Positions 1 through 64,000 of a DNA stretch of 64,000 bases are shown in pieces; the stretch's first letter is position 1, and the number at the start of each line of letters is the position of its first letter. The notes under the pieces were generated by a model. The model did no database searches and was not told the DNA's origin. It worked only from the letters and a program-made list of their open reading frames with translations. The stretch is from the NCBI GenBank assembly GCA_012514235.1, contig JAAZAR010000159.1, forward strand, positions 1,065 through 65,064. The letters are read 5' to 3'. The position numbers and the translations under genes are program-made. The DNA is from Actinomycetota bacterium (lineage in GTDB: Bacteria > Actinomycetota > Thermoleophilia > UBA2241).

Positions 1-764
1 TGCTCGCCGTCCGCGAAGACCTGGCGACACCGATCCTGATCAGTCCCTGGGCGCACGTCACGAGCTCGATCGACCCCGTCGTCGAGGGCGTCGTGCCGGC
101 CTCGCCCGCGGCCGAAGCCGGATTGAGGGTCGGAGACCGCATCGTCGAGGTGGACGGCAAGCGGGTGGTCTCGCGCGCGCACGCCGTGAGCCTGCTCGAG
201 CGCGCCATGCGCGAGGGAGTCGTCCGCGTGACGCTTCGGCGAGGGGCCGAGGACATGGTGGCGATCCTCCACGAACCCGCAGCAGGCGTCGATGCCTACC
301 CCTATCGCCCGCGTGGCTACGCGCGTCTCGACTTCCCGGGGATGCACTTCGGCATCGTCCTCCCGGGCAGCTTCCGCCCGCAGTACCTCAAACAGATCCG
401 CGCCGCGATCGAGGAGCGCGCGGCGCAGCACACCCTTGTCCTCACCTCGCATCTCCTCCACGGCCTGGTCGCGGAGCTCTGCTCGCAGGTGCCGTGGCCG
501 GACGGCGCGGACGTCGAGCTGCTCGTGCCCGAGAACAGGTACTTCGGCGGCGATGTGACCGTCGGCGACCTCTGGGTCCTGGAGGACGTCGCCGCGGCGG
601 TGCGCGAGTACGGCCGCAGTCACGGCGCGCCGAACCTCATCATCCTTCCGAGCTCGTTCCTCTCCCGCTGGCACCGCGACCTGCTCGGCGTCCCCTACAC
701 GGAGCTCGAACGCTCGCTGGGCATCCCGGTGGCCCTCGTGACGTGCGAGCGGATCCTCCTCTGA
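1..764 (+). CDS. PDZ + DUF512 domain protein (5' end outside window)
   Basis: The frame is open to the window edge. The translation has a PDZ-like 'VEGVVPASPAAEAGLRVGDRIVEVDGKRV' followed by a DUF512-like C-terminus 'ENRYFGGDVTVGDLWVLEDV...LIILPSSFLSRWHRDLLG'. GC3 bias is strong. Confidence 0.75.
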   Translation, partial: LAVREDLATPILISPWAHVTSSIDPVVEGVVPASPAAEAGLRVGDRIVEVDGKRVVSRAHAVSLLERAMREGVVRVTLRRGAEDMVAILHEPAAGVDAYPYRPRGYARLDFPGMHFGIVLPGSFRPQYLKQIRAAIEERAAQHTLVLTSHLLHGLVAELCSQVPWPDGADVELLVPENRYFGGDVTVGDLWVLEDVAAAVREYGRSHGAPNLIILPSSFLSRWHRDLLGVPYTELERSLGIPVALVTCERILL

Positions 765-767
765 GTC

Positions 768-1022
768 ATGGACGACCGGCCGCACACCGACTACGTCTGG
801 CACTTCAAGCTGACGGACCCCGAGCCGCGATGCAGTGAGGACCCCCTCACACAGATGGTGGAGGAGCAGGTCACGGCACTGCTGCACTGCATCGTCTTCA
901 CGAGGGACGGTGAGGACGTGAGGGTGACGGGCTTCCGCTTCCTCGACTCGCCCGGGACCGAACACGTCCTGCCCAGGACTCTGCCGGACCCGGACCCTGA
1001 GGCTGAGCAGCCGTCGCGTTGA
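768..1022 (+). CDS. hypothetical protein (84 aa)
   Basis: The ATG lies 1 nt after the upstream stop (tgAGTCatg). Codon usage is GC3-rich. I recognise no family. Confidence 0.55.
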   Translation: MDDRPHTDYVWHFKLTDPEPRCSEDPLTQMVEEQVTALLHCIVFTRDGEDVRVTGFRFLDSPGTEHVLPRTLPDPDPEAEQPSR

Positions 1023-1089
1023 CTCGCCGTCGGCACTCGTCCTAAGCTGCTCGTTGTCAGTCTGGCACAGCGACTCATGGAGCGGCGCA

Positions 1090-1209
1090 ATGGGACAGGA
1101 TGAAGCACGGGACATTCTTGCGTTGGCGGACGTCGAAGAGGCGGACGAGGTCCGCGGCACCGTGATTCCCGATCCGCTGGGGTTCAAGTGGGCCATGCCT
1201 CAGGCCTGA
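1090..1209 (+). CDS. candidate small ORF (39 aa, MGQDEARDILALADVEEADEVRGTVIPDPLGFKWAMPQA)
   Basis: An ATG-to-TGA ORF not in the supplied track, ending 28 nt before a perfect 16-bp terminator hairpin. GC3 bias is weaker than in neighbours and there is no clear SD. Confidence 0.2.
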   Translation: MGQDEARDILALADVEEADEVRGTVIPDPLGFKWAMPQA

Positions 1210-1236
1210 CCGGGGGCAGCGTCTCGATCGACATCA

Positions 1237-1272
1237 GGGCCTCGGATCGTCACCAGTGACGATCCGAGGCCC
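1237..1272. terminator. bidirectional intrinsic-terminator-like hairpin between convergent genes
   Basis: A perfect 16-bp stem GGGCCTCGGATCGTCA / TGACGATCCGAGGCCC with loop CCAG, followed by TCTCTGTG. Confidence 0.6.
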
Positions 1273-1335
1273 TCTCTGTGCTCCACGAGCGCAAGCCAAC
1301 CGCCGCGCGTCGGCCGGATCGTGTCCACGACCAGC

Positions 1336-1590
1336 TCAGTTCATCGAGAGCAAGCGGTCGAAGGTGGAGGGCGAGTAGCCGTTCACCGCGACGCCACCGA
1401 TCATGATGAACGGGAAGCCGTCGACGTGCTGGGCGCGCATGTCGGCGGCGATGCGACGCTTCAGGGCCGGACCCGCCTGGTCGAACGCGACCTTGGTCGG
1501 CACGATCCCACGGCGCCGGAAGTAGGCCTCCGCCTCCGTACAGGCCTCGCAGCCTGTCATCGTCACGATCAGCACGGGTGGTGGTGCCAT
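1336..1590 (-). CDS. glutaredoxin/NrdH-like small redox protein
   Basis: 84 aa with an N-terminal 'VTMTGCEAC' CxxC motif and a thioredoxin-fold-like C-terminus 'FPFIMIGG..VNGY'. A GGAGG SD lies 7 nt upstream of the ATG. Confidence 0.75.
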   Translation of the reverse strand: MAPPPVLIVTMTGCEACTEAEAYFRRRGIVPTKVAFDQAGPALKRRIAADMRAQHVDGFPFIMIGGVAVNGYSPSTFDRLLSMN

Positions 1591-1778
1591 TCGGTGACCT
1601 CCTTAATCTTGAGTCAAACAGTCCTGTATCCTTTATGCCCAGCGCCGCACATGAGCCCCACAGGCGCGAACTGGTCCGCAGCGCTCATCCACCGCTCGCC
1701 CCATGTCCGCAACGCTCAGCCGCCCCTCGCTCCCGTTCCCGGGCATGGAGAAGGGACGACGACGGCAAGGAGGCAGCA

Positions 1779-2627
1779 ATGGCGGAGAGACACGGATACA
1801 TTCCCGGCGTCCCCTGCTGGGTGGACACGAACCGGCCCGATCCCGAGGCGGCCATGGACTTCTACCGCGGCCTGTTCGGATGGGAGTTCGAGGACCGTAT
1901 GCCGGCAGGCTCGCCTGGCCGCTACTTCGTCGCCAGGCTGCGGGGCGGAGACGTGGGCGCGATCGGCTCACCGTCGGACGGTGGCACGACCTCCGTTGCC
2001 TGGAACACCTATGTCTGCGCGCAGAGCGCCGACGAGACCGCGTCCAGGGTGCGGCAGGCGGGCGGACGGGTCTTGATGGAGCCGTTCGACATACCCGACG
2101 CGGGGCGCATGGCGGTCTTCGCCGACCCGGAGGGCGCCGCGTTCCGGGTCTGGCAGCCCGGCCGGCACAAGGGCGCGCAGATCGTGAACGAGCCGGGTTC
2201 CGTGAACTTCAACGGCCTGCACACCCGCGACGCGGAGGCGGCGAAGAGGTTCTACGGCTCGGTGTTCGGCTGGAGCACGCTCACCGTCGGCGACAGCGAG
2301 ATGTGGACGCTGCCCGGCTACGGCGACCACCTCGAGGAGCGCGACCCCGGGCTGCGCGAACGGAACGCGCAGTACGGCGCGCCGGGCTTCGAAGACGTCG
2401 TCGCCAGCATCGATCCCATCGGCGACGACCAGGGCGACCTCCCGGCGCACTGGAGCGTGACCTTCGCCACAGACGACGCAGATCGGCTCGCCGCCAAGGC
2501 GACAGAGCTCGGCGGCAGCGTGCTCCTGCCGCCGACGGACGCCCCGTGGGTGAGGGTGACGGTGATCGCCGATCCTCAGGGAGCTTCGTTCACGGCGACC
2601 GTGTTCACTGCCGAGAACCGGGGATGA
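1779..2627 (+). CDS. VOC (glyoxalase/bleomycin-resistance/dioxygenase) family protein, two-domain
   Basis: Two repeats of a glyoxalase-like module ('PCWVDTNRPDPEAAMDFYRGLFGWEF', 'FNGLHTRDAEAAKRFYGSVFGW'). I chose the ATG at 1779, preceded by AAGGAGG, rather than the longer 1578 ORF. Confidence 0.8.
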   Translation: MAERHGYIPGVPCWVDTNRPDPEAAMDFYRGLFGWEFEDRMPAGSPGRYFVARLRGGDVGAIGSPSDGGTTSVAWNTYVCAQSADETASRVRQAGGRVLMEPFDIPDAGRMAVFADPEGAAFRVWQPGRHKGAQIVNEPGSVNFNGLHTRDAEAAKRFYGSVFGWSTLTVGDSEMWTLPGYGDHLEERDPGLRERNAQYGAPGFEDVVASIDPIGDDQGDLPAHWSVTFATDDADRLAAKATELGGSVLLPPTDAPWVRVTVIADPQGASFTATVFTAENRG

Positions 2628-2728
2628 GCGGCTGACCGACGCGCGGCCGCCTTCCAGCGGTCCGGCGCCTGCGCGGCCGCCAAACGGGAACCCACAGAGA
2701 GTCTGCCAACGACGTCCTGGAGGTCGAG

Positions 2729-3187
2729 GTGAACGCATCCGGCCAGACGCATCTCAAGCGCTTCGCTGTGTTCGTGAAGTCCAACGCCGACGTGGAAGCA
2801 GGTGTGCTGCCGACCGAACAGGATCTGGAGGCCATGACCCGCTTCAACGACGAGCTGGTCGAGTCCGGAGCGATGCTCGCCGGCGAGGGCTTCCTGGCCA
2901 GCGCCAACGGCGCCCGCCTGCACTACAGGGGCGGGGACGTCGAAGTAGAGAACGGACCCTTCCCGGATCCCGAGTCGCTGGTCGCCGGTTACTGGATCAT
3001 CCAGGCCGCCTCGCTCGACGAGGCGATCGGACTGATGAAGAGAGCGCCCCTGGGTGGAGCGACGGTGGAGATCCGCCAGATCGCCGATGCCGCGGACTTC
3101 GGCGAGGAGTTCACCACCGAGCTGCGCGAGCGCGAGGACCGGCAGCGCCTCAAGATGGAGGAGAACGCCAGACGGCGAGCCGCCTGA
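2729..3187 (+). CDS. YciI/DGPF-like family protein
   Basis: The pattern 'RFAVFVKSNADVEAGVLPTEQDLEAMTRFNDELVESGAMLAGEGF...GYWIIQAASLDEAI' is typical of YCII-related proteins. A GTG start sits 6 nt after GGAGG. Confidence 0.75.
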   Translation: MNASGQTHLKRFAVFVKSNADVEAGVLPTEQDLEAMTRFNDELVESGAMLAGEGFLASANGARLHYRGGDVEVENGPFPDPESLVAGYWIIQAASLDEAIGLMKRAPLGGATVEIRQIADAADFGEEFTTELREREDRQRLKMEENARRRAA

Positions 3188-3193
3188 GCAGAG

Positions 3194-3237
3194 CAAGCGA
3201 AGGGCGGGGAGCGCACGCGCTCCCCGCCCTTCGCTTG
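3194..3237 (+). terminator. long GC hairpin immediately after the YciI-like gene
   Basis: CAAGCGAAGGGCGGGGAGCG...CGCTCCCCGCCCTTCGCTTG forms a stem of about 20 bp starting 7 nt after the stop. No U-tract follows. Confidence 0.55.
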
Positions 3238-3718
3238 AGCCGAGACCCGACCCGTTCTTACGACCCCGAAGAATAGCCGCAGAACCTGTGAGGAGACGAC
3301 CAGCGCCCGCTCCAGCAACGTCCGCCGCTTGCACCGCTCGAGCTGGTCTCCGCAGCCGCCTAGTCCTCGTCCTCTCCGCCGGTCTCACCGCCGTCCTCGA
3401 ATCGGATGGTGATGCTCCTGGCCACCACGTCCGTGATTCCCTGCCTGACTCACCACCGTTCCGATGCAGCCGCGGTACTCCACTTGCCTCCCGAGCAGAA
3501 ACCGAACGTCCATCACACAGACCCGGGACGAGGGGGGCGGGGGGTGAGAGGCTCCGAATCATCCCTCGCTCTCTCACGAGAATGCGTCGATGAGATCATG
3601 ACGGTCCTGGGACGGTCGTCCACTTGGCCTCCACGTACCCTGGGACCGTGTACCCAGTCTTGGCTGCAACAACGGGGGCTGCCCGAGGCGGGGATGGGGA
3701 GAAGACGCCTGAGAGTCC

Positions 3719-3795
<77 letters not shown>

Positions 3796-3974
3796 GCAGG
3801 GCCTTGGAGTGTAGCGAGCCCGGGGAGGGAGCGTCAACCGTCCGCCGATGTTCCGGCGAGCGGCGTGCCCGGGCCTCGCCGGGCTGGATGCCGGGCCGGC
3901 TGCGGCGCCGCGACCGGCACCGATCCTGCAGAGAATCACGGCGCCGGATGGTGTGAGGTCCTCGGCTCCTGCCG

Positions 3975-3980
3975 TATACT
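3975..3980 (+). promoter_or_regulatory. candidate -10 box TATACT (leaderless start at 3987)
   Basis: TATACT ends 6 nt before the ATG of the nuclease gene, and there is no SD. Confidence 0.35.
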
Positions 3981-3986
3981 CAAACC

Positions 3987-4607
3987 ATGATGGATGTGCA
4001 AGAGATGGTCATTTACGGCGTCAGCTTCGACGTCATCGGCAAGCAGCCGATCGTGCTCCTCAAGACGCTGGAGGGGAACCGGTTCCTGCCTATCTGGATC
4101 GGGCATCCGGAGGCGGCCGCCATCCTCATCAAGCTGCAGGGCACGAGCCTGCCGCGGCCGATGACGCACGACCTGCTGACCAACGTCATCGGCTCGTTCC
4201 AGGCCGAGGTCTCCCGCATCACCGTGACCGAGCTCCGGGAGAGCACGTTCTACGCCCGGCTCACCCTCGTCAAGGACGGCGAGGAGGTGGACATCGACTC
4301 GCGGCCGTCGGACGCTCTGGCGCTGGCCGTGCGCACCGACGCGCCCATCTTCGCCAGCACCGAGCTCATCGACGAGAACGCCATCGAGTTCGAGCGCGAG
4401 GTCGACGACACCGAGGAGATCATCGAGGGCTTCCGCGACTTCCTCGAGGGCGTCTCGCCCGACGACTTCCGTACCGCCGAGGTCACGGCGGACGACGAAG
4501 CGTACCTCATCGACGAGGACGAGGAGGACCTCGACGAGGACCTCGAGGACGACGACGAGGACGACGACGAGTTCGACGACAGGGCGGGCGGCCCGCCGCA
4601 GAACTAG
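3987..4607 (+). CDS. bifunctional nuclease (BFN/DUF151) family protein with acidic tail
   Basis: 'VLLKTLEGNRFLPIWIGHPEAAAILIKLQG...PRPMTHDLL...DSRPSDALALAVRTDAPIF' matches the BFN domain pattern. The C-terminal 50 aa are D/E-rich. Confidence 0.8.
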   Translation: MMDVQEMVIYGVSFDVIGKQPIVLLKTLEGNRFLPIWIGHPEAAAILIKLQGTSLPRPMTHDLLTNVIGSFQAEVSRITVTELRESTFYARLTLVKDGEEVDIDSRPSDALALAVRTDAPIFASTELIDENAIEFEREVDDTEEIIEGFRDFLEGVSPDDFRTAEVTADDEAYLIDEDEEDLDEDLEDDDEDDDEFDDRAGGPPQN

Positions 4608-4712
4608 CCGCCCGCGCGGCCACGCGGCCGTCGGGGCACCGGGGCCATGTGCCTCGGCGGGTCGGCCGTCCGCCACACCTACCTGACTCTCCAGCGACGA
4701 AAGGCCAACAGA

Positions 4713-5003
4713 GTGAGCACGCCGAACGACGACCCGGTGGTGAAGCAGCTCCGGGACGAGATCAGCGACAACGATCTCAAGATCATCGACCTGATCAACA
4801 AGCGGCTCACGCTGGTCGACAAGCTCTGGCGTTACAAGGCGGAGCACGGCATCGAGATGTACAACCCCGAGCGCGAGGAGTGGATGGTCACCTTCCTGAC
4901 GCGCGCGAACAAGGGGCCGCTCTCGCAGGAGGCCCTCACCCAGGTGTACAAGGCCATCGTCGAGACGACCAAGGACGAGGCCGCCCGGCTCGGCAGAAGC
5001 TGA
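4713..5003 (+). CDS. chorismate mutase (AroQ class, monofunctional)
   Basis: 'LRDEISDNDLKIIDLINKRLTLVDKLWRYKAEHGIEMYNPEREEWMV' is a typical AroQ helix pattern. I chose the GTG at 4713 over the upstream ATG at 4647. Confidence 0.8.
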   Translation: MSTPNDDPVVKQLRDEISDNDLKIIDLINKRLTLVDKLWRYKAEHGIEMYNPEREEWMVTFLTRANKGPLSQEALTQVYKAIVETTKDEAARLGRS

Positions 5004-5043
5004 CGATCGCAACGGGCGCCTCGGCCTTCGAGACGGCCGGACG

Positions 5044-6477
5044 TCAGCCCTTGAGCACCCCGAGCGGCCGCAGGCGGGCGACCTTGCGGGAGAGGCCGAC
5101 GGCGTCGACGACGTTGACGACGTCGGCCACGTCCTTGTAGGCGAAGGGCGCCTCCTCAGAGAGCGCGCCGACGGACGCCGACTTCACCACGATGCCGGCG
5201 TCCTCCAGCTCGCGCCTCACGTCGGCGCCCGAGCGGACCTTGCGGGCCGCATGCCGGGAGAGCAGGCGGCCCGCCCCGTGGCAGGTCGAGCCCCACGTCT
5301 CGCGCATCGCCGTCTCCGTGCCGGCGAGCAGCCAGCTCTCGCGCCCCATGTCGCCGGGGATGATGACCGGCTGGCCCACGACCCGGTAGTCCTCGGGCAC
5401 GTCCGGGTGGCCGGGGCCGAAGGCGCGCGTGGCGCCCTTGCGGTGCACGCGCACCACGCGTTCCTCCCCGTCCACGGCGTGCACCTCGCGCTTGGCGATG
5501 TTGTGGGCCACGTCGTACACGAGCTCCACGCCGAGCCGCTCCCAGCTCTGCCCGAACACCTGCTCGAACGCGCCCCGTACCTGGTGCAGCATCATCTGCC
5601 GGTTCGCGAAGGCGAAGTTGCAGGCGCACGCCATGGCCGCCAGGTACTCGCGGGCCTCCGGCGAGTCCATGGGCGCGCAGGCCAGCTGCCTGTCGGGGAG
5701 CTCGATGCCGGCGCGCGCCGCGGCGCCGGCCATCCGCCCGACGTAGTCCGTGCACACCTGATGGCCGAACCCCCGCGAGCCGGAGTGGATCATGACGACC
5801 ACCTGGCCGCGGCGGACGCCGAACGCCTCCGCGGTCTCGCCGTCCAGCACCTCGTCCACGACCTGCAGTTCGAGGAAGTGGTTGCCGGAGCCCAGGCTGC
5901 CGACCTGGGTGCGGCCGCGGTCGAGCGCCTTGCGGCTCACCGCGGCCGCGTCCGCGCCGGCCATCACGCCGCCCTCCTCGGTGTGAAGGAGGTCGTCCTC
6001 GGTGGCGTAGCCGCGCGCGGCCAGGAACGGCACGCCCTCTTCCGCAAGTCGCTCGAGCTCGCCCTCCTTGAGCGTGAGGGCGCCGTGCGGGCCGGAGCCC
6101 TGGGGGACGCTGCGCATGAACTGGTGCATGAGCGGCTCGAGCCGCGGGCGCACGTCGTCGAGCTCGAGCTCCGTGCGCACCAGTCGCACGCCACAGTTGA
6201 TGTCGAAGCCGACGCCGCCCGGCGAGACGACGCCGTCGGCCTCATCCATGGCCGCCACGCCGCCGATGGGGAACCCGTAGCCCCAGTGGATGTCCGGCAT
6301 CGCGATGCTCGCGGTGACGACGCCGGGGAGCGTGGCCACGTTCGCGACCTGCTGGAGCGCCTCTTCGTGCCCCGCCTGCTCGAACAGACTCGCGTGCGCG
6401 TACACGCGGCCGGGCACGCGCATGGGATCCTCGACGGGGATCTCGTAGACGAACTCGCCCGTCCGCTCGATCCGCAC
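5044..6477 (-). CDS. rtcB: RNA-splicing ligase RtcB
   Basis: Hallmark motifs 'MPDIHWGYGFPIGGVAA', 'GFDINCG' and 'GSGNHFLE...HSGSRGFGHQV'. A GTG at 6477 gives 477 aa. The longer 584-aa ORF would overlap archease. Confidence 0.9.
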   Translation of the reverse strand: MRIERTGEFVYEIPVEDPMRVPGRVYAHASLFEQAGHEEALQQVANVATLPGVVTASIAMPDIHWGYGFPIGGVAAMDEADGVVSPGGVGFDINCGVRLVRTELELDDVRPRLEPLMHQFMRSVPQGSGPHGALTLKEGELERLAEEGVPFLAARGYATEDDLLHTEEGGVMAGADAAAVSRKALDRGRTQVGSLGSGNHFLELQVVDEVLDGETAEAFGVRRGQVVVMIHSGSRGFGHQVCTDYVGRMAGAAARAGIELPDRQLACAPMDSPEAREYLAAMACACNFAFANRQMMLHQVRGAFEQVFGQSWERLGVELVYDVAHNIAKREVHAVDGEERVVRVHRKGATRAFGPGHPDVPEDYRVVGQPVIIPGDMGRESWLLAGTETAMRETWGSTCHGAGRLLSRHAARKVRSGADVRRELEDAGIVVKSASVGALSEEAPFAYKDVADVVNVVDAVGLSRKVARLRPLGVLKG

Positions 6478-6491
6478 CGGAGCCCTTTGCC

Positions 6492-6911
6492 TCAGACGTC
6501 CAGGAGGACGAAGCCCTCCCAGCCGTCGTCGTGTCGCTCGAGCCTCAGCTGGTGCAGCGTCGCCGCCTTGACCCCGCCGCACATGACGTGACGCCGGGTG
6601 TCGAGCGGCTCCCCCGCCACCCTCGCCCGCAGTCGCCGCTCCTGGACCTCGTACACCTCGAACTCGGACAGCACGAGCCGGCGCGTTTCGAAGACGTAGA
6701 GCAGCTCGTTGAGCCATGCGGCGAGCAGGAGGTCCATCGCCTCCGCCTCCAGCTCGAGGTCGAGCGCCTCGAGCTCCCCGACGTGCAGAGGGTCGCACAC
6801 GAGCGAGAACAGGCCGCGGCCGGCCTCCTCGAAGACGTCCTCGACCGTCGGCCCCCAGACGCGGAGTCCGATGTCGGCGGTGTGGTCGACCAGTTCGTAG
6901 CCCACGCTCAT
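6492..6911 (-). CDS. archease (RtcB activator)
   Basis: 'YELVDHTADIGLRVWGPTVEDVFEEAGRGLFSL...VKAATLHQLRLE' is the archease pattern. Its stop lies 14 nt upstream of the rtcB start. Confidence 0.9.
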   Translation of the reverse strand: MSVGYELVDHTADIGLRVWGPTVEDVFEEAGRGLFSLVCDPLHVGELEALDLELEAEAMDLLLAAWLNELLYVFETRRLVLSEFEVYEVQERRLRARVAGEPLDTRRHVMCGGVKAATLHQLRLERHDDGWEGFVLLDV

Positions 6912-6962
6912 GGTCGCACTCTACCCACCGGGGACCGTCGGCGTGCGCGATGACGTGTTGGC

Positions 6963-7892
6963 TCAGCCGAGGACGGTGGCGCCGGACGCGGAGGCGGCCA
7001 GGCCGAGCGGGATGGCCGTCACGCCCTCGGCGGCGAACGCCTCGGCCATCGCCCGCGCGACGCGGGAGGCGTCGGTGGCGAGGCTGACGAAGGCGATCAG
7101 GCTCGGCCCGGATCCCGAGATGGCCACCGCAGCCGCGCCCGCGTGCTGGGCCGCGACCCAGGCGGTGCGGCCGCCCGGGATGAGCTTGAGGCGGGCGGCC
7201 TGGTGCAGCCGGTCGTCCATCACCTGGTTGAGCAGGTCGTAGTCGCCGGTGCGCAGCGCCTCGACGACGAGCGGCGTGCGCTGCAGGTTGAAGACCGCGT
7301 CCGCCATCGGAACCTCGGCGGGCAGGCCCGCCCTGGCGGTACGCGTGCTGAACGGCAGGTCGGGCACCGCCAGGGCCACGTGCACCTCGGGCACGAGGAT
7401 CTTCTTCGTGAGCAGCCGGTCGCCCCTCTGCACGACGATGGTGAGGCCGCCGAGCAGGGCCGCGGCCACGTTGTCCGGGTGGCCCTCCATGTCGGCGGCC
7501 AGCTCGAGGATGCGGTCGCGTCCGATGGGCCGGCTCATCAGCGCGTTCGCGCCGAGCAGGCCGGCCACGATCGCCGTGGAGCTCGAGCCCAGGCCCGAGC
7601 TCATCGGCACGCGGATGTCGCAGTGGATGCGGAGGCCGGCCGGCGCGGCGACGCCGGCCTCCTCACAGAACCTCAGGAACGCCCGGGCGACCAGGTTCCG
7701 CTCGTCGTGCGGCAGCCCGGCCGGATCCGGCCCTTCCACCGTCACGACCACCCCGTCGCCCTCGAGGCTGAACCGGACCTCGTTCCACAGGTCCAGCGCC
7801 AGGCCGAGACAGTCGAAGCCCGGCCCGATGTTGGCGGTGGTGGCCGGCACCCGGACGCGGCAGCTCGGGACGGCGCCGTCCGCGGCGCTCAC
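6963..7892 (-). CDS. thrB: homoserine kinase
   Basis: GHMP-kinase motifs 'VPATTANIGPGFDCLGLAL' and 'PMSSGLGSSST'. The GTG at 7892 is preceded by GGGAGCGGGGGAC. Confidence 0.85.
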   Translation of the reverse strand: MSAADGAVPSCRVRVPATTANIGPGFDCLGLALDLWNEVRFSLEGDGVVVTVEGPDPAGLPHDERNLVARAFLRFCEEAGVAAPAGLRIHCDIRVPMSSGLGSSSTAIVAGLLGANALMSRPIGRDRILELAADMEGHPDNVAAALLGGLTIVVQRGDRLLTKKILVPEVHVALAVPDLPFSTRTARAGLPAEVPMADAVFNLQRTPLVVEALRTGDYDLLNQVMDDRLHQAARLKLIPGGRTAWVAAQHAGAAAVAISGSGPSLIAFVSLATDASRVARAMAEAFAAEGVTAIPLGLAASASGATVLG

Positions 7893-7917
7893 GTCCCCCG
7901 CTCCCGGCCGGCGGCGC

Positions 7918-8571
7918 TCATGCCTCGTCCCCGTACTCCTCTGGCCCGGGTCCGCCGTGCCGGCGCTTCTTCCGCCACCGCAGGCAGGCCCACACGAGCA
8001 CGACGACGATCGCCGCGACCACGGCATAGTCGGCGAGGTGCAGGTATTCCCGGATGTCCTCCCAGTGCTCGCCCAGACGCACGCCCACCCAGCCGAGGAA
8101 GAACACCCACGGGATGCAGCCGAGCACGGTGTAGAGGGTGAACTTCCAGAACGGCATCTTCGCGATGCCCGCGGGGAGCGAGATGAAGGTCCGGATGATG
8201 GGCAGCACGCGGCCGAAGAACACGGCGATGGGTCCGTACCTCTCGAACCAGCGCTCCGCCAGCTCGACGTGGTGATGGCGGAGCAGGACGTACTTGCCGT
8301 ACTTGTCGATGAACGGACGGCCGCCGTACAAGCCGACCCAGTAGGCGATCCAGGAGCCCACGAGGTTGCCGAGCACGCCGGCGACGGTGATCCCGAACAG
8401 GGTCATGTCGCCCTCGCTCACGGCGAAGCCGGCGAACGGCATGATCGCCTCGCTCGGCACGGGGATGCAGGCGCTCTCCAGCAGCATCAGGAAGAACACC
8501 GCGGCGAGGCCCCAGTCGCCGATGAGGGCGGTCGCCCACTGGACGACCGCGTCGATGACGGACTGCATCAT
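7918..8571 (-). CDS. DedA family membrane protein
   Basis: 'LESACIPVPSEAIMPFAGF...FGRVLPIIRTFISLPAGIAKMPFWKF' is the DedA/SNARE-associated pattern. I chose the start at MMQSVID. Confidence 0.85.
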   Translation of the reverse strand: MMQSVIDAVVQWATALIGDWGLAAVFFLMLLESACIPVPSEAIMPFAGFAVSEGDMTLFGITVAGVLGNLVGSWIAYWVGLYGGRPFIDKYGKYVLLRHHHVELAERWFERYGPIAVFFGRVLPIIRTFISLPAGIAKMPFWKFTLYTVLGCIPWVFFLGWVGVRLGEHWEDIREYLHLADYAVVAAIVVVLVWACLRWRKKRRHGGPGPEEYGDEA

Positions 8572-8692
8572 GCCGGGAAGCGTACAGTACGGGGCACCGG
8601 TGGGCGAACGTAGAGGCACCTGCTGCGGCGGACTGCCCCACGGGCTCTCCCGCGTCGAACCGGACTGGTAGCCCGTCCGCGACCGGCTATGG

Positions 8693-8698
8693 TAGGTT
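8693..8698 (+). promoter_or_regulatory. candidate extended -10 (TGgTAGGTT) for the degT-like gene
   Basis: The motif lies 37 nt upstream of the ATG, and AAGGAGG sits in the predicted 5' UTR. Confidence 0.3.
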
Positions 8699-8735
8699 CG
8701 GACCTCGACTTCCCCGCCCCAAGGAGGCGTTCCAC

Positions 8736-9833
8736 ATGGCCGTCGGACTCATGGACATCAAAGGGCAGTACGCCGAGCTGCAGGACCGCATAGAGGACGC
8801 CGTGCTGTCGGTCCTCCGCAGCGGCCGCGTCATCCTGGGGCCGAACGTCAAAGGGTTCGAGGATGAGGCCGCTGCGTATCTGGGCACCGCGGGGGCCGTC
8901 GGCGTGGCCAACGGCACCGACGGCCTGACCATCGCGCTGCGCGCGCTCGGCATCGGCGCGGGAGACGAGGTCATCACCGTGCCGTTCACGTTCTACGCCA
9001 CCCCCGAGGCCATCGCCCAGGCCGGCGCCAGGCCGGTGTTCGTCGACATCCTGCCGGACACGCTGACCATGGACCCGGACGCGATCGAGGCGGCCATCAC
9101 GCCGAACACCAAGGCCATCATGCCGGTCGACCTCTTCGGCCTCCCGTGCGAGATCGACGCTATCCGCAAGGTCGCGGACGCCCGCGGCCTGCCCGTCATC
9201 GAGGACGCCTGCCAGGCGTGGGGCGCGACCTACGACGGCCGTCGCGCCGGCAGCCTCGGCGATCTCGGCGTCTTCAGCTTCTTCCCCACCAAGAACCTGG
9301 GCGGTTTCGGCGACGGTGGGCTGGTCACGGGGCACGACGCGGACGTCGTGCAGCACGCCCGCGAACTCCGCTTCCACGGGAGCAAGGACAAGAAGACCTT
9401 CACCCACATCGGGTTCAACTCGCGGCTGGACGAAGTGCAGGCCGCGATCCTCCGCATCGAGCTCGGCGTGATCGACGAGTGGAACGGCCGCCGCGCTTTG
9501 GTGGCCGAGTGGTACGACGAGTACCTCCCGGACGAGGTCGTGCGACCGGCCGTCCCGGACGGCCTCACGCACGTGTACCACCTGTACGTCATCAGGCACC
9601 CGCGTCGCGACGACATCGCCGCCGCGTGCAAGGAGCGGCAGGTCGACTGCGCCGCCTACTACACCACGCCCATGCAGCTCCAGCCGGTGTTCGCCGACAT
9701 GGGCCACAAGCCCGGCGACTTCCCGGTCACGGACGAAGCGGCTGCGACCAACCTCGCCCTGCCCATGCACCCGAACCTCACCGAGGCTCAGGTCAAGGAG
9801 GTCGCGGCGGCCGTGGCGGCCGGGCTGGCCTGA
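8736..9833 (+). CDS. DegT/DnrJ/EryC1/StrS-family sugar aminotransferase
   Basis: 'DIKGQYAELQDRIEDAVLSVLRSGRVILGPNVKGFEDEAAAYLG', 'SFFPTKNLGGFGDGG' and 'LPMHPNLT' are typical of PLP sugar aminotransferases. Confidence 0.9.
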   Translation: MAVGLMDIKGQYAELQDRIEDAVLSVLRSGRVILGPNVKGFEDEAAAYLGTAGAVGVANGTDGLTIALRALGIGAGDEVITVPFTFYATPEAIAQAGARPVFVDILPDTLTMDPDAIEAAITPNTKAIMPVDLFGLPCEIDAIRKVADARGLPVIEDACQAWGATYDGRRAGSLGDLGVFSFFPTKNLGGFGDGGLVTGHDADVVQHARELRFHGSKDKKTFTHIGFNSRLDEVQAAILRIELGVIDEWNGRRALVAEWYDEYLPDEVVRPAVPDGLTHVYHLYVIRHPRRDDIAAACKERQVDCAAYYTTPMQLQPVFADMGHKPGDFPVTDEAAATNLALPMHPNLTEAQVKEVAAAVAAGLA

Positions 9834-9932
9834 CGGCGCCCGGCCGGCGCTGGGCCGGCGTGCGCCTCCGCCGGCGACACGTCGGCGCGGGAAGCGCAGG
9901 CGTGACGGCGGCCGTGGCGAACCGGTGATGCG

Positions 9933-11027
9933 ATGAGGGTCTGGGTCGACATCACCGATGCGTCGGCCGTCGTCTTCTTCGCGCCCATCGTGCGCCGGCT
10001 CGAGGACGCCGGACACACCGTCACGCTCACGGCGCGGCGCTTCGCCGGCGCCGACCTCGTCCTGCGGCGCTACGGCCTCAGCGGCCTCCTCACCACCAGA
10101 CACCGGGGGGGCGGCCTCGGCACCCGCGCCGTCGGCCTGGTCAACAGGACGGCGCAACTCCTGGGTTCCGCCGCGAGCGGCCGCTATCACGTGGCCGCCG
10201 GAAGCCACGCCACCGACTTCGTCCTCACCGCCTGGACGCTGGCGGTCCCGCAGATGACGTTCCTGGACCCGGACCGCATCGGGCGCAGCAACCTGATCAA
10301 CGCGCGGCTCGTGGACGAGGTGGCCGTCCCCGAGGCGGTGCCCGTCGCCGGTCTCGCCGAGCTCGGCGCCACACGCGACAAGCTCTTCCGCTATCCCGGG
10401 TTCAAGGAGGAGTACTACCTTCACGACGCGCAGCCGGACCCGGACGTGCTGACGCGGCTGGGGATCGAGCGCCGGCGCATCGTGGGCGTCGTGCGACCGC
10501 CAGCGCCGCCGATGCGCCTGCCGGCGGGCGACGCCGTACCGGCAGGCGAGGAGGCCCTCGTGCGGCTCATCGCCGGCCTGGCCGGCCGCCGCAACCTCGC
10601 GCTGGTGGTCGTGGCCCGGGACCAGGAGCAGCGCCGGCGCTTCCTGGGGCTGAGACTGCCCGGCACGCTCGTCCCCGACGGCCCGGTGGACGGCGCCGGC
10701 CTGCTGGCCGCCGCCGACTTCGTCATCGGACTCGGCGGCGTCATGCTGCGCGAGGCCGTCGCGCTCGGCACGCCCGCCTACACGCTGGCGCCCTCGGCCG
10801 GACCGGTCGAGGCATCCCTGCTGGCCAACGGCCGGCTCAGACAGGTCGCGGTCCCCGGCGACGTGATCGTGCGCAGGAAGGACCTGCGCACGGCGCTCTC
10901 ACCGCCTCGTGACCCCGCGCTCTTCGTCGACCGGCTGCTGGACCTCGCGCACCGCCGCTCTCGCCGTGAGCGCCTCGGTCGTGTTGTGCACGACACGTCG
11001 CGCAAGGACCCACCGCCGCTCCTGTGA
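9933..11027 (+). CDS. DUF354-family protein (GT-B/epimerase-like fold, function unknown)
   Basis: 'MRVWVDITDASAVVFFAPIVRRLEDAGHTVTLTARRF' and 'FRYPGFKEEYYLHD..PDPDVLTRLGI' match the DUF354 pattern. Confidence 0.75.
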   Translation: MRVWVDITDASAVVFFAPIVRRLEDAGHTVTLTARRFAGADLVLRRYGLSGLLTTRHRGGGLGTRAVGLVNRTAQLLGSAASGRYHVAAGSHATDFVLTAWTLAVPQMTFLDPDRIGRSNLINARLVDEVAVPEAVPVAGLAELGATRDKLFRYPGFKEEYYLHDAQPDPDVLTRLGIERRRIVGVVRPPAPPMRLPAGDAVPAGEEALVRLIAGLAGRRNLALVVVARDQEQRRRFLGLRLPGTLVPDGPVDGAGLLAAADFVIGLGGVMLREAVALGTPAYTLAPSAGPVEASLLANGRLRQVAVPGDVIVRRKDLRTALSPPRDPALFVDRLLDLAHRRSRRERLGRVVHDTSRKDPPPLL

Positions 11028-11065
11028 GCCGCTCTCGCCTCGTTGAGCGGCTCACCTGAGTGCGA

Positions 11066-11071
11066 TAAGCT
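11066..11071 (+). promoter_or_regulatory. candidate -10 box TAAGCT (leaderless lysR-type gene)
   Basis: The box ends 6 nt before the ATG at 11078, in a local AT-rich patch 'GATAAGCTTTCCTT'. Confidence 0.3.
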
Positions 11072-11077
11072 TTCCTT

Positions 11078-12025
11078 ATGGATCTTCGCCAACTCCGCCT
11101 GTTCTGCCGCATCGTGGACCGCAAGAGCTTCTCCCTGGCGGCGGACGAGATGCACATCACCCAGCCCGCCGCGAGCCAGCAGGTCCGCAGTCTCGAACGC
11201 GAGCTCAAGACCGTCCTCCTGGACCGCTCGCGCCGCACGGTCGTCCCCACCGACGCCGGCCAGGTGCTCTATCGCTACGGCCGGGAGATCCTGGATCTCG
11301 ACGAACGTGCCCGCACCGAGATCCTCGACCTCGGCGAGCTCGTCGCCGGCCGGGTCGTCGTCGGCGCGTCGACGGGACCGGGCGACAACGTGCTGCCGCC
11401 CATGCTGACGGAGTTCAAGCGCGCCTTCCCCGGCGTGTCCATCGCCCTCCATGTGGACGACACCCACGCCGTGATCGAGCGCGTCCTCTCGCGGGAGTTC
11501 GAGATCGGCGCGGTCGGCGCCGTGACGCCGCGCCCCGAACTGATCGCCGAACCGCTGGCACGCGACGAGATCGTGCTCGTGTGCTCGCCCACGCATCCGT
11601 GGGCCTCGCGCGAGATGGTCACGCTCGATGAGGTCGTGGCCGAGCCGCAGCTCATGCAGCAGCGCGGCGCCGGCGTACGCATCGTCGTCGAGGACCATCT
11701 GCGCCGCGCCGGCGTGCGTCCCGAGCGCCTCAACGTCGTCATGGAGATGGGCCTCATGGAATCCGCCAAGCAGGCGGCCATCGCCGGCGGCGGCGTGACG
11801 TTCCTCAGCAGCTGGGCGATCGAGCCCGACGTCGAGCACGGCACGCTGAGCGTGGTGCCGATCGAGGGCTTCCGCATCCTCCGGGACTTCTACACGGTGC
11901 GCTCCAAGACGCGAGTGCTGAGCCGTGCCGCCGAGGCGCTGCTCGCGTTCTTCCGCGAGCGGTACGCCGAGGCCGATGGCGGCTCGCCGCCGGGAGCGTC
12001 AGCGGCCGGCTCCGCCGGCCGCTGA
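11078..12025 (+). CDS. LysR-family transcriptional regulator
   Basis: An N-terminal wHTH 'LRQLRLFCRIVDRKSFSLAADEMHITQPAASQQVRSLERELK' followed by a LysR substrate-binding domain. Confidence 0.9.
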   Translation: MDLRQLRLFCRIVDRKSFSLAADEMHITQPAASQQVRSLERELKTVLLDRSRRTVVPTDAGQVLYRYGREILDLDERARTEILDLGELVAGRVVVGASTGPGDNVLPPMLTEFKRAFPGVSIALHVDDTHAVIERVLSREFEIGAVGAVTPRPELIAEPLARDEIVLVCSPTHPWASREMVTLDEVVAEPQLMQQRGAGVRIVVEDHLRRAGVRPERLNVVMEMGLMESAKQAAIAGGGVTFLSSWAIEPDVEHGTLSVVPIEGFRILRDFYTVRSKTRVLSRAAEALLAFFRERYAEADGGSPPGASAAGSAGR

Positions 12026-12085
12026 GCCGGGCTCGTGGCCACCGCCGGGGAGGCTCGCAGAGGCCCTCCCCGCCGGGCTGTCTGG

Positions 12086-12091
12086 TACCAT
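12086..12091 (+). promoter_or_regulatory. candidate extended -10 (TGgTACCAT) upstream of comA-like gene
   Basis: Located 48 nt upstream of the ATG at 12140, just after the lysR stop. Confidence 0.3.
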
Positions 12092-12139
12092 CAAGCGGGC
12101 GCCGGCCGAGCGGCGCGACGACACTGGAGGGATGATCCG

Positions 12140-12892
12140 ATGTTCGAGTTCCTGACGCTCCCCGAGCGCACCGACAAGCCGCGTGAGAGCGGACTCACGC
12201 ACGTGCTCGACAAGGGGCTGAGCCTCGAGCAGGCGCGCCAGTTCCTCGAGGTCTCGGGCCGGTACGTGGACATCGTCAAGCTCGGCTGGGGTACTGCCGT
12301 CGTCACGCCGAACGTCAAGGAGAAGATCGCCCTCTACCAGAGCTACGGCATCCCGGTCAGCTTCGGCGGGACCTTCTTCGAGGTCTGCTTGCGCCAGGGC
12401 AAGCTCGACGAGTTCCTGGCGCTGGTCGACGAGTGCGGCATGACCTGCGTGGAGGTCTCGGACGGCACGATCGACATGGAGGAGGCGGACAAGCTCGCGA
12501 TCATCCGCAAGCTCAGTGCGCGCTACAAGGTGCTGAGCGAGGTCGGGAGCAAAGACGACGCCGTCACCATCACGCCGTCCCGCTGGGTCGAGCTCATCGG
12601 CCGCGAACTCGAGGCCGGCGCCTGGAAGGTCATCACCGAGGGGCGCGAGAGCGGCACCGTCGGCATCTACCGGCCCAACGGCGACGTCAAAGACGGTCTC
12701 CTCGAGGAGATCAAGGAGACCTTCGACACGACGCAGATCCTCTTCGAGGCGCCGGTGAAGAAGCAGCAGGCCTGGTTCATCAAGCAGTTCGGCACCAACG
12801 TGAACCTCGGCAACATCCCGCCCGACGAGGTCATCTCGGTGGAGACGCTCCGCCTGGGCGTGCGCGGCGACACGCTGCTTACGTTCCACTGA
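12140..12892 (+). CDS. comA: (2R)-phospho-3-sulfolactate synthase (ComA family)
   Basis: 'LPERTDKPRESGLTHVLDKGL...VDIVKLGWGTAVV...VEVSDGTI...EGRESGTVGIY' matches the ComA pattern. The ATG at 12140 is preceded by GGAGGG. Confidence 0.85.
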   Translation: MFEFLTLPERTDKPRESGLTHVLDKGLSLEQARQFLEVSGRYVDIVKLGWGTAVVTPNVKEKIALYQSYGIPVSFGGTFFEVCLRQGKLDEFLALVDECGMTCVEVSDGTIDMEEADKLAIIRKLSARYKVLSEVGSKDDAVTITPSRWVELIGRELEAGAWKVITEGRESGTVGIYRPNGDVKDGLLEEIKETFDTTQILFEAPVKKQQAWFIKQFGTNVNLGNIPPDEVISVETLRLGVRGDTLLTFH

Positions 12893-12901
12893 CCAAGCCC
12901 G

Positions 12902-13495
12902 ATGCTCTACCTCGCCCGGCACTGCCAGACGGACTGGAACCGAGAGCCCGCGCGGTGCCAGGGCTGGGCCGAGACAGAGCTCAACGAGACGGGCCGCGGC
13001 CAGGCGCGCGATCTGGGTCGCGCGCTCGAGGACCGCGGCATCGAGCTCATCGTCACGAGCCACCTCGTGCGGGCTCGCGAGACTGCCCGGATCGTGCACG
13101 AGATGCTCGGCGCCCGACTCCCGCTCATCGTCGATCCGCGCCTTGCGGAGTCGCACCGCGGCGAGTGGGAGACGCGCCGCTTCTCCTCCATCATCCGCAA
13201 CCAGCCCGAGACCTGGGCGCACTACCACGAGCACCCGGAGACGTTCCGCTTCCCCGGCGGCGAGAGCCTCGCGGCGCAGCAGCGCCGGGTGCTGGCCTGC
13301 CTGCGCGACTGCGTCCTGGACGGCCGAACCGCCCTCCTTGTCACGCACGGCGGCAGCATCCGCCTCGTGCGGTGCTTCCTCGACGGGAAGGGGATCGAGG
13401 CGTTCCACACCGCCACGACGACCCCCGGCGAGCTGCATGAGATCGTCACGGAGCGTCTTGCGGAAGACATCGCCTCTTACCTCGAGAAGAGCTGA
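12902..13495 (+). CDS. histidine phosphatase (phosphoglycerate-mutase-like) family protein
   Basis: N-terminal 'LYLARHCQTDWN' (an RHG-type motif variant), 'SHLVRARETA', and a distal 'LLVTHGGSIR'. It starts 9 nt after the comA stop. Confidence 0.8.
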   Translation: MLYLARHCQTDWNREPARCQGWAETELNETGRGQARDLGRALEDRGIELIVTSHLVRARETARIVHEMLGARLPLIVDPRLAESHRGEWETRRFSSIIRNQPETWAHYHEHPETFRFPGGESLAAQQRRVLACLRDCVLDGRTALLVTHGGSIRLVRCFLDGKGIEAFHTATTTPGELHEIVTERLAEDIASYLEKS

Positions 13496-13641
13496 GGCGC
13501 CCGCGTCGGACGACGAGCGGGCGGGCGCCGCAGAGGACCCCCGATGCCGGGGATGCGTTCGGGCGCGGGGCCCGAGGGTACCTCCCTGTGGTATCCTTCG
13601 AGGCCGGGCAGCGCCCACGTTCGTCGCTGCTCATCCAGCTG

Positions 13642-14940
13642 ATGACGTCCGACACGCCCACACCCCCCACAGCAGGCGACCCCACGCCTGACGACGCATC
13701 GCGTCCGTCCGTCAGCGGCGATGGGCGAGGCGAGCCGCTCCCCGAGCCCGGTGAGCCGGGCTACCCGCGCGGCTCGCAGGAGGCGCCGGCCATCGAGACG
13801 ACCGAGCCGGCGCCGGCAGGTTCGCTCAAGCTCAAGGACCGCGTGGTCCCGAGCCCGCCCGAGATGGACGCCGGAGGCGGGCGGGCCTTCTGGTTCGTCT
13901 TCGCCCTCATCGTCGTCACGGCGCTCGTCATGGGCGGGGTGCTTGCGCTCAACGTCATCGCGGACCCCTACGGCTCCGTCGGCACGCACTTCTTCCCCAC
14001 GGTCACGACGTCGGACAGGACCGTCAAGGCCGACAAGATCGAGGGACTGAAGGAGCTGCCGCAGCTCGTCGTGCTCGGCAGCTCGCGCTCCATGCGCTAC
14101 GAACCGGAGTACCTCAAAGAGAAGACGGGCCTCAGCACGTTCAACGCAGGGGTCAACGGCATCGGCGGCACGGCCGACGCCTGGGCCATGACGCAGTTCA
14201 TCCACGACACCTGGCCGCAGGCTGACCCCGAGTACCTCTGGCTGCTCGACGTCGAAGCGTTCGTGCCGTTCGCGGTCGGCGCGCGCACCGCCAACGAGCC
14301 GCGCATGGCCCAGTACGTGGGCCAGGCGACCGTCGGCAAGGGCGCCGACGAGTTCGCGCGTGCGCTCTGGCAGAACCGGTCCACCCTGTTCTCCCTGGAC
14401 ACCGCCTACGATTCCGCGCGGCTGCTCCTCTACCGCGAAGAGGCCAAGAGCAGCCAGAGCAAGTACCGCAAGCAGATCCTGGACGACGGCGTCCTCAAGC
14501 CGCGCAAGTGGAGCCAGAAGGAGTGGGACCGCCGCTGGCCCAACTCCATCGAGCGGTACAGCAACCTGCACAAGAACGTGTACAAGGGGCTCGACCCGAC
14601 GGCCCAGGAGTACTTCGAGAAGACGCTCGCCTTCATGAACGACCAGGGCAAGACTCCGGTCGTGGCGCTCACGCCCCTCAACCCGAAGCTGCACACGATC
14701 CTGGCACCGCTCGGGTGGGACGACCGTCACGAGGAGGTGGTCGCCTACCTCGAGTCGCTGCACGACGACCACGACTTCGTGCTCCTCGACATGACCGACC
14801 CCCGCGTCTTCGACTACGACAAGCGGGAGTGGTACGACGGCGTGCACATGACCACGGTCAACACGCGGCCGGCGATCGACTACATCATCGCGCAGACCGG
14901 CGGCTGGCCGCCGGAACAGCCCAGGACGGATGGCGAGTAG
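13642..14940 (+). CDS. membrane-anchored DltD/SGNH-like protein (partner of MBOAT)
   Basis: A single TM 'FWFVFALIVVTALVMGGVLAL' followed by 'PQLVVLGSSRSM', which resembles the DltD GSS motif. It sits directly upstream of the MBOAT gene. The start is ambiguous between GTG 13588 and ATG 13642. Confidence 0.55.
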   Translation: MTSDTPTPPTAGDPTPDDASRPSVSGDGRGEPLPEPGEPGYPRGSQEAPAIETTEPAPAGSLKLKDRVVPSPPEMDAGGGRAFWFVFALIVVTALVMGGVLALNVIADPYGSVGTHFFPTVTTSDRTVKADKIEGLKELPQLVVLGSSRSMRYEPEYLKEKTGLSTFNAGVNGIGGTADAWAMTQFIHDTWPQADPEYLWLLDVEAFVPFAVGARTANEPRMAQYVGQATVGKGADEFARALWQNRSTLFSLDTAYDSARLLLYREEAKSSQSKYRKQILDDGVLKPRKWSQKEWDRRWPNSIERYSNLHKNVYKGLDPTAQEYFEKTLAFMNDQGKTPVVALTPLNPKLHTILAPLGWDDRHEEVVAYLESLHDDHDFVLLDMTDPRVFDYDKREWYDGVHMTTVNTRPAIDYIIAQTGGWPPEQPRTDGE

Positions 14941-14951
14941 GCCCGGCGCGC

Positions 14952-16355
14952 GTGCTGCTCAACAGCTACAGCTTCCTGCTCGTCTTCCTGCCGACCGTCG
15001 TCATCCTGTACTGGCTGGTGCCGCGAGGCTACCCGCGCCTCGTCTTCCTCATCGTCGCGTCGCTCGTCTTCTACGGGCTGTGGGACTGGCGCTTCATCCC
15101 GCTGCTGCTCGCGACCACGCTCACCGACTGGGTCGCCGGACGGTACCTCGCGAAGAGCGAGGCGGAGGGTGCGAGCCGCCGCCGCAAGCTGATCCTGGCG
15201 GCGGCCGTCACGGTGAACCTCGCGTTCCTCGGCTACTTCAAGTACCGCGGCTTCTTCGTCGAGCAGTTCGACGGCATCCTGCAGCTGCTCGGCGCCGGCG
15301 AGCCGCTGCCGGCGCTCAAGCTGCTGCTGCCGATCGGGATCAGCTTCTACACCTTCGCCGGCATCTCGTACGCCGTGGACATGTACCGCGGCCAGTACAG
15401 GCCGGCGAAGAGCGTGATCCACTATCTCGCCTGGGTCACGCTCTTCCCCTACATCCTGGCCGGTCCCATCATCCGCTACGGCCACGTCGGCGAGCAGCTC
15501 GAGCAGGCGCGCCAGCGCCTTACGTGGGCGCTCGTCGGCTCGGGCCTGTTCTTCCTCGCCATGGGCGCCGCCAAGAAGATCCTGGTGGCCGACATGATGG
15601 CGCCGTACGTCAACGAGCTGTTCTCGCACCATGCGCATCTCGGCCTTTGGTCCGGCTGGGCGGCCGCTCTCGGCTACACGCTGCAGCTCTACTTCGACTT
15701 CTCCGGCTACAGCGACATGGCCGTGGGCGTGGCGCTCCTGATCGGCCTGCGCTTCCCGCAGAACTTCGACTCGCCCTACAAGGCGATCAATCCCTCGGAC
15801 TTCTGGCGCCGCTGGCACATGACCCTCTCCGGCTGGCTGCGGGACTACCTCTTCATCCCGCTCGGCGGGTCACGCGGCTCGACATGGCTCACGGTGCGGA
15901 ACCTCATGATCACCTTCCTGCTCGGCGGTCTGTGGCACGGCCCCGCCTGGACGTACGTCTTCTGGGGCCTGCTCTGGGGTCTCTATCAGTCGGTCCACGT
16001 GGTGGCCAGGAAGTACGGCCTCACACCGACGTGGGTGTGGCTGAACCGCATCCTGACGTTCCTCGGCGCGGTGGTAGCCTTTGTGTTCTTCCGCGCGTCC
16101 TCGCTCCGGGCTGCCAAGGACGTGCTCGAGTCGATGGCGGGGCTTCAGGGAGTGAGCGGCGAGGACATCCTGCCCGTGGCGCCGCTGCTGGGCGCGTTCG
16201 TCGTCGGCGGTCTGCTGTGGGTCAACCTGCTGCCCAACACGTGGGAGATCCAGCCGCGGCCCAAGCTGCGTTACGCACTGGTGCTGGGCATCCTGCTCGC
16301 CGCCTCGCTGCTCGCCCTGAGCAAGCCGAGTCCGTTCCTCTACGTGCAGTTCTAG
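14952..16355 (+). CDS. MBOAT-family membrane O-acyltransferase (AlgI/DltB/PatA-like)
   Basis: 'NSYSFLLVFLP', 'FDFSGYSDMAVG', 'FWRRWHMTLSGWLRDYLFIPLGGSRG' and 'LLGGLWHG' are MBOAT hallmarks. I chose the GTG at 14952. Confidence 0.9.
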   Translation: MLLNSYSFLLVFLPTVVILYWLVPRGYPRLVFLIVASLVFYGLWDWRFIPLLLATTLTDWVAGRYLAKSEAEGASRRRKLILAAAVTVNLAFLGYFKYRGFFVEQFDGILQLLGAGEPLPALKLLLPIGISFYTFAGISYAVDMYRGQYRPAKSVIHYLAWVTLFPYILAGPIIRYGHVGEQLEQARQRLTWALVGSGLFFLAMGAAKKILVADMMAPYVNELFSHHAHLGLWSGWAAALGYTLQLYFDFSGYSDMAVGVALLIGLRFPQNFDSPYKAINPSDFWRRWHMTLSGWLRDYLFIPLGGSRGSTWLTVRNLMITFLLGGLWHGPAWTYVFWGLLWGLYQSVHVVARKYGLTPTWVWLNRILTFLGAVVAFVFFRASSLRAAKDVLESMAGLQGVSGEDILPVAPLLGAFVVGGLLWVNLLPNTWEIQPRPKLRYALVLGILLAASLLALSKPSPFLYVQF

Positions 16356-16380
16356 GAAGACGCGCCGGGGGGTGCCGGTC

Positions 16381-17409
16381 TCAGAGGGACCGGCTCAAGG
16401 TCGCGTCGCGCCGCTCCCAGCGGTGCAGCACCTGGTCCTCGGGCAGCTTGACCCAGAACCCGAACGCCTGCTCATCGCCCACCAGGCTCGCCTCGCCGCC
16501 CTGCGTGACCTCGATCCAGCCGTGCCAGCGGCCGGCCAGGTCGAGCGGCCAGGACGACGAGACCTCGAGCGACTGGCCCGGGCCGAGCGTGACCGGCTGG
16601 TCGGAGACCAGGTCGCGCACGAGGCGCCCGGGCCCGCGGATGGCCAGCCGCACGCCCTCGAGGTCCAGCGGCTGGCCGCCACTGTTGGTCAGCGTGAACC
16701 ACGCGTAGATGCGCTGCCCGACCTCGCGGTCGCCGCGGTCGAGCTTGACACTGCCGTTCAGCTCGACCAGGCCCGGCTCGGTCGGCGGAGGCATCGCGCT
16801 GGGCACCATGCCCGCGCTCACGGCGATGCGCGTGTCGTTCCAGTAGCCGCCCAGTTCGCTCATGAAGGCCTTGACGTTCGCGATCCACTGCGCGGTGCCG
16901 TCCGGGCAGTAGCGGGGAGCGATGGCGTCGACGGAGTACAGCCCGTCGCCGTAGTACAGACGGCCGGCGAGGCCCTCCGCGACGCGGGCGATGGCCTCGT
17001 CCCACGACGAGAAGTCGCTGGTGGGCCAGGTGGGGCCGTAGAACCAGTTGAAGGCGTTGTACGTGCACTGGTCGCCGTTCTCCGAGTAAAGGTACGCCCC
17101 GAAGCTGGTCTCGGCGCCGGCGATGGCGACGAGGAAGACGGGGTTCACGCCGTGCTCCTGGCCCTCGCGGATGAACGTGGCGCCGGTGCCCGTCATGGGT
17201 GAGGCGTGCTGCGCGAGGAAGGCGTCGAGCCCGGCTGCGTCGGGCGCCGCGGCGGCCACCGGCGCGACCGCGCCGGACGTCACGGCGGCCAGCAGCACGG
17301 CGAGCACGACGGGGACGAGTGCGCAGACGGCGCTGGCGCGCACCCGCGCAGCTCCGCGGCGCGTGCGCCCGCAGCGACCGCTCGCCACGGACCCGGCTCC
17401 CTCTCCCAT
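16381..17409 (-). CDS. secreted protein with glucosaminidase (GH73-like) N-domain and beta-sandwich-like C-domain
   Basis: A signal-like 'RRGAARVRASAVCALVPVVLAVLLA' followed by 'GVNPVFLVAIAGAETSFG', which is typical of the LytD/FlgJ glucosaminidase domain. The C-terminal half is unrecognised. Confidence 0.6.
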   Translation of the reverse strand: MGEGAGSVASGRCGRTRRGAARVRASAVCALVPVVLAVLLAAVTSGAVAPVAAAAPDAAGLDAFLAQHASPMTGTGATFIREGQEHGVNPVFLVAIAGAETSFGAYLYSENGDQCTYNAFNWFYGPTWPTSDFSSWDEAIARVAEGLAGRLYYGDGLYSVDAIAPRYCPDGTAQWIANVKAFMSELGGYWNDTRIAVSAGMVPSAMPPPTEPGLVELNGSVKLDRGDREVGQRIYAWFTLTNSGGQPLDLEGVRLAIRGPGRLVRDLVSDQPVTLGPGQSLEVSSSWPLDLAGRWHGWIEVTQGGEASLVGDEQAFGFWVKLPEDQVLHRWERRDATLSRSL

Positions 17410-17588
17410 CTCCACACGCTCCCTCACTGCTGCTTCGCACGGCTCCTATCTCGGACGAGAGAGGTCAAGTATAGCCGGGCCGGAGGCCTGAGCCGACCCG
17501 GCCCTCGAGGCACAGCCGTCGTCCGTCTCGGGAGACGGAGCGGAGCGCTCTCTCGTTCAAGCCGTCGGTCAGCAGGCAGGATGACACC

Positions 17589-18707
17589 ATGGCCGCCGAC
17601 CTGGACAGCCACGCCTGCGACGCCCGCTTCCCGGGCCTGCAGGCGGTCCGCCTCATCAGGCGGGCGATCGACCACGCGCGCCTGGACCTCAAAGGGCTGC
17701 GCGTGCTCACGGAGGCGTCCGTCGGCTACCGCCGCGTCGCGCCGGTCGTCGCGGCGCTGGCCGGCGCGGACGAGGTGTACGCGGTGGGACGCGACAGCGT
17801 CGCCGCCTCGCGCAAGGAGGCCGAGGAGCAGACCGCGTACTTCGCCGAGATCGCCCACGTGAGCTCACGGGTGAAGCTCCTTTCGACGCGTCTGCAGGCG
17901 CCGCTGGAGGCCGTGGACATCGTGACGGACCTGCCCGGCGTGCGTCCGGTCGACGAGTCGGTCCTGCGCACCATCGCCGATACCGCCGCCGTCGCGCTGC
18001 TACACGGCACGGCGCACTGGCGTGCCTCCGACGTGGACGTCGCCACCTGCCGTCGCCACGGCATCGCGGTCGCCGCGCTGGACGAAGAAGCCATCGGCCT
18101 CTACCGCTACACGCCGCTGGGCGTCCTCGCCGGCCTGCTCGACCTGGCGGTCGAGGTCGCCGGCTCGACGGTGGTCATCGCCGGCGAGGCGCCGTGCGTG
18201 CCCTACGTGGTCCAGGCGTTGACGCGCCTCGGTGCGCGCGTCCTCGTCGCCGCGCCGCAGACGGCAGGCCGCATCGAGCTCTTCGGCGGAGAGAAGGCCG
18301 GGGATGCAATCGGCGACGACGGCGTCCTGGGGCGTCTCGCCGAGGCGGACGCTCTGGTGCTCTGCCCGGCCGCCGACGTGCGCACTGTCGGCCCCGGCTC
18401 GCCCGTCGACGCAACTCTCTTCGCAGCCGCGGCGCCGCACGTCGCCGTGGTCGGTGTGGACGCCGAGAGCGACCTGCGGGCGCTCGCTTCGGCCGGCTTG
18501 CGCTGCCGCCCGGCCGGCGGCCCCGCGGGCGAGTCCGACCTGCTCCCGCAGGCGGTGATCGCCCGTCACGCTGCCGCCCTCAAGGTAGCCGCGACCATGA
18601 CTCGGGCGCGAAAGCGCGGCTCGTCGCCGCTCGCCGCAGAGCAGCTCGCCGCCGCAGAAGCCCACGCCGAGCTGTTCCCCAAGGACCTGAGCGCCGTCCG
18701 CCGCTGA
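17589..18707 (+). CDS. hypothetical protein (372 aa, Ala/Val-rich, possibly Rossmann-like)
   Basis: A long GC3-biased ORF with no motif I can name. Confidence 0.55.
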   Translation: MAADLDSHACDARFPGLQAVRLIRRAIDHARLDLKGLRVLTEASVGYRRVAPVVAALAGADEVYAVGRDSVAASRKEAEEQTAYFAEIAHVSSRVKLLSTRLQAPLEAVDIVTDLPGVRPVDESVLRTIADTAAVALLHGTAHWRASDVDVATCRRHGIAVAALDEEAIGLYRYTPLGVLAGLLDLAVEVAGSTVVIAGEAPCVPYVVQALTRLGARVLVAAPQTAGRIELFGGEKAGDAIGDDGVLGRLAEADALVLCPAADVRTVGPGSPVDATLFAAAAPHVAVVGVDAESDLRALASAGLRCRPAGGPAGESDLLPQAVIARHAAALKVAATMTRARKRGSSPLAAEQLAAAEAHAELFPKDLSAVRR

Positions 18708-18799
18708 GCGCGGCGGCGCGTCCGGCGCCTGGCCGCGTCGTCGCCGCCCCTGACGACTCCACGTGCGCGCGTCAGGACGACCGGCCTCGAGGCCGATGG

Positions 18800-18805
18800 T
18801 AGAAT
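18800..18805 (+). promoter_or_regulatory. candidate extended -10 (TGgTAGAAT) for the flippase/GT block
   Basis: The best -10 match in the window, about 95 nt upstream of the ATG at 18901. Confidence 0.35.
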
Positions 18806-18900
18806 CCGGCAGATCACGACCGGCAGCCGGCGGCAGTCCCCGCGGCCGGCCGCACCCACCGAGCTCCGGAGGCACCACGAACCCATTCGCCCGCCGACGC

Positions 18901-20625
18901 ATGGGTGAGCGCACGAAGGCGAGCAGCCACGGCTACTCGCTGCTGCTGAAGGACTCCGTGATCTACGGCGGCGGTCGCATGCTGCAGAAGTTCCTCACGG
19001 CCCTCATGCTGCCGCTCTTCACGGCGTTCATGACGAAGGCCGACTACGGCATCGTCGGCATGGTGGTCACGGTCACGACCTTCCTCGACGTCTTCGTCAC
19101 GCTGGGCTTCGACGTCGCGTTCACGCGCTTCTACTTCGACGACCAGGACGCCGGCCACCGCAGCAAGGTCATCACCCACGTCTTCTACGTGGACTTCTTC
19201 TATCCGGCCGTGCTGCTCGGCGCCCTGATCGCGTTCATGCCCCAGATCTCCACGCTGATCATGGGCGAGAGCGGGTACGCGCTCTACTTCGACATCGGTC
19301 TCGCCACGCTCTTCTTCACCAACCTCAGCGACCTGCCGTTCACGCTGCTGCGGCTGGAGCACCGCCCCTGGACGTTCACGGCCTACACGGTCGCGCGCGT
19401 GCTCATGCAGGTGCCGATGGCCATCGTGTTCCTCGCCGTGTTCCACTGGGGGCCTGCCGGCTACCTGGGCGCCAACCTGGCCACGGCGATCATCCTCAAC
19501 CTGGCGGCGCTGCCGATCTACGTGCGCAAGCTGCGCTTCCTGTGGGACGCGAAGCTCATGCGGTCGATGCTCGACTTCGCGATCCCGGCGATGTTCACGG
19601 CGATCTCGTTCTTCTTCCTCAAGCTCAGCGACCGGTTCTTCCTGCAGCATTACCAGAGCCTCGCCGTCGTCGGCCTCTACACCGTCGCCAACTCACTCTC
19701 GCAACCGCTCTACATCGTAGGGATGGCCTTCCGCATGGCCTGGCCGCAGTGGCACTACGCCAAGCTGCACGAGCCGGAGAAGCACAAGCGCATGGTCTCG
19801 CGCTCGTCGACCTATTTCATGGCGTTCAACGGGGCGCTGCTCACGCTGGTCGGCTTCTACCTGCCGCTGGTGATCCACGTGCTGCTCAATCGGAGCTTCT
19901 GGTCGGTGGGCCCGACCACGTTCGTCCTCACGTTCTCGGTGGCTCTCTACAACCTGTACTTCATCTTCTGGATCGGGGCGAACGTGGCCAAGAAGAACCG
20001 GCTCATCCCGGTGATCACGCTGGTCGCGTCCGGCGTGAACGTGGGCCTGAACATCCTGCTCGTGCCGGCCTACGGGATGTGGGCGGCGGCGTGGAACACG
20101 GCGATCGGGTTCGGCGTTCTCGCCGTCCTCGTCTACTTCGTCTCGAACAGGTGGTATCCGATCCCATACGAGTGGCGGAGACTGATCACCATCGGCGTGG
20201 CTACCGCCCTCACGCTCGGCGCCGGCTGGGCGATCGGGCTGGCCGCCGGCGTGCAGGTCGACCAGCCGCTGGTCGACCTGATCCTCGGCCAGCTCGCGAT
20301 GACGCCGGCGCTGCTCGTGTTCCCGCTCGTGCTCTGGGCGGCGAGGTTCTTCACGCCCCGGGAGCGGGAGCGGCTGCGCGCGTTTGCGCGCCGGCTCACG
20401 CCCGGACGGCGGACGACTGCGGGCGGGCGAACGGCCGGCACGGGGGCGACCGCCGGCGTCGGAGCGGCCGGCGTGGCGGCTGTGACGGCCGCCACGAGCG
20501 CCGCCGCCGCCGGCCACGCCGACCCTGCTCTCCAGCTCAGCGAGGACGATCTGGAGGCCGAGGAGGAGGAGACGGAGATCGAGGCGGAAGTGGACGTCGC
20601 CGAGGGCGGGAGCACGCAGCTGTGA
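18901..20625 (+). CDS. MOP-superfamily polysaccharide flippase (Wzx-like)
   Basis: A polytopic membrane protein. 'LLKDSVIYGGGRMLQKFLTALMLPLFTAFMTKADYGIVG' is typical of polysaccharide biosynthesis/flippase N-termini. The C-terminal tail is Ala-rich and acidic. Confidence 0.8.
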   Translation: MGERTKASSHGYSLLLKDSVIYGGGRMLQKFLTALMLPLFTAFMTKADYGIVGMVVTVTTFLDVFVTLGFDVAFTRFYFDDQDAGHRSKVITHVFYVDFFYPAVLLGALIAFMPQISTLIMGESGYALYFDIGLATLFFTNLSDLPFTLLRLEHRPWTFTAYTVARVLMQVPMAIVFLAVFHWGPAGYLGANLATAIILNLAALPIYVRKLRFLWDAKLMRSMLDFAIPAMFTAISFFFLKLSDRFFLQHYQSLAVVGLYTVANSLSQPLYIVGMAFRMAWPQWHYAKLHEPEKHKRMVSRSSTYFMAFNGALLTLVGFYLPLVIHVLLNRSFWSVGPTTFVLTFSVALYNLYFIFWIGANVAKKNRLIPVITLVASGVNVGLNILLVPAYGMWAAAWNTAIGFGVLAVLVYFVSNRWYPIPYEWRRLITIGVATALTLGAGWAIGLAAGVQVDQPLVDLILGQLAMTPALLVFPLVLWAARFFTPRERERLRAFARRLTPGRRTTAGGRTAGTGATAGVGAAGVAAVTAATSAAAAGHADPALQLSEDDLEAEEEETEIEAEVDVAEGGSTQL

Positions 20626-20677
20626 CGCCGCCCAGGCAAGCCGGCGCGCCGCGCGCCACGAGGAAGGACCGGGACGC

Positions 20678-21904
20678 ATGAAGAAGCTGCTCGTGATCGC
20701 CAACCCGTACCCGCCGATGGCGAGCGCCGGGACGACCCGGGTGGTCCGCTTCATCCGGCACCTGCCGGACGAGGGCTGGCAGCCGTCCGTCCTCACCGCG
20801 AAGGCCGAGGGCCCGGCAGCGGTGCCGCCGGGCGTCCGCGTGGCCCGCGCCGCCGTGCCCTGGCCGAAACGGCTGCTCGGCGGCGGCCGCCGGAGCACGC
20901 GCATCAACCGCTGGGTGGCGGTGCCCGATCCCTACTTCGCCTGGATCGGGCCGGCGGTGCTCAAGGGCCGCGAGATCTTCAGACGCGAGCGCTTCGACGC
21001 GATCCTGAGCAGCTCTCCGCGCGCGAGCGTGCACCTTGCGGCCGCCGTACTCTCCGAGCACGCGGACGTGCCGTGGCTGGCAGACTACCGCGACCCGTGG
21101 TCCACCTACCAGTTCCGGCAGTACCCCACGCAGGCGCACAGAGCCGCCCACGAGAGACTGGAGGCGTGGGCGCTGCGGCGCGCCGCGGCCGTCACCGCCG
21201 TCAACCGGCCGATCGCCGACGACCTCGTCGCGCGGCATCCCTGGCTGGCCGGCCGGACCCACGTGCTGCCCAACGGCTTCGACCGCGCCGAGCAGCCGGC
21301 CGACGTGCGGCTCGGCGACGGCTTCTGGATCGTGCACACCGGCAGGCTGTACGGTCGCGAGCAGCAGGTCGCCGCCTTCCTCGAGGCGCTCGCGGCGCAG
21401 CCGCCGGAGGTCAAAGCCTTTTTCGTCGGCGTCGACGAGAGCCGGGTACGGCCGGACGCCGACCGGTTGGGCCTCGGCGACCGCGTGCGCGTGGAGCCGC
21501 TGGTACCGCTGCCGCTGGCGCTCGGCTACCAGCGTGCCGCGGACGCGCTCCTGCTCGTCAATGGGCGCCGGCCGGAGAGCATGTCCAGCAAGGTGTTCGA
21601 GTACCTGCAGGCCGGCCGGCCCATCTTCGCCATCTCGCCCGCCGGCTCCGCCGCCCGTGCCCTCTTCGAGGAGGTCGGCGGCGGCACGTGCGTGCTGCCC
21701 GACGACCCCATGGGAGGGCCGCTGGCCGACTTCGTCGCCGCGGCCCGCGCCGGCACGGCGCCCGTGGCCGATCCGGCCGCCCTGGGCCGCTACGAACTCG
21801 CCCAGCTCACGCGCGAGCTGGCCGCCATCCTCGACGAGCTCGCGGCGCACCCCTGGACGGCCGACCCTGACGACAGGGCGCCCTCGCAGGAGCCGCGGCG
21901 CTAA
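20678..21904 (+). CDS. glycosyltransferase, GT4-like
   Basis: 'MKKLLVIANPYPP...GTTRVVRF' at the N-terminus and 'MSSKVFEYLQAGRPIFAI' at the C-terminus (a GT-B EX7E-type region). Confidence 0.75.
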   Translation: MKKLLVIANPYPPMASAGTTRVVRFIRHLPDEGWQPSVLTAKAEGPAAVPPGVRVARAAVPWPKRLLGGGRRSTRINRWVAVPDPYFAWIGPAVLKGREIFRRERFDAILSSSPRASVHLAAAVLSEHADVPWLADYRDPWSTYQFRQYPTQAHRAAHERLEAWALRRAAAVTAVNRPIADDLVARHPWLAGRTHVLPNGFDRAEQPADVRLGDGFWIVHTGRLYGREQQVAAFLEALAAQPPEVKAFFVGVDESRVRPDADRLGLGDRVRVEPLVPLPLALGYQRAADALLLVNGRRPESMSSKVFEYLQAGRPIFAISPAGSAARALFEEVGGGTCVLPDDPMGGPLADFVAAARAGTAPVADPAALGRYELAQLTRELAAILDELAAHPWTADPDDRAPSQEPRR

Positions 21905-21913
21905 GATGCAGGC

Positions 21914-23524
21914 ATGACCGTGAGCTCAGGCACAAGGCCGCCGGACCATCCGGCCGCCCCAGGCGGTCGCGCGGACGGGCGGCGCTTCTCCGCCGCCGAC
22001 GCCGCGCTGATCGGCGGCGGCGCGGTCCTGACCGTGCTCGTGGCGGCGGCCGCCACGCGCAGCGCGCCGGCCGCCGTCGCCCTCCTCCTGGCCATCAGCC
22101 TCGTGGCGGTCGTGGCGCTCGGCCGCGAGCGTCTGGCGCGCGCCTCCGTGGGCGCCGTCCTCACGGCGTTGCTCGTCTCCCTGCCCGTGCTCGCACTGCT
22201 CGGGCCCTCGTTCGCACTGCCCGCGTTCCCGCAGGCGTTCCTCTTCCGCATCGTCCTCGCCGTCGTCCTCTACGCCGGCGTCTGTTACCTGCTGGTGCGC
22301 CGCGATCCTCTGCCTTTCGCCGCCAAGGACCTTCTGCTGCCGGCCGTGCTCTGGTTCGCCTGGCTCCTCCTGGGAGTGGTCTGGTCGCCCGACAAGCTCA
22401 CCGCCCTCAACCACATCGCCATCGTCGTCACCATGGCCGCCGTGCTGCTGGCGACGGCGGCGGCCGGCGGCACTCGCCGTCGCCTCGTCTGGTTCGGCGC
22501 CACCATGCTCCTCGGCTACGCGTTCATCGTCGGGTTCACGATCCTCGAGGCGAGGCTCGGCATCCGTCTGCCCACCTCCCGCCTGCTCACCGCCGTGACG
22601 TCACAGACCTATGCGGTCACCAGCGTCTTCCACAACCAGAACGACCTGGCCACGTACATCGTCATCTGCTGGCCGTTCATGCTCTGCGCCCTCTTCTTCA
22701 CGCGGCGCCTGCGGTGGATCGCGCTCACCCTCCTCTTCATGGCCATGGGCGCGGCGGCATTCGTGCGGACGGGCTCGCGATCGAGCCTGGTCGCGGCCGG
22801 CATCTCCTCGCTCGCGGCGATCGTCCTCTTCTGGCATCTCGGCCCCCGACTCTCGAGCCGCACCGGCAAGGTCGTGATGGGCCTCGTGATCGTCGTGATC
22901 CTGGCGGCCGCCGGCTGGCTTCTCTTCAACAACAGCTCCAACGACATGCTGCGGCAGTTCCGCCTGGAGGCGTTGCTCAGCCAGGCGCAGGCCAAGAAGG
23001 GGTCCGGCGCGATCCGCACGAGCCTGACCGAACGCGGGCTGGGCCTGGCAGGCGGCACGTGGCTGCTGGGCGCCGGACCAGGACAGGCCGAGGGCATCAT
23101 CGGCTCGGGCACCGACGCCCTTGGCATCACCAACCTCCACAACTGGTGGCTCGAGACCTACGCCAACGGCGGCCTCGTGGGGTTCGCCCTCCACTTCGTG
23201 TTCTTCGTGCTGCTCGTGGTGGCGCTGTGGCCGATCGCGAGGAGCGACCCCGATCCGCTGACGCGCTACCTCGCCAGCGGGACCTGGCTGGCGCTGCTCG
23301 GGTGGACCATCGGGTCGGTCGGACCGAGCAGCTCGGTGAGCTTCGCGCCCATGTGGATCCTGTACGGGCTCGCCCTCGCCGTCGTCTCCCGCTCCCGCCT
23401 CGCGGCGCGGGAGCGAGCCCTGACGACGGCCGCGGGCGAGCCCGACGACGCGGCAGCCGACACCGCCGCCGGCACGCGTGCCGACCCCGGCGGCGGACCC
23501 ACGGCTCCGGAGCCCGGCGCGTGA
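21914..23524 (+). CDS. O-antigen ligase/polymerase-like membrane protein (Wzy/WaaL family)
   Basis: At least 10 predicted TM segments and a 'NLHNWWLETYANGGLVGFALH' loop motif typical of the family. Confidence 0.7.
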   Translation: MTVSSGTRPPDHPAAPGGRADGRRFSAADAALIGGGAVLTVLVAAAATRSAPAAVALLLAISLVAVVALGRERLARASVGAVLTALLVSLPVLALLGPSFALPAFPQAFLFRIVLAVVLYAGVCYLLVRRDPLPFAAKDLLLPAVLWFAWLLLGVVWSPDKLTALNHIAIVVTMAAVLLATAAAGGTRRRLVWFGATMLLGYAFIVGFTILEARLGIRLPTSRLLTAVTSQTYAVTSVFHNQNDLATYIVICWPFMLCALFFTRRLRWIALTLLFMAMGAAAFVRTGSRSSLVAAGISSLAAIVLFWHLGPRLSSRTGKVVMGLVIVVILAAAGWLLFNNSSNDMLRQFRLEALLSQAQAKKGSGAIRTSLTERGLGLAGGTWLLGAGPGQAEGIIGSGTDALGITNLHNWWLETYANGGLVGFALHFVFFVLLVVALWPIARSDPDPLTRYLASGTWLALLGWTIGSVGPSSSVSFAPMWILYGLALAVVSRSRLAARERALTTAAGEPDDAAADTAAGTRADPGGGPTAPEPGA

Positions 23525-24717
23525 GGGTCCTCGTCGTCTCGCACCTGTACCCCTCCCCGGGCGTGGAGCGCCACCTGTTCGTGCACGAGCAACTGCTGAC
23601 GCTCCGCGAGCTCGGCGTGGAGCCGCACGTGATCTCGCCGACGCCGTGGGTGCCGCGGGTGCTCTGGCGCGACGAGCGCCAGCGGCGCCGCGGCGAGAAG
23701 CCCAGGCAGGCGGTCCGCGACGGCATCACCGCCGACTACCCACGCTTCGTCCAGCCTCCCAAACGCCTGCTGTTCGACCGCCTGGGCGACATCGCCTACA
23801 GGAGCGCGCGCTCGCTGCCGTCAGTGACCGCCGGGGGGTGGGACCTCATCCACGCGCACCAGGCGCTGCCGGACGGTGCCATGGCGCAGCGCCTGGCCGC
23901 CGACCTGCGCGTGCCCTGCGTCGTCACCGTGCACGGCGCCGACGTGTACCAGCACCTGCGCATGGGCGGCGGCGTCGAGAAGCGCGCCAAGGCGGTACTC
24001 GCCGCCGCCGACGCCGTGATGGCCAACTCGAGCGCCGTCGCCGGCCTGCTCGAGCGCGTGGTCGCGCCTGAGAAGCTCACCGTGGTGCTCAACGGGACGA
24101 CCGGCCTCGGCGAGTCGGTCGAGCCGGCGAGCGACTACCTGCCCGGCGAGCCCCTGGTACTGACGGTCGGGTACCTCATCGAGCGCAAGGGCATCCGCGA
24201 CCTCGTGGCGGCCCTGGGCTTGCTGCGCCGCCAGGGCCGCACCGTCCACCTCGCCATCGCCGGCGACGGGCCGCTGCGTGGCGCCCTGCAGGCGCAGGCC
24301 GCGCAGGAGGGCGTCGCCGACACCGTCCACTTCCTCGGCCGCGTGCCTCACGCGCGCGTGCTCGCACTCATGGCGCGCGCGCAGCTGGTGGCCTTGCCCA
24401 GCTGGGACGAGGCGTTCGGGCTCGTCTACACGGAGGCGATGGCGCAAGGCACGCCCGTCGTCGCCGGCAAGGGAGAGGGCCCCGAGGATTTCATCACCGA
24501 CGGTGAGAGCGGCTACCTCGTCCCGGTTCGCTCGCCCGATGCGCTGGCGAGTATCATTGCGCAGGTGCTGGACGACCCGGAGAAGGCCGCGGCCGTCGGC
24601 CAGGCCGGCCGCGCCGCCGCCCTCGAGCTGAGCTGGGAGCGCAACGCGCGGCTCACGCTCGGCGTGTACGAGCGCGTCCTCGCCGAAGCACCCCGAAAGG
24701 ACGCCAGTGCGGTTTGA
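23521..24717 (+). CDS. glycosyltransferase, GT4
   Basis: 'VRVLVVSHLYPSPG', 'HAHQALPDG' and 'EAFGLVYTEAMAQGTPVVAG'. The GTG start overlaps the upstream stop (GTGA). Confidence 0.85.
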   Translation: MRVLVVSHLYPSPGVERHLFVHEQLLTLRELGVEPHVISPTPWVPRVLWRDERQRRRGEKPRQAVRDGITADYPRFVQPPKRLLFDRLGDIAYRSARSLPSVTAGGWDLIHAHQALPDGAMAQRLAADLRVPCVVTVHGADVYQHLRMGGGVEKRAKAVLAAADAVMANSSAVAGLLERVVAPEKLTVVLNGTTGLGESVEPASDYLPGEPLVLTVGYLIERKGIRDLVAALGLLRRQGRTVHLAIAGDGPLRGALQAQAAQEGVADTVHFLGRVPHARVLALMARAQLVALPSWDEAFGLVYTEAMAQGTPVVAGKGEGPEDFITDGESGYLVPVRSPDALASIIAQVLDDPEKAAAVGQAGRAAALELSWERNARLTLGVYERVLAEAPRKDASAV

Positions 24718-25927
24718 CACGTTCGTACAGCAGTCCGCGGCGCGCCACCCGGCGCTCGTGTTCCAGGTCTCCTGGGCCAACGGCCTCGACATCATCCGTG
24801 ACCTCTCGGCCGAGGGCGTGCCGCTCCTGGCGCTCGACGCCAACGAGCGCGCCCTCGGCCTCCGCTCCCGGCTCGCCGCCGGCATGGTCTGCCCGGACCC
24901 TCGGGCGGACGAGGAGGCGTTCGTCGGCTTCCTCGAGGACCTCGGTCGCCGGCTGCCGTGCAAAGGCGTCCTCTTCCCGACCCACGACCAGTACATCTGG
25001 CCGATCTCGAAGCACGCGGAGCGCCTCGAGCCCTACTACTTCATCCCGTTCTCCCGCTGGGAGACCATGCGGCGCCTGCACGACAAGCGCGCCCAGATGG
25101 AGGCGGCCTGGCGCGTGCACGTCGATACGCCGAAGACCGTGTTCGTCGACTCTGCCGAGGATCTCGAGCGCGGCGCAGAGGTTGTCGGCTTCCCCTGCAT
25201 CTTCAAGCCCGTCGAGTCGCTGGCGTTCAAGACGCGCTTCCGGCGGCATGTGCTGGAGATCGGGTCCGCCAAGGAACTGCGCGAGACGTACGCCAAGGTG
25301 GACGATTGCGGTACGCTGATGATGCAGGACATCGTGCCGGGCGGAGACGAGGAGCTCTACACGCTGGGCTCGTACCTCGACGTGCAGAGCCGGCCGCTGG
25401 CCGTGTTCACCGGGCACAAGCTGCGCCAGCACCCGCCGCGGTTCGGCCACGTGAGCATGGCGGTGAGCCGCTGGGTGCCCGAGCTCGCCGAGGCGGGGCT
25501 CCGTCTCCTCGGCGAGCTCGGCTACCACGGCGTCAGCCAGGTCGAGTTCAAGCGCGACCCCCGTGACGGCAGGTACCGTCTCATGGAAGTCAACGCGCGC
25601 CACTGGATGTGGCATTCGCTCGCCACCGCCTGCGGCGTGAACCTCTCGCTCGCCGCCTATCGCGACGCCATCGGCGAGCCCTACATGTCGGCGCACCAGG
25701 TGGATGGGCTCAAATGGGTGGTCTCGTTCACCGATGCCCGCGACGCGTTCAGGCGCTGGCGTCGCGGCACGGAGAAGCTTCTGCCGTGGCTCGCGAGCTA
25801 CCGCGGCGTACGTGTCGACGGGCTGTACTCCCTCCGCGACCCCCTGCCCGGCGCGCTGATGACGGCGCGCCAGCTCAGGAACATCATCCGGCGCAGCGGC
25901 AAGCCGGCCGAAGGGGAGTCGGTATGA
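24707..25927 (+). CDS. ATP-grasp carboxylate-amine ligase-like protein (paralog 1)
   Basis: 'FPCIFKPVESLAFK', 'LMMQDIVPGGDEELYTLGSY', and 'HGVSQVEFKRDPRDGRYRLMEVNARHW' (an ATP-grasp Mg/ATP motif E..N). It overlaps the upstream gene by 11 nt. Confidence 0.75.
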   Translation: MRFDTFVQQSAARHPALVFQVSWANGLDIIRDLSAEGVPLLALDANERALGLRSRLAAGMVCPDPRADEEAFVGFLEDLGRRLPCKGVLFPTHDQYIWPISKHAERLEPYYFIPFSRWETMRRLHDKRAQMEAAWRVHVDTPKTVFVDSAEDLERGAEVVGFPCIFKPVESLAFKTRFRRHVLEIGSAKELRETYAKVDDCGTLMMQDIVPGGDEELYTLGSYLDVQSRPLAVFTGHKLRQHPPRFGHVSMAVSRWVPELAEAGLRLLGELGYHGVSQVEFKRDPRDGRYRLMEVNARHWMWHSLATACGVNLSLAAYRDAIGEPYMSAHQVDGLKWVVSFTDARDAFRRWRRGTEKLLPWLASYRGVRVDGLYSLRDPLPGALMTARQLRNIIRRSGKPAEGESV

Positions 25928-25967
25928 ACGCGCCGCTGGCGGCGCGCCGCTCCGGAAGGCGCGGACG

Positions 25968-27182
25968 ATGAGGCCGGAGCGGTTCTTCCGGGCGGCGGCC
26001 GCGAAGCCGCCCGCCGCCGTCTTCCAGGTCAGCTACTCCTGCGGCCTGGACATCCTGCGCGACCTCGGGCGCCACGGCGTGCCCATGCTGGCGCTCGATC
26101 CGGACCCCAAGGCGATAGGCCTGCGCTCGCGCTACGCCGCCGGCCGGGTCTGCCCCGACCCGCTCGTCGACGAGGAGGCGTTCCTCATCTGGCTGGAGAC
26201 GCTCGGGCGGTCGCTCCCGCAGCGCGCCGTCGTCTTCCCCAGCCACGACGAGTTCATCTGGCCGCTCTCGCGCTACGCCAGGCGGCTCGAGCCCTGGTTC
26301 ATCGTGCCGTTCTCTCGCTGGGACGTGATGAGCAAGGTGCACGACAAGCGCGCCCAGCTGGAGGCGGCCTGGCGCGCCGGCGTCGACACGCCGAAGACCG
26401 TCTTCGTCGGCTCCGGCGCGGAGCTCCAGGCCGCGGCCGGCCAGATCCGCTTCCCGGCGGTGCTCAAACCGGTCGAGTCGCTGGCGTTCAAGCTCCGCTT
26501 CCACCGCCACATCCTCGACGTCGCGACGCCGGACGACCTCGCACGCATCTACGACAAGGTGGACGATCTCGGCCTCCTGATGCTGCAGGAGCGCATCCCC
26601 GGAGGAGAGGACGAGCTCTGGACCGTCGGGTCCTACCTGGACGCGGAGTCGCGGCCGCTCGCGATGTTCACCGGCCACAAGCTGCGGCAGTACCCGCACG
26701 CCGGCGGCAGCTGCCTCGCCGGAGTGAGCCGCTGGGACCAGCGGCTGGCCGACGCCGCCCTGCGGCTGCTGCAGGAGCTCCACTTCCACGGCGTCAGCCA
26801 GGTGGAGTTCAAGCGCGACCCGCGGGACGGCCGCTTCTGCCTCATGGAGATCAACGCGCGGCACTGGAAGTGGCACGGGCTCGCCGCACAGTGCGGCGTG
26901 AACCTCTCGTTCGTCGCCTATCGAGACGCGATCGGCGATCCGTACCTCGCCCACCGGCAGCGGGACGGCGTCAAGTGGATCGTCGCCAACAAGGACGTGC
27001 CGCTGGCGCTGCTCGAGATCGCGAAGCGCGAGCGCAACGCCGGCGAGTACGTGCGCTCGCTGCGCGGCACACGCATGGACGGGCTGCACGCGATCGACGA
27101 CCCGCTGCCTGGCCTGCTCAATGCCGGCGCCGTGCTCAGGCAGGTCGTGACGCGCGCGCCGCGCGCGAGGGCGGACGTGTGA
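25968..27182 (+). CDS. ATP-grasp carboxylate-amine ligase-like protein (paralog 2)
   Basis: Collinear with paralog 1 over its full length ('FPAVLKPVESLAFK', 'HGVSQVEFKRDPRDGRFCLMEINARHW'). The two also share DNA-level similarity. Confidence 0.75.
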   Translation: MRPERFFRAAAAKPPAAVFQVSYSCGLDILRDLGRHGVPMLALDPDPKAIGLRSRYAAGRVCPDPLVDEEAFLIWLETLGRSLPQRAVVFPSHDEFIWPLSRYARRLEPWFIVPFSRWDVMSKVHDKRAQLEAAWRAGVDTPKTVFVGSGAELQAAAGQIRFPAVLKPVESLAFKLRFHRHILDVATPDDLARIYDKVDDLGLLMLQERIPGGEDELWTVGSYLDAESRPLAMFTGHKLRQYPHAGGSCLAGVSRWDQRLADAALRLLQELHFHGVSQVEFKRDPRDGRFCLMEINARHWKWHGLAAQCGVNLSFVAYRDAIGDPYLAHRQRDGVKWIVANKDVPLALLEIAKRERNAGEYVRSLRGTRMDGLHAIDDPLPGLLNAGAVLRQVVTRAPRARADV

Positions 27183-27192
27183 GGATGCGCGG

Positions 27193-28662
27193 GTGAGCGC
27201 GCCGCGACTGCAGGTCTTCATCGGCGCCCCGGAGGCATTCGCCCCTCGCGCCGCCTGGGTACTTGAGACGCTGCTGACGCCGCTTGGCGCCCGAGCCGCG
27301 GTGACCCGCGACCCGGCCGAGGCGAGCGGTGCGGCGCTGGCGTACGCCGCCGAGCCCGTCCCGGGCGTCCCGACGATCCCCTGCGACGTCGGCGCCATGG
27401 AGACGCTCGCCGCTCGGCGGCCGTTGGCTGCCGGCGCCTTCGCGGCCGTCGGGAGCGGCGACGGCGCGGCCGTGGCCGCCTGGCCGGCCGACCCCGGCGC
27501 CGGCTTCGCCGTCCCGTTCGACCTCGTCGCCTCGGCGTTCGTGCTGCTCGCCTGCTGGGACGAGCTCACCACCGCCGAGCGCGACCGGTACGGGCGACTC
27601 CCGTACTCGGCGAGCATCTTCGCCGCCAACCCTTTGCTGCGCATCGAGGAGCCGGCGGTGGACCGCTATGCCGAGCTCGTGCGCGGCGTGCTGGCGCCGC
27701 GCCTCGCCGAGCTCGGCCTCGCGCCGCTGCCGCCGGCCGGGAGCGTCTGGGGAGCGCGCGGCCGCTTCGCGATCGCGCTCACCCACGACCTCGACAACCT
27801 GTGGCGGTGGACCCGGCGCGGCTTCGCCGCCGCCGGCTACCGCACCGCCCGTGCCGTCCGGCACGGGAAGGGACGCGCCGTCCTCAGAGAGCTCGGAGAC
27901 GGCGCCGACTGGCTCGTCCGCCACCTGCCGCGTCGCACGGACCCGTTCTGGACGTTCCCGCTCATCCTTGACGGCGAAGACGCGCGAGGTGTCTCCTCCA
28001 CCTTCTACGTCATCGCCCGGCACACGCACCGGCAGGATGGTAACCAGCCGGAGACCTATCGGCGGCGCATCCCGGAGGCGCTCAAGCTCGTCACCTCAGC
28101 CGAGCGTGAGGTCGGCCTGCACGGCAACGACGCCGACCTGCGGTCGCTCGGCGGCCTCGAACGCGACCGGCACGCTCTCTCCGGGCGCGTCGGCCGCGCC
28201 GTCGAGGGCATCCGCTACCACTACCTGCGCGCCCTCTACCACGACACGCTGCCGATGCTCGATCAGGCGGGCTTCACCTACGACACATCCCTGGCGTTCG
28301 CCGAGCATGAGGGCTTCCGTTGCGGCTGCTCCTTCCCGTTCCACCCGTACCGGCTGGCCGACGAGCGTCCGCTCGACCTCGTCGAGCTGCCGCTCGCGGT
28401 GATGGACGGCACCCTGCAGGAGCCGCACTACCGTGGACTGAGCGCGGCGGACGCCGAGCCGGCTGCCGCCTCGGTGCTCGTCCGCGCTCTCCGGAGCGGG
28501 GGCGCGGTGAGCCTGCTGTGGCACAACAACCGCTTCGACAGACGGCTCTCGCGCGGCTACGACCGTGTGTACTGGCGTCTGGTGGACGAGGCCCTTGCGC
28601 ACGGCGCCTGGTGCACGAGCGCCGGCGAGATCGTGGCCCGCTGGAAGAAAGCCACAGCGTGA
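27193..28662 (+). CDS. polysaccharide-deacetylase-like protein (C-terminal half) with unknown N-terminal domain
   Basis: 'FAIALTHDLDNLW', 'STFYVIARH', 'EVGLHGND' and 'IRYHYL' resemble CE4/NodB-type motifs. This is a tentative recognition. Confidence 0.5.
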   Translation: MSAPRLQVFIGAPEAFAPRAAWVLETLLTPLGARAAVTRDPAEASGAALAYAAEPVPGVPTIPCDVGAMETLAARRPLAAGAFAAVGSGDGAAVAAWPADPGAGFAVPFDLVASAFVLLACWDELTTAERDRYGRLPYSASIFAANPLLRIEEPAVDRYAELVRGVLAPRLAELGLAPLPPAGSVWGARGRFAIALTHDLDNLWRWTRRGFAAAGYRTARAVRHGKGRAVLRELGDGADWLVRHLPRRTDPFWTFPLILDGEDARGVSSTFYVIARHTHRQDGNQPETYRRRIPEALKLVTSAEREVGLHGNDADLRSLGGLERDRHALSGRVGRAVEGIRYHYLRALYHDTLPMLDQAGFTYDTSLAFAEHEGFRCGCSFPFHPYRLADERPLDLVELPLAVMDGTLQEPHYRGLSAADAEPAAASVLVRALRSGGAVSLLWHNNRFDRRLSRGYDRVYWRLVDEALAHGAWCTSAGEIVARWKKATA

Positions 28663-29792
28663 TCCGGGTCCTGCATCTGAGCGTCGTCCACCGGCAGGAC
28701 GACCCACGCATCTACGAGCGCGAGTGCCGGACGCTGTCCGAGGCCGGCTACCAGGTGATGTACATGGCGCCCGGGGCGGAGGAGCGCCGCGACGACGTCG
28801 GCGTGGTCCTGGCGCCGCTGCCGCAGCGCAGCCGCAGCACCCGGTTCCTCAGCTCACGCGAGATCGTCCGGGCGCTGCTCAGGCTGCGCCCCCACGTCGT
28901 GCACGCCCACGATCCCGAGCTGCTCACCCTGTTCCCCGCCATAAGGAAGCTGGTGCCGCGGCTGGTCTACGACATGCACGAGTACGTACCGGAGGCGGTC
29001 GCCGGCAAGCCGTACATCCCCAGCCGCATCCGGCCGGTGGCCTCGCGGACGACGGCCGTCGCCCAGAGGAGCCTGGCGGCGCTGGGCTCGGGCGTCGTCG
29101 TGGTCACCGAGGATCAGCTGGCTGCCCTGGGGCCGAAGCCGGCGCTGCGGCTGGTGCTGCCCAACTACCCGCGCGTGGAGCGGTTCGAGGGCGCCGAGCC
29201 GGTCCCGGAGCTCGCCGCCGACCCGCGCCTCAAGCTGGTCTACGTGGGCAGCCTCTCGCGCGCCCGGGGCTGCACCATGATGCTCGACGTCATGGAGCGG
29301 CTCTCGCCGGATGAGGCGGTGCTCTACCTGGGCGGCACCTTCAACGATCCGGCACTCGAGCTGGAGGTCGGCGAGCGGCTCGCTTTGGGCCTCGCCGACC
29401 GCGTCACGCTCCTCGGGCGCATCCCGCCCCCGGAGCTGCCCCGCTACCTCGCGGCGGCCGACGTGGTCTGGGTACCGTCGCAGCCTGACCGCCAGTACAG
29501 CCACCCGACCATCCCGACCAAGCTGCTCGAAGGCATGACGATGGGGCTCGCCGCGCTGGTCAGCGACATGCCGGGGCGCGGCGAGCTCGTCCGCGAGGAG
29601 GGCTGCGGCGTCGCCGTCCCTCCGGGCGTGGAGGGCCACCTTGACGGCCTGCGGCGGCTCCTCGCCGGGCGCGCCGATCTGGCGGAGATGGGCGCTCGCG
29701 GCCGCTCCGCGGTCGAGCGCCTGTACAGCTGGGAGGCGACCCAGGGCGATTTGGTAGACTTTTACGGTTCGCTCTGCGCCGGGCTCGCCTGA
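28659..29792 (+). CDS. glycosyltransferase, GT4
   Basis: 'VIRVLHLSVVH', 'VHAHDPELL', and 'HPTIPTKLLEGMTMGLAALVSD'. It shares a GTGA overlap with the upstream gene. Confidence 0.8.
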   Translation: MIRVLHLSVVHRQDDPRIYERECRTLSEAGYQVMYMAPGAEERRDDVGVVLAPLPQRSRSTRFLSSREIVRALLRLRPHVVHAHDPELLTLFPAIRKLVPRLVYDMHEYVPEAVAGKPYIPSRIRPVASRTTAVAQRSLAALGSGVVVVTEDQLAALGPKPALRLVLPNYPRVERFEGAEPVPELAADPRLKLVYVGSLSRARGCTMMLDVMERLSPDEAVLYLGGTFNDPALELEVGERLALGLADRVTLLGRIPPPELPRYLAAADVVWVPSQPDRQYSHPTIPTKLLEGMTMGLAALVSDMPGRGELVREEGCGVAVPPGVEGHLDGLRRLLAGRADLAEMGARGRSAVERLYSWEATQGDLVDFYGSLCAGLA

Positions 29793-29854
29793 CGGCCACC
29801 CGGCGCCCAGCGACCACACGGGCGCCCGGCGCCTCATCAGAGGGAGATCCTCAC

Positions 29855-30493
29855 GTGAACATCGAGAGCTTCAAGAACGTCCTGGTCCTCGCCCCGCACA
29901 CGGACGACGGCGAGTTCGGGTGCGGCGGGACCATGGCACGCCTCATCGAGAACGGCGTCACGGTCACCTATGCCGCCTTCAGCACCGCCGCCAAGAGCGT
30001 TCCTGAGGGGTTCCCCAAGGACGTGCTCAAGCACGAGGTCAGGGCCGCCACCGGGGTGCTCGGCATCCCGCCAGAGGACCTCAAGGTGTACGACTTCGAG
30101 GTGCGGACCTTCCCCACGGTGCGACAGGACATCCTCGAGGAGATGATCGTCCTGCAGCGCGACCTCGACCCCGACTGCGTGCTGCTGCCGGCGCTCATCG
30201 ACCTCCATCAGGACCACAAGACGATCGCCGAGGAAGGCCTGCGGGCGTTCAAGCGGACGACCGTGCTGGCCTACGAGATCCCGTGGAACAACCTCAACTT
30301 CTCGCAGCAGGCCTACGTGCGGCTCGAGGAGCGGCACATCGAGAAGAAGGTGAAGGCCCTGCAGTGCTACGCCAGCCAGGGCCACCGCAACTACCTGAAC
30401 GAGGACTACATCCGCAACGTCGCCCTCACCCGCGGCATCAACATCAGCTGCGGCTACGCCGAGGTCTTCGAGGTCTACCGCTGGATCCTGTGA
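29855..30493 (+). CDS. PIG-L/LmbE-family N-acetyl-sugar deacetylase
   Basis: 'VLVLAPHTDDGEFGCGGT' (an AHPDDE-type zinc motif) and 'HQDHK'. The GTG start is preceded by AGAGGGAG. Confidence 0.85.
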   Translation: MNIESFKNVLVLAPHTDDGEFGCGGTMARLIENGVTVTYAAFSTAAKSVPEGFPKDVLKHEVRAATGVLGIPPEDLKVYDFEVRTFPTVRQDILEEMIVLQRDLDPDCVLLPALIDLHQDHKTIAEEGLRAFKRTTVLAYEIPWNNLNFSQQAYVRLEERHIEKKVKALQCYASQGHRNYLNEDYIRNVALTRGINISCGYAEVFEVYRWIL

Positions 30494-30541
30494 CCCTCAC
30501 CGCCGACCCTCGTTCCCTCGTCTGACCGCGCCGGAGACCGC

Positions 30542-31585
30542 ATGACGCTGCCGCCACTCAAGCTCGTCCTCACCGCCGCCGGCTGCCCCGGAGCCAGCAC
30601 GCTGATCCGCATGCTCAAGGCCAACGGCGAGCGGGAGATCGTCATCCACGGCGTGGACATGCGCCCCGACGCCGTGGGACGGTTCCTGTGCGACGGCTTC
30701 AGCATCGTCCCGCCGGGCGCCTCGCCGGACTACATCCAGGCGCTCGCCGAGGTGGTCGAGCGGGAGCGGCCGGACCTGCTCTTCGTCCAGAGCTCGCACG
30801 AGATCGAGACGGTGGCGCGCCACCGCGACGTGTTCGAGGCGCTCGGCGCCCGCGTCCTCGCGGACGGCGTGCGCGGCATCGAGATCGCCTCGGACAAGGC
30901 GGTCATGCATGCCGCCTGCTCCGAGATCCCGGTGCCGCAGCCGGTGCTGCTGCGGCCGGCGACCCTCGAGGAGTTCGTCGCCGGCGCCCACGAGCTCGGC
31001 TACCCGGACGTGCCCGTGTGCTTCAAGCCGCCGGTCGCCAAGGGATCGCGGGGCTTCCGCATCCTCTCGGCGGAGATCGACCGCGTCCACGAGCTGCTCC
31101 ACGAGAAGCCGATCAACCGCTACATGACGCTCGACGACTTCGTCGACCTCTTCACCGGCTACGAGCCGTTCCCGCAGCTCATGCTGATGGAGTACGTCGA
31201 CGCCCCCGAGATCACCGTCGACCTCTTCGCCGACAAGGGGGAGGTCGTCCTCTACCAGACGCGCACGAGAGAGGAGTTCCTCACCGGGCTCGCCATGGCC
31301 TTCAAGACCATCGACCGCCCGGACCTCGTGGAGCTGACGCGCAAGGTCGTACGGCACCTCGACCTGGACTACTACCAGAGCGTGCAGTGGATCGGCGGCA
31401 AGCTCCTGGAGATCAACCCACGCGTCAGTACGTTCGTGTACCAGGAGGACTTCATCATCCCGTACCTCGGCATCAAGTACACGCTCGGTGAGCTGGACGC
31501 CGACGACGTGGCCGACATCCAGGCGCGGGTGCGCACGAGCCGGCGTTCAGTACGCTACTACGACCAGGTCTTCTGGGACGACTGA
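30542..31585 (+). CDS. ATP-grasp domain protein (CPS-large-subunit-like ligase)
   Basis: 'KLVLTAAGCPGASTLIRMLK', 'VCFKPPVAKGSRGFRIL', 'LMLMEYVDAPEITVDLF' and 'KLLEINPRVS' follow the ATP-grasp pattern. Confidence 0.75.
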   Translation: MTLPPLKLVLTAAGCPGASTLIRMLKANGEREIVIHGVDMRPDAVGRFLCDGFSIVPPGASPDYIQALAEVVERERPDLLFVQSSHEIETVARHRDVFEALGARVLADGVRGIEIASDKAVMHAACSEIPVPQPVLLRPATLEEFVAGAHELGYPDVPVCFKPPVAKGSRGFRILSAEIDRVHELLHEKPINRYMTLDDFVDLFTGYEPFPQLMLMEYVDAPEITVDLFADKGEVVLYQTRTREEFLTGLAMAFKTIDRPDLVELTRKVVRHLDLDYYQSVQWIGGKLLEINPRVSTFVYQEDFIIPYLGIKYTLGELDADDVADIQARVRTSRRSVRYYDQVFWDD

Positions 31586-31631
31586 TGGAGCCGGCGGGCG
31601 GAGCCGAGCCGGCCGAGGAGGCGCACGGCAC

Positions 31632-32927
31632 GTGCACATCCTGTTCCTGACGCACTACTTCACGCCCGAGAACAACGCCCCGGCCGCGCGCGTGCACGGC
31701 ATGGCGCGGGAGTGGGCCCGCAGCGGGCACCGCGTCACGGTGCTGACCTGCGCGCCCAACGTCCCTGCGGGCGTCGTCTACGAAGGCTACAAGAACAAGC
31801 TGATCCAGCAGGAGTGGATCGACGGCATCCGTACGCTCCGCGTGTGGACGTGGCTGGCGGCCAACAAGGGGCGTGTGCGCCGCGGGCTGAACTACCTGTC
31901 GTATCTCGCCGCTGCCGGCGCGGCCGGTCCGCTCGTGAGGCCGCGCGCCGACGTCGTCATCGCCACCAGCCCGCAGTTCTTCGCCGGCTGGGCGGGCTGG
32001 CCGGTCGCCAGAGCCCACGGCGCCCCGTTCGTGCTCGAGATCCGGGACATCTGGCCGGACTCCATCGTCGCCGTCGGCGCCCTGCCCGACGGACGGATCA
32101 TCCGCACGCTCGCCAGGCTCGAGAAGGCGCTGTACGACGGCGCCGACCACATCGTCGCCGTCGGCGACGGCTACAGGATGAACATGATCCGCAAGGGCGT
32201 CGGACCGTCGAAGATCAGCGTGGTGACCAACGGCGTCGACGTAGACCTCTTCCAACCGCGCGAGCCTGACCGCGGATTGCGTGCGCGGCTCGGCCTCTCC
32301 GACGAGACGTTCGTCGTCACGTTCGCCGGCACCATCGGCATGGCCAGCGATCTCGGCGTGGTGCTCGACGCCGCCCGGCTGCTCCGCGGCGAGGGCCGCG
32401 ACGACATCGCCTTCCTGCTCGTCGGCGACGGTGCGCAGCGCGCCGACCTCGAAGCCCGGGCGCGCGCGGAGGGTCTCCCGAACGTCGTCTTCACCGGCCT
32501 CGTGCCGCGCCCGGAACTGCCCGCCTATCTGGCCAGCAGCGACGCCTGCCTCGCCCACTTCCGCAAGCAGGACCTCTTCCAGATGATCCTGCCCAACAAG
32601 TTCTTCGAGAACGCGGCCATGGAGCGACCGATCCTGCTCGGGTTCGAGGGCGAGGCGCGGGCGATGCTGCACGAGGCGGACTGCGGCATCGCCTTCGAGC
32701 CGTCCAACCCCGCGGCGCTGGCGGCGGCGGCCGAGCAGCTCGCCGACACCCCGCCGGAAGAGCGGCGGCGACTCGGCGAGAACGGCCGCCGCTACGTCCT
32801 CGAGCACTTCGACCGCCGCCGCCTGGCGCACGACTACCTCGAGATCCTCGAGCGCGTGCGCGCCGCCCACGCACGCGGCCGGCGGCGGGCTCCGTCAGCG
32901 ACGCCGCCGCCGACTGCGGTACCATGA
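31632..32927 (+). CDS. glycosyltransferase, GT4 (WbuB-like)
   Basis: 'VHILFLTHYFTPENNAPAARVHGMAREW', 'LEIRDIWPDS' and 'ILPNKFFENAAMERPILLG'. Confidence 0.85.
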   Translation: MHILFLTHYFTPENNAPAARVHGMAREWARSGHRVTVLTCAPNVPAGVVYEGYKNKLIQQEWIDGIRTLRVWTWLAANKGRVRRGLNYLSYLAAAGAAGPLVRPRADVVIATSPQFFAGWAGWPVARAHGAPFVLEIRDIWPDSIVAVGALPDGRIIRTLARLEKALYDGADHIVAVGDGYRMNMIRKGVGPSKISVVTNGVDVDLFQPREPDRGLRARLGLSDETFVVTFAGTIGMASDLGVVLDAARLLRGEGRDDIAFLLVGDGAQRADLEARARAEGLPNVVFTGLVPRPELPAYLASSDACLAHFRKQDLFQMILPNKFFENAAMERPILLGFEGEARAMLHEADCGIAFEPSNPAALAAAAEQLADTPPEERRRLGENGRRYVLEHFDRRRLAHDYLEILERVRAAHARGRRRAPSATPPPTAVP

Positions 32928-33835
32928 CCCGAAGCAATCAGCCTCCGGAGGAGCGCATGAGCGACGACACCACCATCGACGTCGGTTCCTGGTTCGCCAC
33001 GCTCGCCCGCGCGTGGTGGGTGATCGTCGGCCTCGTCGTGATCGGCGTGGTGGCTGGGGCGGTCGTCACGCTCGCCCAGCCGGACGAGTACACCGCCACG
33101 GCCTCCGTCTACATCGGCCAGACCACGGACGCCAACGGCAACGCCATGGCGGGCCTCAACTCCAATGCGAAGGCCGCGGTGCAACTGCTGTCCAGCCAGG
33201 TCGCGCTGAACGAAGCCGCGAAGCGCACGGGCATGGGCATCTCGGCGGGGCGACTGCGCAAGGAGACGACCATCGAGACACCGTCGTCGACGGTCAAGAC
33301 GTCCACCTCGGTCGTCAACATCATCGTCATCAGCGTGACGGACACCGACCCGGAGCGCGCCGCCGCAGCCGCCAACGCGCTCGCCGAGGTCCTGCTCGAC
33401 AAGCTCGAGTCGAGCGTGGACGAGAAGATCGCCCTGCTCCAGCGACAGCTGGAGGACCAGCAGGCGGACTATGACGCGGCCACCGCCCGCAGCGCCGCCG
33501 CCCAGAAGGCGCTGGACGCCATCGGCCGGGGCGGCGGCTCAGCCGCCGAGCAGGCCACGGCATCCGCCCCGTACCTGGTCCTCGTGCAGGCGGCGGCCAC
33601 CGAGAAGCAGTCGCTCACGTCGTCCATCCAGAAGACCCAGCTCCAGCTGCTCACGGCCACCCAGGTCGAGCAGCCGCGCGTGCTGCACGAGGCCGGTGTG
33701 CCGGACTCGCCCAGCGGGCCGAAGATGACGGTCAACGTGGCCGTCGGCGCCCTGGCCGGCTTCGTCATCGGCGTCATCGTCGCGTTCGCGCGCCGGGGCC
33801 TCGCGGAGCGGCGCGCCGCCCGAGCGGCAGCCTGA
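32924..33835 (+). CDS. Wzz-like polysaccharide co-polymerase (chain-length determinant), no kinase domain
   Basis: An N-terminal TM 'WWVIVGLVVIGVVAGAVV', a coiled-coil-like middle, and a C-terminal TM 'VNVAVGALAGFVIGVIVAF'. It has an ATGA overlap with the upstream gene. An alternative start at 32957 has a strong GGAGGAG SD. Confidence 0.7.
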   Translation: MTRSNQPPEERMSDDTTIDVGSWFATLARAWWVIVGLVVIGVVAGAVVTLAQPDEYTATASVYIGQTTDANGNAMAGLNSNAKAAVQLLSSQVALNEAAKRTGMGISAGRLRKETTIETPSSTVKTSTSVVNIIVISVTDTDPERAAAAANALAEVLLDKLESSVDEKIALLQRQLEDQQADYDAATARSAAAQKALDAIGRGGGSAAEQATASAPYLVLVQAAATEKQSLTSSIQKTQLQLLTATQVEQPRVLHEAGVPDSPSGPKMTVNVAVGALAGFVIGVIVAFARRGLAERRAARAAA

Positions 33836-33909
33836 GCTCGAGTCGCGACCCGTCGGGTCCCGCTCCCCCTCGGCGCAGGACCCGGAGCCGAGCGCGAGCA
33901 GCGGCGCCC

Positions 33910-34779
33910 TCAGCAGTCGTAGACGTCGGGGCGCCGATGCTGCAGCGACGGCACCTGCGCACGCACCTCGTCGAGGCGGGCCAGGTCAAGGTCGGCCACG
34001 CAGACGCCTGCGCCGTCCTCGACCTGGGCAAGCACGACGCCCCACGGGTCGACGATCATGCTGTGCCCGTAGCAGTCGCGCCCGGGCAGGTGCTCGCCGA
34101 CCTGGTTCGGGGCGAGCACGAAGCAGCCGTTCTCGATGGCGCGGGCACGCAGCAACACCTCCCAGTGGGCGGCGCCGGTGTAGGCGGTGAAGGCAGAGGG
34201 CACGCACAACACCTGCGCACCGCGCGACGCCAGGGAACAGTAGAGGCCGGGGAAGCGCAGGTCGTAGCAGATGGAGAGGCCGAGCCGCACCGTCGTGCCC
34301 TCCGGTGTGTCCACGTCCGCCGTGACGACTTCGGCGCCCGGCGCGACCTCCTCCGACTCCTCGTATCGTGCGGTCGCGGTGGTGACGTCGAAGAGGTGGA
34401 TCTTGCGGTACAGGGCGCGCTGCTCACCGGCAGGATCGAACAACGCCGAGACGTTGGAGACGAGTCCGCCGGCCGCCGGCTCGTAGACCGACCCGGCGAG
34501 CAGCCACACGCCGTGCCGCGCCGCAGCCGCCGCCACCGCGCGGTTGGAGGGCCCGCCGGGCGCCTCCGCCGTCGCGACGATGCCGTCACGGCGCCCCTTG
34601 TAGGCCCACGTCTCCGGAAGAGCGACGAGGCGGGCGCCCCTGTCTGCCGCCTCTTCCACCAGCGCGACAGCAGCACGCACGTTGGCGTCCACATCCTGTC
34701 GCGTGTTCATCTGGACGCAGGCGACCCGCAGGACGCGGGGGGCCGGTGAACCTCCGTGGCCTTCCGGTGCGGCGCTCAT
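33910..34779 (-). CDS. carbon-nitrogen hydrolase (nitrilase superfamily)
   Basis: An E-K-C triad context: 'LVALPETW', 'YRKIHLFD', '[10 protein letters not shown]'. Confidence 0.85.
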
Positions 34780-34798
34780 ACCCGCGCCTCCCAGGTCC

Positions 34799-35749
34799 TC
34801 ACTCGCATGTCCCGCGCGCGCAGGCCATCAGTGAAAGCAGTTCGTAGGCTACCGTGGCGGCGACGATCGCCGTGAGGTTGCTGCTGTCCAGCTCGGGGAC
34901 GACCTCCACGACATCGGCGCCGGCGAGGTCCAGCCCCCGACAGCCGCGGATCAGCGCCAGCGCCTGAGCGGAGGTCGGCCCGCCGATCTCCGGCGTGCCG
35001 ACCGCCGGCGCGAAGCCCGGGTCGAAGAAGTCGACGTCGACGGTCACGAACGCCTTGCTCGAGCCGATCTCGTCCACGGCGGCGGAGACGACGCCGGTGC
35101 CCAGCTGCGCGAGGTCGTCCCACGGGACGACCGTGAACCCGAGCTCGCGCGCCCGCTCGTACTCGTCCGGCGCGTCGAGCCCGCCGCGCATGCCGAGGAG
35201 GGCGGAACGCGACGCGTCGACGAGGCCCTCCTCCGCGGCGCGACGGATGACCGTGCTGTGGACGTGCGGCTCGTCCCCGCTCTCCTCCAGGCAGTCGGTG
35301 TGCGCTCCGAAGTGCAGCAGCGCGAGAGGCCCGTGCGCGGCGGCGGCAGCTCGCAGCTCGGCGAGGGTCACTGTGTGGTCGCCGCCGATGCCGAGCGGTA
35401 CGGCTTCGGCCTCGTGGACCTGGGACAGCGCGGACTGCATCGCCTCGAGACTGCGATCGGTGAAGCCGGCGATCACGCGAGCGTCCCCGCCGTCCACCAC
35501 CGAGAGCCGGTCGAACACGGCCACGCGCTGCGCCGGGTTGTAGGTGGGGTGCAGCGTGAGAGAAGCCTCGCGCACCGCGCGGGGTCCGAAACGGGCCCCC
35601 GTGCGCACGGCGAGGCCCGTGTCGAACGGCAGGCCGACGACGGCGACGTCCACGTCGTCGTACTGGGTGACGTGCGGCAGACGCAGGAACGTCGTCACGC
35701 CGGCGATCCGCGGCCCCCGCTCGCCGCCTTCCGGTCCGTATCCCTTCAT
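34799..35749 (-). CDS. ureohydrolase (arginase/agmatinase/guanidino-acid hydrolase family), non-canonical metal motif
   Basis: 'GIGGDHTV' and 'TVDVDFFDPGFAP' are canonical. The expected 'DAHxD' motif reads 'FGAHTD' (codons ttc gga gcg cac acc gac). Confidence 0.85.
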   Translation of the reverse strand: MKGYGPEGGERGPRIAGVTTFLRLPHVTQYDDVDVAVVGLPFDTGLAVRTGARFGPRAVREASLTLHPTYNPAQRVAVFDRLSVVDGGDARVIAGFTDRSLEAMQSALSQVHEAEAVPLGIGGDHTVTLAELRAAAAAHGPLALLHFGAHTDCLEESGDEPHVHSTVIRRAAEEGLVDASRSALLGMRGGLDAPDEYERARELGFTVVPWDDLAQLGTGVVSAAVDEIGSSKAFVTVDVDFFDPGFAPAVGTPEIGGPTSAQALALIRGCRGLDLAGADVVEVVPELDSSNLTAIVAATVAYELLSLMACARGTCE

Positions 35750-35784
35750 GGACTCCTCCCTCGCTCAAGCCGCCTCGCCGGCAC

Positions 35785-35790
35785 AGTCTA
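35785..35790 (-). promoter_or_regulatory. candidate -10 (TAGACT on minus strand) for the ureohydrolase operon
   Basis: The reverse complement reads GGTAGACT, about 35 nt upstream of the ATG. GGGAGGAG SD lies downstream. Confidence 0.25.
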
Positions 35791-35906
35791 CCGGCTGACC
35801 TCGACCGGGACACGACTGCCTAATCCTTTTGCGCGCTCTGCCGATAGGACTTGTGCGCGGGCCGGCGAAGTGAGGATGTGCCCGCAGGACGGCGGGGAGA
35901 AGCGGC

Positions 35907-37565
35907 GTGCCGGACGAGCGCCTTCGCATACTCGTGATCGACGACGACAGCGACCTGAACGCCACGGTCGCGGCCGTGCTCACCGCCAACGGCTACGAGG
36001 TCCTCACCGCGACGGGCGGAGAGCAGGGCCTCGAGGTGGCCTTCACCCGTCATCCGCACCTCATCCTGCTCGACGTCACGATGCCGGGCATGGACGGCCA
36101 CCAGGTCTGCCGCGAGCTCCAGTTCGGCTACACCAAGGACATCCCGGTGGTGTTCCTCACGGCGCGCACCGAGCTCCGCCACATGATGCAGGCCAACCGT
36201 TCCGGAGCCTCTGCCTACATCACCAAGCCGTTCAAGCCGGACCATCTGCTGCAGACCATCTCCGAGGTGCTGCGCGACGCCAGCGTGTACCGCGACGACG
36301 TGACCGGCCTCCCGACGCTGGCGAACGTACAGGTCGAGGTGCAGCGCATGCTCTTCGACCACGGCCAGCTCGGCATCATCTACGTCAGTCTCGGGGGCGT
36401 GCAGGCGCTCGAGCAGCTGCAGGGCTTCGAGGTCGTCGACGAAGTCTACCGGATCGTCGGACAGGGCCTGCAGCAGGCGCGCGGCGACCTCATCCGCGAC
36501 GACGACTTCGTCTCCATCTCCAGTCTGGGGGACGCGTTCCTCATCGTGCTCTCGCCATCCCGCGACACCGGGTTCGTGACAGAGGACGACCTGCAGGTCG
36601 TCAAGCTGCGCCTCGAGCAGGACCTGCTCAGGCGTCTGGAGGCAGAGCTCGAGAGCCGCCTGCTCGCGACGGTGGACCTCTTCGTCGGGTCGTCGCGCCT
36701 CACCCAGTCGCCCAAGATCCGCTTCAGGCGCGCGCTGCTCGACGCCATCACGCGCGCCACCCAGTCCATCGAGGTGGAGCGAGACGAGATCCGGTCGCGC
36801 CTGCGACGCGAGTTCGAGGAGGTGATGGCGGGTGAGCTGCTCACCTGCGTGTATCACCCCATCGTCGACCTCAACGACTTCCGGGCGATCGGGTTCGAGC
36901 TTCTCTCGCGTGGCCCCTGCGAGAGCGACCTCCACCGGCCCGACGCGCTGTTCGACATCGCGCGGATGGAGGGCCGGGTCACCGAGCTCGACCGCCTCTG
37001 CAGGCGCACCGCGTGCCGCGCCGGCAACGAGCTCCCGAGCGACCGGCTGCGGTTCGTGAACACGGAGCCGGTCACCATGTTCCTGCACTCCCGCGGAGAG
37101 AGCTTCGTGCAGGAGTTCGTCGACGTGACGCCCTCGTCGCAGCGCGGCCTCACGGTGATCGAGATCACCGAGAACACGGTGATCGACGACTTCGACCGCA
37201 TGCGGGACATCGTCCGGCAACTGCGCGGGCACGGCTTCCGCGTGGCGATCGACGACGCGGGAGCCGGCTACGCCGGCCTCCAGACCATGGTCGAGATCGA
37301 GCCGGACTTCATCAAGCTCGACATGTCGCTGATCCGCGGCCTGGACGCCTCGGTCGTCAAGCAGAGACTCGTGCGGACACTGCGGGACTTCTGCCGGGAG
37401 GCCGCGATCACGCTCATCGCCGAGGGCATCGAGACGCGCCGGCAACTCGACGTCCTGCGCGAGCTCGGCGTCTCCCACGGCCAGGGGTTCCTGTTCGGCC
37501 TCCCCGACGCCGACGTCCAGCTGCGGGACGCGTATCCGCCACTCGAGACAGTGACGCCCACGTAG
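35907..37565 (+). CDS. response-regulator receiver + degenerate GGDEF + EAL phosphodiesterase
   Basis: REC motifs 'ILVIDDD...LILLDVTMPGMDG...YITKPF'. The GGDEF position reads 'SLGDAF'. EAL signature residues are present: 'FELLSR', 'EITE', 'DDAGAGYAG', 'IKLD', 'EGIET', 'GQGFLFG'. Confidence 0.85.
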   Translation: MPDERLRILVIDDDSDLNATVAAVLTANGYEVLTATGGEQGLEVAFTRHPHLILLDVTMPGMDGHQVCRELQFGYTKDIPVVFLTARTELRHMMQANRSGASAYITKPFKPDHLLQTISEVLRDASVYRDDVTGLPTLANVQVEVQRMLFDHGQLGIIYVSLGGVQALEQLQGFEVVDEVYRIVGQGLQQARGDLIRDDDFVSISSLGDAFLIVLSPSRDTGFVTEDDLQVVKLRLEQDLLRRLEAELESRLLATVDLFVGSSRLTQSPKIRFRRALLDAITRATQSIEVERDEIRSRLRREFEEVMAGELLTCVYHPIVDLNDFRAIGFELLSRGPCESDLHRPDALFDIARMEGRVTELDRLCRRTACRAGNELPSDRLRFVNTEPVTMFLHSRGESFVQEFVDVTPSSQRGLTVIEITENTVIDDFDRMRDIVRQLRGHGFRVAIDDAGAGYAGLQTMVEIEPDFIKLDMSLIRGLDASVVKQRLVRTLRDFCREAAITLIAEGIETRRQLDVLRELGVSHGQGFLFGLPDADVQLRDAYPPLETVTPT

Positions 37566-37648
37566 ATCGGCGGGTCCCGGTCTTCGCTCACGTCGGCGCT
37601 CGAACGTCTCCGCGTCGACGGTACTGGGCTGGTGAGGTGCGCAGTGCT

Positions 37649-37657
37649 GTGATACAG
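37649..37657 (+). promoter_or_regulatory. candidate extended -10 (TGaTACAGT) for the trpB2 leader
   Basis: It ends 10 nt before the leader-ORF ATG at 37668. Confidence 0.3.
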
Positions 37658-37667
37658 TCCCGCGCAT

Positions 37668-37778
37668 CATGACGGCCTTTGACGACAGTCACCTCCGGCA
37701 GTCCTCGCGGCGGATCGGCGCGCCCGCGCTTTCCGTCAGCGATGCAGCCGACTGGCGTCTCTGGGCCTGGCGCGCGTA
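37668..37778 (+). CDS. candidate Trp-rich leader peptide (36 aa: MTAFDDSHLRQSSRRIGAPALSVSDAADWRLWAWRA)
   Basis: Three in-frame TGG codons at 37752, 37761 and 37767. The stop TAG is embedded in the terminator hairpin. The ORF lies upstream of trpB2. Confidence 0.45.
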
Positions 37779-37793
37779 GCGCGCCCTTCTTTC
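37768..37793 (+). terminator. attenuator-type intrinsic terminator in the trpB2 leader
   Basis: GGCGCGC-gta-GCGCGCC followed by CTTCTTTCG. An upstream GGCGCGCC (37716-37723) can pair with either arm. Confidence 0.5.
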
Positions 37794-37930
37794 GACACCC
37801 GCGTGGGCCAGGCCCACACCCCCGACCGCACTCGCACTGCCGTCCCGTCCCTTCAGGCGGCGCCAGGAGCGGTGCATCCACACCCCAGCATCACACGTCA
37901 ACCGTGCGTTTCCACGAGAGGAGGTAGGTC

Positions 37931-39295
37931 ATGAGCGAGTACAAGAAGAAGTTCGTCCTTGACGAGGAGAGGATCCCGACGGCCTGGTACAACATCGTGC
38001 CCGACCTGCCCGAGCCGCCGCAGCCGCCGCTCAACCCGGTGACCCTGCAGCCGGCGGGTCCCGACGACCTGTCGCCGATCTTCCCGCCCAGCATCATCGC
38101 CCAGGAGGTCTCGGCGGAGCGCTACATCAAGATCCCAGAGGAGATCCATCAGATCTACCGCATCTGGAGACCGACTCCGCTCATCCGCGCGACCGGGCTG
38201 GAGAAGGCCCTGGACACGCCGGCGAAGATCTTCTTCAAGCACGAGGGCGTGAGCCCGGCGGGCTCCCACAAGAGCAACACCGCCGTCGCGCAGGCGTACT
38301 ACAACAAGCTCGACGGCACGACGCGGCTCTCCACCGAGACCGGCGCCGGCCAGTGGGGCAGCGCGCTCAGCATGGCCTGCCAGATGTTCGACCTCGAGTG
38401 CATGGTCTACATGGTCAAGGTCAGCTACCACCAGAAGCCGTACCGGCGCAGCATGATGCAGCTCTGGGGCGCGGACGTCATCCCCAGCCCCAGCGACACG
38501 ACCAACGCCGGCCGGGCGGTCCTTGCCGAGAATCCCGAATCGCTCGGGAGTCTGGGCATCGCCATCAGCGAGGCCGTCGAAGACGCCGTCACGCACCCCG
38601 GCTCGAAGTACGCACTGGGCAGCGTGACCAACCACGTGCTGCTGCACCAGACGGTGATCGGCGAAGAGGCCATCCTGCAGACCCAGGACGCCGACGCCTA
38701 CCCGGACGTCGTCGTCGGATGCGTCGGCGGCGGTTCGAGCTTCGGAGGGCTGGCCTTCCCGTTCCTCCGTGAGAACCTCGCCGGCAAGACCACCACGCGT
38801 CTCGTCGCCGTGGAGCCGACCGCCTGCCCTTCGCTCACCAAGGGGCAGTTCCGCTACGACTTCGGCGACGAGGCCCAGACCACCCCGCTGTTCAAGATGT
38901 ACACGCTTGGGCACGACTACATGCCGCCCGGCATCCACGCCGGCGGCCTCCGCTACCACGCCATGGCGCCGCTGCTCAGTCACGTGTACGACCTCGGGCT
39001 CATCGACGCGGTCGCGGTGCCGCAGACCAAGGTCTTCGAGGCGGCCCAGCTCTTCGCCAGGACGGAGGGCATCGTGCCCGCGCCGGAGAGCGCGCACGCG
39101 ATCCTCGCCGCCGTCAACGAGGCGCTCAAGGCCAAGGCAGAGGGCGTGAGCCGGAACATCCTGTTCAACCTCACGGGTCACGGCCTCCTGGACCTCGGCT
39201 CGTACGACCGCTATCTCTCGGGCGAACTCGAGGACTACGACCACCCGGAGGCGGCGATCGAGGCGTCCATCGCCAAGCTGCCCGCGGTCGAGTGA
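37931..39295 (+). CDS. trpB2: TrpB-like PLP enzyme (tryptophan synthase beta type 2)
   Basis: '[22 protein letters not shown]', '[22 protein letters not shown]' and '[12 protein letters not shown]' are TrpB2 hallmarks. The SD is GAGAGGAGG. Confidence 0.9.
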
Positions 39296-39364
39296 CGCCC
39301 GGGTCCTGATCGACGCCCGATCCCGGGTCGGGCCGTCGCCAGGGCCGCGACATCGCAAGGCCGT

Positions 39365-39398
39365 CGAGGGCGGCGGGGCGCACGCCCCGCCGCCCTCG
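39365..39398. terminator. bidirectional GC hairpin between convergent trpB2 and the HAD gene
   Basis: CGAGGGCGGCGGGGC-gcac-GCCCCGCCGCCCTCG forms a stem of about 15 bp. Confidence 0.6.
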
Positions 39399-39447
39399 CT
39401 TCCTGAAGCGGCCGCCGCTCCCCGGCGGCCCCGCGAGCCGGCCGGGA

Positions 39448-40302
39448 TCAGATCAGCGACAGGACGCTGGAGCGAAGGACGTCCGGAAGCCGTTCCCAGT
39501 CCGACACCATCACCCCCGGCAGGCGCTCGAGCACGTGAGGCGTCCTTCCGACGGCGATGCGCACGGCCGCCGCGGCGAGCAGGGTCTCATCGGCAGCTCC
39601 GTCACCGCAGGCCACCGTCCGCTCCAGGGGCACGTCGAGCCTCGCCGCCACGTGACTGAGGGCTTCGCCCTTGTCGACGCCGGGCGCGAAGACCCCGATG
39701 AACCCGGGCCGGATGGGCTTGACCTGCAGGCGTCCGGCCCACTCCTCCCGCATCTCGCTCAAGAGCCGCGCGATGACGGCGGGCTCGCCGTGCAGGACCA
39801 GCCGGCTGACGCGGTCGCCGGGTGGAGCGGCGGACGGGGGCGCGGATGCGCCGGTGCCCGCCGCGGAACCCGAAGCCTCCCCGGTGCCCGGGCCGGCCTC
39901 TCGCGGCTCGTCCACGTCCCAGATCGTCACGCCTACGCCCTCAGAGAGCGCCTCGGCGACCATCTCCTCGGCGTCGCGCCGGGGCAGCGGCCGCTGACGG
40001 AGCACGGTCCCGGTCCGGTCGGCGATCAGGGCTCCGTGGTAGCAGGCGTAGATCGTGGGCTCGACGCCGAGCGCCGCGGTCGCGCGTCGGGCGGCTTGCA
40101 GGGGCCGGCCGGTGACGACGACGAAGACCGCGCCCGCCCCCACGAGTCCGGCGATGGCTTCGCCCACTCCCGGGACGGGTGCGCCTTCGTGGTCGAGCAA
40201 GGTCCCGTCCAGGTCGCAGGCGAGCAGAACGGGACCGGCTGCTGCTTCACCGCCGCGGGACACGGTGCGGTCCGGCCCAGGCGACGCCACCCGGCCCCTC
40301 AC
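39448..40302 (-). CDS. HAD-superfamily (Cof-type) phosphatase with low-complexity insert
   Basis: 'LLACDLDGTLL', 'VVVTGRP', and 'GDGAADETLL'. There is a Gly/Ala/Ser/Pro-rich insert 'EAGPGTGEASGSAAGTGASAPPSAAPPGD'. The GTG start overlaps the kinase stop (GTGA). Confidence 0.8.
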   Translation of the reverse strand: MRGRVASPGPDRTVSRGGEAAAGPVLLACDLDGTLLDHEGAPVPGVGEAIAGLVGAGAVFVVVTGRPLQAARRATAALGVEPTIYACYHGALIADRTGTVLRQRPLPRRDAEEMVAEALSEGVGVTIWDVDEPREAGPGTGEASGSAAGTGASAPPSAAPPGDRVSRLVLHGEPAVIARLLSEMREEWAGRLQVKPIRPGFIGVFAPGVDKGEALSHVAARLDVPLERTVACGDGAADETLLAAAAVRIAVGRTPHVLERLPGVMVSDWERLPDVLRSSVLSLI

Positions 40303-41753
40303 TCAGGGCCGACGGCGGGGAGCAGCACGGTGAACGCCGCCCCGCCTTCAGACGCTTCGCCGGCCGAGATGGTCCCGCCGTGTGCCTCGACGAGCGCACG
40401 GCACAGGGGAAGGCCGAGGCCGGCTCCCGACGCACCGCGTCGCGCCTGCGCCCGGTAGAAGCGGTCGAAGACGAAGGGGAGGTCGACTGGATCGATACCC
40501 GGGCCCGAGTCACGCACGGTGAGGCAGGCGGCGCGCCCGGCAGGACCCTGAGGGGCCTCGGCTCCCCCTGGTCCAGTGTCGGCCGCGGCAACGGAGACGG
40601 TCACGCGGCCGCCCTCCGGCGTGAAGGTGAGCGCATTGTCCAGCAAGACGTCGGCCACCTGCAGCAGACGGTCACGGTCGCCCGGCACGACCGCCGCCCG
40701 GAGATCGGTGGCGAGCGCCACTCCCTTGGCATCGAAGGCTGGGCGGTGCTGCTCCGCCGCCGCCGCCGTCACGGCGGCGAGGTCCACCTCCTCGTACTCG
40801 ACGCCGAGATCCTCGTCCTCAAGCTCGTTGAGCTGGTGCAGCGCTCCGAGGAGACGACTGAGCCGCTCCACCTCCTCGCCGACAGAGCGCAGATCCTCAG
40901 GCGTCGCCGGCTCGGCGCCGTCCTGGAGGGCCTCGACCCGTGACCGGATAGCCTCCAGGGGGGCGCGCAGCTCGTGCGTGAGGTCGCTCGTCATCTCCCT
41001 GCGCCACTGCTCGTCCCTGGCCAGCCGGTCGGCCATCGAGTTGAAGGCGCCGCCCAGGACCGCCACTTCGTCGTCGCCGCGCGGCGACACGCGCACGTCG
41101 AGACGACCGGCGGCGACGTCGGCGGCGGCATCCGACAGCTCCTCCAGTGGCCCGGTGATCCGCCGGCTCACCAGAAGGCTGACGAGCACCGCGACGATCG
41201 CGGCGACCACCGCTGCGACGATCAGGTCCCTCGCGAGCGAGTCCCGATAGGCCTCCTCCGCGGCGGTACGCACGCCCTCGCCGGCGTAGACCTCGGCAGT
41301 GGCGACGTTCCGGCCGTCGACCACGACCGGCTCCCTCAGGATCGTGAAGGAGGACGGGTCGACAGGGGTGGCCTGCGGCGTCTCGGTCGCGACCTCCGTC
41401 GCCGTCTGGTCCGCGGCCGCTCCCTGCCCGCCGTGGGGGCCGGGTCCGGGGCTCCGGCCTTGCACGGTGAAGAGCAGCCGGGCGTCCGGATCGTAGACGG
41501 CGACGTCGACGTCGTTGGACGTGGCCACCTGACTCAGTGCGTAGATGGCGGTGGCGTCCCAGCCGTCCGGGTCCCGCCAGGTGGATCGCAGGGCGGCGAC
41601 GACATCCGCGCTCCGCTCCGCCTGCACGCGTTCGAGGTAGGAATCGAAGTGCCGCGCGCTCGTGACGGCGACGAGGATCCCGGCGACGAGGATCGCCAGC
41701 ACGGCGACGGCAACGCAGGCAAGCGCCAGCCGACGGCGCAGACCGCGCTTCAT
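40299..41753 (-). CDS. sensor histidine kinase (2 TM + HAMP + HisKA + HATPase)
   Basis: HAMP 'RRITGPLEELSDAAADVAAGRLDVRV', H-box 'LTHELRAPLEAI', then 'DSGPGIDPVDLPFVFDRFYR' and 'GLGLPLCRALVEAHGG'. Confidence 0.9.
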   Translation of the reverse strand: MKRGLRRRLALACVAVAVLAILVAGILVAVTSARHFDSYLERVQAERSADVVAALRSTWRDPDGWDATAIYALSQVATSNDVDVAVYDPDARLLFTVQGRSPGPGPHGGQGAAADQTATEVATETPQATPVDPSSFTILREPVVVDGRNVATAEVYAGEGVRTAAEEAYRDSLARDLIVAAVVAAIVAVLVSLLVSRRITGPLEELSDAAADVAAGRLDVRVSPRGDDEVAVLGGAFNSMADRLARDEQWRREMTSDLTHELRAPLEAIRSRVEALQDGAEPATPEDLRSVGEEVERLSRLLGALHQLNELEDEDLGVEYEEVDLAAVTAAAAEQHRPAFDAKGVALATDLRAAVVPGDRDRLLQVADVLLDNALTFTPEGGRVTVSVAAADTGPGGAEAPQGPAGRAACLTVRDSGPGIDPVDLPFVFDRFYRAQARRGASGAGLGLPLCRALVEAHGGTISAGEASEGGAAFTVLLPAVGPE

Positions 41754-41877
41754 CGCTGGTCCTCCGCGGCGAGGATGCGTGCGGGTCCGAGCATGACGCC
41801 ATCATACCCGCCGGGATACTCGGCGTCCGGACCACGGCGTCCCAGAGCCGACTCGGCGCTCCTGCCCATCTGATAGG

Positions 41878-43728
41878 ATGCCCTGCACGCCGGAGGAGGT
41901 TCCACTGCCCAACCTGAAGGTGTATCGAGCGGCCTGGGTGGTCGCCGCCGCGCTCGTCGTGGTCGCCCTCTTCACCCTCGGTAGTCCCGACACCCCCAGA
42001 CTCAGTCAGGAGCCGCCTGCCTTCGATGGGAAGGCGGCGTTCGCCGACCTCAAGACGATCGTCGAGAGCTTCCCACAGCGCGTTCCGGGCACCGATCCCG
42101 ACAACCGGATGGCCATCTGGGTCGAGGAGCAGTTCCGGGCGGCAGGGCTCGAGACCCACATCGACAGCTTCGCGGCGGCGGTGAACGGTAAGGACGTCGC
42201 CGTGCAGAACGTCTGGGGCATCTCGCGCGGACGCCGTCAGGGGACGATCATGCTGGTCGCCAACCGCGACGTGACGCCGCTCTCGACGCAAGGAGCGGGC
42301 GACAACGCGTCCGGCGTGGCGGCTCTCCTCGCTCTGGCGGACGCCTTCACCGTCACCGCACACGAGCACTCCATCATCTTCCTGTGCACCTCGGGCGACT
42401 CCTACGGAGCCCTCGGCGCACACGAGTTCGTCCAGGCGCACGAGACGGACGACCTCTACGGAGTCATCGCCTTGCGCGATGTCGCCAAGCGCAACAGCAC
42501 CGGCGTCAGCCTCGACGGCTGGAGCAGCGCGCCGAAGACGGCTCCGCCGTGGCTCTGGCTGCTCTCCGCACCGGCGGCCCGACGCGACTCCAATCTCGAG
42601 GCTGAGCTTCCGGGCGTGCCTGCCCAGGTGCTCCGGCTCGCCGTGCCGATGAGCGCCGGCACCCAGGGGCCGTTCGTGGCCGCCGGAGTGCCGGCGATCA
42701 CGGTCTCTGCCTCCGGACCCTCGGCAAGCGTGCAGAACGACACCCTGGATGCCGTCTCCGGACAGACGCTGACCAGGGTCGGCACGACAGTGCAGAACAT
42801 GGTGATGGCCATCGACGCGACCAGCGAGCCCGGGAGCGGCAGCGGGGGCACGATCTTCCTCACGCGCCACGCAACGCTGCCGGGCGGCGCGCTCGCCGCC
42901 ATCCTCGCCGCCCTGCTCCTGCCTCTGACGGTCGTCACCGTCGACCTGTTCGCCCACTGCCGCCGAAGCCGCATCCGTCTGCGTCCGGCGTTCGTCCGCG
43001 CAGGCCTGCACCTCGCCCCCTGGCTGGTGCTCATCGCCATCGTCTACTTCGCGAACCTGGTCGGGATGCTGCCGCGCAGTCCCGACGCAGTGATCCCGCC
43101 GGACTCGCGCCTCGCCGCAAACCCGCGCTACCTGAGGATCGCGCTCCTCATCGTCATCATGGTGGTCGCCTACGCGTACGCTGTCGCCGTGGAGCGCCGG
43201 CTCGAGCGTCGCTTCGCCACCGATGCGCGTGCCACGATCTTCGTCTCGCATCTGCTTCTGGCGCTGATCGCTCTCCTGCTGCTGCTCGTCAATCCGTACA
43301 CCGTGCTCCTCGTGCTGCCCGGCGCGGTCCTTTGGCCGCTCGCGCGACCGGGCGGCTGGGCGCGTTCGATCCTCCCCGTGTACCTCGGGCTCCTGCTGGT
43401 GCCGGTGCCGCTCGTCTACTACGCCACGCAGCTCGACATCGGCTGGAACGTCTGGTGGTACTTCTTCCTGCTCTTCGAGAACCGGACCATCCCCGCGCTC
43501 GCCGTCCTGCTCGCCGCCCTCTTCTTCTCCACCGCCGGCGTGCTCGCCCACACCCTGCACGAGCGCGGTCTCGCTCCGGGAGAGCTCTCGTGGCCGGCCG
43601 TGGACCGGCGAGGGCCAGACAGGATGAACGACGAGGAGTGGGCGGCGGTCTCAGGCGATGATCGGCGCGGCGCGCCTCGGCGCGGAGACCGGCGTCGGCG
43701 CCGGAGTCACGACCCGCTCAGGCGCTGA
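41878..43728 (+). CDS. M28-family peptidase domain fused to a polytopic membrane domain
   Basis: 'QNVWGI...IMLVANRD...GAGDNASGVAALLALA...FLCTSGDSYGALGAHEF' followed by about 8 TM segments. The start is uncertain: the ATG at 41878 overlaps a TAGGAT -10-like box, and an in-frame GTG at 41920 follows GGAGGAGG. Confidence 0.7.
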   Translation: MPCTPEEVPLPNLKVYRAAWVVAAALVVVALFTLGSPDTPRLSQEPPAFDGKAAFADLKTIVESFPQRVPGTDPDNRMAIWVEEQFRAAGLETHIDSFAAAVNGKDVAVQNVWGISRGRRQGTIMLVANRDVTPLSTQGAGDNASGVAALLALADAFTVTAHEHSIIFLCTSGDSYGALGAHEFVQAHETDDLYGVIALRDVAKRNSTGVSLDGWSSAPKTAPPWLWLLSAPAARRDSNLEAELPGVPAQVLRLAVPMSAGTQGPFVAAGVPAITVSASGPSASVQNDTLDAVSGQTLTRVGTTVQNMVMAIDATSEPGSGSGGTIFLTRHATLPGGALAAILAALLLPLTVVTVDLFAHCRRSRIRLRPAFVRAGLHLAPWLVLIAIVYFANLVGMLPRSPDAVIPPDSRLAANPRYLRIALLIVIMVVAYAYAVAVERRLERRFATDARATIFVSHLLLALIALLLLLVNPYTVLLVLPGAVLWPLARPGGWARSILPVYLGLLLVPVPLVYYATQLDIGWNVWWYFFLLFENRTIPALAVLLAALFFSTAGVLAHTLHERGLAPGELSWPAVDRRGPDRMNDEEWAAVSGDDRRGAPRRGDRRRRRSHDPLRR

Positions 43729-43817
43729 AGCAGTCACGAGCGGTCACCCGCCCGCGACATGAAGACGACGAGGCCGGGGCCGCTCCCGCGGAGCGGCCCC
43801 GGCCTCACGCGCTCGGA

Positions 43818-45386
43818 TCAGTAGTCTTCCTGCGAGAGCGACTCGTCGATGACCGAGTCGGTCTCCGCGTCCAGGCCGTGGTCCTCACCCGTCGGGACTG
43901 GCTTGTCGCCGCTGTCCCGCGAGAGGAGCGCGGCTTCGCCGCTCATCATCGCGTCGAACGCCTTCGCCTTGAGACGGGCTCTTGTCTCCTCGATGCGGCG
44001 CCGCATCTCGGCCTGGTCGATGGCGCTCCCTTCGCGGGGTGCCTCCTCGACGGGTGCCGATGCGGCGGCGTCGGGTCCGGAGGGCCGGGAGGAGGCGGCG
44101 TCTGCGGCAGCGACCTGGTCCTCCGGCTGCGTCGGCTGTTCCTCGACGATCGCGGGCTGCTCCTCGGGGATCGCCTCTTCCTCACCCGGCTGTTCGGCGA
44201 GCGGGGCAGCCGGCGCCTCGTCCGGCACTTCGGCGACCGGCACTTCCGCGGCAGGCTCTTCGGAGACGGGTTGCTCCTCAGCCGGAGCAGGCTCCGCGAC
44301 GGGAGCGTCGGGCTCAAGCCTCTGGTCGGCACTCCACGCGGAAGGCGTCTCAGGCTGCGGCTCCGCGACCACCTCGTCGACCGCCGGCTCCTCGATGATC
44401 GCCTCTTCGGCGACGGCCTCAGCGCGATCGGCCTCGTCGGCGGCTTCCTCGGCGAGGACCTCCTCGGCGGCCGCATCGGCGACGGCAAGCTCCGCGACGA
44501 TCTCCGACGCCGCGGCCTCGACGACCGCCTCCTCGGCGACCAGCTCGGCGGCATCCGCGTCGGCGACAGCTGCTTCGGCGACGTTGGTCGCCGTGTCGGC
44601 CTCTTCGATGGCCGCCTCGGCCGCCAGCTCGGCGGCGGCGGCATCGGCGTCGTCAGCCAGCAGCGCGTCGGCGACTGCCTCCTCGGCGGCTTCCTCGGCG
44701 GCCACGGCGTCGTACACAGCCTCTTCGGCGACCGCTTCGGCCACCTCAGCCTCGGCGACTGCCTCCTCGGCCACGATCTCGGCGGCGGCGGCCTGCAACA
44801 CGGCCGCCTCGGCGACGAGCTCCGCGGCGGCGGCATCCGCGGCGGTCTCGTCCGCCACCTCTGCGGTCTCGTCCGCCACCTTCGCGGCCTGCTCGGCGAA
44901 CGGCTGCGCCAGCTCGCTCTCGAGCGCCGCTCTCGTCCCCTCGATGCGCGCCCGCAGATCCTCGCCCTCCGGCGCCGGCGGCTGCTCGTCCACGACCGGG
45001 AACGGCTGCGGCGACGCCACGTCCTCAGCCGCAACCTCGTCGGCCGGAGGCTCCTCTGCCGGAGGCTCCTCGGCCGGAGGCTCCTCGGCCGCGGCCTCCT
45101 CGACCGGAGGCTCCTCGGCCGCGGTCTCCTCGACCACGCTCTCCTCGACAGCGGCTCCAGCATCCACCGGCTCCTCGACCGCCGTCCCGGCGACCGGGGG
45201 CTCGGCGACTGCAACGCCGCCCCAGTCGGTCTCCGGCGCCGCAACCTGGTCGGACCCGGCGCCGAGCAGCTTGCCGCTCGCGCCGCCGGCCAGCTGCCGG
45301 CGAAGCTCCCGACCGCTCTTGGGAGCGACGAGCAGTGCGACACCCGCACCGATCATGAGCCCGAGCAGAAACCTGATCACCTTCAT
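43818..45386 (-). CDS. YtxH-domain protein with about 400-aa poly-acidic Ala/Glu/Val/Pro low-complexity region
   Basis: The N-terminus 'MKVIRFLLGLMIGAGVALLVAPKSGRELRRQL' is YtxH-like. The rest consists of A/E/V/P repeats (EEPPA x3, AEVADET x2, and others). AAGGAGG SD. Confidence 0.75.
   Translation of the reverse strand: MKVIRFLLGLMIGAGVALLVAPKSGRELRRQLAGGASGKLLGAGSDQVAAPETDWGGVAVAEPPVAGTAVEEPVDAGAAVEESVVEETAAEEPPVEEAAAEEPPAEEPPAEEPPADEVAAEDVASPQPFPVVDEQPPAPEGEDLRARIEGTRAALESELAQPFAEQAAKVADETAEVADETAADAAAAELVAEAAVLQAAAAEIVAEEAVAEAEVAEAVAEEAVYDAVAAEEAAEEAVADALLADDADAAAAELAAEAAIEEADTATNVAEAAVADADAAELVAEEAVVEAAASEIVAELAVADAAAEEVLAEEAADEADRAEAVAEEAIIEEPAVDEVVAEPQPETPSAWSADQRLEPDAPVAEPAPAEEQPVSEEPAAEVPVAEVPDEAPAAPLAEQPGEEEAIPEEQPAIVEEQPTQPEDQVAAADAASSRPSGPDAAASAPVEEAPREGSAIDQAEMRRRIEETRARLKAKAFDAMMSGEAALLSRDSGDKPVPTGEDHGLDAETDSVIDESLSQEDY
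44843..44884 (-). repeat. 21-nt x2 in-frame tandem repeat (encodes AEVADET x2)
   Basis: CGGTCTCGTCCGCCACCTCTG / CGGTCTCGTCCGCCACCTTCG are adjacent. Confidence 0.8.
45043..45134 (-). repeat. 15-nt x3 and 30-nt x2 in-frame tandem repeats (EEPPA / EEAAAEEPPV units)
   Basis: GCCGGAGGCTCCTC(T/G) occurs three times, followed by CGGAGGCTCCTCGGCCGCGG(C/T)CTCCTCGAC twice. Confidence 0.8.
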
Positions 45387-45556
45387 CGCTGCCTCCTTGA
45401 CCGCCTCGGTGCCAGCCCCACAGGCGCGCGAAACCGGCGAAGTGTACGTCGGAAGAAATGTGCCCGAGCTTTACAGTGTACAGCTCTGTATACGCTGGTC
45501 CGGAAGGCAGTCCTGCAGGGTCTGGCGCCCGGCTTCCGGCCCGTCCTCAGCGACCA

Positions 45557-45952
45557 TCAGGCGAGTCGCTGCACCGAGACGCTGCCGTCCTCACGCGCGC
45601 TCAGCAGCACGACCCACTCGGGTCCCCACTGCTCACTCACGCGTCCCGCCGCCTCGGTGAGCGCGGCGCTCACATCCTTGCCCACGAACGCCATGAGCGG
45701 CAGCATCGGCCGATGCTCGATCTGCACCCGTACGCCCTCCTCGCTCTGCTTCAGGAGGATGGGTTCGGCGCTGAGCTCATGGAGGCGGGCGGCATTGGCC
45801 GGCGTGATCTCCAGCGCCGCCCGCGCGCCGGCCGCAGCGGTGGGGGAGGAGTCGAGATCCGTCTTGACCCGGCGGGCGAAGGCCCACACGGTGAAGAGCG
45901 CGACGACCGCCACAACGAGAAACACCAGGACCACCGCGACCGTCCCGCTCAC
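45557..45952 (-). CDS. small N-terminally anchored membrane protein, hypothetical
   Basis: It starts 'VSGTVAVVLVFLVVAVVALFTVWAF'. The GTG start overlaps the rarA stop (GTGA). Confidence 0.55.
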   Translation of the reverse strand: MSGTVAVVLVFLVVAVVALFTVWAFARRVKTDLDSSPTAAAGARAALEITPANAARLHELSAEPILLKQSEEGVRVQIEHRPMLPLMAFVGKDVSAALTEAAGRVSEQWGPEWVVLLSAREDGSVSVQRLA

Positions 45953-47298
45953 GTCCTGTTCTCCTCCTCTTCGCCGTCGGCTCGGGCCGCCCGCCGCCTC
46001 TCCTCGAGGCGGGCGGCCATCTGCGTCTCGAGTCCGCGTATCGGCACGTAGTAGCGACGTCCTGAGAGCCTGTCCGGCAGATGCTGCTGCTCGACCCAGC
46101 CGCCACTGGCGTGCGGGTACATGTACCCCGCACCGTGCCCGAGTTCCTTCGCGCCGCGGTAGCTGGCATCGCGGAGGTGCGGGGGAGGCGGTTGGTTGCC
46201 CTCGCGGCGCACGTCCTCCAGGGCGGCGTCGACGGCCTTGTAGGCGGCGTTGCTCTTGGGTGCCAGCGAGAGGTACGTCGCGGCCTGGCTGAGGTTGATG
46301 CGGCACTCAGGCAGGCCCACGTAGTCGACGGCGCGCGCCGCGTCGACGGCCACCTGCAGCGCGCGCGGGTCGGCGTTGCCCACGTCCTCGCTGGCGAAGA
46401 TGATCATGCGACGGGCGATGAACCGCGGATCCTCTCCTCCGGCGATCATGGATGCCAGGTAGTACACGGCCGCGTCGGCGTCACTCCCCCGCATGCTCTT
46501 GATGAAGGCCGAGATGGTGTCGTAGTGCGCGTCCTCTCGGTCGTACATGACCGGCGACTTCTGGGCGGCGTCCTGCAGGTCGTCCAGCGTGAGGACGACC
46601 GGCTTGCCGCCGGCGGCGGCCGAACGGGAGCGCCACGCGGTCTCGAGGGCGTTGAGCGCCACCCGTGCGTCGCCGCGCGAGATGCCTGCGAGGAAGCCGA
46701 GCGCGCCCTCGCCGAGCGTCACACCCTCGCCGCCGAGGCCGCGCTCGGAGTCCTCGAGCGCCGCCGTGATCACGCGCTCGATCGTCTCCGGCGACAGTGG
46801 TTCGAACCGGTACAGCTGGCAGCGGCTGATGAGGGCCGAGTTGACTTCGAAGTAGGGGTTCTCGGTCGTGGCGCCGATGAGCGTGACGACGCCATCCTCG
46901 ATGGCCGGCAGCAGCGCGTCCTGCTGCGCCTTGTTGAAGCGGTGGATCTCGTCGATGAAGAGGATAGTGCGGGCGCCGCTCAGGGTGCGCGCCTCGCGCG
47001 CCCCCTGGATCGCGGCCCGCACATCAGCCGTGCCGGAGCTCACCGCCGAGAGCTGCACCAGGCGCGCGCGGGTCTCGGTGGCGATGAGCCGCGCCAGCGT
47101 GGTCTTGCCGCAGCCGGGCGGCCCGAACAGGATCATGCTGACCAGCTGGCCGCCCTCCACGGCGGCGCGCAGGACCGTGCCGGGTCCGATGATGTGCTCC
47201 TGCCCGGCGAACTCCGCGAGCGTGCGCGGCCGCATTCGCGCCGCCAGCGGCGCCTCGGCGGCCGCCTGCTCGTCGCCGAGTGAGAACAGGTCGTCCAT
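45949..47298 (-). CDS. rarA: replication-associated recombination protein A (AAA+ ATPase)
   Basis: 'RMRPRTLAEFAGQEHIIG', Walker A 'LFGPPGCGKTT', 'FIDEIHRFNKAQQDALLP', and an MgsA C-terminal 'GHGAGYMYPH'. Confidence 0.9.
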   Translation of the reverse strand: MDDLFSLGDEQAAAEAPLAARMRPRTLAEFAGQEHIIGPGTVLRAAVEGGQLVSMILFGPPGCGKTTLARLIATETRARLVQLSAVSSGTADVRAAIQGAREARTLSGARTILFIDEIHRFNKAQQDALLPAIEDGVVTLIGATTENPYFEVNSALISRCQLYRFEPLSPETIERVITAALEDSERGLGGEGVTLGEGALGFLAGISRGDARVALNALETAWRSRSAAAGGKPVVLTLDDLQDAAQKSPVMYDREDAHYDTISAFIKSMRGSDADAAVYYLASMIAGGEDPRFIARRMIIFASEDVGNADPRALQVAVDAARAVDYVGLPECRINLSQAATYLSLAPKSNAAYKAVDAALEDVRREGNQPPPPHLRDASYRGAKELGHGAGYMYPHASGGWVEQQHLPDRLSGRRYYVPIRGLETQMAARLEERRRAARADGEEEENRT

Positions 47299-47369
47299 GA
47301 GGCCAGTCTACGCCAGGCCGGCCCGGGCCTCACCGGTCCTTGCGTCCGGACGTGCGCGCCGCCATCTGG

Positions 47370-47375
47370 TACTAT
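47370..47375 (+). promoter_or_regulatory. candidate extended -10 (TGgTACTAT), leaderless HNH gene
   Basis: It ends 8 nt before the ATG at 47384, and there is no SD. Confidence 0.35.
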
Positions 47376-47383
47376 CCGTGACG

Positions 47384-47887
47384 ATGCGCAAGGTGCTGGT
47401 GCTGAACACCACCTACGAGCCGCTCAACGTGTGCTCTGTGCGTCGCGCGCTCGTTCTCCTGCTCAAGGACAAGGCGGAAGTCCTCGAGGAGTCCGGCGCG
47501 GCCCTCCACAGCGAACGAGACGCCTTCCCGATCCCGCTCGTCATCCGGCTCACGACCTACGTGCGCGTCCCCCACCGCAACCCTGCCGCCCGCATCTCGC
47601 GACGGGCCGTGTTCGCACGAGACAGGCATCGCTGCCAGTACTGCGGCAGCGCGAGGCACCTCACCGTCGACCACGTGGTGCCGCGCTCCAAGGGCGGAGC
47701 CGACACGTGGGACAACCTCGTCACATCCTGCGCGCCCTGCAACCGCAAGAAGGGCGACAGACCGCTCCACCTTGCCGGGCTGCGCCTGCTGCGCCAGCCG
47801 CAGCCACCTGGACCGGCGGCCTTCGTCCTCCTGCACGTGGACCACGTCCACGAAAGCTGGCGGCCGTACCTGAGCTTCGCGTCCTGA
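47384..47887 (+). CDS. HNH endonuclease family protein
   Basis: 'CQYCGSARHLTVDHVVPRSKGGADTWDNLVTSCAPCNRKKG'. I chose the ATG at 47384 rather than the 339-aa antisense-overlapping ORF. Confidence 0.85.
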   Translation: MRKVLVLNTTYEPLNVCSVRRALVLLLKDKAEVLEESGAALHSERDAFPIPLVIRLTTYVRVPHRNPAARISRRAVFARDRHRCQYCGSARHLTVDHVVPRSKGGADTWDNLVTSCAPCNRKKGDRPLHLAGLRLLRQPQPPGPAAFVLLHVDHVHESWRPYLSFAS

Positions 47888-47983
47888 GCTGCGGCTCGGA
47901 CCCTTGCGACGAGAAGGGCCCCGGGGCTGACGCCCCGGGGCCCTTTCGCTCGTCGTCGCGTGCGGCTGACGCTGTTGCCGCCC

Positions 47984-49840
47984 TCACACCTCAGTCTCGG
48001 CCCGTCCGCTGCGACGACGCAGCAGCAGCACGGCGATCAAGGCAACGACGATCACCGCGACGACGATCGCGATGATGGTCCCCGTGCTGGACCCGCTGCT
48101 CGCGGCCTGGGTCGTGGACCCCGGGTGCACCGAGAGGTACGTGTCGGGCTGGGTGTTGTACCACCATGCGCCCTTGTTCTCGTTGGCGCGGACCCAGCCT
48201 GTCCACTTGCCCTTGTTCGCCGCCTCGAGGTCCTTGGGGTAGGCCAGCAGGATGTACGGCGACTCGTCGTAGATGATCTCCTGCATGCGGTGCACGATGG
48301 CGATGCGCTCCTGCACGTCGATCGTGCTCTGCTGCTTGAGGAAGAGCTCGTCGTACTCCTTGTTGGACCATATGCAGTCGCTCCAGCTCTCGATGGAGTT
48401 GGTGGTCATCACCGAGAGGATGAAGTTGGGGTCCACGTCGCCGCCCCAGCCCCAGATGAACATGTCGAAGTCTGGGGCGTACTCGTCGCCGTCGTAGTTG
48501 TACTGCTTGTCGCCCAGGGCGCCGTCGTCGATGACCTGGTAGTCGATGTCGAGGCCGACCTCCTCGAACCAGCCGGCGATGAGCTTGCCGCTGTTCTGGC
48601 TCGAGGGGGACTCGGTGCGCGCGTACAGGCGCAGCTTGATCGGTTCGCCCTTGTACTCGCGGATGCCGTCACCGTCGCCGTCCGTGTAGCCTGCCTCGTC
48701 CAGCGCCTGCCGCGCCTTGTCGAGGTCGAACGTGTAGGCGGACTCGGCCGGCGGCGTCCAGTGGTAGTCGGCCTCGGCCGAGTAGTAGTCGCGCGTGACC
48801 AGCGTGTCGGCCGGCGCGGCGTCGCCGCTGTAGCCGATGGAGACGATCTTGTCCTTGTCGACGGCCCACTGCAGCGCGCTCCGGAACGCCGGGTCCTGCA
48901 GGACCGGGTGCCCCGTCGACTTGGGGTAGACCTTCTTGTCGGCGCAGTTGAAGCCGAGCTCGTCGACCCCGATGGTCACGGCCCTGATGGCCTCGAGGTC
49001 GGGCTCATTGTTCAGGGGATCGAACTGCGCCGACGGGATGTTCCAGCCGGACTGGATGGCGCCGGTCTTGAGGTCCTGCGCCATCGTGTCCTGGTTCTGG
49101 TAGGTCTGGAAGATGACCTCGTCGATCTTCGGGGCGCCGCGCCAGTAGTCCTTGTTGGCCACCATGCGCACGTACTCGCCCTTCTTCCACTCCACGGTCT
49201 GGAACGGGCCGGAGCCGATGATCGGCGGGGAGTTCTTGAACTTGTTCTCGACCTCGGACGGCTTGACCTTGCTCCAGATGTGCTCCGGCAGGATGGGGAT
49301 CCACAGCCCGAGCATGTTGGCCTTCGGCTTGCTGCACGTGAACACCACGTGCGTGTCGTCGGCGGCCTCGACCTTGTCGATGAACTTGACGTAGTCGAGG
49401 AACATGCCGAGCTCGTTCTCGATGATGTAGGTGAAGGTGAATGCGACGTCACGCGCAGTGAGCGGCTTGCCGTCCTGCCACTTCGCCTTGTCGGTGATGG
49501 TGAACGTCCACACCTTGCCGTCCTCGGACGTCTCCCAGTCGGTGGCCAAGCCGATGTCGGGGACGTTGGCCATGTCTTCGGCGCGGAAGCCGACCAGCAG
49601 CTCGTAGTTGATCGCCCAGATCTCGTAGCTGGACGACTCGTAGCCGATGAACGGGTTGAGGTTGTCCGGGTCGTTGGTCCAGCCCAGACGCAAGATCGTC
49701 TTGCCCTTGTCCGCTGCCGGCGAGGCACTCTCGTCCGCCGCCACGGCGCTGCCGATGCCCCACACCAGCCCCGTGCCGAGCACGGCGACGATCGCCAGCG
49801 CCAGCAGACGACTCTTCAATCGAACGCGTAACGCAGCCAC
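47984..49840 (-). CDS. ABC-transporter substrate-binding protein (family 5, peptide/nickel type) with C-terminal TM anchor
   Basis: A signal peptide, then 'LRLGWTNDPDNLNPF', 'WTFTITDKAKWQDGKPLTARDVAFTF'. The C-terminus reads 'STGTIIAIVVAVIVVALIAVLLLRRRS'. Confidence 0.9.
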   Translation of the reverse strand: MAALRVRLKSRLLALAIVAVLGTGLVWGIGSAVAADESASPAADKGKTILRLGWTNDPDNLNPFIGYESSSYEIWAINYELLVGFRAEDMANVPDIGLATDWETSEDGKVWTFTITDKAKWQDGKPLTARDVAFTFTYIIENELGMFLDYVKFIDKVEAADDTHVVFTCSKPKANMLGLWIPILPEHIWSKVKPSEVENKFKNSPPIIGSGPFQTVEWKKGEYVRMVANKDYWRGAPKIDEVIFQTYQNQDTMAQDLKTGAIQSGWNIPSAQFDPLNNEPDLEAIRAVTIGVDELGFNCADKKVYPKSTGHPVLQDPAFRSALQWAVDKDKIVSIGYSGDAAPADTLVTRDYYSAEADYHWTPPAESAYTFDLDKARQALDEAGYTDGDGDGIREYKGEPIKLRLYARTESPSSQNSGKLIAGWFEEVGLDIDYQVIDDGALGDKQYNYDGDEYAPDFDMFIWGWGGDVDPNFILSVMTTNSIESWSDCIWSNKEYDELFLKQQSTIDVQERIAIVHRMQEIIYDESPYILLAYPKDLEAANKGKWTGWVRANENKGAWWYNTQPDTYLSVHPGSTTQAASSGSSTGTIIAIVVAVIVVALIAVLLLRRRSGRAETEV

Positions 49841-49923
49841 CTTCTCTCCTTCCGTTCCCCCCCACGGTCAGACCGTGCTGCCATCTACTTAACCATCTCG
49901 TGCACGGCTCGGCCAGTTCGCGG

Positions 49924-49932
49924 TGCTATACT
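49924..49932 (+). promoter_or_regulatory. candidate extended -10 (TGcTATACT), leaderless start at 49940
   Basis: It ends 7 nt before the GTG at 49940. Confidence 0.35.
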
Positions 49933-49939
49933 CCGCGCC

Positions 49940-50215
49940 GTGATCATCGACCAGGGCAGAGATCCTCGTCTCCAGCTGGACGATGCGGAGCCGTTCCGCA
50001 TCGACAGCGCCGAGGTGACTCGCGACATCGAGCGATCGACGCTCACCAACATCATCCTGGACGGCGACGCGTTCAGCCTGCCGGTCGGAGCTCGAGTCAC
50101 TCTGTGGACCGGCTCCAACGTCGTCTTCGTCGGCAAGGCCGTCGACGAGCATCACGTGCTGGACCTGCTCTCCACGGAGACGGACGACGAGCTGACGGGC
50201 GACGAGGTCATCTGA
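49940..50215 (+). CDS. hypothetical protein (91 aa) preceding the rml operon
   Basis: A GC3-biased ORF with no recognised motif. Confidence 0.5.
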   Translation: MIIDQGRDPRLQLDDAEPFRIDSAEVTRDIERSTLTNIILDGDAFSLPVGARVTLWTGSNVVFVGKAVDEHHVLDLLSTETDDELTGDEVI

Positions 50216-50237
50216 CGGGCGGACAAGGGGCACGCCC

Positions 50238-51302
50238 ATGAAAGGCCTGATCCTGAGCGGCGGAGCGGGCACCCGCCTCAGACCCATCACGCACACTGCC
50301 GCGAAGCAGCTCGTGCCCGTGGCCAACAAGCCGGTCCTCTTCTACGGCCTCGAGGCCATGCGTGCCGCGGGCATCACCGAGGTCGGCATCGTCGTCGGCG
50401 ACACGCGCCCGGAGATCGAGGAGGCGGTCGGCGACGGCAGCCGGTTCGGCCTCTCCGTCACCTATCTGCCGCAGGAGGCGCCGCTGGGTCTCGCGCACGC
50501 GGTCCTCATCAGCGAGAGCTTCCTCGGCGCCGAGCCGTTCGTGATGTACCTCGGCGACAACCTGCTCAAGGAAGGCATCGGGCGCTTCGTGGAGACGTTC
50601 CGGCAGAGCGCCCCCGACGCGCTCATCCTGCTGCAGAAGGTCGCCGACCCCAGGAGCTACGGCATCGCCGAACTCAACGAGGAGGGGTGCCTGGCGCGGC
50701 TCGTGGAGAAGCCGGCCGAGCCGCGCAGCGATCTCGCCCTCGTGGGCGTGTATCTCTTCACGCGGGCCATCTTCACCAGCGTGAAGGCAATCACGCCCAG
50801 CGCCCGCGGCGAGCTCGAGATCACCGACGCCATCCAGCACATGGTCGACCGCGGGCTCCGCGTCGAGCCGCACGTGGTCACCGGCTGGTGGAAGGACACG
50901 GGCAAGCTCGAGGACATGCTCGAGGCCAACCGCCTGGTCCTCAGCACCATCGAGCGCGACGTGCAGGGCGACGTGCCCGAGACGACCATCGAGGGCCCGG
51001 TGGTCATCGGGTCCGGCAGTCGCGTGGAACGGTGCACCGTCCGCGGACCCGTGGTCATCGGGGACGGCTGCCGGATCAGCGACAGTTTCATCGGCCCGTA
51101 CACGTCGATCAGCGACGGCGTCGTCGTCGACCACGCCGAGCTGGAGCATTCGATCGTCCTCGAGAACAGCCGGATCTCCCACCTCGGCGCCCGCATGACC
51201 GACAGCCTCGTCGGTCGTGATTGCGTCATCGCCCACAACGACGCCCGTCCCGTCGCGTACCGCTTCCTCGTGGGCGACTCCAGCCAGATCGGCATCCTGT
51301 AA
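50238..51302 (+). CDS. rmlA: glucose-1-phosphate thymidylyltransferase, long form with left-handed beta-helix C-domain
   Basis: 'MKGLILSGGAGTRLRPITHTAAKQLVPVANKP' and 'YLGDNL', followed by hexapeptide-repeat-like C-terminal region. Confidence 0.85.
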   Translation: MKGLILSGGAGTRLRPITHTAAKQLVPVANKPVLFYGLEAMRAAGITEVGIVVGDTRPEIEEAVGDGSRFGLSVTYLPQEAPLGLAHAVLISESFLGAEPFVMYLGDNLLKEGIGRFVETFRQSAPDALILLQKVADPRSYGIAELNEEGCLARLVEKPAEPRSDLALVGVYLFTRAIFTSVKAITPSARGELEITDAIQHMVDRGLRVEPHVVTGWWKDTGKLEDMLEANRLVLSTIERDVQGDVPETTIEGPVVIGSGSRVERCTVRGPVVIGDGCRISDSFIGPYTSISDGVVVDHAELEHSIVLENSRISHLGARMTDSLVGRDCVIAHNDARPVAYRFLVGDSSQIGIL

Positions 51303-51326
51303 GGGGCTCGGGCAAGGAGAAGCCAC

Positions 51327-51815
51327 ATGATCGACGGCGTCATGGTCAAGCAGCTCAAGGTCATCCCCGACGAGCGCGGACGGCTGATGGAGTGCCTGCG
51401 CAGCGACGACGACCTCTTCATCCGATTCGGCCAGCTGTACATGACGACCACCTATCCCGGCGTGGTCAAGGGCTGGCATCTGCACGACGCGCAGTGGGAC
51501 AACATCGTCTGCGTCAAGGGCATGCTGAAGCTCGCGCTGTTCGACGGCCGCGGGGCCGCAGGCGACGCGGCCGCGCCCGGGCACGAGCCCTCCGTCACGC
51601 CCGGGCAGATCGACGAGTTCTTCATCGGAGACCACCGGCCGCTGCTCGTCCGCATCCCTCCCGGCGTCTGGCACGGCTGGAAGTGCGTCGGGCCGGAGGA
51701 AGCCTACGTGGTGAACGCCCCCACCGAGGTCTACGACTACGACGACCCGGACCAGCGCGAGCTGCCCCACGACACGGACGCCATACCGTACGACTGGAGC
51801 GTCAAGCTGCGCTAG
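51327..51815 (+). CDS. rmlC: dTDP-4-dehydrorhamnose 3,5-epimerase-like cupin
   Basis: 'VIPDERGRLMECL' and 'VVKGWHLHDAQWDNIVCVKG'. It is a short cupin form sitting between rmlA and rmlD. Confidence 0.7.
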   Translation: MIDGVMVKQLKVIPDERGRLMECLRSDDDLFIRFGQLYMTTTYPGVVKGWHLHDAQWDNIVCVKGMLKLALFDGRGAAGDAAAPGHEPSVTPGQIDEFFIGDHRPLLVRIPPGVWHGWKCVGPEEAYVVNAPTEVYDYDDPDQRELPHDTDAIPYDWSVKLR

Positions 51816-51834
51816 GCGCGGCTGGCGGAGCTGC

Positions 51835-52680
51835 ATGCCGCGGTGGTTCGTCACAGGGGGCGGAGGCCAGCTGGCGACCGCCTTCGCCGACCTCCTCGAG
51901 GGGGAGGTGCTCCTCAACCGCGAGGAGGCGCTCGACATCCGGGACGCCGAGGCGCTGCGGGTGGCCGTCCACGCCTTCGCGCCCGACTGCGTGCTGCACT
52001 GCGCCGCGTACACGGACGTGGACGGCGCCGAGGCCCATGCGGAGACTGCCGAGGCGGTCAACGTGACCGGCACACGCAACGTGGTGGAGGCGGTGCGCGG
52101 CACGCATACCAGCGTCGTCTACTTCAGCACCGACTACGTCTTCGACGGTCAGAAGGGCGCGCCGTACGTGGAGAGCGACGCGACGCGCCCGCTCAACGTC
52201 TACGGCCGCACCAAGCTCGCCGGCGAGCGGGAGGTGCTCGGCTGGGTCCATGGCCTCGTCGTCCGCACTGCATGGCTCTTCAGCGAGACCGGCCACAACT
52301 TCGTCAGGTCCATCCTCGCCGCGGCGCGCGAGCGCGCCGGGACGGGCGAGCCCCTCCGCGTCGTGGACGACCAGATCGGCTCGCCCACCTACGCCCCGCA
52401 TCTCGCGGCGGCGGTCGATGAGGTGGTCCGTCGCGGCGTCGGCCCCGGCCTGTACCACCTGGCAGGCAGCGGCTACTGCTCCTGGTGCGAGCTGGCGCGC
52501 GAGGTCGTGCAGCTCGCCGGGCTCGACGTGGAGGTGGAACCCATCACCACGCGCGAGGCGGGCCGGCCGGCGCGCCGGCCGGCCTTCTCCGCGCTCGACA
52601 CGGAGCGCCCCATCCCCCGCCTGCCGCACTGGGCGGAGGGCGTCGCACAAGCCGTCGACAAGCTCGTCCCGCTCGGCTGA
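51835..52680 (+). CDS. rmlD: dTDP-4-dehydrorhamnose reductase
   Basis: 'VTGGGGQLA', 'HCAAYTDVDGAE', 'STDYVFDG' and 'PLNVYGRTKLAGE'. Confidence 0.85.
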   Translation: MPRWFVTGGGGQLATAFADLLEGEVLLNREEALDIRDAEALRVAVHAFAPDCVLHCAAYTDVDGAEAHAETAEAVNVTGTRNVVEAVRGTHTSVVYFSTDYVFDGQKGAPYVESDATRPLNVYGRTKLAGEREVLGWVHGLVVRTAWLFSETGHNFVRSILAAARERAGTGEPLRVVDDQIGSPTYAPHLAAAVDEVVRRGVGPGLYHLAGSGYCSWCELAREVVQLAGLDVEVEPITTREAGRPARRPAFSALDTERPIPRLPHWAEGVAQAVDKLVPLG

Positions 52681-52707
52681 GCGGCGTCAGGCCAGGAGGA
52701 GGTCAGC

Positions 52708-53709
52708 GTGAGACTGGTGGTCACAGGCGGCGCCGGGTTCATCGGCTCCAACTTCGTGCGCTACATGCTCGGCCGCCACGACGACGTCGAGATCGTGAAC
52801 CTCGACAAGCTCACCTACGCCGGCAACCTCGAGAACCTGCGCGACGTCGAGGACGACCCCCGCTACACCTTCGTGCGCGGCGACATCTGCGACGCCGCCC
52901 TCGTCGGCGAGACGCTGCGCGGCGCCGACGCGGTCGTCAACTTCGCCGCCGAGACCCATGTGGACCGCTCGATCAGCGGGCCGCAGGACTTCATCAGCAC
53001 GGACGTCCTCGGCACGCACACGCTCCTGGAGGCCGTGCGGCAGCTCGAGATCCCCCGCTATCTGCAGATCAGCACCGACGAGGTGTACGGCAGCATCGAC
53101 GAGGGGGCGTTCACCGAGGAGTCGGACCTCGACCCCTCCAGCCCGTACTCTGCGAGCAAGGCCGGCGCGGACCTCCTCGTGCTCGCGTACCACCGCACGT
53201 TCGGCACGCCGGTGCTCATCACCCGCAGTTCCAACAACTACGGCCCCTACCAGTACCCGGAGAAGATCGTCCCCCTGTTCATCACCAATGCGATCGACGA
53301 CCGGCACCTGCCCGTGTACGGCGATGGCCTCAACGTGCGCGACTGGCTCTACGTGGAGGACAACTGCGCCGGTATCGACCTCGTGCTGCGCGAGGGCGTG
53401 CCGGGAGAGGTCTACAACATCGGCGGCGGCAACGAGGTGCAGAACCTCACCATCACGCATCGGATCCTCGAGCTTCTCGGCAAGGGCGACGAGCTCATCC
53501 GCTACGTCGCCGACAGACCGGGACACGACCGCCGCTACGCCCTCGACTGTTCAAAGCTCAGGGCGCTCGGCTGGCGCCCGGACGTGCCGTTCGATGCGGG
53601 GCTGACGCGCACCGTGCAGTGGTACGTCGAGAACCCGGAGTGGTGGCGCCCCATCAAGTCGGGCGAGTGGCGCTCCTACTACGCGCGGCAGTACGGCGAG
53701 CTCGCCTGA
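52708..53709 (+). CDS. rmlB: dTDP-glucose 4,6-dehydratase
   Basis: 'VTGGAGFIGSNFVRY', 'NLDKLTYAGNLENL', 'HFAAETHVDRS'-like, and 'SPYSASKAGADLL'. Confidence 0.9.
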   Translation: MRLVVTGGAGFIGSNFVRYMLGRHDDVEIVNLDKLTYAGNLENLRDVEDDPRYTFVRGDICDAALVGETLRGADAVVNFAAETHVDRSISGPQDFISTDVLGTHTLLEAVRQLEIPRYLQISTDEVYGSIDEGAFTEESDLDPSSPYSASKAGADLLVLAYHRTFGTPVLITRSSNNYGPYQYPEKIVPLFITNAIDDRHLPVYGDGLNVRDWLYVEDNCAGIDLVLREGVPGEVYNIGGGNEVQNLTITHRILELLGKGDELIRYVADRPGHDRRYALDCSKLRALGWRPDVPFDAGLTRTVQWYVENPEWWRPIKSGEWRSYYARQYGELA

Positions 53710-53775
53710 CGCGGCGCCACCTCACCTCAGCGCCAACGGACCAGACCCGGCGACACGTGCCTCCACCCGGGTGCG

Positions 53776-54831
53776 TCAGCGCAGATTGTGCACCCGCGTG
53801 CCGACCGGCACCCGCTCGTAGAGCCAGAGCGCCTGGTGGTTGAGCATGCGGGCGCAGCCGTGAGAGAACGGCCGCGGAGCGGGGAGACGGATCAGTCCCG
53901 GCTGGTTGGTGCCGTGGATGGCGATGCCGCCCTTGCGGCGGTAGAACATTGCACAGGAGCCGAGGGCACCGCCGGCCGGCTTGCGCTTGCCGTAGATGCG
54001 GAAGCGGCCGAGCGGGGTCCGGTAGCCGGGGCGCCCGAGTGCCACCTCGAAGCGCCGCACGAGGGCTCCGTGCTCGTAGTAGTACAGCCGGTACTCGTGG
54101 CGCACGATCACGATGTAGTGCGCGAAGCGCATCGGCACGCGGTGCGCGTTCGGCCGGTTGACGATCACGCGTTCCGGGGCGGCGACGCCCGCCACATGCT
54201 CGGCGTCCGCGTCCATTCGCGCGCGAAGACGGTAGTACCCGAATCTCGTGGGCGTCCACCGCGTCGCGAAGCGCGACTCGGCGTCGAGCGTGACCGTCAG
54301 GAGAGGCTGCCAGGCGCCGGCGACGCGGCGGTCGATGACCACCGTCCCGCCGGGATGCGCCGGCCGGACGCTCCCGCGCAGGATCACAGAACCCCCCAGC
54401 CAGAGGCTGGCCGGGAACTGTGTGGTCAGGCGCGGGCGCACGCGGACCGTCACGTCTGCCTGGGCGACCGCCGACCCGTCCTCCCCGTAGAGGACGCGGT
54501 ACTCCGTGGAGACCGCAGGAGCCACGGTGAAGCGGAAGGCACCGCCGGCCCCGGCCGTCGCGGAGTCCTGCTCCATCCACTCCCCACCCGAGGCCGGCCG
54601 GGCGAGCAGCGAGACTGCAGCGCCGGGGACCGAGATCACGCCGGCGACGACGGCCTTCTCCGGGAAGACCACGGTCGCCGGCTTCGCCGTCGCACTCAGC
54701 TCGACGGACGCGCTCGCGAGCGCCGGGCCGCTGACGAGCGCCGGCACTACCACGACGAGCAGCGCGAGCACGGCCACCAGCGCGAGCCTGCAGGTGCGGA
54801 GCCCGATGCGTCGGGTCACGTACGGTCGCAT
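53776..54831 (-). CDS. L,D-transpeptidase (YkuD) with N-terminal Ig-like repeats
   Basis: A signal/TM segment, and C-terminal 'GIAIHGTNQPGLIRLPAPRPFSHGCARM'. Confidence 0.85.
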   Translation of the reverse strand: MRPYVTRRIGLRTCRLALVAVLALLVVVVPALVSGPALASASVELSATAKPATVVFPEKAVVAGVISVPGAAVSLLARPASGGEWMEQDSATAGAGGAFRFTVAPAVSTEYRVLYGEDGSAVAQADVTVRVRPRLTTQFPASLWLGGSVILRGSVRPAHPGGTVVIDRRVAGAWQPLLTVTLDAESRFATRWTPTRFGYYRLRARMDADAEHVAGVAAPERVIVNRPNAHRVPMRFAHYIVIVRHEYRLYYYEHGALVRRFEVALGRPGYRTPLGRFRIYGKRKPAGGALGSCAMFYRRKGGIAIHGTNQPGLIRLPAPRPFSHGCARMLNHQALWLYERVPVGTRVHNLR

Positions 54832-54922
54832 GGCCGCAGTGTAGCGTGAGGATGCGTAGGACGATGACGTGTTCGCCGTTGTCCGCGTCCGTCCACGGCG
54901 CGTCCGCGGGCAGGGACGGCCG

Positions 54923-56251
54923 TCAGGGCTGGAGCGGCGCCGGGGACGCCGTCACCGGGGATGCCGATGGAGACGCCGGGGATGGCTGCGGAGCCGGCGC
55001 CTCCGCCTTCGGCGCGGCCGCGGCGGTGCTCGACACGGTGGGCGACGGCGAGGGGGTCGGAAGCGCAAGCTCGGCCTTGGTGAGCAGGCGCCTTCCCCAG
55101 GCGAAGTTGGCCTTGTAGTAGCTGGAGTGGTTGAGCGAGGCGAGCTGTACGCCGTCGCTCGAACCGGTGGAGTGGATGAACCAGCCGCGACCCAGGTAGA
55201 GCCCGGCGTGATAGATGGAGCCCACACTGGAGCCGGGTCCCTTGGGACCGAAGAAGATGAGGTCGCCGCACTTGAGCTGGCTGCGCTTGATGCGCGGCTT
55301 GGCGCGGGCGGCCATGTCGGCGGCCCCGCGCTCATTGACCGTGATGGGGTACTTGAAGTGCATCTTCATCACGTAGAACACGAACCCCGAGCAGTCAAAC
55401 CCGCCCGACTTCTGGTAGCCGTAGGGAGAACTCGGCGTGGGATACTCACCCGCCCAGACGTAGGGGTAGCCGATGTACTTGAGCGCGTAGCGCACGATCT
55501 GCTTCTGTCGATTGCTCAGGACGGGGAAGCTGACGTCTTTGTAGTCGGCGAGACCGTAGAGCTGCCAGCCGCTCGCCAGCTTGTAGGCCCTGTCGAACAT
55601 GTAGGCGACCTCGGCCCGGTCGATCGGCTCCTTCGGCAGCGTCTCGTGACCGTCGGCTCCGCTGGGATGGTTGTAACGCAGCTCGAGATGCCGTGAGGCG
55701 ACGAGCGACGGCAGGTAGGACGGCGCGCCGGTCAGCCACTCCGGGTTGGGCTTCCAGCGGGACGGGGCGAGCGTGGTGAGCAGGGACCAGTCGTGGGAGG
55801 AGTACCGCTCCTTGAGCCAGCGGACCATCACCGTCTCTGCCGTGGCCGCGGTGACTTTGGCCGCCGGCTTGAAGTTCCCGTCCCGGTCGAGCCCCATGTA
55901 GCCGTGATGCACCGCCAGCTGGATCACCGTGTGGTAGCGGTGCCCCCTGGGGACGTCCTTGATCTCGACCGGCGTGATCTTCTCGCCGTAGTGACCGGAA
56001 GCGAGGACGATGGAGCGCGCGAGGTACTGCCTCGTGATCGCGCGCTCCGGCCGGAACAGCGTCTTGAAGTCGTCCAGCAGTCTATGGCCCTTGGCGGAGC
56101 GGTTGGTCACCGACGAGATGGACTTGTACGCCCAGTGGCTCTTCTTCACGTCGGTGTACGACTTGGCGGCAGCCGGTACGGCGGCCGCGAGGCAGACCGC
56201 CAGGGCCAGAGTCGTGAGGATAAGAGTGTGGAAGAGGGTGCGTGTGTTCAT
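54923..56251 (-). CDS. secreted NlpC/P60 (C40) peptidase with SLH-like N-terminal repeats and Pro/Ala/Ser tail
   Basis: Signal 'MNTRTLFHTLILTTLALAVCLAAA'. SLH-like 'YTDVKKSHWAYKSI' and 'IKDVPRGHRYHTVIQLAVHHGYMG'. NlpC/P60 'GGFDCSGFVFYV...GDLIFF...HAGLYLG'. Confidence 0.8.
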   Translation of the reverse strand: MNTRTLFHTLILTTLALAVCLAAAVPAAAKSYTDVKKSHWAYKSISSVTNRSAKGHRLLDDFKTLFRPERAITRQYLARSIVLASGHYGEKITPVEIKDVPRGHRYHTVIQLAVHHGYMGLDRDGNFKPAAKVTAATAETVMVRWLKERYSSHDWSLLTTLAPSRWKPNPEWLTGAPSYLPSLVASRHLELRYNHPSGADGHETLPKEPIDRAEVAYMFDRAYKLASGWQLYGLADYKDVSFPVLSNRQKQIVRYALKYIGYPYVWAGEYPTPSSPYGYQKSGGFDCSGFVFYVMKMHFKYPITVNERGAADMAARAKPRIKRSQLKCGDLIFFGPKGPGSSVGSIYHAGLYLGRGWFIHSTGSSDGVQLASLNHSSYYKANFAWGRRLLTKAELALPTPSPSPTVSSTAAAAPKAEAPAPQPSPASPSASPVTASPAPLQP

Positions 56252-56520
56252 CTCGAGTACTGCTATCGGCGTGTGGACCGGCCACTGGAGCGACCACCCT
56301 GCCCGCGGAGCCGGACTACGCTTTCGCCGCCGGGGCCGCCATTCCCCTGTGCTGACGGTAGAAGCTACCACGTCACCAACGGCGACGCCCCCGGCGGCCC
56401 GACGCAAAGCCGCGCCGAGCGGAGCGCGTTTCGCCGTCCGCTAGGACGCACGCGGCCGCCTGCGTCTCACGAAGAGGAGAACACGACCGATCCCAGAAGC
56501 AGTCATGACCACGGCAGGCC

Positions 56521-56544
56521 GTTTGCCCCGCCTGCGGGGCAAAC
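56521..56544. promoter_or_regulatory. perfect 10-bp-stem palindrome (candidate operator) in a divergent promoter region
   Basis: GTTTGCCCCG-cctg-CGGGGCAAAC, immediately upstream of a GGTATCCT -10-like box (56545-56552) and the GAGGAGG SD of the SpoIID gene. Confidence 0.35.
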
Positions 56545-56569
56545 GGTATCCTCGACCGAGGAGGCGTGC

Positions 56570-58072
56570 GTGCCTCAGGAGCCCATGATGACCTCCCGCC
56601 TCACATCCCCCGCCCTTCGCATCCGCATCCCCAGGCAGGCCGCGTCACCGACCAGGCTGACCCTTGGGGGAGTCTTCGCCCTCCTGGCGCTGCTCGTCAT
56701 GGCCGGCCCGGCAGCAGCGCTGTCGACGCAGTACGCCTTCACCATCACGGGGCACGGCTGGGGTCACGGCGTGGGCATGTCCCAGTGGGGCGCGTACGGC
56801 TACGCCAAGCACGGGTGGGACTACAAGGACATCCTCAAGCACTACTACACCGGGATCTCCCTCTCCACCGTGGAGAACTCGGTGATCCGGGTGAACCTCC
56901 GCAGCGGCCAGAGCGCCATCAAGCTGAGCTGCCCGAACGCCTACACCGTCCAGGGCAGCGGAGCCACCTGGACCATCCCCGGCGGCACGACGGCGACCAC
57001 CACCCACACGAGCAGCGGGTACCGCGTCGTGGCGGGCTCGCTGCGCCGGACGTTCACGGCGGCGCCGCACTTCAAGCCCACCAAGGGCGCCCTGCGCCTG
57101 ATCACCAAGACCGACCTGGGCGACGACGGCGCCTACCGCGGCACCATCAAGGTCGTCTACAAGGGCGGGCTCATGATGATCAACCACGTGCCGCTGGAGA
57201 GCTACCTCCGCGGCGTCGTGCCGCACGAGGTGTCGCCGAGCTGGCCGCGTGAGGCGGTCAAGGCGCAGGCCTGCGCGGCCAGAGCTTTCGCGCTCGGCAG
57301 CAAGCAGCCGTCGAAGTCCTGGGACGTGTACTGCGACGTGCGCGACCAGGCCTACATGGGCGTCGGCATCGAGGACTCGCGCACCGACGCCGCGGTGCGC
57401 GAGACCGCCGGGGTCTGCCCCACCTTCAACGGCAAGCCGATCGTCGCCACCTACTTCTCCTGCTCCGGCGGGCACACGGAGAGCGCGCAGCACGTGTGGG
57501 GCGGCTCGTACGCCTACCTCAAGGGCGTGGAAGACCCGTACGACTATTACGGCACCCTGCACGATTGGGGGCCGCTGCGCCGCACGCCGGCCCAGATCGG
57601 CGGCCGCCTGGGGGCCAGCGGCTCGCTGCGCGCCGTCTACACCGTCAAGCGCGGAGTCTCGCCGCGGATCGTGAAAGCCGCCGTCATCGGCAGCAAGGGC
57701 ACCACGTACATCGACGGCGGCTCCCTCCGGGTCAAGCTCGGGCTGAACAGCGCCTGGGCGGTCTTCACCAGCATGGGCATCAGCCCGGCCGCCCGCGATG
57801 GTGTGAGCATCAAGGCGGGTTCCAAGATCGTCCTCAAGGGCCGCCTCTACCCGGCGCTCGCCGACGGCGCGACCGTGAAGCTGCACTTCTACTACGACGG
57901 CCGCTGGCGCAGTCGCAAGGTCACGACGGTGCGAAAGGCCGAGAAGCTGCCGGGCGGTCACACGGCGCGGTACTCGCTGTACACCGAGTCGGTGAGTCCG
58001 AAGCAGACGACGAAGTACTACTTCTCGAGCGGCAAGGCCAAGTCGCCGGTCACCACGATCACGGTGAAGTGA
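56570..58072 (+). CDS. SpoIID/LytB-domain protein (lytic transglycosylase-like amidase enhancer)
   Basis: 'GHGWGHGVGMSQWGAYGYA' and 'VPLESYLRGVVPHEVSPSWPREAVKAQACAARAFAL'. The GTG at 56570 lies 5 nt after GAGGAGG, with an alternative ATG at 56585. Confidence 0.85.
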   Translation: MPQEPMMTSRLTSPALRIRIPRQAASPTRLTLGGVFALLALLVMAGPAAALSTQYAFTITGHGWGHGVGMSQWGAYGYAKHGWDYKDILKHYYTGISLSTVENSVIRVNLRSGQSAIKLSCPNAYTVQGSGATWTIPGGTTATTTHTSSGYRVVAGSLRRTFTAAPHFKPTKGALRLITKTDLGDDGAYRGTIKVVYKGGLMMINHVPLESYLRGVVPHEVSPSWPREAVKAQACAARAFALGSKQPSKSWDVYCDVRDQAYMGVGIEDSRTDAAVRETAGVCPTFNGKPIVATYFSCSGGHTESAQHVWGGSYAYLKGVEDPYDYYGTLHDWGPLRRTPAQIGGRLGASGSLRAVYTVKRGVSPRIVKAAVIGSKGTTYIDGGSLRVKLGLNSAWAVFTSMGISPAARDGVSIKAGSKIVLKGRLYPALADGATVKLHFYYDGRWRSRKVTTVRKAEKLPGGHTARYSLYTESVSPKQTTKYYFSSGKAKSPVTTITVK

Positions 58073-58108
58073 CCGCACGAGGCGGCCCGGGGCCGGAGGC
58101 GGCCGCCC

Positions 58109-58942
58109 TCACCCGATCTCGCTCCGCTGTCCGCGCTCCGCCGGTCCTGACGAGCCGGCGGTCCGGTCCGGCGCGCCTCCCATGATCTCGTCGTACGCGG
58201 GACGCCAGTCCGAGAAGTCCGCGTACAGGTGATCCGGCTCGTGCGCCGCCAGCTCGTCCACTGAGTAGCGGCCGGTGGCGACGGCGACCGCAGTGACCCC
58301 GAGGGAGGCGCCGCACTCGATGTCGGCCGGCGTGTCGCCGATCACGACGACGTCCTTGCCGCGGAACCGGCGGCCGTGCAACCTCTCGGCGCGGGCGACG
58401 GCGACCGCCGGCAAATCGGCGCGCAGCGCCGAATCCGATCCGTAGGCGCCGACCTTGAAGAGGGGCAGCAGGCCCGTCGGCTCGAGCTTGAGACGGGCCC
58501 CCTCCGCTACGTTCCCGGTCAGGAGGCCGACCAGCGCGCGCCGGTCGGCCGCCAGCGCCGTGACCAGCTCCCGGATGCCCGGCAGCGTCTCCACGTCCAC
58601 GCGCGCGATCTCCTCGCGCAGCGCGTCGAGGTAGCGCGCGATGCACTCGTCCACGCGCCGCTCGATGAGCGCGGCAGGCGTGCCCATCGCCTCAACGAGC
58701 TCGTGGACGACCTCGGGCTGGGTCCCGTCGGCGGACGCCGCAGCGTCAGGCTCCCCCGCCCCCCACAGAGCGGCCAGGTCGCTGATGATGCCCGGATCCG
58801 TGCGGCCGTGGAACGAGTAGTCCCCCAGCTCGCCCTCCACGCCGTAGACGTCCTTGATGGCGCGGATGATGGCCCTCCCGCCTGCGCCGTGCGCGTCGAT
58901 GAGGGTGCAGTCGATGTCGAAGAGGACGAGGCGGTCGGGCAT
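58109..58942 (-). CDS. HAD-superfamily hydrolase (phosphoglycolate-phosphatase-like)
   Basis: 'LVLFDIDCTLID', 'LLTGN', and 'VVIGDTPADIECG'. I chose the start at MPDRLV. Confidence 0.8.
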   Translation of the reverse strand: MPDRLVLFDIDCTLIDAHGAGGRAIIRAIKDVYGVEGELGDYSFHGRTDPGIISDLAALWGAGEPDAAASADGTQPEVVHELVEAMGTPAALIERRVDECIARYLDALREEIARVDVETLPGIRELVTALAADRRALVGLLTGNVAEGARLKLEPTGLLPLFKVGAYGSDSALRADLPAVAVARAERLHGRRFRGKDVVVIGDTPADIECGASLGVTAVAVATGRYSVDELAAHEPDHLYADFSDWRPAYDEIMGGAPDRTAGSSGPAERGQRSEIG

Positions 58943-59014
58943 GGAGGCAGTATAGCGGGCGCCGGCAGCCTCATCCGGCTCTTCGCGCACCACTGTAGAA
59001 GCGCACTGATCGTC

Positions 59015-60496
59015 TCAGCCGACGGTCCGCCCGTCCTCGCCCGGCGCGCCGAACGGCCACTGACGGGCGACAAGACTGAGCACGCCTTGTGCGAGCACGA
59101 CCACCCCGATGGTGACGAAGATGCCAAGCCAGGAGGATGAGACCAGCGCAAGCACGACGAGACCGGCTGCGAGGACGCCCCAGCGCACACCGACGACGTG
59201 GGCGGCGACCCACGACGCCACGGGTGATTCGGGCATGCCGAGGTCGACGGCCTGCCCGACCGCCCGCTTGCCGGCGGCCACGGCCACCTCGCGCACGTCC
59301 TTGCACCCGAGCAGCCAGACGATCACCGCCACGACGACGCCGATCGCGCAGATCCAGACAGTGATCGCGGTGAGCGGGCCGAGCGCTGCGTCGACTACCT
59401 CCCGCACGACATGGCGGCCCTCGCCCTCCCGGACCTGGTCCGCGAGATACAGGGACGCGCGCGCGACGATCACCCGCGCAATGAAGAACGCCACGGCCGC
59501 TCCGACACCGAGAGCGATGGCGGTCCGAGCGCGGCGTCGGGACAGCCAGATGGTGGCGGCGACGAGCGCGGCCGTCACCATCGGCAGGACCCAGGTGAGG
59601 CGGTCGAACCACTTGACCGCCGTCTGCGCCGGACCGAGCGCATCGGACTGCAGCAGGGTGATCTGGCCGAAGTCCGACGGCAGCGTCCTGCCGGACCAGT
59701 CCTCGATCTGCCGGATACCCTCCTCCGGCGTCGCGCCCGGCGCGATGACGGGCGGGCCCAGCCTGTCGGACAACCCGCCCGGCAGCCGCTCGTCCACCCA
59801 CACGATCACGTGACTGATCAGGGGCAGCAGGTTGAGCTTCACGTCACTGCCCTGGATGTAGACGCCGGTCGTTTCGCCACGCAGCAGCGCCACGACCTTC
59901 TCATGACCGGCGCGGTTGACCTCGAGCCAGAGCTGATAGGCGCGCGGAGAGCTGAGCACCTTCCGCGCGCCCCGCACGATGAAGTCCTCGACGTAGGCGG
60001 TGATCGGCCCGGCGAACAGCTGCGCCCGCGCCGGGAGCGCCTCCGTGACGCGCCGCTGCAGGTCGGTGACGGAGACCACCTCACCGCCGATGTACTCGCT
60101 CAGCCTCTGGATCGCCTTCGGGTCCTTGCCGACGGGGCCGACGAGAGCCATGTAGCCCTCGGTGTCCATGACCGTGTAGTGGCTCCACAGAGTGAGCCCG
60201 GTCACGACAACGGAGAGGCACGTCAGGACGACGAGGACCCCGATCAGCAGACTGCGGAGGCGACGCCTGCGGGACGGGGCGAGCACGGTCGCCTCGTCGC
60301 CCCGCAGCGCGACCGCCTCTTCGGGCCCGATCGCGCTCTGCGTCTCCGCTGCCGCGGCGGCGGCCGGCTCCGCCTCGGCCGGCGCCGCGCGCGTCACCTC
60401 GGTCTGTTCGTCCGATCCGGGAGCGCCGTTCCCCTCGTCCTCGCGCGGCTCATCGGTCACGGGTCTCCTCCAGTCCGCCGACTCATGGTCGGTCAC
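59015..60496 (-). CDS. hypothetical integral membrane protein (493 aa)
   Basis: An acidic N-terminus, one TM, a soluble domain of about 200 aa, then about 4 C-terminal TM segments. No family recognised. Confidence 0.6.
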   Translation of the reverse strand: MTDHESADWRRPVTDEPREDEGNGAPGSDEQTEVTRAAPAEAEPAAAAAAETQSAIGPEEAVALRGDEATVLAPSRRRRLRSLLIGVLVVLTCLSVVVTGLTLWSHYTVMDTEGYMALVGPVGKDPKAIQRLSEYIGGEVVSVTDLQRRVTEALPARAQLFAGPITAYVEDFIVRGARKVLSSPRAYQLWLEVNRAGHEKVVALLRGETTGVYIQGSDVKLNLLPLISHVIVWVDERLPGGLSDRLGPPVIAPGATPEEGIRQIEDWSGRTLPSDFGQITLLQSDALGPAQTAVKWFDRLTWVLPMVTAALVAATIWLSRRRARTAIALGVGAAVAFFIARVIVARASLYLADQVREGEGRHVVREVVDAALGPLTAITVWICAIGVVVAVIVWLLGCKDVREVAVAAGKRAVGQAVDLGMPESPVASWVAAHVVGVRWGVLAAGLVVLALVSSSWLGIFVTIGVVVLAQGVLSLVARQWPFGAPGEDGRTVG

Positions 60497-60561
60497 CTAT
60501 TCCTCCCGCCGGCTAACGAGCCGGCGGTGCCCAGGCACCGCCGGCCGCGCGGCCGGCTGCG

Positions 60562-61779
60562 TCAAGCGACGGCGAACGCCTGGTCGAGGTCGGCGATGAG
60601 GTCGCCCACGTCCTCGATCCCGACCGAGTACCGGACGAGCCCCTCCGGGATGCCCATGGCCGCGCGTTCCTCAACGGTGCACTCGACGTGACTCGTGGTG
60701 GCCGGCACGCCGGCGAGCGTCTCCACGGCGCCGAGGTTGGCGGCCAGATGGGCGAGCCGCAGCCGCGGCAGCACCCGCTTCACCGCCGCGAAGCCGCCGC
60801 GCAACGAGAAGCTCAGCATCCCACCGTACCCCCGCATCTGACGCGCGGCGACGTCGTGGTGCAGGTGCGACTCGAGCCCCGGGTAGTTGACCGCCTCCAC
60901 CTGCGGCTGCTCCGACAGCCAGCGAGCGATCGCCAGCGCGTTCTCGTTCTGCCGCTGCACCCTGAGCACCAGCGTCTTCAGACTGCGCACCATGAGCCAT
61001 GCGGCCATCGGGTCCATCGAGGAACCGGTGATCTCGCGGTAGTGGTACACCTTCTTGATGAGCTCGGCGGGGCCGCAGAGCACGCCGCCGAGCGCGTCCG
61101 CGTGGCCGCCCAGGAACTTGGTCGCGCTGTGCAGCACAAGGTCCGATCCCAGCGCCAGCGGGTTCTGGTTGATGGGCGTGGCAAAGGTGTTGTCGGTCAC
61201 CACGACCGCGCCCGCCTCATGGGCGGCCGCCGAGAGGCGCGCGATGTCCATGACCTTGAGCGTCGGATTGGTGGGCGACTCGAGATAGACGAGACGGCAC
61301 CCCTCGGCGATGGCCGCCTCGATCTGCCCGAAGTCGGTGGTGTCGCACAACTCGACCTCGACTCCCCAGCGGGGCAGGAAGTCGACGAACAGCTGGTTGG
61401 TGCCGCCGTACGTGTCCTTGACGCTCACCACTCGGTCGCCGGGCGTCAAGAGTCCGAACAGGGTGTTGCTGACGGCGGCCATGCCCGTGGCGAAGCTGGT
61501 GGCCGCCTCTCCGCCCTCGAGGATGCGCACCTTCTCCTCGAACGCGGCGACGGTGGGGTTGGTGTTGCGCGTGTAGATGTGCCCCTCGCGGCGTCCCAAC
61601 GCCGTGTCCACCCAGGTGTCCACATCCTCGTAGCCGAATGCGGCACTGTAGACGACGGGTACCTGTGTCGCGCGGTGAGCACGCGCCGCGTCCTCGCCCG
61701 CCCGTACGGCCAGCGTTGCCGGCGAAAGCCCGGTCCGTCCAGACCGTCCTGCATCAGACCGTCCTGCATCCTTGCTCAT
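60562..61779 (-). CDS. Cys/Met-metabolism PLP enzyme (cystathionine gamma-synthase/lyase family)
   Basis: 'YTRNTNPTVAAFEEKV', 'SATKFLGGHAD' (with the PLP lysine) and 'ESPTNPTLKV'. I chose the start at MSKD. Confidence 0.85.
   Translation of the reverse strand: MSKDAGRSDAGRSGRTGLSPATLAVRAGEDAARAHRATQVPVVYSAAFGYEDVDTWVDTALGRREGHIYTRNTNPTVAAFEEKVRILEGGEAATSFATGMAAVSNTLFGLLTPGDRVVSVKDTYGGTNQLFVDFLPRWGVEVELCDTTDFGQIEAAIAEGCRLVYLESPTNPTLKVMDIARLSAAAHEAGAVVVTDNTFATPINQNPLALGSDLVLHSATKFLGGHADALGGVLCGPAELIKKVYHYREITGSSMDPMAAWLMVRSLKTLVLRVQRQNENALAIARWLSEQPQVEAVNYPGLESHLHHDVAARQMRGYGGMLSFSLRGGFAAVKRVLPRLRLAHLAANLGAVETLAGVPATTSHVECTVEERAAMGIPEGLVRYSVGIEDVGDLIADLDQAFAVA
61741..61770 (-). repeat. perfect 15-bp x2 tandem duplication inside the CDS N-terminus (DAGRS-DAGRS)
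   Basis: AGACCGTCCTGCATC occurs twice, adjacent and in frame. Confidence 0.9.
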
Positions 61780-61840
61780 GTGACCTCGCTCGTTTGCCTG
61801 CGTCGACACGCGCACGCATCCGGTCCGGCCATTCTACAGC

Positions 61841-61846
61841 CAGGTC
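61841..61846 (-). promoter_or_regulatory. candidate -10 (TAGAAT on minus strand) for the PLP-enzyme gene
   Basis: The reverse complement reads CTGTAGAATGG, about 60 nt upstream of the ATG at 61779. Confidence 0.3.
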
Positions 61847-61872
61847 GCGGACCTCGACAGGACCGCCGAAGC

Positions 61873-61899
61873 CCGTCGACGGACTACTGCGGCGCAGTA
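61873..61899. promoter_or_regulatory. two adjacent palindromes (CCGTCGACGG; TACTGCG-g-CGCAGTA), candidate operator
   Basis: A perfect 10-bp palindrome and a 7-1-7 inverted repeat, 40-65 nt upstream of the ferritin-like/hemerythrin gene. Confidence 0.3.
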
Positions 61900-61936
61900 C
61901 GGCAACCGTGAAAGGGAGGGGGGCCAGGGCGACCAC

Positions 61937-63571
61937 GTGGAGGCAGCCATGCAGGAGTTCAGACCGTTCGATCTCGAGGGACGACCGCTGGAGGAGCAAG
62001 TCCGGAGCTGGGACGAGCTCGTCCAGGAGCCGTACGACAAGCTGACGGTGCACCCGTACACGCGCTGCCGAGTGATCCTGATGAACGGCATCGAGAACGG
62101 TGCGACGCTCTTCTCCCACGCCGCAGCGCGCCTGACGCAGGACGAGGACTGCAGGCGGAAGCTGGCTCTGGTCCGTCGCCTCGACTCGCAGCACCAGCAG
62201 CTCATCAACTGGCTCAACCCGGGCAACGCGACGATCGTCGAGACCACCATCGGCTACGAGCAGGTGGCCGTCGACCTCACCGCCAATCTGGCCCAGAACG
62301 AGCCCGACGAGTACTTCCGTCAGGTGCTGGACTTCGCGCTGCTCGAGGACTTCGACCATCTGTTCCGCTACGGCTGCCTGATGGAGCTCATGGAGGGCAA
62401 GGACCCGAACGAGGTCACCCAGGGGCTCACCGAGATCAAGCCGGGGAGACCTACGGCGGAGGAGCACCGGCACCCGTTCGACGAGATCAGGCGCCAGCTC
62501 GACGCGAAGTCCGCCGAGCTCAAGACCAAGCTCAACTACCACACCATCGTGAACGGTGAGCAGCAGACGATGCTGTTCTACAAGGACCACGGGCAGATGT
62601 ACGAGAACCCGATGGCCCGCAAGCTCTACACCGAGATCGCCGAGATCGAGCAGCAGCACGTGAGCCAGTACGAGGACTGCGGCGATCCGAGCGAGACGGC
62701 CCTCGAGAAGCTGACACTGATGCAGCTGAACGAGGCGTACCTCTACTACAGCAACGCCCAAACGGAGACCGACGAACGCTTCAAGCGCATCTGGGAGCAG
62801 CTGTGCGAGGAGGAGATCGGCCACTTCCAGGCCTGCGCCGAGCTCCTGCAGACCATGGAGGGCCGGGACATCCACGAGGTGCTCGGCTCCGACGTGGTGC
62901 CGTCGCTCATCGTGTTCGAACCCAACAAGGAGTACGTGAACCAGGTGCTGGAGTCACAGGTCGACCTGCGGCCGCAGGACAAGGAGTTCGTCCCGGTACA
63001 GGAGCTGCCGGGCGACTGGCTCTCCTTCGGCTACATGGAGAAGGTCAACGGCAGCCAGGCACCGTCCACGCTCGTGACGGAGAAGGCGGAGGAGCTCGAC
63101 GGGATCCCCGCGGTCGCGATGCAGACCGGACCAGGCAAGGCCGACATCTACGAGCGTCTCAAGAAGGACCACGAAGAGGTCAAGGGCCTGTTCGAGAAGA
63201 TCATCGGCGGGCGCGGCGACCGGTCCGGGGCGTGGGACAAGCTGAGCAGGGAGCTCACCGCCCACGCGCGCGCCGAGGAACACGTCTTCTACGAACCCCT
63301 CAAGGAGGGCGACGGCGCGCTCGAGGCCGCGCTCCTCGGCTACGAGGAGCACCACGCGGCCGACCTCTTCATCAAGGAACTCTCGCGCAACAAGCCCGAC
63401 AGCGAGCAGTGGATGGCGAAGCTGCAGGTGCTGAAGGAGCTCGTGCTCCATCACGTGGTCGAGGAAGAGGGCGAGATCTTCCAGAAGGCGCGCGAGGTGA
63501 TCGACGAAGAGCGCGCCCGCATGATGGTGAGCGAGTTCCAGAAGCTGAAGAAGGAGCGGATGGCCGCCTGA
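61937..63571 (+). CDS. ferritin-like (di-iron carboxylate) domain fused to a C-terminal hemerythrin HHE domain
   Basis: The N-terminal domain has repeated E...ExxH motifs ('EIAEIEQQH', 'CEEEIGH'). The C-terminal 140 aa read 'LKKDHEEVKGLF...HARAEEHVFY...YEEHHAADLF...HHVVEEEGEIF'. An alternative ATG is at 61949. Confidence 0.7.
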   Translation: MEAAMQEFRPFDLEGRPLEEQVRSWDELVQEPYDKLTVHPYTRCRVILMNGIENGATLFSHAAARLTQDEDCRRKLALVRRLDSQHQQLINWLNPGNATIVETTIGYEQVAVDLTANLAQNEPDEYFRQVLDFALLEDFDHLFRYGCLMELMEGKDPNEVTQGLTEIKPGRPTAEEHRHPFDEIRRQLDAKSAELKTKLNYHTIVNGEQQTMLFYKDHGQMYENPMARKLYTEIAEIEQQHVSQYEDCGDPSETALEKLTLMQLNEAYLYYSNAQTETDERFKRIWEQLCEEEIGHFQACAELLQTMEGRDIHEVLGSDVVPSLIVFEPNKEYVNQVLESQVDLRPQDKEFVPVQELPGDWLSFGYMEKVNGSQAPSTLVTEKAEELDGIPAVAMQTGPGKADIYERLKKDHEEVKGLFEKIIGGRGDRSGAWDKLSRELTAHARAEEHVFYEPLKEGDGALEAALLGYEEHHAADLFIKELSRNKPDSEQWMAKLQVLKELVLHHVVEEEGEIFQKAREVIDEERARMMVSEFQKLKKERMAA

Positions 63572-63622
63572 GCGCCAGTCCGTGCGGACGGCCCGTGCCG
63601 CATGGGGCCGGACGACGTATGC

Positions 63623-63665
63623 ACGAAGGCCCGCGGGCATCCAGCCTCCGTCCGCGGGCCTTCGT
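63623..63665 (+). terminator. 14-bp-stem hairpin downstream of the ferritin-like gene
   Basis: ACGAAGGCCCGCGG...(15-nt loop)...CCGCGGGCCTTCGT. Confidence 0.4.
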
Positions 63666-63750
63666 CCGTCCGGATTCAGGCCTCGCCGGGTACGGTGCAG
63701 GCGAGGCGGGAGCCGGCCGCTATGCCGGCTCACGACGGCCGGAGGCGCCC

Positions 63751-64000
63751 GTGGGACTCTGGAAGCAGCCGCCGAGAGCGAAGGTGTTCGAGGCGTTCAC
63801 GGCGGTCGCGGACGGCCGGGTCCGGTTCACCGGACCGGTATCCGCAACCGTCACCTCGTCGCGCGGCGACAAGACCTACGACGTGACGTGGGCGGACGAC
63901 GGCCGTACGGTCGCCGCCAACGACAACGCCTCGTACTGGCAGGGCTACGCCGGCTACCCGATCCTCGCGGTCCTCCTCGAGCGCGGCGAGCTCCACGCCG
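63751..64000 (+). CDS. hypothetical protein, 3' end outside window
   Basis: A GTG 5 nt after GGAGG opens a GC3-biased frame, 'VGLWKQPPRAKVFEAFTAVADGRVRFTG...YWQGYAGYPILAVLLERGELHA', that runs off the window. It is absent from the ORF track because it has no stop. Confidence 0.4.
   Translation, partial: MGLWKQPPRAKVFEAFTAVADGRVRFTGPVSATVTSSRGDKTYDVTWADDGRTVAANDNASYWQGYAGYPILAVLLERGELHA

Follow-up and report, generated by a model that had tools for sequence, protein, structure and literature searches.

One question raised by this locus is why a gene of the phosphosulfolactate synthase (ComA) family, whose members condense phosphoenolpyruvate (PEP) and sulfite to 2-phospho-3-sulfolactate, should be coupled to a histidine phosphatase gene among genes for envelope glycan synthesis, and what the two enzymes might make together. 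The window, that is, the whole stretch of 64,000 nucleotides analysed, derives from an uncultured soil actinobacterium of the class Thermoleophilia and contains the module at 11078-13495, which is organised as follows.

11078-12025, + strand: LysR-family regulator, the probable regulator of the ComA module (HTH_1 76 bits, LysR_substrate 172 bits)
12026-12139, + strand: spacer between LysR and ComA; a GGAGG ribosome-binding site precedes the ATG of ComA by 8-9 nt
12140-12892, + strand: ComA, (2R)-phospho-3-sulfolactate synthase family (PF02679 309 bits, full length)
12902-13495, + strand: histidine phosphatase of the dPGM/PhoE branch, the proposed phosphosulfolactate phosphatase replacing ComB (PF00300, His_Phos_1, 154 bits)

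The three open reading frames are co-directional and lie head to tail, and their GC3 values of 0.91-0.92 are typical of real genes in a 70% GC genome. The TGA stop of comA ends at 12892 and the ATG of the phosphatase gene is at 12902, leaving a gap of 9 nt. The sequence-only reading of this DNA had given the same coordinates, identities, spacing and common orientation, all of which are borne out by the ORF and profile matches; the candidate promoter that it also assigned to the pair was not recovered, a consensus scan of 10900-13700 having found neither a sigma-70-type promoter nor a terminator. A GC-rich hairpin in the LysR-ComA spacer was rejected as a feature, because the fold of the spacer is not better than that of shuffled sequences (z = +0.72). 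The evidence on the module is genomic throughout, and the genome itself is a metagenome-assembled genome (MAG) of 78% completeness, so that absences of genes from it are soft.

The identity of the first enzyme is clear at the level of the family. The PF02679 profile confirms the earlier assignment, covering positions 1-243 of 243 at 309 bits (cut-off 25.2), while the TIGR03849 equivalog, which denotes archaeal ComA function, is narrowly missed (268.6 bits, cut-off 280). From end to end the protein can be aligned with structures solved from B. subtilis (1u83, 195 bits) and M. jannaschii (1qwg, 184 bits), and the blocks common to all three include KxGWGT, GGTxFE, EVGxK, EGRESG, FEAPxKxQQ and ETLRxGxRxDT. 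From this family membership we infer that the ComA at 12140-12892 adds sulfite to PEP. Of 401 genomes sampled from the phylum only 42 have a ComA gene, and in the ComA tree the window protein falls in the phosphatase-linked clade of the organism's own family. The same genome encodes a second ComA on contig C153 (TIGR03849 271 bits), which adjoins cysK and has a GNAT and a class-III aminotransferase gene as further neighbours; an ectoine (ectABC) reading of these last two was discarded, their NCBIfam matches being generic only and the neighbouring gene being cysK.

The second enzyme is less easily named. It matches PF00300 only (154 bits) and lacks the ComB fold and profile (PF04029), and the profile match together with the catalytic residues R6, H7, R57, E83 and H149, conserved in 98-100% of 80 relatives, assigns it to branch 1 of PF00300. 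The window phosphatase and three relatives carry the motif RHC for RHG (Gly8 to Cys), and the arginines R86, R116, R129 and R154 are conserved in the clade; no verifiable diagnostic signature of specificity was found in the protein. No NCBIfam equivalog cut-off is reached; the best score is that for CobC (TIGR03162, 123.5 against 162.9 bits), and neither this score nor the gene context, which is not that of cobalamin synthesis, supports an identity as alpha-ribazole phosphatase. The closest solved structure is PhoE of Geobacillus (1ebb/1h2e, 85 bits), a broad-specificity enzyme, and GpgP of M. tuberculosis (4pz9), which dephosphorylates glucosyl-3-phosphoglycerate, is also among the solved relatives. 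PhoE, CobC and GpgP share with the window phosphatase both the fold and the catalytic set (Arg-His nucleophile, second His, Arg and Glu); the window phosphatase differs from them in belonging to a Thermoleophilia clade defined by a ComA neighbour. Public annotation of its relatives is generic (PhoE or phosphoglycerate mutase), and a protein homologue search returned only close relatives of 68-82% identity, likewise generically named, with none beyond the class.

Gene neighbourhood is more informative. When loci were retrieved by the phosphatase alone, 75 of its 80 closest relatives, all from Thermoleophilia, had ComA directly upstream on the same strand; most of these pairs are vertically inherited within one class and so are not independent events. 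The median spacing is 23 nt and the pairing spans ComA identities of 46-91%. This adjacency is far beyond chance, and the co-occurrence of comA with this phosphatase family, a check suggested by the single locus, is thus found in other genomes. The other five loci have an apparently intact phosphatase without ComA upstream, and in three of the genomes concerned ComA is absent altogether. ComB is absent from 40 of the 50 genomes with the ComA-phosphatase module and is patchy even among the closest relatives, one copy being a pseudogene. Furthermore, in four genomes (G427, G435, G045 and G213) a second, very divergent ComA, separate from the phosphatase-linked one, lies next to ComB, which suggests that each ComA has its own phosphatase. 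Within the class sample, genomes with a type-1 ComA (flavoprotein-linked ones excluded) have the phosphatase, ComB or both, the exception being G388, in which only a divergent, oppositely oriented His_Phos gene lies beside ComA. Taken together, the comparative pattern favours the phosphatase as the partner of ComA.

The genome from which the window derives also encodes a canonical ComB (PF04029, 206 bits) on contig C70, unlinked to the window ComA, which accordingly is not part of an adjacent ComA-ComB pair of the YitD/YitC or archaeal type. Since this ComB and a second ComA are both present, independence from ComB is not claimable for this organism, and on this point the sequence-only reading of a ComB-independent route fails. 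Its related proposal, that the phosphatase stands in for ComB, survives in part: the conserved operonic pairing and the 40 module genomes without ComB speak for it, but the ComB of the same genome does not. That ComB could serve either ComA, and so lends itself to the alternative that the phosphatase acts on some other intermediate of the glycan pathway, a phosphoglycerate-type compound or a sugar phosphate of the kind handled by GpgP, with phosphosulfolactate left to ComB or to an unknown enzyme. The retention of the phosphatase, catalytic residues intact, in loci and genomes lacking ComA would fit such a role, as would its kinship to the broad-specificity PhoE and to GpgP, an enzyme of glycoconjugate metabolism. 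We nevertheless regard this alternative as quite unlikely, given the near-overlapping adjacency to ComA in 75 of 80 loci, the frequent absence of ComB from module genomes and the fact that ComB, where adjacent to a ComA, is paired with a different and divergent one.

Our preferred reading is that the LysR-ComA-phosphatase module is a two-step cassette yielding free (R)-3-sulfolactate, which is used for an envelope glycopolymer; taken whole, this explanation seems to us, by a small measure, probable. Its first two steps are somewhat more probable than the whole. ComA would join sulfite and PEP to give 2-phospho-3-sulfolactate, from which the dPGM-fold histidine phosphatase would strip the 2-phosphate by a phospho-histidine mechanism in the role of ComB, a step suggested by the conserved operonic pairing and by the chemistry. 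The archetypal ligand of the dPGM fold is 2,3-bisphosphoglycerate, with which phosphosulfolactate would be nearly isosteric, the sulfonate replacing the 3-phosphate.

Sulfolactate would be the end product of this cassette, with neither ComC nor ComDE to follow. A search of the genome for ComB and other coenzyme M genes, as envisaged in the sequence-only reading, returned the ComB on C70, whereas ComC (Ldh_2, PF02615) and sulfopyruvate decarboxylase (TIGR03845) gave no match in the 78%-complete genome, and it is the lack of these two that makes sulfolactate look terminal. The archaeal PEP-dependent route to coenzyme M, defined by ComC and ComDE, was thus not found in this genome. In methanogens ComA catalyses the opening step of coenzyme M synthesis, and it could in principle serve the same synthesis here, or run in reverse and desulfonate (phospho)sulfolactate as a source of sulfur or carbon; with ComC and the decarboxylase not found, and with a partner that is a phosphatase pulling the reaction forward rather than a kinase, both options appear highly improbable.

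What use the cell may make of sulfolactate is suggested by the genes on either side of the module.

8736-9833, + strand: DegT sugar aminotransferase, upstream neighbour (PF01041 382 bits)
9933-11027, + strand: DUF354 protein, upstream neighbour (PF04007 100.6 bits)
13588-14940, + strand: DltD-like protein, downstream neighbour (DltD-like/DUF1574-like, the DUF1574 match weak)
14940-16355, + strand: MBOAT acyltransferase, downstream neighbour (MBOAT 100 bits; DltB model 153 bits, below cut-off)
24707-27182, + strand: tandem ATP-grasp ligases, candidate sulfolactate users (weak CPSase_L_D2/ATP-grasp matches)

The profile matches agree with the flanks as first described, DegT and DUF354 (which we take, following the Pfam classification, to be a protein of the GT-B clan) upstream and MBOAT downstream. 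The DltD-like and MBOAT genes are conserved neighbours in own-family relatives only, the order ComA, phosphatase, DltD-like protein, MBOAT being kept in L048-L054, and the DegT-DUF354 pair is found upstream of ComA in families f1, f2, f4 and f8 of the class, usually with a CapD/PglF-type 4,6-dehydratase, so that this neighbourhood of ComA is maintained over class-level divergence. In the Solirubrobacterales the ComA-phosphatase pair is set within the string CapD - LytR_C - ComA - phosphatase - Wzx - GT2, or, more fully, DegT - DUF354 - CapD - LytR_C - ComA - phosphatase - c2 - Wzx - GT2/Wzy, co-directional and tightly spaced, where c2 is an unnamed protein of ~600 aa with weak FlgD_ig/DMFA2_C matches. 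The pair therefore does co-occur with glycan loci in relatives, as had been proposed from the window, and more tightly there than in the window. Relatives also show a sulfur theme, which speaks for the preferred reading: many of the Solirubrobacterales strings are headed by an arylsulfotransferase-like gene, and close relatives have a TauE/SafE gene, described below, between LysR and ComA.

Searches by tblastn with CapD/PglF and with the LytR_C and c2 proteins of the Solirubrobacterales found no homologue in the genome of the window. The absence of these three and of TauE, considered below, implies either that the locus here is a reduced form of the layout seen across the class or that the genes are located in the missing 22% of the MAG. 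The same-genus genome G355 was considered as a natural control lacking ComA, but proved uninformative on the glycan locus, its MBOAT region showing no synteny with the window. Conservation of the pair across the class inside envelope sugar-polymer clusters indicates that it probably makes free sulfolactate. The third step, in which the envelope glycopolymer of the surrounding locus would be decorated with sulfolactate, is the weaker inference, possible rather than probable in our estimation.

The regulator bears on a further alternative. The LysR protein at 11078-12025 has an N-terminal HTH_1 and a LysR substrate-binding domain, as expected of a LysR-type regulator, and its best NCBIfam match, at 248.6 bits, is a LysR model associated with selenium metabolism (cut-off 250). 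An orthologue lies upstream of ComA in own-family relatives at 69-90% identity and in other families of the class at 41-48%, and a TauE/SafE gene (PF01925, 156 bits) is inserted between LysR and ComA in L049, L050, L053, L054 and L057. The module might thus be an autonomous sulfite-handling unit, in which LysR senses sulfite or a related signal and the two enzymes turn toxic sulfite into inert sulfolactate, to be exported or retained as a solute, and the glycan genes are neighbours by position only. Its own regulator, the putative sulfite/sulfonate exporter of close relatives, the persistence of the LysR-ComA linkage in families otherwise different and the position of the second ComA beside cysK, a gene of general sulfur metabolism, would all suit such a function, and B. 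subtilis is known to store sulfolactate in its spores. Against it, the Solirubrobacterales pair has neither LysR nor TauE and sits mid-operon between the CapD/LytR_C and Wzx/GT2 genes, no homologue of the relatives' TauE was found by tblastn in the genome of the window, and DegT and DUF354 remain neighbours of ComA across families as divergent as the class allows; we consider this alternative unlikely, if less so than a different substrate for the phosphatase. Under the glycopolymer reading LysR, with TauE/SafE in relatives, could make expression and export follow the level of sulfite or sulfonate.

As to how sulfolactate might be installed, in this genome amide ligation to an amino sugar by ATP-grasp enzymes is plausible. 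Reciprocal best-hit searches pair the tandem ATP-grasps of the window, at 27-28% identity (E 1e-26 to 1e-32), with ATP-grasps encoded in ComA-ComB operons elsewhere in the class, where the genes overlap ComB in G435 and G427 and adjoin it in G045; in L128 the ATP-grasp gene of such an operon occupies 9700-10893. These ComA-ComB-ATP-grasp operons lie outside glycan loci, and the Solirubrobacterales strings have no ATP-grasp nearby, nor was an attaching enzyme identified in them. The evidence that ATP-grasp ligases may attach sulfolactate to amino sugars is, then, circumstantial.

The proposed cassette has the same first enzyme and the same predicted product, sulfolactate, as the ComA/ComB pair of methanogens (steps 1-2 of coenzyme M synthesis) and YitD/YitC of B. 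subtilis. It differs in that the adjacent phosphatase is a dPGM/PhoE-type histidine phosphatase rather than a protein of the ComB fold (PF04029), in the lack of a detected ComC/ComDE continuation, in its embedding within envelope-glycan loci and in the unlinked position of the ComB that the genome has. In the Xcb coenzyme M pathway of Xanthobacter autotrophicus the second step is reportedly an elimination of phosphate by an aspartase/fumarase-type lyase, giving sulfoacrylate, whereas in the module described here a histidine phosphatase would hydrolyse the phosphate ester, and no downstream genes of the coenzyme M type are seen. The Xcb study shows that a ComA in bacteria can have a precedent for a second step other than that of ComB (PMC9457059). 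Likewise, a sulfonated acyl decoration that originates from ComA has a published precedent in misNOPQ of the misaugamycin cluster, an actinobacterial ComA homologue there supplying the 2-sulfoacetyl group of a larger molecule, misaugamycin-B, and sulfite feeding having raised the sulfonated product (PMC9136965). By comparison with misNOPQ, the partner of ComA is here a phosphatase and the putative target an envelope glycan. Literature searches returned no description of a phosphosulfolactate synthase with a histidine phosphatase, of sulfolactyl groups or of sulfolactate with glycans. To our knowledge, sulfolactate synthesis is known only from coenzyme M synthesis, through the steps of ComA and ComB, and from Bacillus, where the product is a spore solute.

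The widest form of the proposal is that the sulfolactyl group, a carbon-bonded sulfonate, is an undescribed anionic decoration of envelope glycopolymers, widespread in Thermoleophilia, for which ComA together with ComB or the dPGM-type phosphatase would make the acid and a dedicated subfamily of ATP-grasp ligases would attach it to amino sugars, the histidine phosphatase being the first non-ComB phosphosulfolactate phosphatase; in all its parts together we hold this to be doubtful. A second, unrelated phosphatase family for the phosphosulfolactate step would constitute a clean non-orthologous displacement, and such a role, if true, would correct hundreds of generic "phosphoglycerate mutase/PhoE" annotations. 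The known anionic substituents of glycans are phosphate, sulfate ester, pyruvyl, succinyl and uronic acids; a carbon-sulfonate is charged at any pH and resists hydrolysis by sulfatases, and it would join them if sulfolactate ends on envelope polysaccharides. Cultured Solirubrobacterales and Conexibacter, and simple heterologous expression, offer direct tests of the idea, which, if true, would tie the sulfite metabolism of soil Actinobacteria of an abundant group to the chemistry of their cell surface.

Comparative genomics, on which all of the evidence rests, makes it fairly probable that ComA, the phosphosulfolactate synthase adding sulfite to PEP, belongs to a two-gene cassette, in which LysR would control ComA together with the adjoining histidine phosphatase, and this dPGM-type enzyme would assume the role of ComB, the usual phosphatase of the next step, with free sulfolactate as the output. 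The gene identities and layout proposed by the sequence-only reading are borne out by profile matches and coordinates, the real reading frames in this window of ~70% G+C having been chosen by third-position GC:

7918-8619, minus strand, DedA
8736-9833, DegT aminotransferase
9933-11027, DUF354
11078-12025, LysR
12140-12892, ComA
12902-13495, His_Phos_1 phosphatase
13588-14940, DltD-like protein (weak DUF1574 match)
14940-16355, MBOAT
past MBOAT, convergent, glucosaminidase-like gene
past the glucosaminidase-like gene, Wzx-type flippase and ATP-grasp-rich glycan locus

A gap of 9 nt separates the ComA stop from the phosphatase start, and a GGAGG ribosome-binding site precedes ComA. The pair had also been credited with its own promoter, for which a consensus scan gave no backing: neither promoter nor terminator was found around LysR-ComA-phosphatase, and the stability of a GC hairpin 3' of LysR does not exceed that of shuffled sequence. 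The window LysR scores 248.6 bits on the NCBIfam 'selenium metabolism-associated LysR' model (cut-off 250). Its signal may be sulfite, selenite or a sulfonate.

ComA matches Pfam PF02679 over its entire length (309 bits) and can be aligned from one end to the other with the solved enzymes of B. subtilis and M. jannaschii, narrowly missing the NCBIfam equivalog (268.6 bits, cut-off 280). The phosphatase matches PF00300 with 154 bits, below all NCBIfam equivalog cut-offs; among solved structures PhoE, an enzyme of broad specificity, is closest to it. Of 80 relatives, 98-100% retain the catalytic residues (Arg-His, second His, Arg, Glu), with RHC in place of RHG in the window protein and three others. 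The classic ligand of this dPGM-type fold is 2,3-bisphosphoglycerate, with which 2-phospho-3-sulfolactate is almost isosteric, such that the chemistry would fit the phosphatase as second enzyme. Other chemistry can reportedly stand in for ComB, according to a study of the bacterial coenzyme M pathway.

The association of the two genes was assessed with a query alignment (A1) of the window phosphatase and four homologues that neighbour ComA in another family of the class, scanned against prokaryote genomes, one for each species. All of the top 80 loci come from Thermoleophilia, and 75 have ComA directly upstream on the same strand (median distance 23 nt, range -3 to 99; ComA identity 91% down to 46%), although these are not 75 independent events, because inheritance within this one class is mostly vertical. 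ComB is present in only 10 of 50 genomes with the pair, and its occurrence is uneven in the closest relatives, one copy being a pseudogene. In addition to ComA-phosphatase, genomes G427 and G435 contain a further, very divergent ComA with ComB immediately after; G045 has the pair and a divergent ComA ~5 kb from a ComB, and in G213 a divergent ComA-ComB pair lies next to an ordinary ComA. In a tree of ComA, copies linked to ComB group as a separate, long-branched clade, those linked to the phosphatase fall into two Thermoleophilia clades, and those linked to a short FrdA/NadB-like flavoprotein make up a third. In the class-level sample all genomes whose ComA is not flavoprotein-linked have at least one of the phosphatase and ComB; the one exception is G388, where just a divergent His_Phos gene in opposite orientation lies beside ComA. 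The five flavoprotein-linked genomes have neither. This pattern would be expected if either the histidine phosphatase or ComB can serve as the second enzyme.

The flavoprotein-linked arrangement occurs in family f2 and, less tightly, f8, as DegT - DUF354 - CapD - LysR - flavoprotein - ComA with no phosphatase. At three loci (L041, L042, L043) LysR, a ~410-aa FrdA/NadB/TfrA-like flavoprotein and ComA are translationally coupled, in genomes without ComB or histidine phosphatase, which suggests a different fate of phosphosulfolactate, e.g. via sulfoacrylate.

In the other five of the 80 loci (L101, L114, L119, L125, L127) there is no ComA and the phosphatase directly follows a LytR_C gene; three of the genomes lack ComA altogether, and in a fourth it is a pseudogene interrupted by two in-frame TGA codons. 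Since its catalytic residues are intact there, the phosphatase may accept another substrate, phosphoglycerate being an isosteric guess. That the phosphatase acts on such a substrate, leaving the phosphosulfolactate step to ComB, would also agree with the canonical ComB on contig C70 of the own genome (PF04029, 206 bits), but is quite unlikely given the regular ComA partnership and the scarcity of ComB.

This ComB, neighboured by a metallophosphoesterase, a B12-radical-SAM gene and BacA, means that the route cannot literally be called ComB-independent in this genome (a MAG of 2.7 Mb in 164 contigs, 78% complete), as had been suggested as a possibility. It could serve either ComA, since contig C153 holds a second copy, 61% identical to that of the window (L005:9992-10780). 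There a GNAT and a class-III aminotransferase follow, with cysK (460 bits) and a MoaD/SAMP-like gene close by (neighbours to L005:14480); these genes may form a cluster of their own for sulfonate or sulfur metabolism. Some 4 kb upstream of the second ComA lies a 574-aa paralogue of the window DltD-like protein (L005:4576-6300; 25% identity over ~290 aa) with no Pfam match. Ldh_2/ComC and sulfopyruvate decarboxylase were both sought in this 78%-complete genome and not found; no full coenzyme M pathway thus accounts for ComA, and coenzyme M synthesis, or a reverse ComA reaction, is highly improbable.

In own-family relatives the order is DegT - DUF354 - LysR - (C11 peptidase) - TauE/SafE - ComA - phosphatase - DltD-like - MBOAT - (PMT_2) - GH73-like - conserved 372-aa protein, the last corresponding to window 17589-18707 and lacking any family match. 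TauE/SafE (PF01925, 156 bits) is a sulfite/sulfonate exporter family, and its place between LysR and ComA makes the sulfur assignment stronger. It also supports an autonomous sulfite-detoxification/export module, which we nevertheless consider unlikely; TauE/SafE is missing from the 78%-complete own genome and from relative L058.

Putative sulfolactate production by the cassette had been placed in a glycan context, and relatives show this co-occurrence more tightly than the window. In Solirubrobacterales, Conexibacter and Thermoleophilaceae the pair, without LysR or TauE, lies inside a co-directional envelope-glycopolymer operon: (DegT - DUF354) - arylsulfotransferase-like or unknown - CapD/PglF 4,6-dehydratase - LytR_C protein - ComA - phosphatase - c2 (an unnamed protein of ~600 aa, weakly matching FlgD_ig/DMFA2_C) - Wzx - two to three GT2 or Wzy. 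Many Solirubrobacterales strings begin with the arylsulfotransferase-like beta-propeller protein (e.g. L066:12-1562; PF14269, 153 bits), of which a 37% identical homologue lies on a different contig of the own genome (C63:18973-20307). The CapD/PglF-type dehydratase follows DegT-DUF354 in relatives (cf. window 8736-11027); no homologue turned up in the 78%-complete own genome.

Attachment of sulfolactate to amino sugars by the ATP-grasp ligases had also been proposed. With the first tandem ATP-grasp (24707-25927) as query against 34 genomes, the best match in G435 and G427 overlaps the end of ComB in operons of divergent-type ComA, ComB and ATP-grasp with overlapping stops and starts (L128:8139-10893 on G435 C3; L129:8983-11974 on G427 C63), whose product is probably a sulfolactate-containing amide; G427 has no further match, G435 one weaker, and in G045 the best match lies 186 nt past ComB. 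In reverse, the G435 and G427 ligases match only the tandem pair in the own genome, not the third ATP-grasp (30542-31585). The tie between these ligases and ComA-derived sulfolactate is only suggestive, because identity is low (27-28%), the operons lie outside glycan loci (adjoining a methyltransferase, SDR, WYL regulator and subtilase), the subfamily has a member in a ComA-less genome, and no ATP-grasp occurs near the Solirubrobacterales strings.

Literature searches for ComA paired with a histidine phosphatase, "sulfolactyl" or a sulfolactate-bearing glycan found no description; the closest published case of a sulfonated decoration derived from ComA is misaugamycin-B with its 2-sulfoacetyl group (PMC9136965). 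Tentatively, gene context points to the envelope glycan as a plausible destination, for which the sulfolactate made by the cassette may be bound.

Follow-up and report, generated by a model that had tools for sequence, protein, structure and literature searches.

In the synthesis of mycothiol (MshA/MshB/MshC) and bacillithiol (BshA/BshB/BshC), a GT4 enzyme transfers GlcNAc, a PIG-L enzyme carries out a zinc-dependent deacetylation and an ATP-dependent ligation takes place on the GlcN amine, a logic that the genes studied here resemble. In Porphyromonas gingivalis and Tannerella forsythia, VimE and VimA deacetylate and then aminoacylate a glycan precursor (PMC7468200). VimE is a CE4 deacetylase and VimA a Fem-like transferase of the Wbp/Vim linking-sugar pathway, and both were proposed to act at the nucleotide-sugar level (PMC7468200). 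For the HS:2 capsule of Campylobacter jejuni, the C-terminal TupA-like amidoligase of Cj1438 takes its carboxylate from GlcA, with a phospho-amine as the nucleophile (PMC11800379).

A Wzx/Wzy/Wzz locus with two deacetylase and ATP-grasp sets

The window, that is, the whole stretch of 64,000 nucleotides analysed here, comes from a Thermoleophilia MAG of an uncultured soil actinobacterium. An earlier note on this DNA had reported three consecutive genes, for a GT4 glycosyltransferase, a PIG-L deacetylase with its zinc motif and an ATP-grasp enzyme, in a Wzx/Wzy locus; open reading frames, Pfam hits and motifs confirmed this arrangement. The three frames are co-directional, and the locus around them brings together the flippase, polymerase, chain-length regulator and glycosyltransferases of a Wzx/Wzy-dependent pathway, with four GT4 genes beside Wzx, Wzy_C and Wzz:

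12140-13495, + strand: ComA phosphosulfolactate synthase (12140-12892; Pfam ComA, 308 bits) and histidine phosphatase (12902-13495; Pfam His_Phos_1, 154 bits)
18901-20625, + strand: Wzx-type flippase (Pfam Polysacc_synt, 67.6 bits); start uncertain, 18763 or 18901
20678-21904, + strand: GT4 'a', conserved core glycosyltransferase of the locus, kept in related loci (Pfam)
21914-23524, + strand: Wzy-type polymerase (Pfam Wzy_C, 52.7 bits)
23521-24717, + strand: GT4 'b', variable locus member, present or absent among relatives (Pfam Glycos_transf_1, 134.9 bits for the longer frame)
24707-27182, + strand: tandem ATP-grasp paralogues A (24707-25927) and B (25968-27182) (Pfam CPSase_L_D2)
27193-28662, + strand: DUF7033/VimE-like CE4-type sugar deacetylase (Pfam DUF7033, 42 bits; NCBIfam VimE, 117 bits, cut-off 440)
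28659-29792, + strand: GT4 'c' (Pfam GT4 domains)
29855-30493, + strand: PIG-L/LmbE-family zinc de-N-acetylase, 212 aa, cytoplasmic, first half of the proposed module (Pfam PF02585)
30542-31585, + strand: ATP-grasp ligase 'C', 347 aa, of the ATPgrasp_Ter/PylC-like_N type, second half of the proposed module (Pfam)
31632-32927, + strand: WcaI-like GT4 'd' (NCBIfam WcaI family, 175.7 bits); start read from the sequence
32924-33835, + strand: Wzz-type chain-length determinant (Pfam Wzz, 42.3 bits; GNVR, 29.4 bits)

The gaps between GT4 'c', the PIG-L gene, ligase C and GT4 'd' measure 62, 48 and 46 nucleotides, and no intergenic terminator-like site was found on the + strand from 28 to 33 kb. GC3 was of the coding type (0.87-0.95) in the PIG-L and ATP-grasp frames and in most neighbouring genes. 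The GT4 'c' frame failed this screen, and its assignment stands on Pfam hits to Glyco_trans_1_4 (68 bits), Glycos_transf_1 (63.8 bits) and Glyco_transf_4 (38.7 bits), which cover both halves of the GT-B fold (Glyco_transf_4 N-domain and Glycos_transf_1 C-domain); it begins with a GTG that shares bases with the stop codon, TGA, of the gene before it (GTGA). The same two domains are found in the frame 31488-32927, in which we take GT4 'd' to start at 31632. ORF 17589-18707 has no family match, and among the scanned genes of the window, to which this search was confined, we recognised no priming phosphoglycosyl transferase of the WbaP/WecA type.

The PIG-L gene, the only one of its kind in the genome, is preceded by a GAGGGAG ribosome-binding site. 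Its product scores 57.4 bits against PF02585 (cut-off 28.2), covers model positions 1-128 of 129 and carries LAPHTDDGEFGCGG, the zinc motif pointed out in the earlier note. The (A/P)H(P/T)DD and HxDH signatures appear as APHTDDGE at residues 13-20 and as HQDH, the second metal motif, at residues 118-121. Its closest relatives of known structure are TT1542, diacetylchitobiose deacetylase, BcZBP and BshB1; every solved relative that we found has a GlcNAc glycoside as its substrate and, to our knowledge, characterised relatives act on such glycosides, never on nucleotide sugars.

Ligase C scores 53.2 bits against ATPgrasp_Ter (PF15632; cut-off 29.1), a family of which we know no assayed member, and 30.1 bits against PylC-like_N. 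Across 45 homologues, E290, N292 and R294 (the E-x-N-x-R of LEINPR) and K119 are invariant, and K162 is nearly so (90% or more). The AlphaFold2 model (mean pLDDT 95.6) adopts the ATP-grasp fold, and Foldseek matched it with a probability of 1.00 to many ATP-grasp structures; the earlier note, too, had placed this ligase in a superfamily other than those of thiol synthesis. The nearest structure is the uncharacterised 2pn1 (Foldseek E 2.5e-20, TM 0.68-0.76; 18% sequence identity), and the stand-alone 2pn1/PRK12767 'carbamoyl phosphate synthase-like' ATP-grasp proteins are the best structural and NCBIfam matches. However, the best score against PRK12767-type models, 64.7 bits, lies far under the cut-offs (218 bits or more), and these proteins are functionally uncharacterised. 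In all, 1016 representative clusters match ligase C at E<=1e-10. We found no characterised homologue of it, nor any clustering with a characterised non-glycan enzyme, the outcome against which the earlier note had weighed its proposal. Ligase C has no TupA-like Pfam match, which places it outside the TupA-like (Cj1438C type) subfamily.

A second deacetylase and ATP-grasp set in the same locus, formed by the VimE-like gene and ATP-grasp A and B, was missed in the earlier note, which also overlooked the VimE/VimA precedent and the adjacent ComA module. ATP-grasp A and B accompany the VimE-like deacetylase in relatives, as well as in loci of Thermotogota and Thermoplasmatales. The VimE-like protein falls short of the VimE equivalog, and the window holds no FemAB-like (VimA-type) gene; one is present in a related locus (L002).

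Conservation of the PIG-L and ligase pair

The conserved unit is the PIG-L and ATP-grasp pair, not the triad that includes the GT4. These two genes, of established identity and with intact catalytic motifs, encode cytoplasmic proteins, stand in a glycan context and are adjacent across phyla. Our survey of the class (201 genomes) found the ligase in 55 genomes, 52 of them with the PIG-L orthologue and three without it; another seven genomes carry that orthologue but no ligase. Direct adjacency was seen in 26 of 29 genomes of the window's family and in 53 of the 86 loci fetched. PIG-L precedes an adjacent ligase in Thermotogota, Chloroflexota, Planctomycetota, Saccharibacteria and another actinomycete, and follows it in Bathyarchaeota, Promethearchaeota (Asgard), Thermoplasmatales and Hadarchaeota, where stop and start codons often overlap. 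The ligase and PIG-L trees contain the same major clades, and the partner PIG-Ls form one group, distant from other PIG-L paralogues: the two genes co-evolve across phyla. This enzyme pair is widespread and unstudied.

Glycosyltransferases, DegT, flippases and acetyltransferases make up most neighbours of the pair; in 12 loci from outside the Thermoleophilia these are mainly GT4/GT2, DegT, Wzx, hexapeptide transferases, WecB and Bac_transf. All Thermoleophilia loci, and most of the distant ones, have the pair flanked by Wzx, Wzy, Wzz and glycosyltransferase genes. Of the lineages examined, a single Asgard subclade departs from this glycan-gene setting. The pair is accessory: several complete genomes of the same genus lack it. 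On a Haloarcula plasmid a non-homologous replacement of the deacetylase occurs, with a ligase homologue (34% identity) in the order CE4 deacetylase, glycosyltransferase, ATP-grasp.

Among 50 loci with an adjacent pair, the upstream neighbour is a GT4 in 23, including a Thermotogota (L067) and a Chloroflexota (L070) locus; in other loci that position is occupied by Wzy, by a VimE-like deacetylase or by unrelated genes. The earlier formula 'glycosylate, deacetylate, ligate' remains a reasonable description, but the triad is not supported as a functional unit. GT4 'c' is a frequent, non-obligatory neighbour and a candidate donor enzyme for the GlcNAc-type residue; the commonest downstream neighbour is the WcaI-like GT4 'd' (33 of 50 loci).

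A proposed tailoring module and its substrate

We propose that PIG-L and ATP-grasp C probably act together as a two-enzyme module that tailors a surface polysaccharide made by the Wzx/Wzy/Wzz route. A GT4, likely GT4 'c', would add a GlcNAc-type residue to an undecaprenyl-diphosphate-linked repeat unit at the cytoplasmic face, and PIG-L would strip the N-acetyl group by zinc-dependent hydrolysis. ATP-grasp C would then convert a free carboxylic acid into an acyl phosphate and pass it to the freed amine, yielding an N-acyl-glucosamine with a non-acetyl substituent, after which GT4 'd' would extend the unit, Wzx flip it, Wzy polymerise it and Wzz set the chain length. One of two options offered in the earlier note, that a lipid-linked repeat unit of a Wzx/Wzy pathway is decorated, fits everything that we found.

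Is the amine exposed by the deacetylase also the nucleophile of the ligase, as we infer? The two enzymes could instead act on the same glycan without acting in sequence, PIG-L leaving a free, positively charged GlcN and ligase C amidating the carboxylate of a uronic acid with an amine or amino acid, or building an amino-acid side chain. A sugar may just as well supply the carboxylate for an ATP-grasp enzyme: Cj1438C amidates capsule glucuronate (PMC11800379). Haloarchaeal ligase homologues (30-34% identity) adjoin nucleotide-sugar dehydrogenases, with a HAD phosphatase as well in Haloarcula, and the MAG has two such dehydrogenases, neither on the window's contig. In the Gaiellaceae, PIG-L and ligase are not adjacent: they are separated by 0.6-36 kb and in many cases differ in strand, and the ligase adjoins a 4,6-dehydratase/DegT pair and a second ligase; given this separation and these neighbours, the amine need not come from PIG-L. 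We nevertheless consider independent action unlikely: neither the window's contig nor any of the related loci that we inspected has a nucleotide-sugar dehydrogenase, Cj1438C belongs to another, TupA-like, ATP-grasp subfamily, and the close, often translationally coupled adjacency and congruent trees in two domains of life are hard to explain without a shared intermediate.

The substrate of the proposed module would be lipid-linked rather than nucleotide-linked. A nucleotide sugar (UDP-GlcNAc or a UDP-diamino sugar) edited before transfer would follow the VimE/VimA precedent, which was drawn for nucleotide sugars (PMC7468200), and the association of the pair with varied glycosyltransferases, without a fixed partner, fits a donor-level change usable by any of them. 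However, the solved PIG-L relatives work on glycosides, and the gene immediately before PIG-L is a GT4 in roughly half of the loci, two distant phyla included, so that we regard editing at this level as quite improbable.

A soluble product was the other option of the earlier note, which had raised a small GlcN conjugate akin to mycothiol or bacillithiol. GT4, PIG-L and ATP-grasp would then make a GlcN-amide, such as a low-molecular-weight thiol or sulfonate replacing mycothiol, and would lie in the glycan locus by chance. In favour of this reading, the steps come in the order known from MshA/B/C and BshA/B/C, MshC is missing from the lineage, and one Asgard ligase subclade lies in a small-molecule-like operon (aminotransferase, ligase, XcbC-like lyase and ComA, with CysH alongside) without glycan genes; that ligase, however, forms a separate long-branch clade without PIG-L. 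The closest named NCBIfam model to our PIG-L is BshB1 (TIGR04001), at 56.5 bits against a cut-off of 182.5, and BshB2 (TIGR04000) reaches 39.3 against 195.25; NCBIfam gave no match to MshB or Mca, and a PDB search no MshB at E<=10. GT4 'c' scores 24.2 bits against MshA (cut-off 462.5) and, like PIG-L with BshB, lies far under the BshA/MshA cut-offs. No MshC above the cut-off was found in 21 related genomes, the best score (about 276 bits against 485) being consistent with CysRS. Judged by these comparisons, a mycothiol- or bacillithiol-like thiol pathway appears very unlikely. The unconserved GT4 partner, the constant flanking of the pair by Wzx, Wzy, Wzz and glycosyltransferases in Thermoleophilia and its patchy presence within a genus, unlike that of a core redox cofactor, make any soluble product of these genes highly improbable.

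Candidate acids and comparison with known pathways

Which acid would ligase C attach? Recurrent linkage to ComA and its phosphatase, cysteate synthase and CysH, from which we infer the acid's identity, suggests that it may be sulfonated (sulfolactate or cysteate). The window ComA scores 268.6 bits against NCBIfam arch_ComA (cut-off 280). In locus L053, the ComA and phosphatase genes are contiguous and co-directional with GT4-Wzy-GT4-PIG-L-ligase, and within the window's family a genome has either both the ComA module and the pair or neither; sister families that lack the pair can carry ComA as well. In two Asgard loci, the ligase-PIG-L operon directly adjoins genes for a cysteate synthase (549 bits; NCBIfam equivalog cut-off 325) and for CysH, and ComA, CysH and CysC lie 5-8 kb from PIG-L in the Gaiellaceae. 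Only 11-12 of 20 distant ligase-bearing genomes have ComA or cysteate synthase.

Since ComA and the phosphatase are encoded at the locus, 3-sulfolactate might be put forward as the leading candidate acid for ligase C. We tentatively suggest, as a possibility on the doubtful side, that the module places a sulfonated N-acyl group on surface-glycan glucosamine: 3-sulfolactate, from ComA and phosphatase, in Thermoleophilia, and cysteate, from the adjacent synthase, in Asgard. If true, this would produce permanently anionic, sulfonate-bearing amino sugars, a class of which we have found no description so far, by a tRNA-independent ATP-grasp route to N-acyl amino sugars common to bacteria and archaea.

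The bacterial coenzyme M pathway, with XcbB (ComA) and XcbC (PMC9457059), resembles the window in that ComA is encoded at the edge of the window's glycan locus. In two Asgard loci (L069 and L081), an aminotransferase and an XcbC-like lyase-ComA pair stand on either side of a ligase homologue. However, a histidine phosphatase follows ComA in the window, suggesting sulfolactate rather than sulfoacrylate; XcbC, XcbD and XcbE were not found there, and nothing in the window indicates coenzyme M production. Cj1438C likewise forms an amide by ATP-grasp chemistry on a capsule sugar during cytoplasmic assembly, but there the sugar supplies the carboxylate and the enzyme has no deacetylase partner. From mycothiol and bacillithiol synthesis the window genes differ in the ligase superfamily, in being embedded in a Wzx/Wzy locus and in being accessory within the genus. 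The Wbp/Vim pathway resembles the proposed module in that the N-acetyl group of an amino sugar in a surface glycan is swapped for another amide-linked group, Ser or Gly in that case. The means differ: the window deacetylase has the PIG-L rather than the CE4 fold, and in place of a Fem/GNAT-type transferase the ligase is an ATP-grasp enzyme, predicted to use a free acid and ATP.

The pair and its locus

The GT4 glycosyltransferase, PIG-L deacetylase and ATP-grasp genes described in the earlier note were recovered at exactly the same coordinates, each with a Pfam match, on a contig of 70% GC from a 2.7-Mb MAG that is 78% complete. The taxon names carried by its close homologues and by related contigs point to Thermoleophilia (phylum Actinomycetota). 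The GT4 gene begins with a GTG that shares bases with the stop codon before it (GTGA), and a ribosome-binding site, GAGGGAG, lies just upstream of PIG-L. The metal and catalytic motifs of the PIG-L translation, HTDD and HQDH, are both intact; the ATP-grasp product (hereafter ligase C) retains the E-x-N-x-R motif and the conserved lysines, and its structure is predicted confidently (pLDDT 95.6).

Genes of the glycan locus (window coordinates, strand, product)
about 18901-20625, + strand, Wzx
20678-21904, + strand, GT4 'a'
21914-23524, + strand, Wzy
23521-24717, + strand, GT4 'b'
24707-25927, + strand, ATP-grasp A
25968-27182, + strand, ATP-grasp B
27193-28662, + strand, DUF7033 / VimE-like deacetylase
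28659-29792, + strand, GT4 'c'
29855-30493, + strand, PIG-L
30542-31585, + strand, ATP-grasp C (ligase C)
31632-32927, + strand, WcaI-like GT4 'd'
32924-33835, + strand, Wzz

From 28 to 33 kb, the + strand showed no intergenic terminator-like site. On the 5' side, the glycan block is preceded by genes for DegT, DUF354, LysR, the phosphosulfolactate synthase ComA and a histidine phosphatase, and also by a DltD-like protein with MBOAT and a GH73-like gene. ComA and the gene that follows it span 12140-13495, and the latter encodes a histidine phosphatase, not ComB. An arginase-like gene flanks the locus at 34799-35749.

From the gene order of the + strand, two sets of deacetylase and ATP-grasp genes share this locus. 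The second, tandem ATP-grasp A/B with the VimE-like DUF7033 deacetylase (24707-28662), has counterparts in Thermotogota (L067), Thermoplasmatales (L079) and Gaiellaceae-like loci (L080, L085 and L089).

Conservation and family placement

Ligase C occurs in 55 of the 201 class genomes sampled, 52 of which also have the PIG-L orthologue; the source genome carries a single copy of each. In the window's family, PIG-L precedes the ligase with a gap of less than 100 nt in 26 of 29 genomes, and in Gaiellaceae-like genomes both genes lie in the same region, 0.6-36 kb apart. Within the genus, several near-complete genomes are wholly without the pair. One congener (G140:C4:719295-726886) retains only short pieces of PIG-L (residues 2-69) and ComA (1-61) about 7 kb apart, remnants which suggest that the whole locus was decayed or deleted. 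Related contigs share the chromosomal site, with ComA and the phosphatase on one side and Wzz, CN-hydrolase, arginase-like and TrpB2 genes on the other, and differ in the glycosyltransferases found there, the usual pattern for a surface-antigen locus.

The earlier note viewed GT4 'c', PIG-L and ligase C as a functional triad. This is not borne out: in the 50 loci where PIG-L and ligase adjoin, the upstream neighbour is a GT4 'c'-like gene in just 23, a VimE-like one in 8, Wzy in 4 and something else in the rest. GT4 'd' lies downstream in 33. It is thus the pair, and not the triad, that stays constant. In the Gaiellaceae-like family, as seen in locus L006 (11412-16377), ligase C sits beside an L-amino-acid-ligase-type ATP-grasp gene (LAL_C2 domain) and is also flanked by a conserved 280-aa protein without family match, a truncated glycosyltransferase, Wzx, and 4,6-dehydratase and DegT genes in divergent orientation; PIG-L is found 4 kb off, with genes for a methyladenine glycosylase and a chromate transporter in between.

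The ligase family comprises 1016 representative clusters (E<=1e-10). Scanning the genome collection, we found homologues of 42-50% identity in Bacteria (Chloroflexota, Thermotogota, Planctomycetota and Saccharibacteria) and in Archaea (Bathyarchaeota, Hadarchaeota, Thermoplasmatota, MGII and several Asgard lineages). The PIG-L orthologue adjoins the ligase in most loci outside the class, either before it (L067, L070, L072, L083, L088) or after it, with frequent overlap of stop and start codons (L068, L073, L074, L079, L084). A complete GT4/PIG-L/ligase/GT4 arrangement is present in a Thermotogota locus (L067), and a Chloroflexota locus (L070) has GT4/PIG-L/ligase with another GT4 about 1.3 kb downstream. 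The pair is adjacent in 53 of the 86 loci with a full-length ligase. Major clades agree between the ligase tree and that of the partner PIG-Ls, which fall far from other PIG-L paralogues of the same genomes. In 12 loci from outside Thermoleophilia, the neighbours are mostly GT4/GT2, DegT, Wzx, hexapeptide transferases, WecB and Bac_transf. Tree agreement and glycan neighbours thus identify the pair as a mobile, co-evolving, glycan-associated module.

More distant homologues (30-34% identity) lie in glycan clusters of haloarchaeal plasmids, namely Haloferax mediterranei pHME505 (L091) and Haloarcula sp. GH36 (L092), alongside DUF354 proteins; in the window, a DUF354 gene (9906-11027) and DegT form a pair ahead of the glycan locus. 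In a 611-aa protein of the representative library (P0127), an ATP-grasp of the ligase family (44% identity) is joined to a WbqC-like domain (PF08889, 182 bits). We take WbqC to be an uncharacterised family of O-antigen clusters, and our literature search found nothing on its function.

Could the pair belong to a pathway of the mycothiol or bacillithiol type, whose logic the earlier note saw mirrored in the triad? We placed PIG-L relative to MshB, BshB and other LmbE clades by model scores and PDB ranks. It scores 56.5 bits against BshB1, for an NCBIfam cut-off of 182.5, and has no MshB or Mca match in NCBIfam; the PDB search returned no MshB even at E=10, the nearest entries being TT1542, archaeal diacetylchitobiose deacetylase, BcZBP and BshB1. 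GT4 'c' reaches 24 bits against MshA, and no MshC scores above cut-off among 21 related genomes. Since scores fall below the cut-offs, MshC is absent and several near-complete congeners lack the pair, a core thiol-cofactor pathway is very unlikely. We thus abandoned a small thiol as main reading, on these grounds and because of the constant glycan context.

PDB sequence, fold and NCBIfam searches and annotated plasmids revealed no characterised enzyme with which the ligase clusters. By sequence, the top match in the PDB is carbamoyl-phosphate synthetase (E 1e-4); by fold, it is the uncharacterised 2pn1, ahead of generic biotin carboxylases, BacD and PurT; NCBIfam returned PRK12767-like models alone, far under cut-off, and the annotated plasmid homologues, from haloarchaeal glycan clusters, are labelled just 'ATP-grasp domain-containing protein'. 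None of these matches is informative on substrate.

A putative exchange of acyl groups

All the solved PIG-L relatives found in the PDB search act on a GlcNAc glycoside. ATP-grasp enzymes require one carboxylate and one nucleophile, and the sole product of a de-N-acetylase that a ligase can use is the free amine. In the Haloarcula plasmid, the homologue comes last in the order CE4 deacetylase, glycosyltransferase, ATP-grasp. For these reasons, and given the precedent of the Wbp/Vim pathway (see below), we read the pair as an acetyl-for-acyl exchange: PIG-L would strip the acetyl from a GlcNAc-type residue, and ligase C would install another acyl on the same residue. The main rival explanation is that the two enzymes act independently, the ligase amidating a uronate as the ATP-grasp enzyme Cj1438C does (PMC11800379). 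However, a dehydrogenase is absent from the contig and the PIG-L and ligase genes are tightly coupled, so that we hold independent action to be unlikely.

As to where the exchange would occur, the translations of both proteins are short and devoid of a hydrophobic N-terminal segment, and the ligase needs ATP, so that both must act before Wzx flipping. The substrate is most likely an undecaprenyl-PP-linked repeat unit, since about half of the loci have a GT4 ahead of PIG-L; a nucleotide sugar is a less probable alternative.

Candidate acids and significance

Which acid would be installed? Gene neighbourhoods, in which sulfonate-synthesis genes recur, raise the possibility, doubtful as yet, of a sulfonated acyl group, sulfolactate here and cysteate in Asgard archaea. 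In the window's family, the locus is bordered upstream by ComA and the histidine phosphatase. ComA and the pair are there either both present or both missing, but they are physically linked and hence do not provide independent evidence. One related locus (L053) has ComA/phosphatase (2357-3818) contiguous and co-directional with GT4/Wzy/GT4/PIG-L/ligase/GT4/DegT/Wzz, and ligase C is the sole ATP-grasp detected there with the window's proteins as queries. In Gaiellaceae, genes for a TtdB-like hydratase subunit, ComA, CysH and CysC cluster 5-8 kb from PIG-L. In two Promethearchaeota loci (L073, 7328-12794, and L074), cysteate synthase (TIGR03844, 549 bits versus an equivalog cut-off of 325) and CysH are divergent beside an operon of AsnC, ligase, PIG-L and a second ATP-grasp; we know of no coenzyme M synthesis in these archaea.

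Two other Asgard loci (L069, 8836-14210, and L081, 8692-14229) have an operon for a class I/II aminotransferase, an ATP-grasp that shares 46% identity with ligase C, an XcbC-like lyase (487 bits; for XcbC chemistry see PMC9457059) and ComA, with CysH divergent and neither PIG-L nor glycan genes. Such an operon has the appearance of a small-molecule pathway for a sulfonate, so far undescribed, in archaea that are not methanogens.

Several observations stand against the sulfonate link. In the tree, the ligases of these last two Asgard operons branch apart from the others, as a long-branch clade with no PIG-L; sister families devoid of the pair also have ComA; and, of 20 distant genomes that carry the ligase, only 11-12 encode ComA or cysteate synthase. 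Cysteate synthase exceeds its cut-off in 4 of these 20, with a split match in one more, and ComA is present in just 7. This count, the sister families and the separate clade do not support ComA as a universal ligase partner. Our literature search found nothing on cysteoyl or sulfolactyl groups.

A further ComA paralogue of the source genome lies on a different contig (G000:C153). In two related loci, the histidine phosphatase following ComA is fused to an arginase-family domain (538 aa; L002, 1-589) or directly followed by an arginase-family gene (L001, 3397-4907).

If the acid is indeed a sulfonate made by the adjacent ComA or cysteate synthase, these two enzymes would gain a role beyond methanogens and coenzyme M. 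The product would be an anionic sugar of a new type, and one would have a genomic marker for it in Asgard archaea and in Thermoleophilia from soil.

Surface glycans of bacteria and archaea commonly contain amino sugars with seryl, glycyl, alanyl, glyceroyl or other N-acyl groups, and to our knowledge most enzymes adding these non-acetyl groups are not known. The PIG-L/ATP-grasp module, which recurs beside glycan genes in at least nine bacterial and archaeal phyla, is a candidate general mechanism for swapping the acetyl, and one that is easy to assay. We found no mention of such a PIG-L/LmbE and ATP-grasp pairing in the literature. The pair is real and widespread, and is probably an uncharacterised variant of known glycan tailoring and very unlikely to be a thiol-cofactor pathway. 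In the Wbp/Vim pathway, VimE deacetylates a glycan precursor and VimA then transfers Ser or Gly (PMC7468200). The same deacetylate-then-acylate logic would apply here, and the window itself has a VimE-like gene with two ATP-grasp genes.

Follow-up and report, generated by a model that had tools for sequence, protein, structure and literature searches.

The closest described counterparts of the putative regulatory element considered here are the trp attenuators, the tnaC leader of Escherichia coli and a leaderless poly-Cys short ORF of mycobacteria. TnaC induces a catabolic gene; its nascent peptide senses free tryptophan, with a set spacing to the stop. TrpB2 enzymes form tryptophan from indole and serine, and the physiological role of those that stand alone is still debated. 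Attenuators have been predicted or studied for the trp operons and for trpS of Corynebacterium and Streptomyces (Seliverstov et al. 2005, PMC1262725). The same survey places an attenuator in C. diphtheriae upstream of 'trpB2A', a second trpB beside trpA that may or may not be of the TrpB2 type (PMC1262725). In mycobacteria, the Cys tract of the poly-Cys short ORF pairs with the SD of the next gene, a pairing proven with compensatory mutants (Canestrari et al., bioRxiv 10.1101/834739), and ribosome stalling has been proposed to remodel the local RNA duplex (bioRxiv 10.1101/834739).

Here we describe a leader upstream of an orphan trpB2 gene in a 64,000-nucleotide stretch of DNA from a member of the Thermoleophilia (the window). 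The gap upstream of trpB2 is 365 nt long, and we consider it probable that this region is a leader-peptide sensor of tryptophan supply controlling trpB2. The broader statement, that it is a regulatory leader sensing Trp-tRNA, appears likely. By profile search, the downstream gene product is a TrpB2-type enzyme, scoring 723 bits against NF009057 (cut-off 366) and 642 bits against TIGR01415 (cut-off 519), whereas its 139 bits against the canonical TrpB model TIGR00263 fall under the cut-off of 392. Since the neighbouring downstream gene is convergent, trpB2 is monocistronic. No leader of the trpB2 kind was found upstream of the trpEGDCFBA operon of the same genus. Tryptophanase was not found in the genus either; the TnaA-like match is a tyrosine phenol-lyase (794 bits against TIGR02618, cut-off 721), and an in-house supply of indole by tryptophanase was rejected on this ground. 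The features of the leader are collected in Table 1. An earlier note on this DNA had listed a promoter, a Trp-codon ORF and a hairpin here; all of the listed features are present in the sequence, but every coordinate given for them was 1 too low.

Table 1. Features of the trpB2 leader region, with positions in the window
Feature	Position	Strand	Evidence or remark
Extended -10 box TGATACAGT (TGnTAnnnT)	37650..37658	+	Box and spacing kept in all leaders examined
Leader ORF (uORF), 36 codons + TAG, end W-R-L-W-A-W-R-A-stop	37669..37779	+	Orthologous ORFs in ~65 genomes
Trp codon W1; variable, CGG (Arg) in ~60% of relatives	37753..37755	+	Codon -8: CGG 29, TGG 20
Trp codon W2	37762..37764	+	Invariant in 51/51 genus-level leaders
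Trp codon W3; GG = first two bases of H1 5' arm	37768..37770	+	Invariant in 51/51 genus-level leaders
Hairpin H1, GGCGCGC-GUA-GCGCGCC	37769..37785	+	-13.7 kcal/mol; stem invariant across family, loop variable
Pyrimidine linker CUUCUUUC, then near-invariant GACA	37786..37797	+	T-enriched, U-tract not conserved
Hairpin H2, GUGGGC-CAG-GCCCAC	37803..37817	+	Conserved in most genera; compensatory changes
Untranslated spacer, C 46%, G 24%; candidate Rho loading (rut) region	37786..37915	+	Composition
trpB2 SD region CGAGAGGAGG	37915..37924	+	Mostly paired in predicted folds
trpB2, TrpB-like PLP enzyme, TrpB2 type, 454 aa	37931..39295	+	Profile search

Judged by its conservation in about 65 related genomes, the element is real. 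Taken alone the ORF says little, since at 70.6% GC off-frame ORFs with a Trp end turn up often; as a chance check, 364 short frames ending in W.W or WW were counted in the source genome. The module occurs in about 65 species and 8 genera of one Thermoleophilia family of uncultured bacteria. Its motif TGGNNNTGGCGCGCNTAGCGC is present in 56 of the 401 genomes of the class, all of them from this family and distributed over 4 genera, with zero matches in the other families among these 401; the reversed-motif control gave 5 matches. The motif is typically found once per genome (two genomes carry two copies, on separate contigs), and variant forms of the module were seen in 4 further genera of the same family. 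Every copy whose flanks were read lies some 130-170 nt upstream of a trpB2 ortholog. Members of the genus that lack trpB2 (G004, G009, G012 and G022) were found to lack the motif as well, and the leader was not found at trpB2 orthologs of 58-65% identity in other Thermoleophilia families.

Comparison of these leaders shows that the promoter, the reading frame, the Trp codons, hairpins H1 and H2 and the spacer composition are conserved and that the link to trpB2 is strict. The variable stretches between the conserved blocks indicate that the species have diverged enough for conservation to be meaningful. ORF lengths of 14, 15, 18, 21-25, 36 and 39-41 codons were recorded, which makes at least 10 length classes, and the leader ORF stays in frame in 51 of 52 cases through many indels. 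One species has a frameshifted copy (L101). In another (L071/G042), the promoter and ORF start are kept and the Trp codons and H1 are lost. The earlier note had proposed an ortholog alignment as a check, and across the roughly 65 genomes the Trp codons and the frame are indeed maintained. Its proposal that a leader ORF with Trp codons, probably near-leaderless, precedes a stand-alone trpB2 is supported across a whole family.

The leader ATG (37669-37671) lies 10 nt downstream of the TGnTAnnnT box, the intervening stretch contains no SD, and a CA is conserved at -4/-3 relative to the ATG. From this arrangement we infer that transcription starts at the conserved CA about 3 nt upstream of the leader ATG, which would give a near-leaderless mRNA. 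The encoded 36-aa peptide, MTAFDDSHLRQSSRRIGAPALSVSDAADWRLWAWRA, is poorly conserved outside the Trp codons among the relatives, and its codons show no third-position periodicity; a peptide free to vary in this way matches the expectation for a sensor ORF. Within the genus the N-terminal M-T-T-H-D is fairly conserved. The leader peptides had no Pfam or NCBIfam match at E up to 10, Leader_Trp and the leader-peptide models included.

The leader ORFs contain 1-3 Trp codons. The H1 stem, GGCGCGC-NNN-GCGCGCC, always takes its opening GG from the final one, and the distance between W2 and W3 differs in other genera. The U of W3 is unpaired, yet it is invariant in all leaders of the 8 genera. CGG, AGG or GGG at the W3 position would preserve H1 equally well. 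The stop codon is UAG throughout the genus and UAG, UGA or UAA across the genera, among which the ORF ends differ (WRA*, WRAPRA*, WRASRAH*, WRISL*) and the stop follows the last Trp codon by 3-7 codons. In the window the TAG (37777-37779) extends from the H1 loop into the 3' arm by one base. The claim that the stop lies inside the hairpin is therefore accurate for the window, but in several genera the stop is found just 3' of the 3' arm.

The H1 stem never varies, so that its pairing is without covariation support, and the stem sequence could be kept for a reason other than pairing. Together with GACA and several single-stranded C-tracts, it is conserved as sequence, beyond structure. H2 does covary: at pair 74:86, 41 leaders have CG and 8 have UA, while at pair 76:84 GC occurs in 50 and AU in 1. 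A third covarying hairpin, H3, is present within the spacer in most species of the genus; H2 and H3 together hold 27 cells with both sides changed, against 8.0 +/- 2.5 in shuffles. An extended lower stem around H1, suggested by RNAalifold (GUC:GAC and GG:YY pairs), was rejected, as it shows no covariation, is broken in 6-7 sequences and is missing from the W-R-S-W-L-W clade. The spacer is 110-160 nt long and averages 44% C and 25% G across species, and its C-over-G skew of 0.15-0.44 is retained in all genera despite diverged sequence. Only 0.03% of the windows of its own genome match the spacer composition.

In the mechanism that we propose, for which translation of the leader, the sign of the response and the part played by Rho are all inferred, transcription would begin at the extended -10 promoter, a few bases upstream of an AUG without SD, so that the short ORF would be translated in leaderless mode. 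A ribosome awaiting Trp-tRNA at the last Trp codon would hold the 5' arm of H1 in its mRNA channel and H1 would be open, while a ribosome that does not wait would end at the stop codon in or just past H1 and depart, and H1 would refold. The state of H1 would thereby report the supply of Trp-tRNA. The output would be premature transcription termination in the C-rich, G-poor spacer, Rho-dependent and possibly aided by an H1-stabilised pause; a stalled ribosome adjoining the linker would relieve this termination, and TrpB2 would be made when tryptophan is short. Rho is encoded in the genome (Rho_RNA_bind matches of 115 and 91 bits), and canonical hairpin and U-tract terminators occur there at background level.

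Granted that the leader senses Trp-tRNA, Rho or a pause is a possible but tentative choice for the output, H1 as a weak intrinsic terminator is unlikely, and SD masking is unlikelier than that; the rest falls to other routes, for example stabilisation of the mRNA by the stalled ribosome. We favour Rho- or pause-based termination over a classical terminator or SD masking. The full proposal, a starvation-sensing, Rho-dependent attenuator on a near-leaderless mRNA, in which a waiting ribosome at a single H1-fused Trp codon suppresses the pause or the loading of Rho, is put forward as a doubtful one. Against relief from Rho, a ribosome with W3 in its A site extends only about 3 nt past the stop and leaves the C-rich linker uncovered. 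Several simple models predict the opposite direction, in which the freed 3' arm and linker lead to more Rho loading or SD masking in starvation.

A classical ribosome-mediated transcription attenuator, which we regard as improbable, would use H1 and its T-rich tail as an intrinsic terminator, with read-through when the ribosome stalls at the Trp codons and either occludes the 5' arm of H1 or allows an upstream antiterminator to form. H1 is strong enough for this role at its predicted energy. The tail directly after it in the window, CTTCTTTCG (37786-37794), has 5 T in 8 bases, so that H1 passes a terminator scan and is among only 18 of 4478 perfect GC hairpins in the genome that do so, although 18 is the background level. 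This tail also contains TTCTTT, and in some Gram-positive bacteria NusG aids weak terminators at motifs of this type. Tails with at least 3 T follow H1 in 75% of the genus leaders, compared with 14% in the background. However, the U-tract after the hairpin is not conserved: the 8 bases after H1 hold 1-5 T among the relatives (median 3), 13 of 52 leaders have 1-2 T, and the corresponding stretch in other genera (UGAUCACC, CACUGACG or UGACUCUC) is not U-rich. The proposed antiterminator GGCGCGCC (37717-37724) is not supported either, as it lies within a lineage-specific insert of the 36-41 codon forms, is missing in most species and goes unused when the window's own leader is folded under constraints. 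Neither RNAalifold nor constrained folds revealed another conserved alternative pairing. A 2:3 antiterminator made of the H1 3' arm and the sequence just 5' of H2 offers only 4-5 GC pairs and never appeared in a predicted fold. Pairing of the 5'-end AUGAC with GUCAU at the trpB2 start does occur in several minimum-free-energy folds, but it amounts to 5 bp and is uncompensated when codon 2 changes. In addition, H1 is covered whichever of W2, W3 and the stop the ribosome occupies, so that stalled and unstalled ribosomes would differ little when the polymerase passes. Given a lineage-specific GGCGCGCC, a U-tract that is not kept and a stop that lies outside the loop in several genera, the data do not demonstrate a classical terminator/antiterminator attenuator.

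The position of the ribosome on the leader ORF could instead act on translation, by shifting the trpB2 SD from one C-rich pairing partner to another; possible partners are the linker that follows H1 (UCCCGUCCCC) and ACCUCCU within the ORF. The layout matches that of the proven mycobacterial system, in which the start is leaderless and the sensor codons come late in the ORF (bioRxiv 10.1101/834739). In the minimum-free-energy fold of the window, CCUUCUUUCG (37785-37794) forms 10 bp with the SD region, and for about 25 of 56 species the best SD partner lies 2-8 nt past the stop. We folded 52 leaders by partition function, keeping unpaired the bases that a ribosome would cover at W2, at W3 or at the stop codon. 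The mean unpaired probability of the SD was 0.29 in the free RNA and 0.26, 0.25 and 0.32 with the ribosome at W2, W3 and the stop, respectively, so the SD is mostly paired, at an unpaired probability of about 0.3, but its exposure does not respond consistently to the ribosome constraints, and an SD-exposure switch was rejected on this result. The best partner segment also differs among species, the SD region is too invariant for covariation, and the Trp-codon tract is G-rich, pairs with the 3' arm of H1 and cannot pair with the SD as the mycobacterial Cys tract does. The simplest version of such control would moreover repress trpB2 in starvation. We therefore give translational attenuation little chance.

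A similarly small share goes to the reading that this is not a Trp sensor, in which H1, GACA and H2 form a protein-binding site or structured RNA, or the ORF encodes a functional small peptide, and the TGG codons are a by-product. On this reading the problem of the direction of the response vanishes, and it would suit both the sequence-level conservation of the H1 stem, GACA and the single-stranded C-tracts and the fairly conserved N-terminus of the peptide in the genus. However, a pure RNA element would have no use for a frame kept across at least 10 length classes or for an ATG that never changes and keeps a constant spacing to the promoter. The U of the final Trp codon, unpaired yet invariant across the 8 genera, and the strict linkage of the element to a Trp-forming gene also speak against it, and a peptide of 14-41 aa that is otherwise poorly conserved and has no family match is a poor candidate for a function of its own.

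An arrest peptide of the TnaC kind, whose nascent W-x-W-R-A would sense free tryptophan, stall at the stop, shield the spacer from Rho and so induce trpB2 by tryptophan rather than by starvation, deserves hardly any credence: there is a short Trp ORF, a long spacer that is C-rich from the stop and has no clear terminator, Rho, and a UAG that is invariant within the genus, but the idea was rejected since the Trp-to-stop distance is not conserved across genera, the identity of the stop varies among them, Trp induction of a Trp-forming enzyme has no obvious logic and the genus is without a tryptophanase. The R-A codons at the leader end are accounted for by the H1 stem.

Two further candidates were rejected. 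A search of 37600-37930 against Rfam, including Trp_leader and T-box, gave no match at E up to 10, which removes a T-box riboswitch sensing tRNA-Trp or another Rfam family. A hungry-codon +1 frameshift does not fit, as stops interrupt the +1 frame in 10 of 52 species, the nearest relative (L041) included. In the window itself, the +1 frame runs without a stop from 37679 until the TAG at 37925-37927, 4 nt upstream of the trpB2 ATG. Such an open frame would permit read-through and coupling to trpB2.

Taken together, the leader is most likely a ribosome-based tryptophan sensor, built unlike the textbook trp attenuator. A sensor placed upstream of trpB2 but not of trpEGDCFBA would mean that the cell uses TrpB2 to respond to the supply of Trp-tRNA, and this regulatory placement agrees with a role of indole salvage as an inexpensive early answer to starvation. 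Leader-peptide control would be extended to the Thermoleophilia, an uncultured and poorly studied actinobacterial class. With its near-leaderless design, its H1-fused sensor codon and a spacer that resembles a Rho loading site, in a genome with hardly any canonical terminators, the element may provide a tractable model for attenuation without U-tract terminators in high-GC bacteria. Neither the ORF nor the RNA belongs to an Rfam, Pfam or NCBIfam family, and their annotation is missing in about 65 genomes. If the Rho-dependent starvation attenuator is true, it would be distinct both from E. coli trp, which uses an intrinsic terminator, and from tna, which uses an arrest peptide responding to free tryptophan. 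It would also constitute direct regulatory evidence for bacterial TrpB2 as an indole-salvage enzyme induced by tryptophan starvation.

Like E. coli trpL (Rfam RF00513, Pfam Leader_Trp) and its counterparts in Corynebacterium and Streptomyces, the trpB2 leader has a short ORF with 2-3 late Trp codons, located on the same strand upstream of a Trp-forming gene. As in classical trp attenuators, the Trp codons lie in or beside the 5' arm of a GC hairpin, and as in E. coli trpL the stop falls between two arms (segments 1 and 2 in E. coli). Unlike the classical systems, this leader has no Rfam or Pfam match, no conserved antiterminator and no conserved U-tract, its predicted start is near-leaderless instead of SD-led, and a C-rich spacer of 110-160 nt follows. 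Its target is an orphan TrpB2-type gene, whereas the trpEGDCFBA operon of the same organisms is without such a leader. Like the mycobacterial poly-Cys short ORF, it has an actinobacterial host, a first-cistron sensor ORF (predicted here to be near-leaderless) with the sensor codons at the 3' end, and no obvious intrinsic terminator; the pairing partner of the Trp tract, however, is here a hairpin arm located 140 nt before the G-rich SD of trpB2. With tnaC-tnaA of E. coli it has in common the short Trp ORF, the long spacer that is C-rich from the stop without a conserved terminator, and the presence of Rho, and in both systems a stalled ribosome would adjoin a putative rut region. In contrast to tnaC, the distance from Trp codon to stop is variable here and the gene under control forms tryptophan.

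The gap of 365 nt upstream of trpB2 carries a real, conserved Trp-codon leader. The earlier note had read this region as a Trp-codon attenuator, and all of the features that it described were present, including the leader ORF (uORF) of 36 residues, its three in-frame TGG codons and the GC hairpin (H1) over whose loop the stop codon extends, with coordinates that were uniformly one base too low (corrected in the table). The conserved Trp-codon leader stands, but the classical terminator/antiterminator model proposed for it is not supported.

Coordinates of the leader, trpB2 and the trpE upstream regions
Feature	Position	Strand	Remark
Leader ORF	37669-37779	+	36 residues + TAG (37777-37779)
Trp codons TGG	37753, 37762, 37768 (starts)	+	in frame with uORF
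H1 hairpin GGCGCGC-GTA-GCGCGCC	37769-37785	+	stop codon across loop
Tail CTTCTTTCG	37786-37794	+	directly 3' of H1
Upstream GGCGCGCC	37717-37724	+	antiterminator proposed by the earlier note
Extended -10 box TGATACAGT	37650-37658	+	upstream of uORF ATG
trpB2	37931-39295	+	TrpB2-type enzyme by profile scores
Region upstream of trpE	L038:10157-10510	minus	genus relative
Region upstream of trpE	L039:5460-5598		genus relative
Region upstream of trpE	L040:9383-9600	minus	genus relative

In a profile search, the trpB2 product scored above cut-off with NF009057 (723 bits) and TIGR01415 (642 bits), and only 139 bits with the canonical trpB model TIGR00263. The gene is monocistronic, being followed by a convergent gene, and a REC-EAL protein is encoded upstream of the leader. 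The window belongs to a MAG with 78% completeness and 70.6% GC from an uncultured member of the Thermoleophilia (Actinomycetota), and this one genome holds 364 short frames with a W.W or WW end; within it, the uORF is not statistically remarkable.

Among relatives, the Trp-codon ORF and H1 are kept family-wide upstream of trpB2. An ORF whose ATG and TAG are both conserved, with the ending R-R-W-[A/L]-W-R-A, was found in 18/18 genus relatives with upstream sequence, and again in about 50 named MAG species. Of 401 genomes drawn from the whole class, 56 contained the exact motif TGGNNNTGGCGCGCNTAGCGC, and these all belong to one family (four genera), with zero matches in the other families of that sample; the reversed motif, used as a control, gave 5 matches. 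It is single-copy per genome, except for two genomes with two copies on separate contigs. Family members in four further genera that have trpB2 without the exact motif carry variant leaders. The motif is absent from genus members without trpB2, and the leader is absent upstream of trpB2 orthologs from other Thermoleophilia families (58-65% identity) and from distant bacteria and archaea. No Rfam family matched the leader region, and the uORF peptide had no match in Pfam or NCBIfam.

Several individual leaders are variants. In genus g19, one genome encodes trpB2 twice, with products 75% and 73% identical to the window protein, and a separate leader variant precedes each copy: one ends W-F-L-R-W-R-A-S-R-A-H-stop, and the second contains only the Trp codon that is joined to H1. 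In a reduced genome of 1.8 Mb from the window's genus (L071/L124), the promoter, ATG and uORF start (MTIIDVRSRRCARPAARRREPRGT, then a stop) are kept and the Trp codons and H1 are gone upstream of trpB2, which looks like a natural loss-of-sensor variant. At L110:1030-1203, the usual SD is missing through a deletion of ~60 nt, so that a conserved GGAG element (ACGGAG), which in other leaders lies ~70 nt 5' of the SD, has the spacing of an SD relative to the trpB2 ATG.

An extended -10 box, TGnTAnnnT, is conserved 10 nt upstream of the uORF ATG; no SD lies between the two, and a CA ~3 nt before the ATG is conserved. Together these point to a 3-nt leader and near-leaderless translation, as had been suggested from the window. 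The uORF is 14, 15, 18, 21-25, 36 or 39-41 codons long and in frame in 51/52 leaders, and these many independent indels, all multiples of three, argue for its translation. The sole out-of-frame case, in which the conserved ATG is not in frame with the W-A-W-R-A end (L101:970-1203), may be either a leader frameshift or an assembly error. Except at the Trp codons, variation in the peptide is unrestricted, with no third-position periodicity, as is expected of a putative sensor ORF. Near the uORF end there are two Trp codons in 38 leaders, three in 25 and one in a single leader, and the first GG of H1 invariably belongs to the last of them. No leader of the eight genera has changed the U of this last codon, although it is unpaired and CGG, AGG or GGG would preserve the hairpin there; codon -8 does alternate between CGG and TGG.

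The H1 stem is invariant, with a loop of GUA, CUA, UUA, CCC, CUU, CUC or 13 nt. The uORF stop is a UAG inside this loop in four genera, a UAA within an enlarged loop in one g1 variant (WRISL-stop), and in other genera a UGA immediately 3' of the stem (WRAPRA-stop) or a UGA one codon later (WRASRAH-stop). The linker after H1 is a pyrimidine tract followed by GACA. Of the hairpins further 3', H2 (GCGGGC-NNN-GCCCGC) has compensatory changes and H3 (GACCRC...GYGGUC) is present in most of the genus; for the two together, 27 cells had changes in both pairing partners, compared with 8.0 +/- 2.5 after shuffling. The spacer up to the SD measures 110-160 nt, with ~44% C and ~25% G, a composition reached by only 0.03% of genome windows, and all genera keep its C>G skew, including those with a diverged spacer sequence. 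Since the neighbouring stretch from the last hairpin to the SD is highly variable and indel-rich, the conserved leader blocks are under selection.

Based on these features, the predicted sensor ORF would be translated with its key Trp codon physically tied to H1. With this codon in the A site, the H1 5' arm would lie within the ribosome, so a wait for Trp-tRNA would hold H1 open; without such a wait, the ribosome would terminate in or just past H1 and depart, and H1 would refold. As the output, we favour Rho-dependent or pause-dependent premature termination in the spacer, consistent with its extreme, conserved skew and its conserved length. The genome encodes Rho (Rho_RNA_bind matches at C10:11069-11284 and C22:1665-1889). 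H1 with its 5 T in 8 bases is rarer than a short frame with such a Trp end, being one of 18 sites of this kind among 4478 perfect 7-bp GC hairpins, a background rate, so canonical intrinsic terminators are almost absent, which suggests that termination here is mostly Rho-dependent or U-tract-independent. Against this reading stands the question of how a stalled ribosome would fend off Rho.

Alternatively, H1 may be a weak intrinsic terminator. Its tail is T-enriched, with at least 3 T in 75% of genus leaders against 14% in the background, but poorly conserved: the U-tract noted in the window ranges from 1 to 5 T in 8 bases across the genus (median 3), and the tail is UGAUCACC or CACUGACG in other genera. 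The geometry is also unfavourable, as a ribosome at either of the last two Trp codons or at the stop covers H1 in each case. The proposed antiterminator GGCGCGCC lies in an insert confined to long forms, has a window-specific sequence and is unused even when the window is folded under constraints. Masking of the SD is thermodynamically possible, given a 10-bp pairing between the linker and the SD region in the window, but constrained folding of 52 leaders gave no consistent switch and the pairing segment is not the same between species. Several of the simple models would give repression rather than induction on starvation.

The variable Trp-to-stop distance makes a TnaC-like arrest peptide unlikely. 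In addition, the genus lacks tryptophanase: its TnaA-like protein is a tyrosine phenol-lyase, present in roughly 10/26 genus genomes (for example L136:530-1996, minus strand; TIGR02618, 794 bits, above cut-off). Read-through by +1 frameshifting was rejected: the +1 frame, open for 82 codons in the window (37679-37927) from inside the uORF to a TAG within the SD region, 4 nt ahead of the trpB2 start, is open in 42/52 relatives and interrupted in 10, the nearest included, and is probably a by-product of GC-rich, stop-poor sequence.

No Trp-codon leader precedes the genus's canonical trpEGDCFBA operon, as read upstream of trpE in three relatives. The operon's 5' UTR of ~60 nt, downstream of a TTGACA...TACCGT promoter, contains a short hairpin (CYUGCCGGRACGGCRRG) that is conserved, with changes that appear to be compensatory, and that may be a different regulatory element. 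The window's own genome has a second stand-alone trpB, of canonical type (C66:11646-12887; TIGR00263, 534 bits), whose neighbours are ilvD, ilvBN and a SnoaL-like gene but not trpA. This MAG has no trpA match, and its sole chorismate-binding match (C89) is PabB-like, so the trp operon probably lies in the unassembled part.

In the library of papers that we searched, there was no description of leader-peptide control for a TrpB2-type gene in Actinobacteria. The Trp codons in the leader ORF are shared with the classical trp attenuators of E. coli (trpL) and those predicted in Corynebacterium and Streptomyces (PMC1262725), but the present leader has no conserved U-tract or antiterminator and matches no curated trp-leader model. 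Like the mycobacterial poly-Cys attenuators (bioRxiv 10.1101/834739), it has a putatively near-leaderless sensor ORF with 3'-terminal sensor codons, although it is without their duplex between codon tract and SD. It is also without the arrest-peptide signature of the tna leader, which it nevertheless resembles in spacer architecture.
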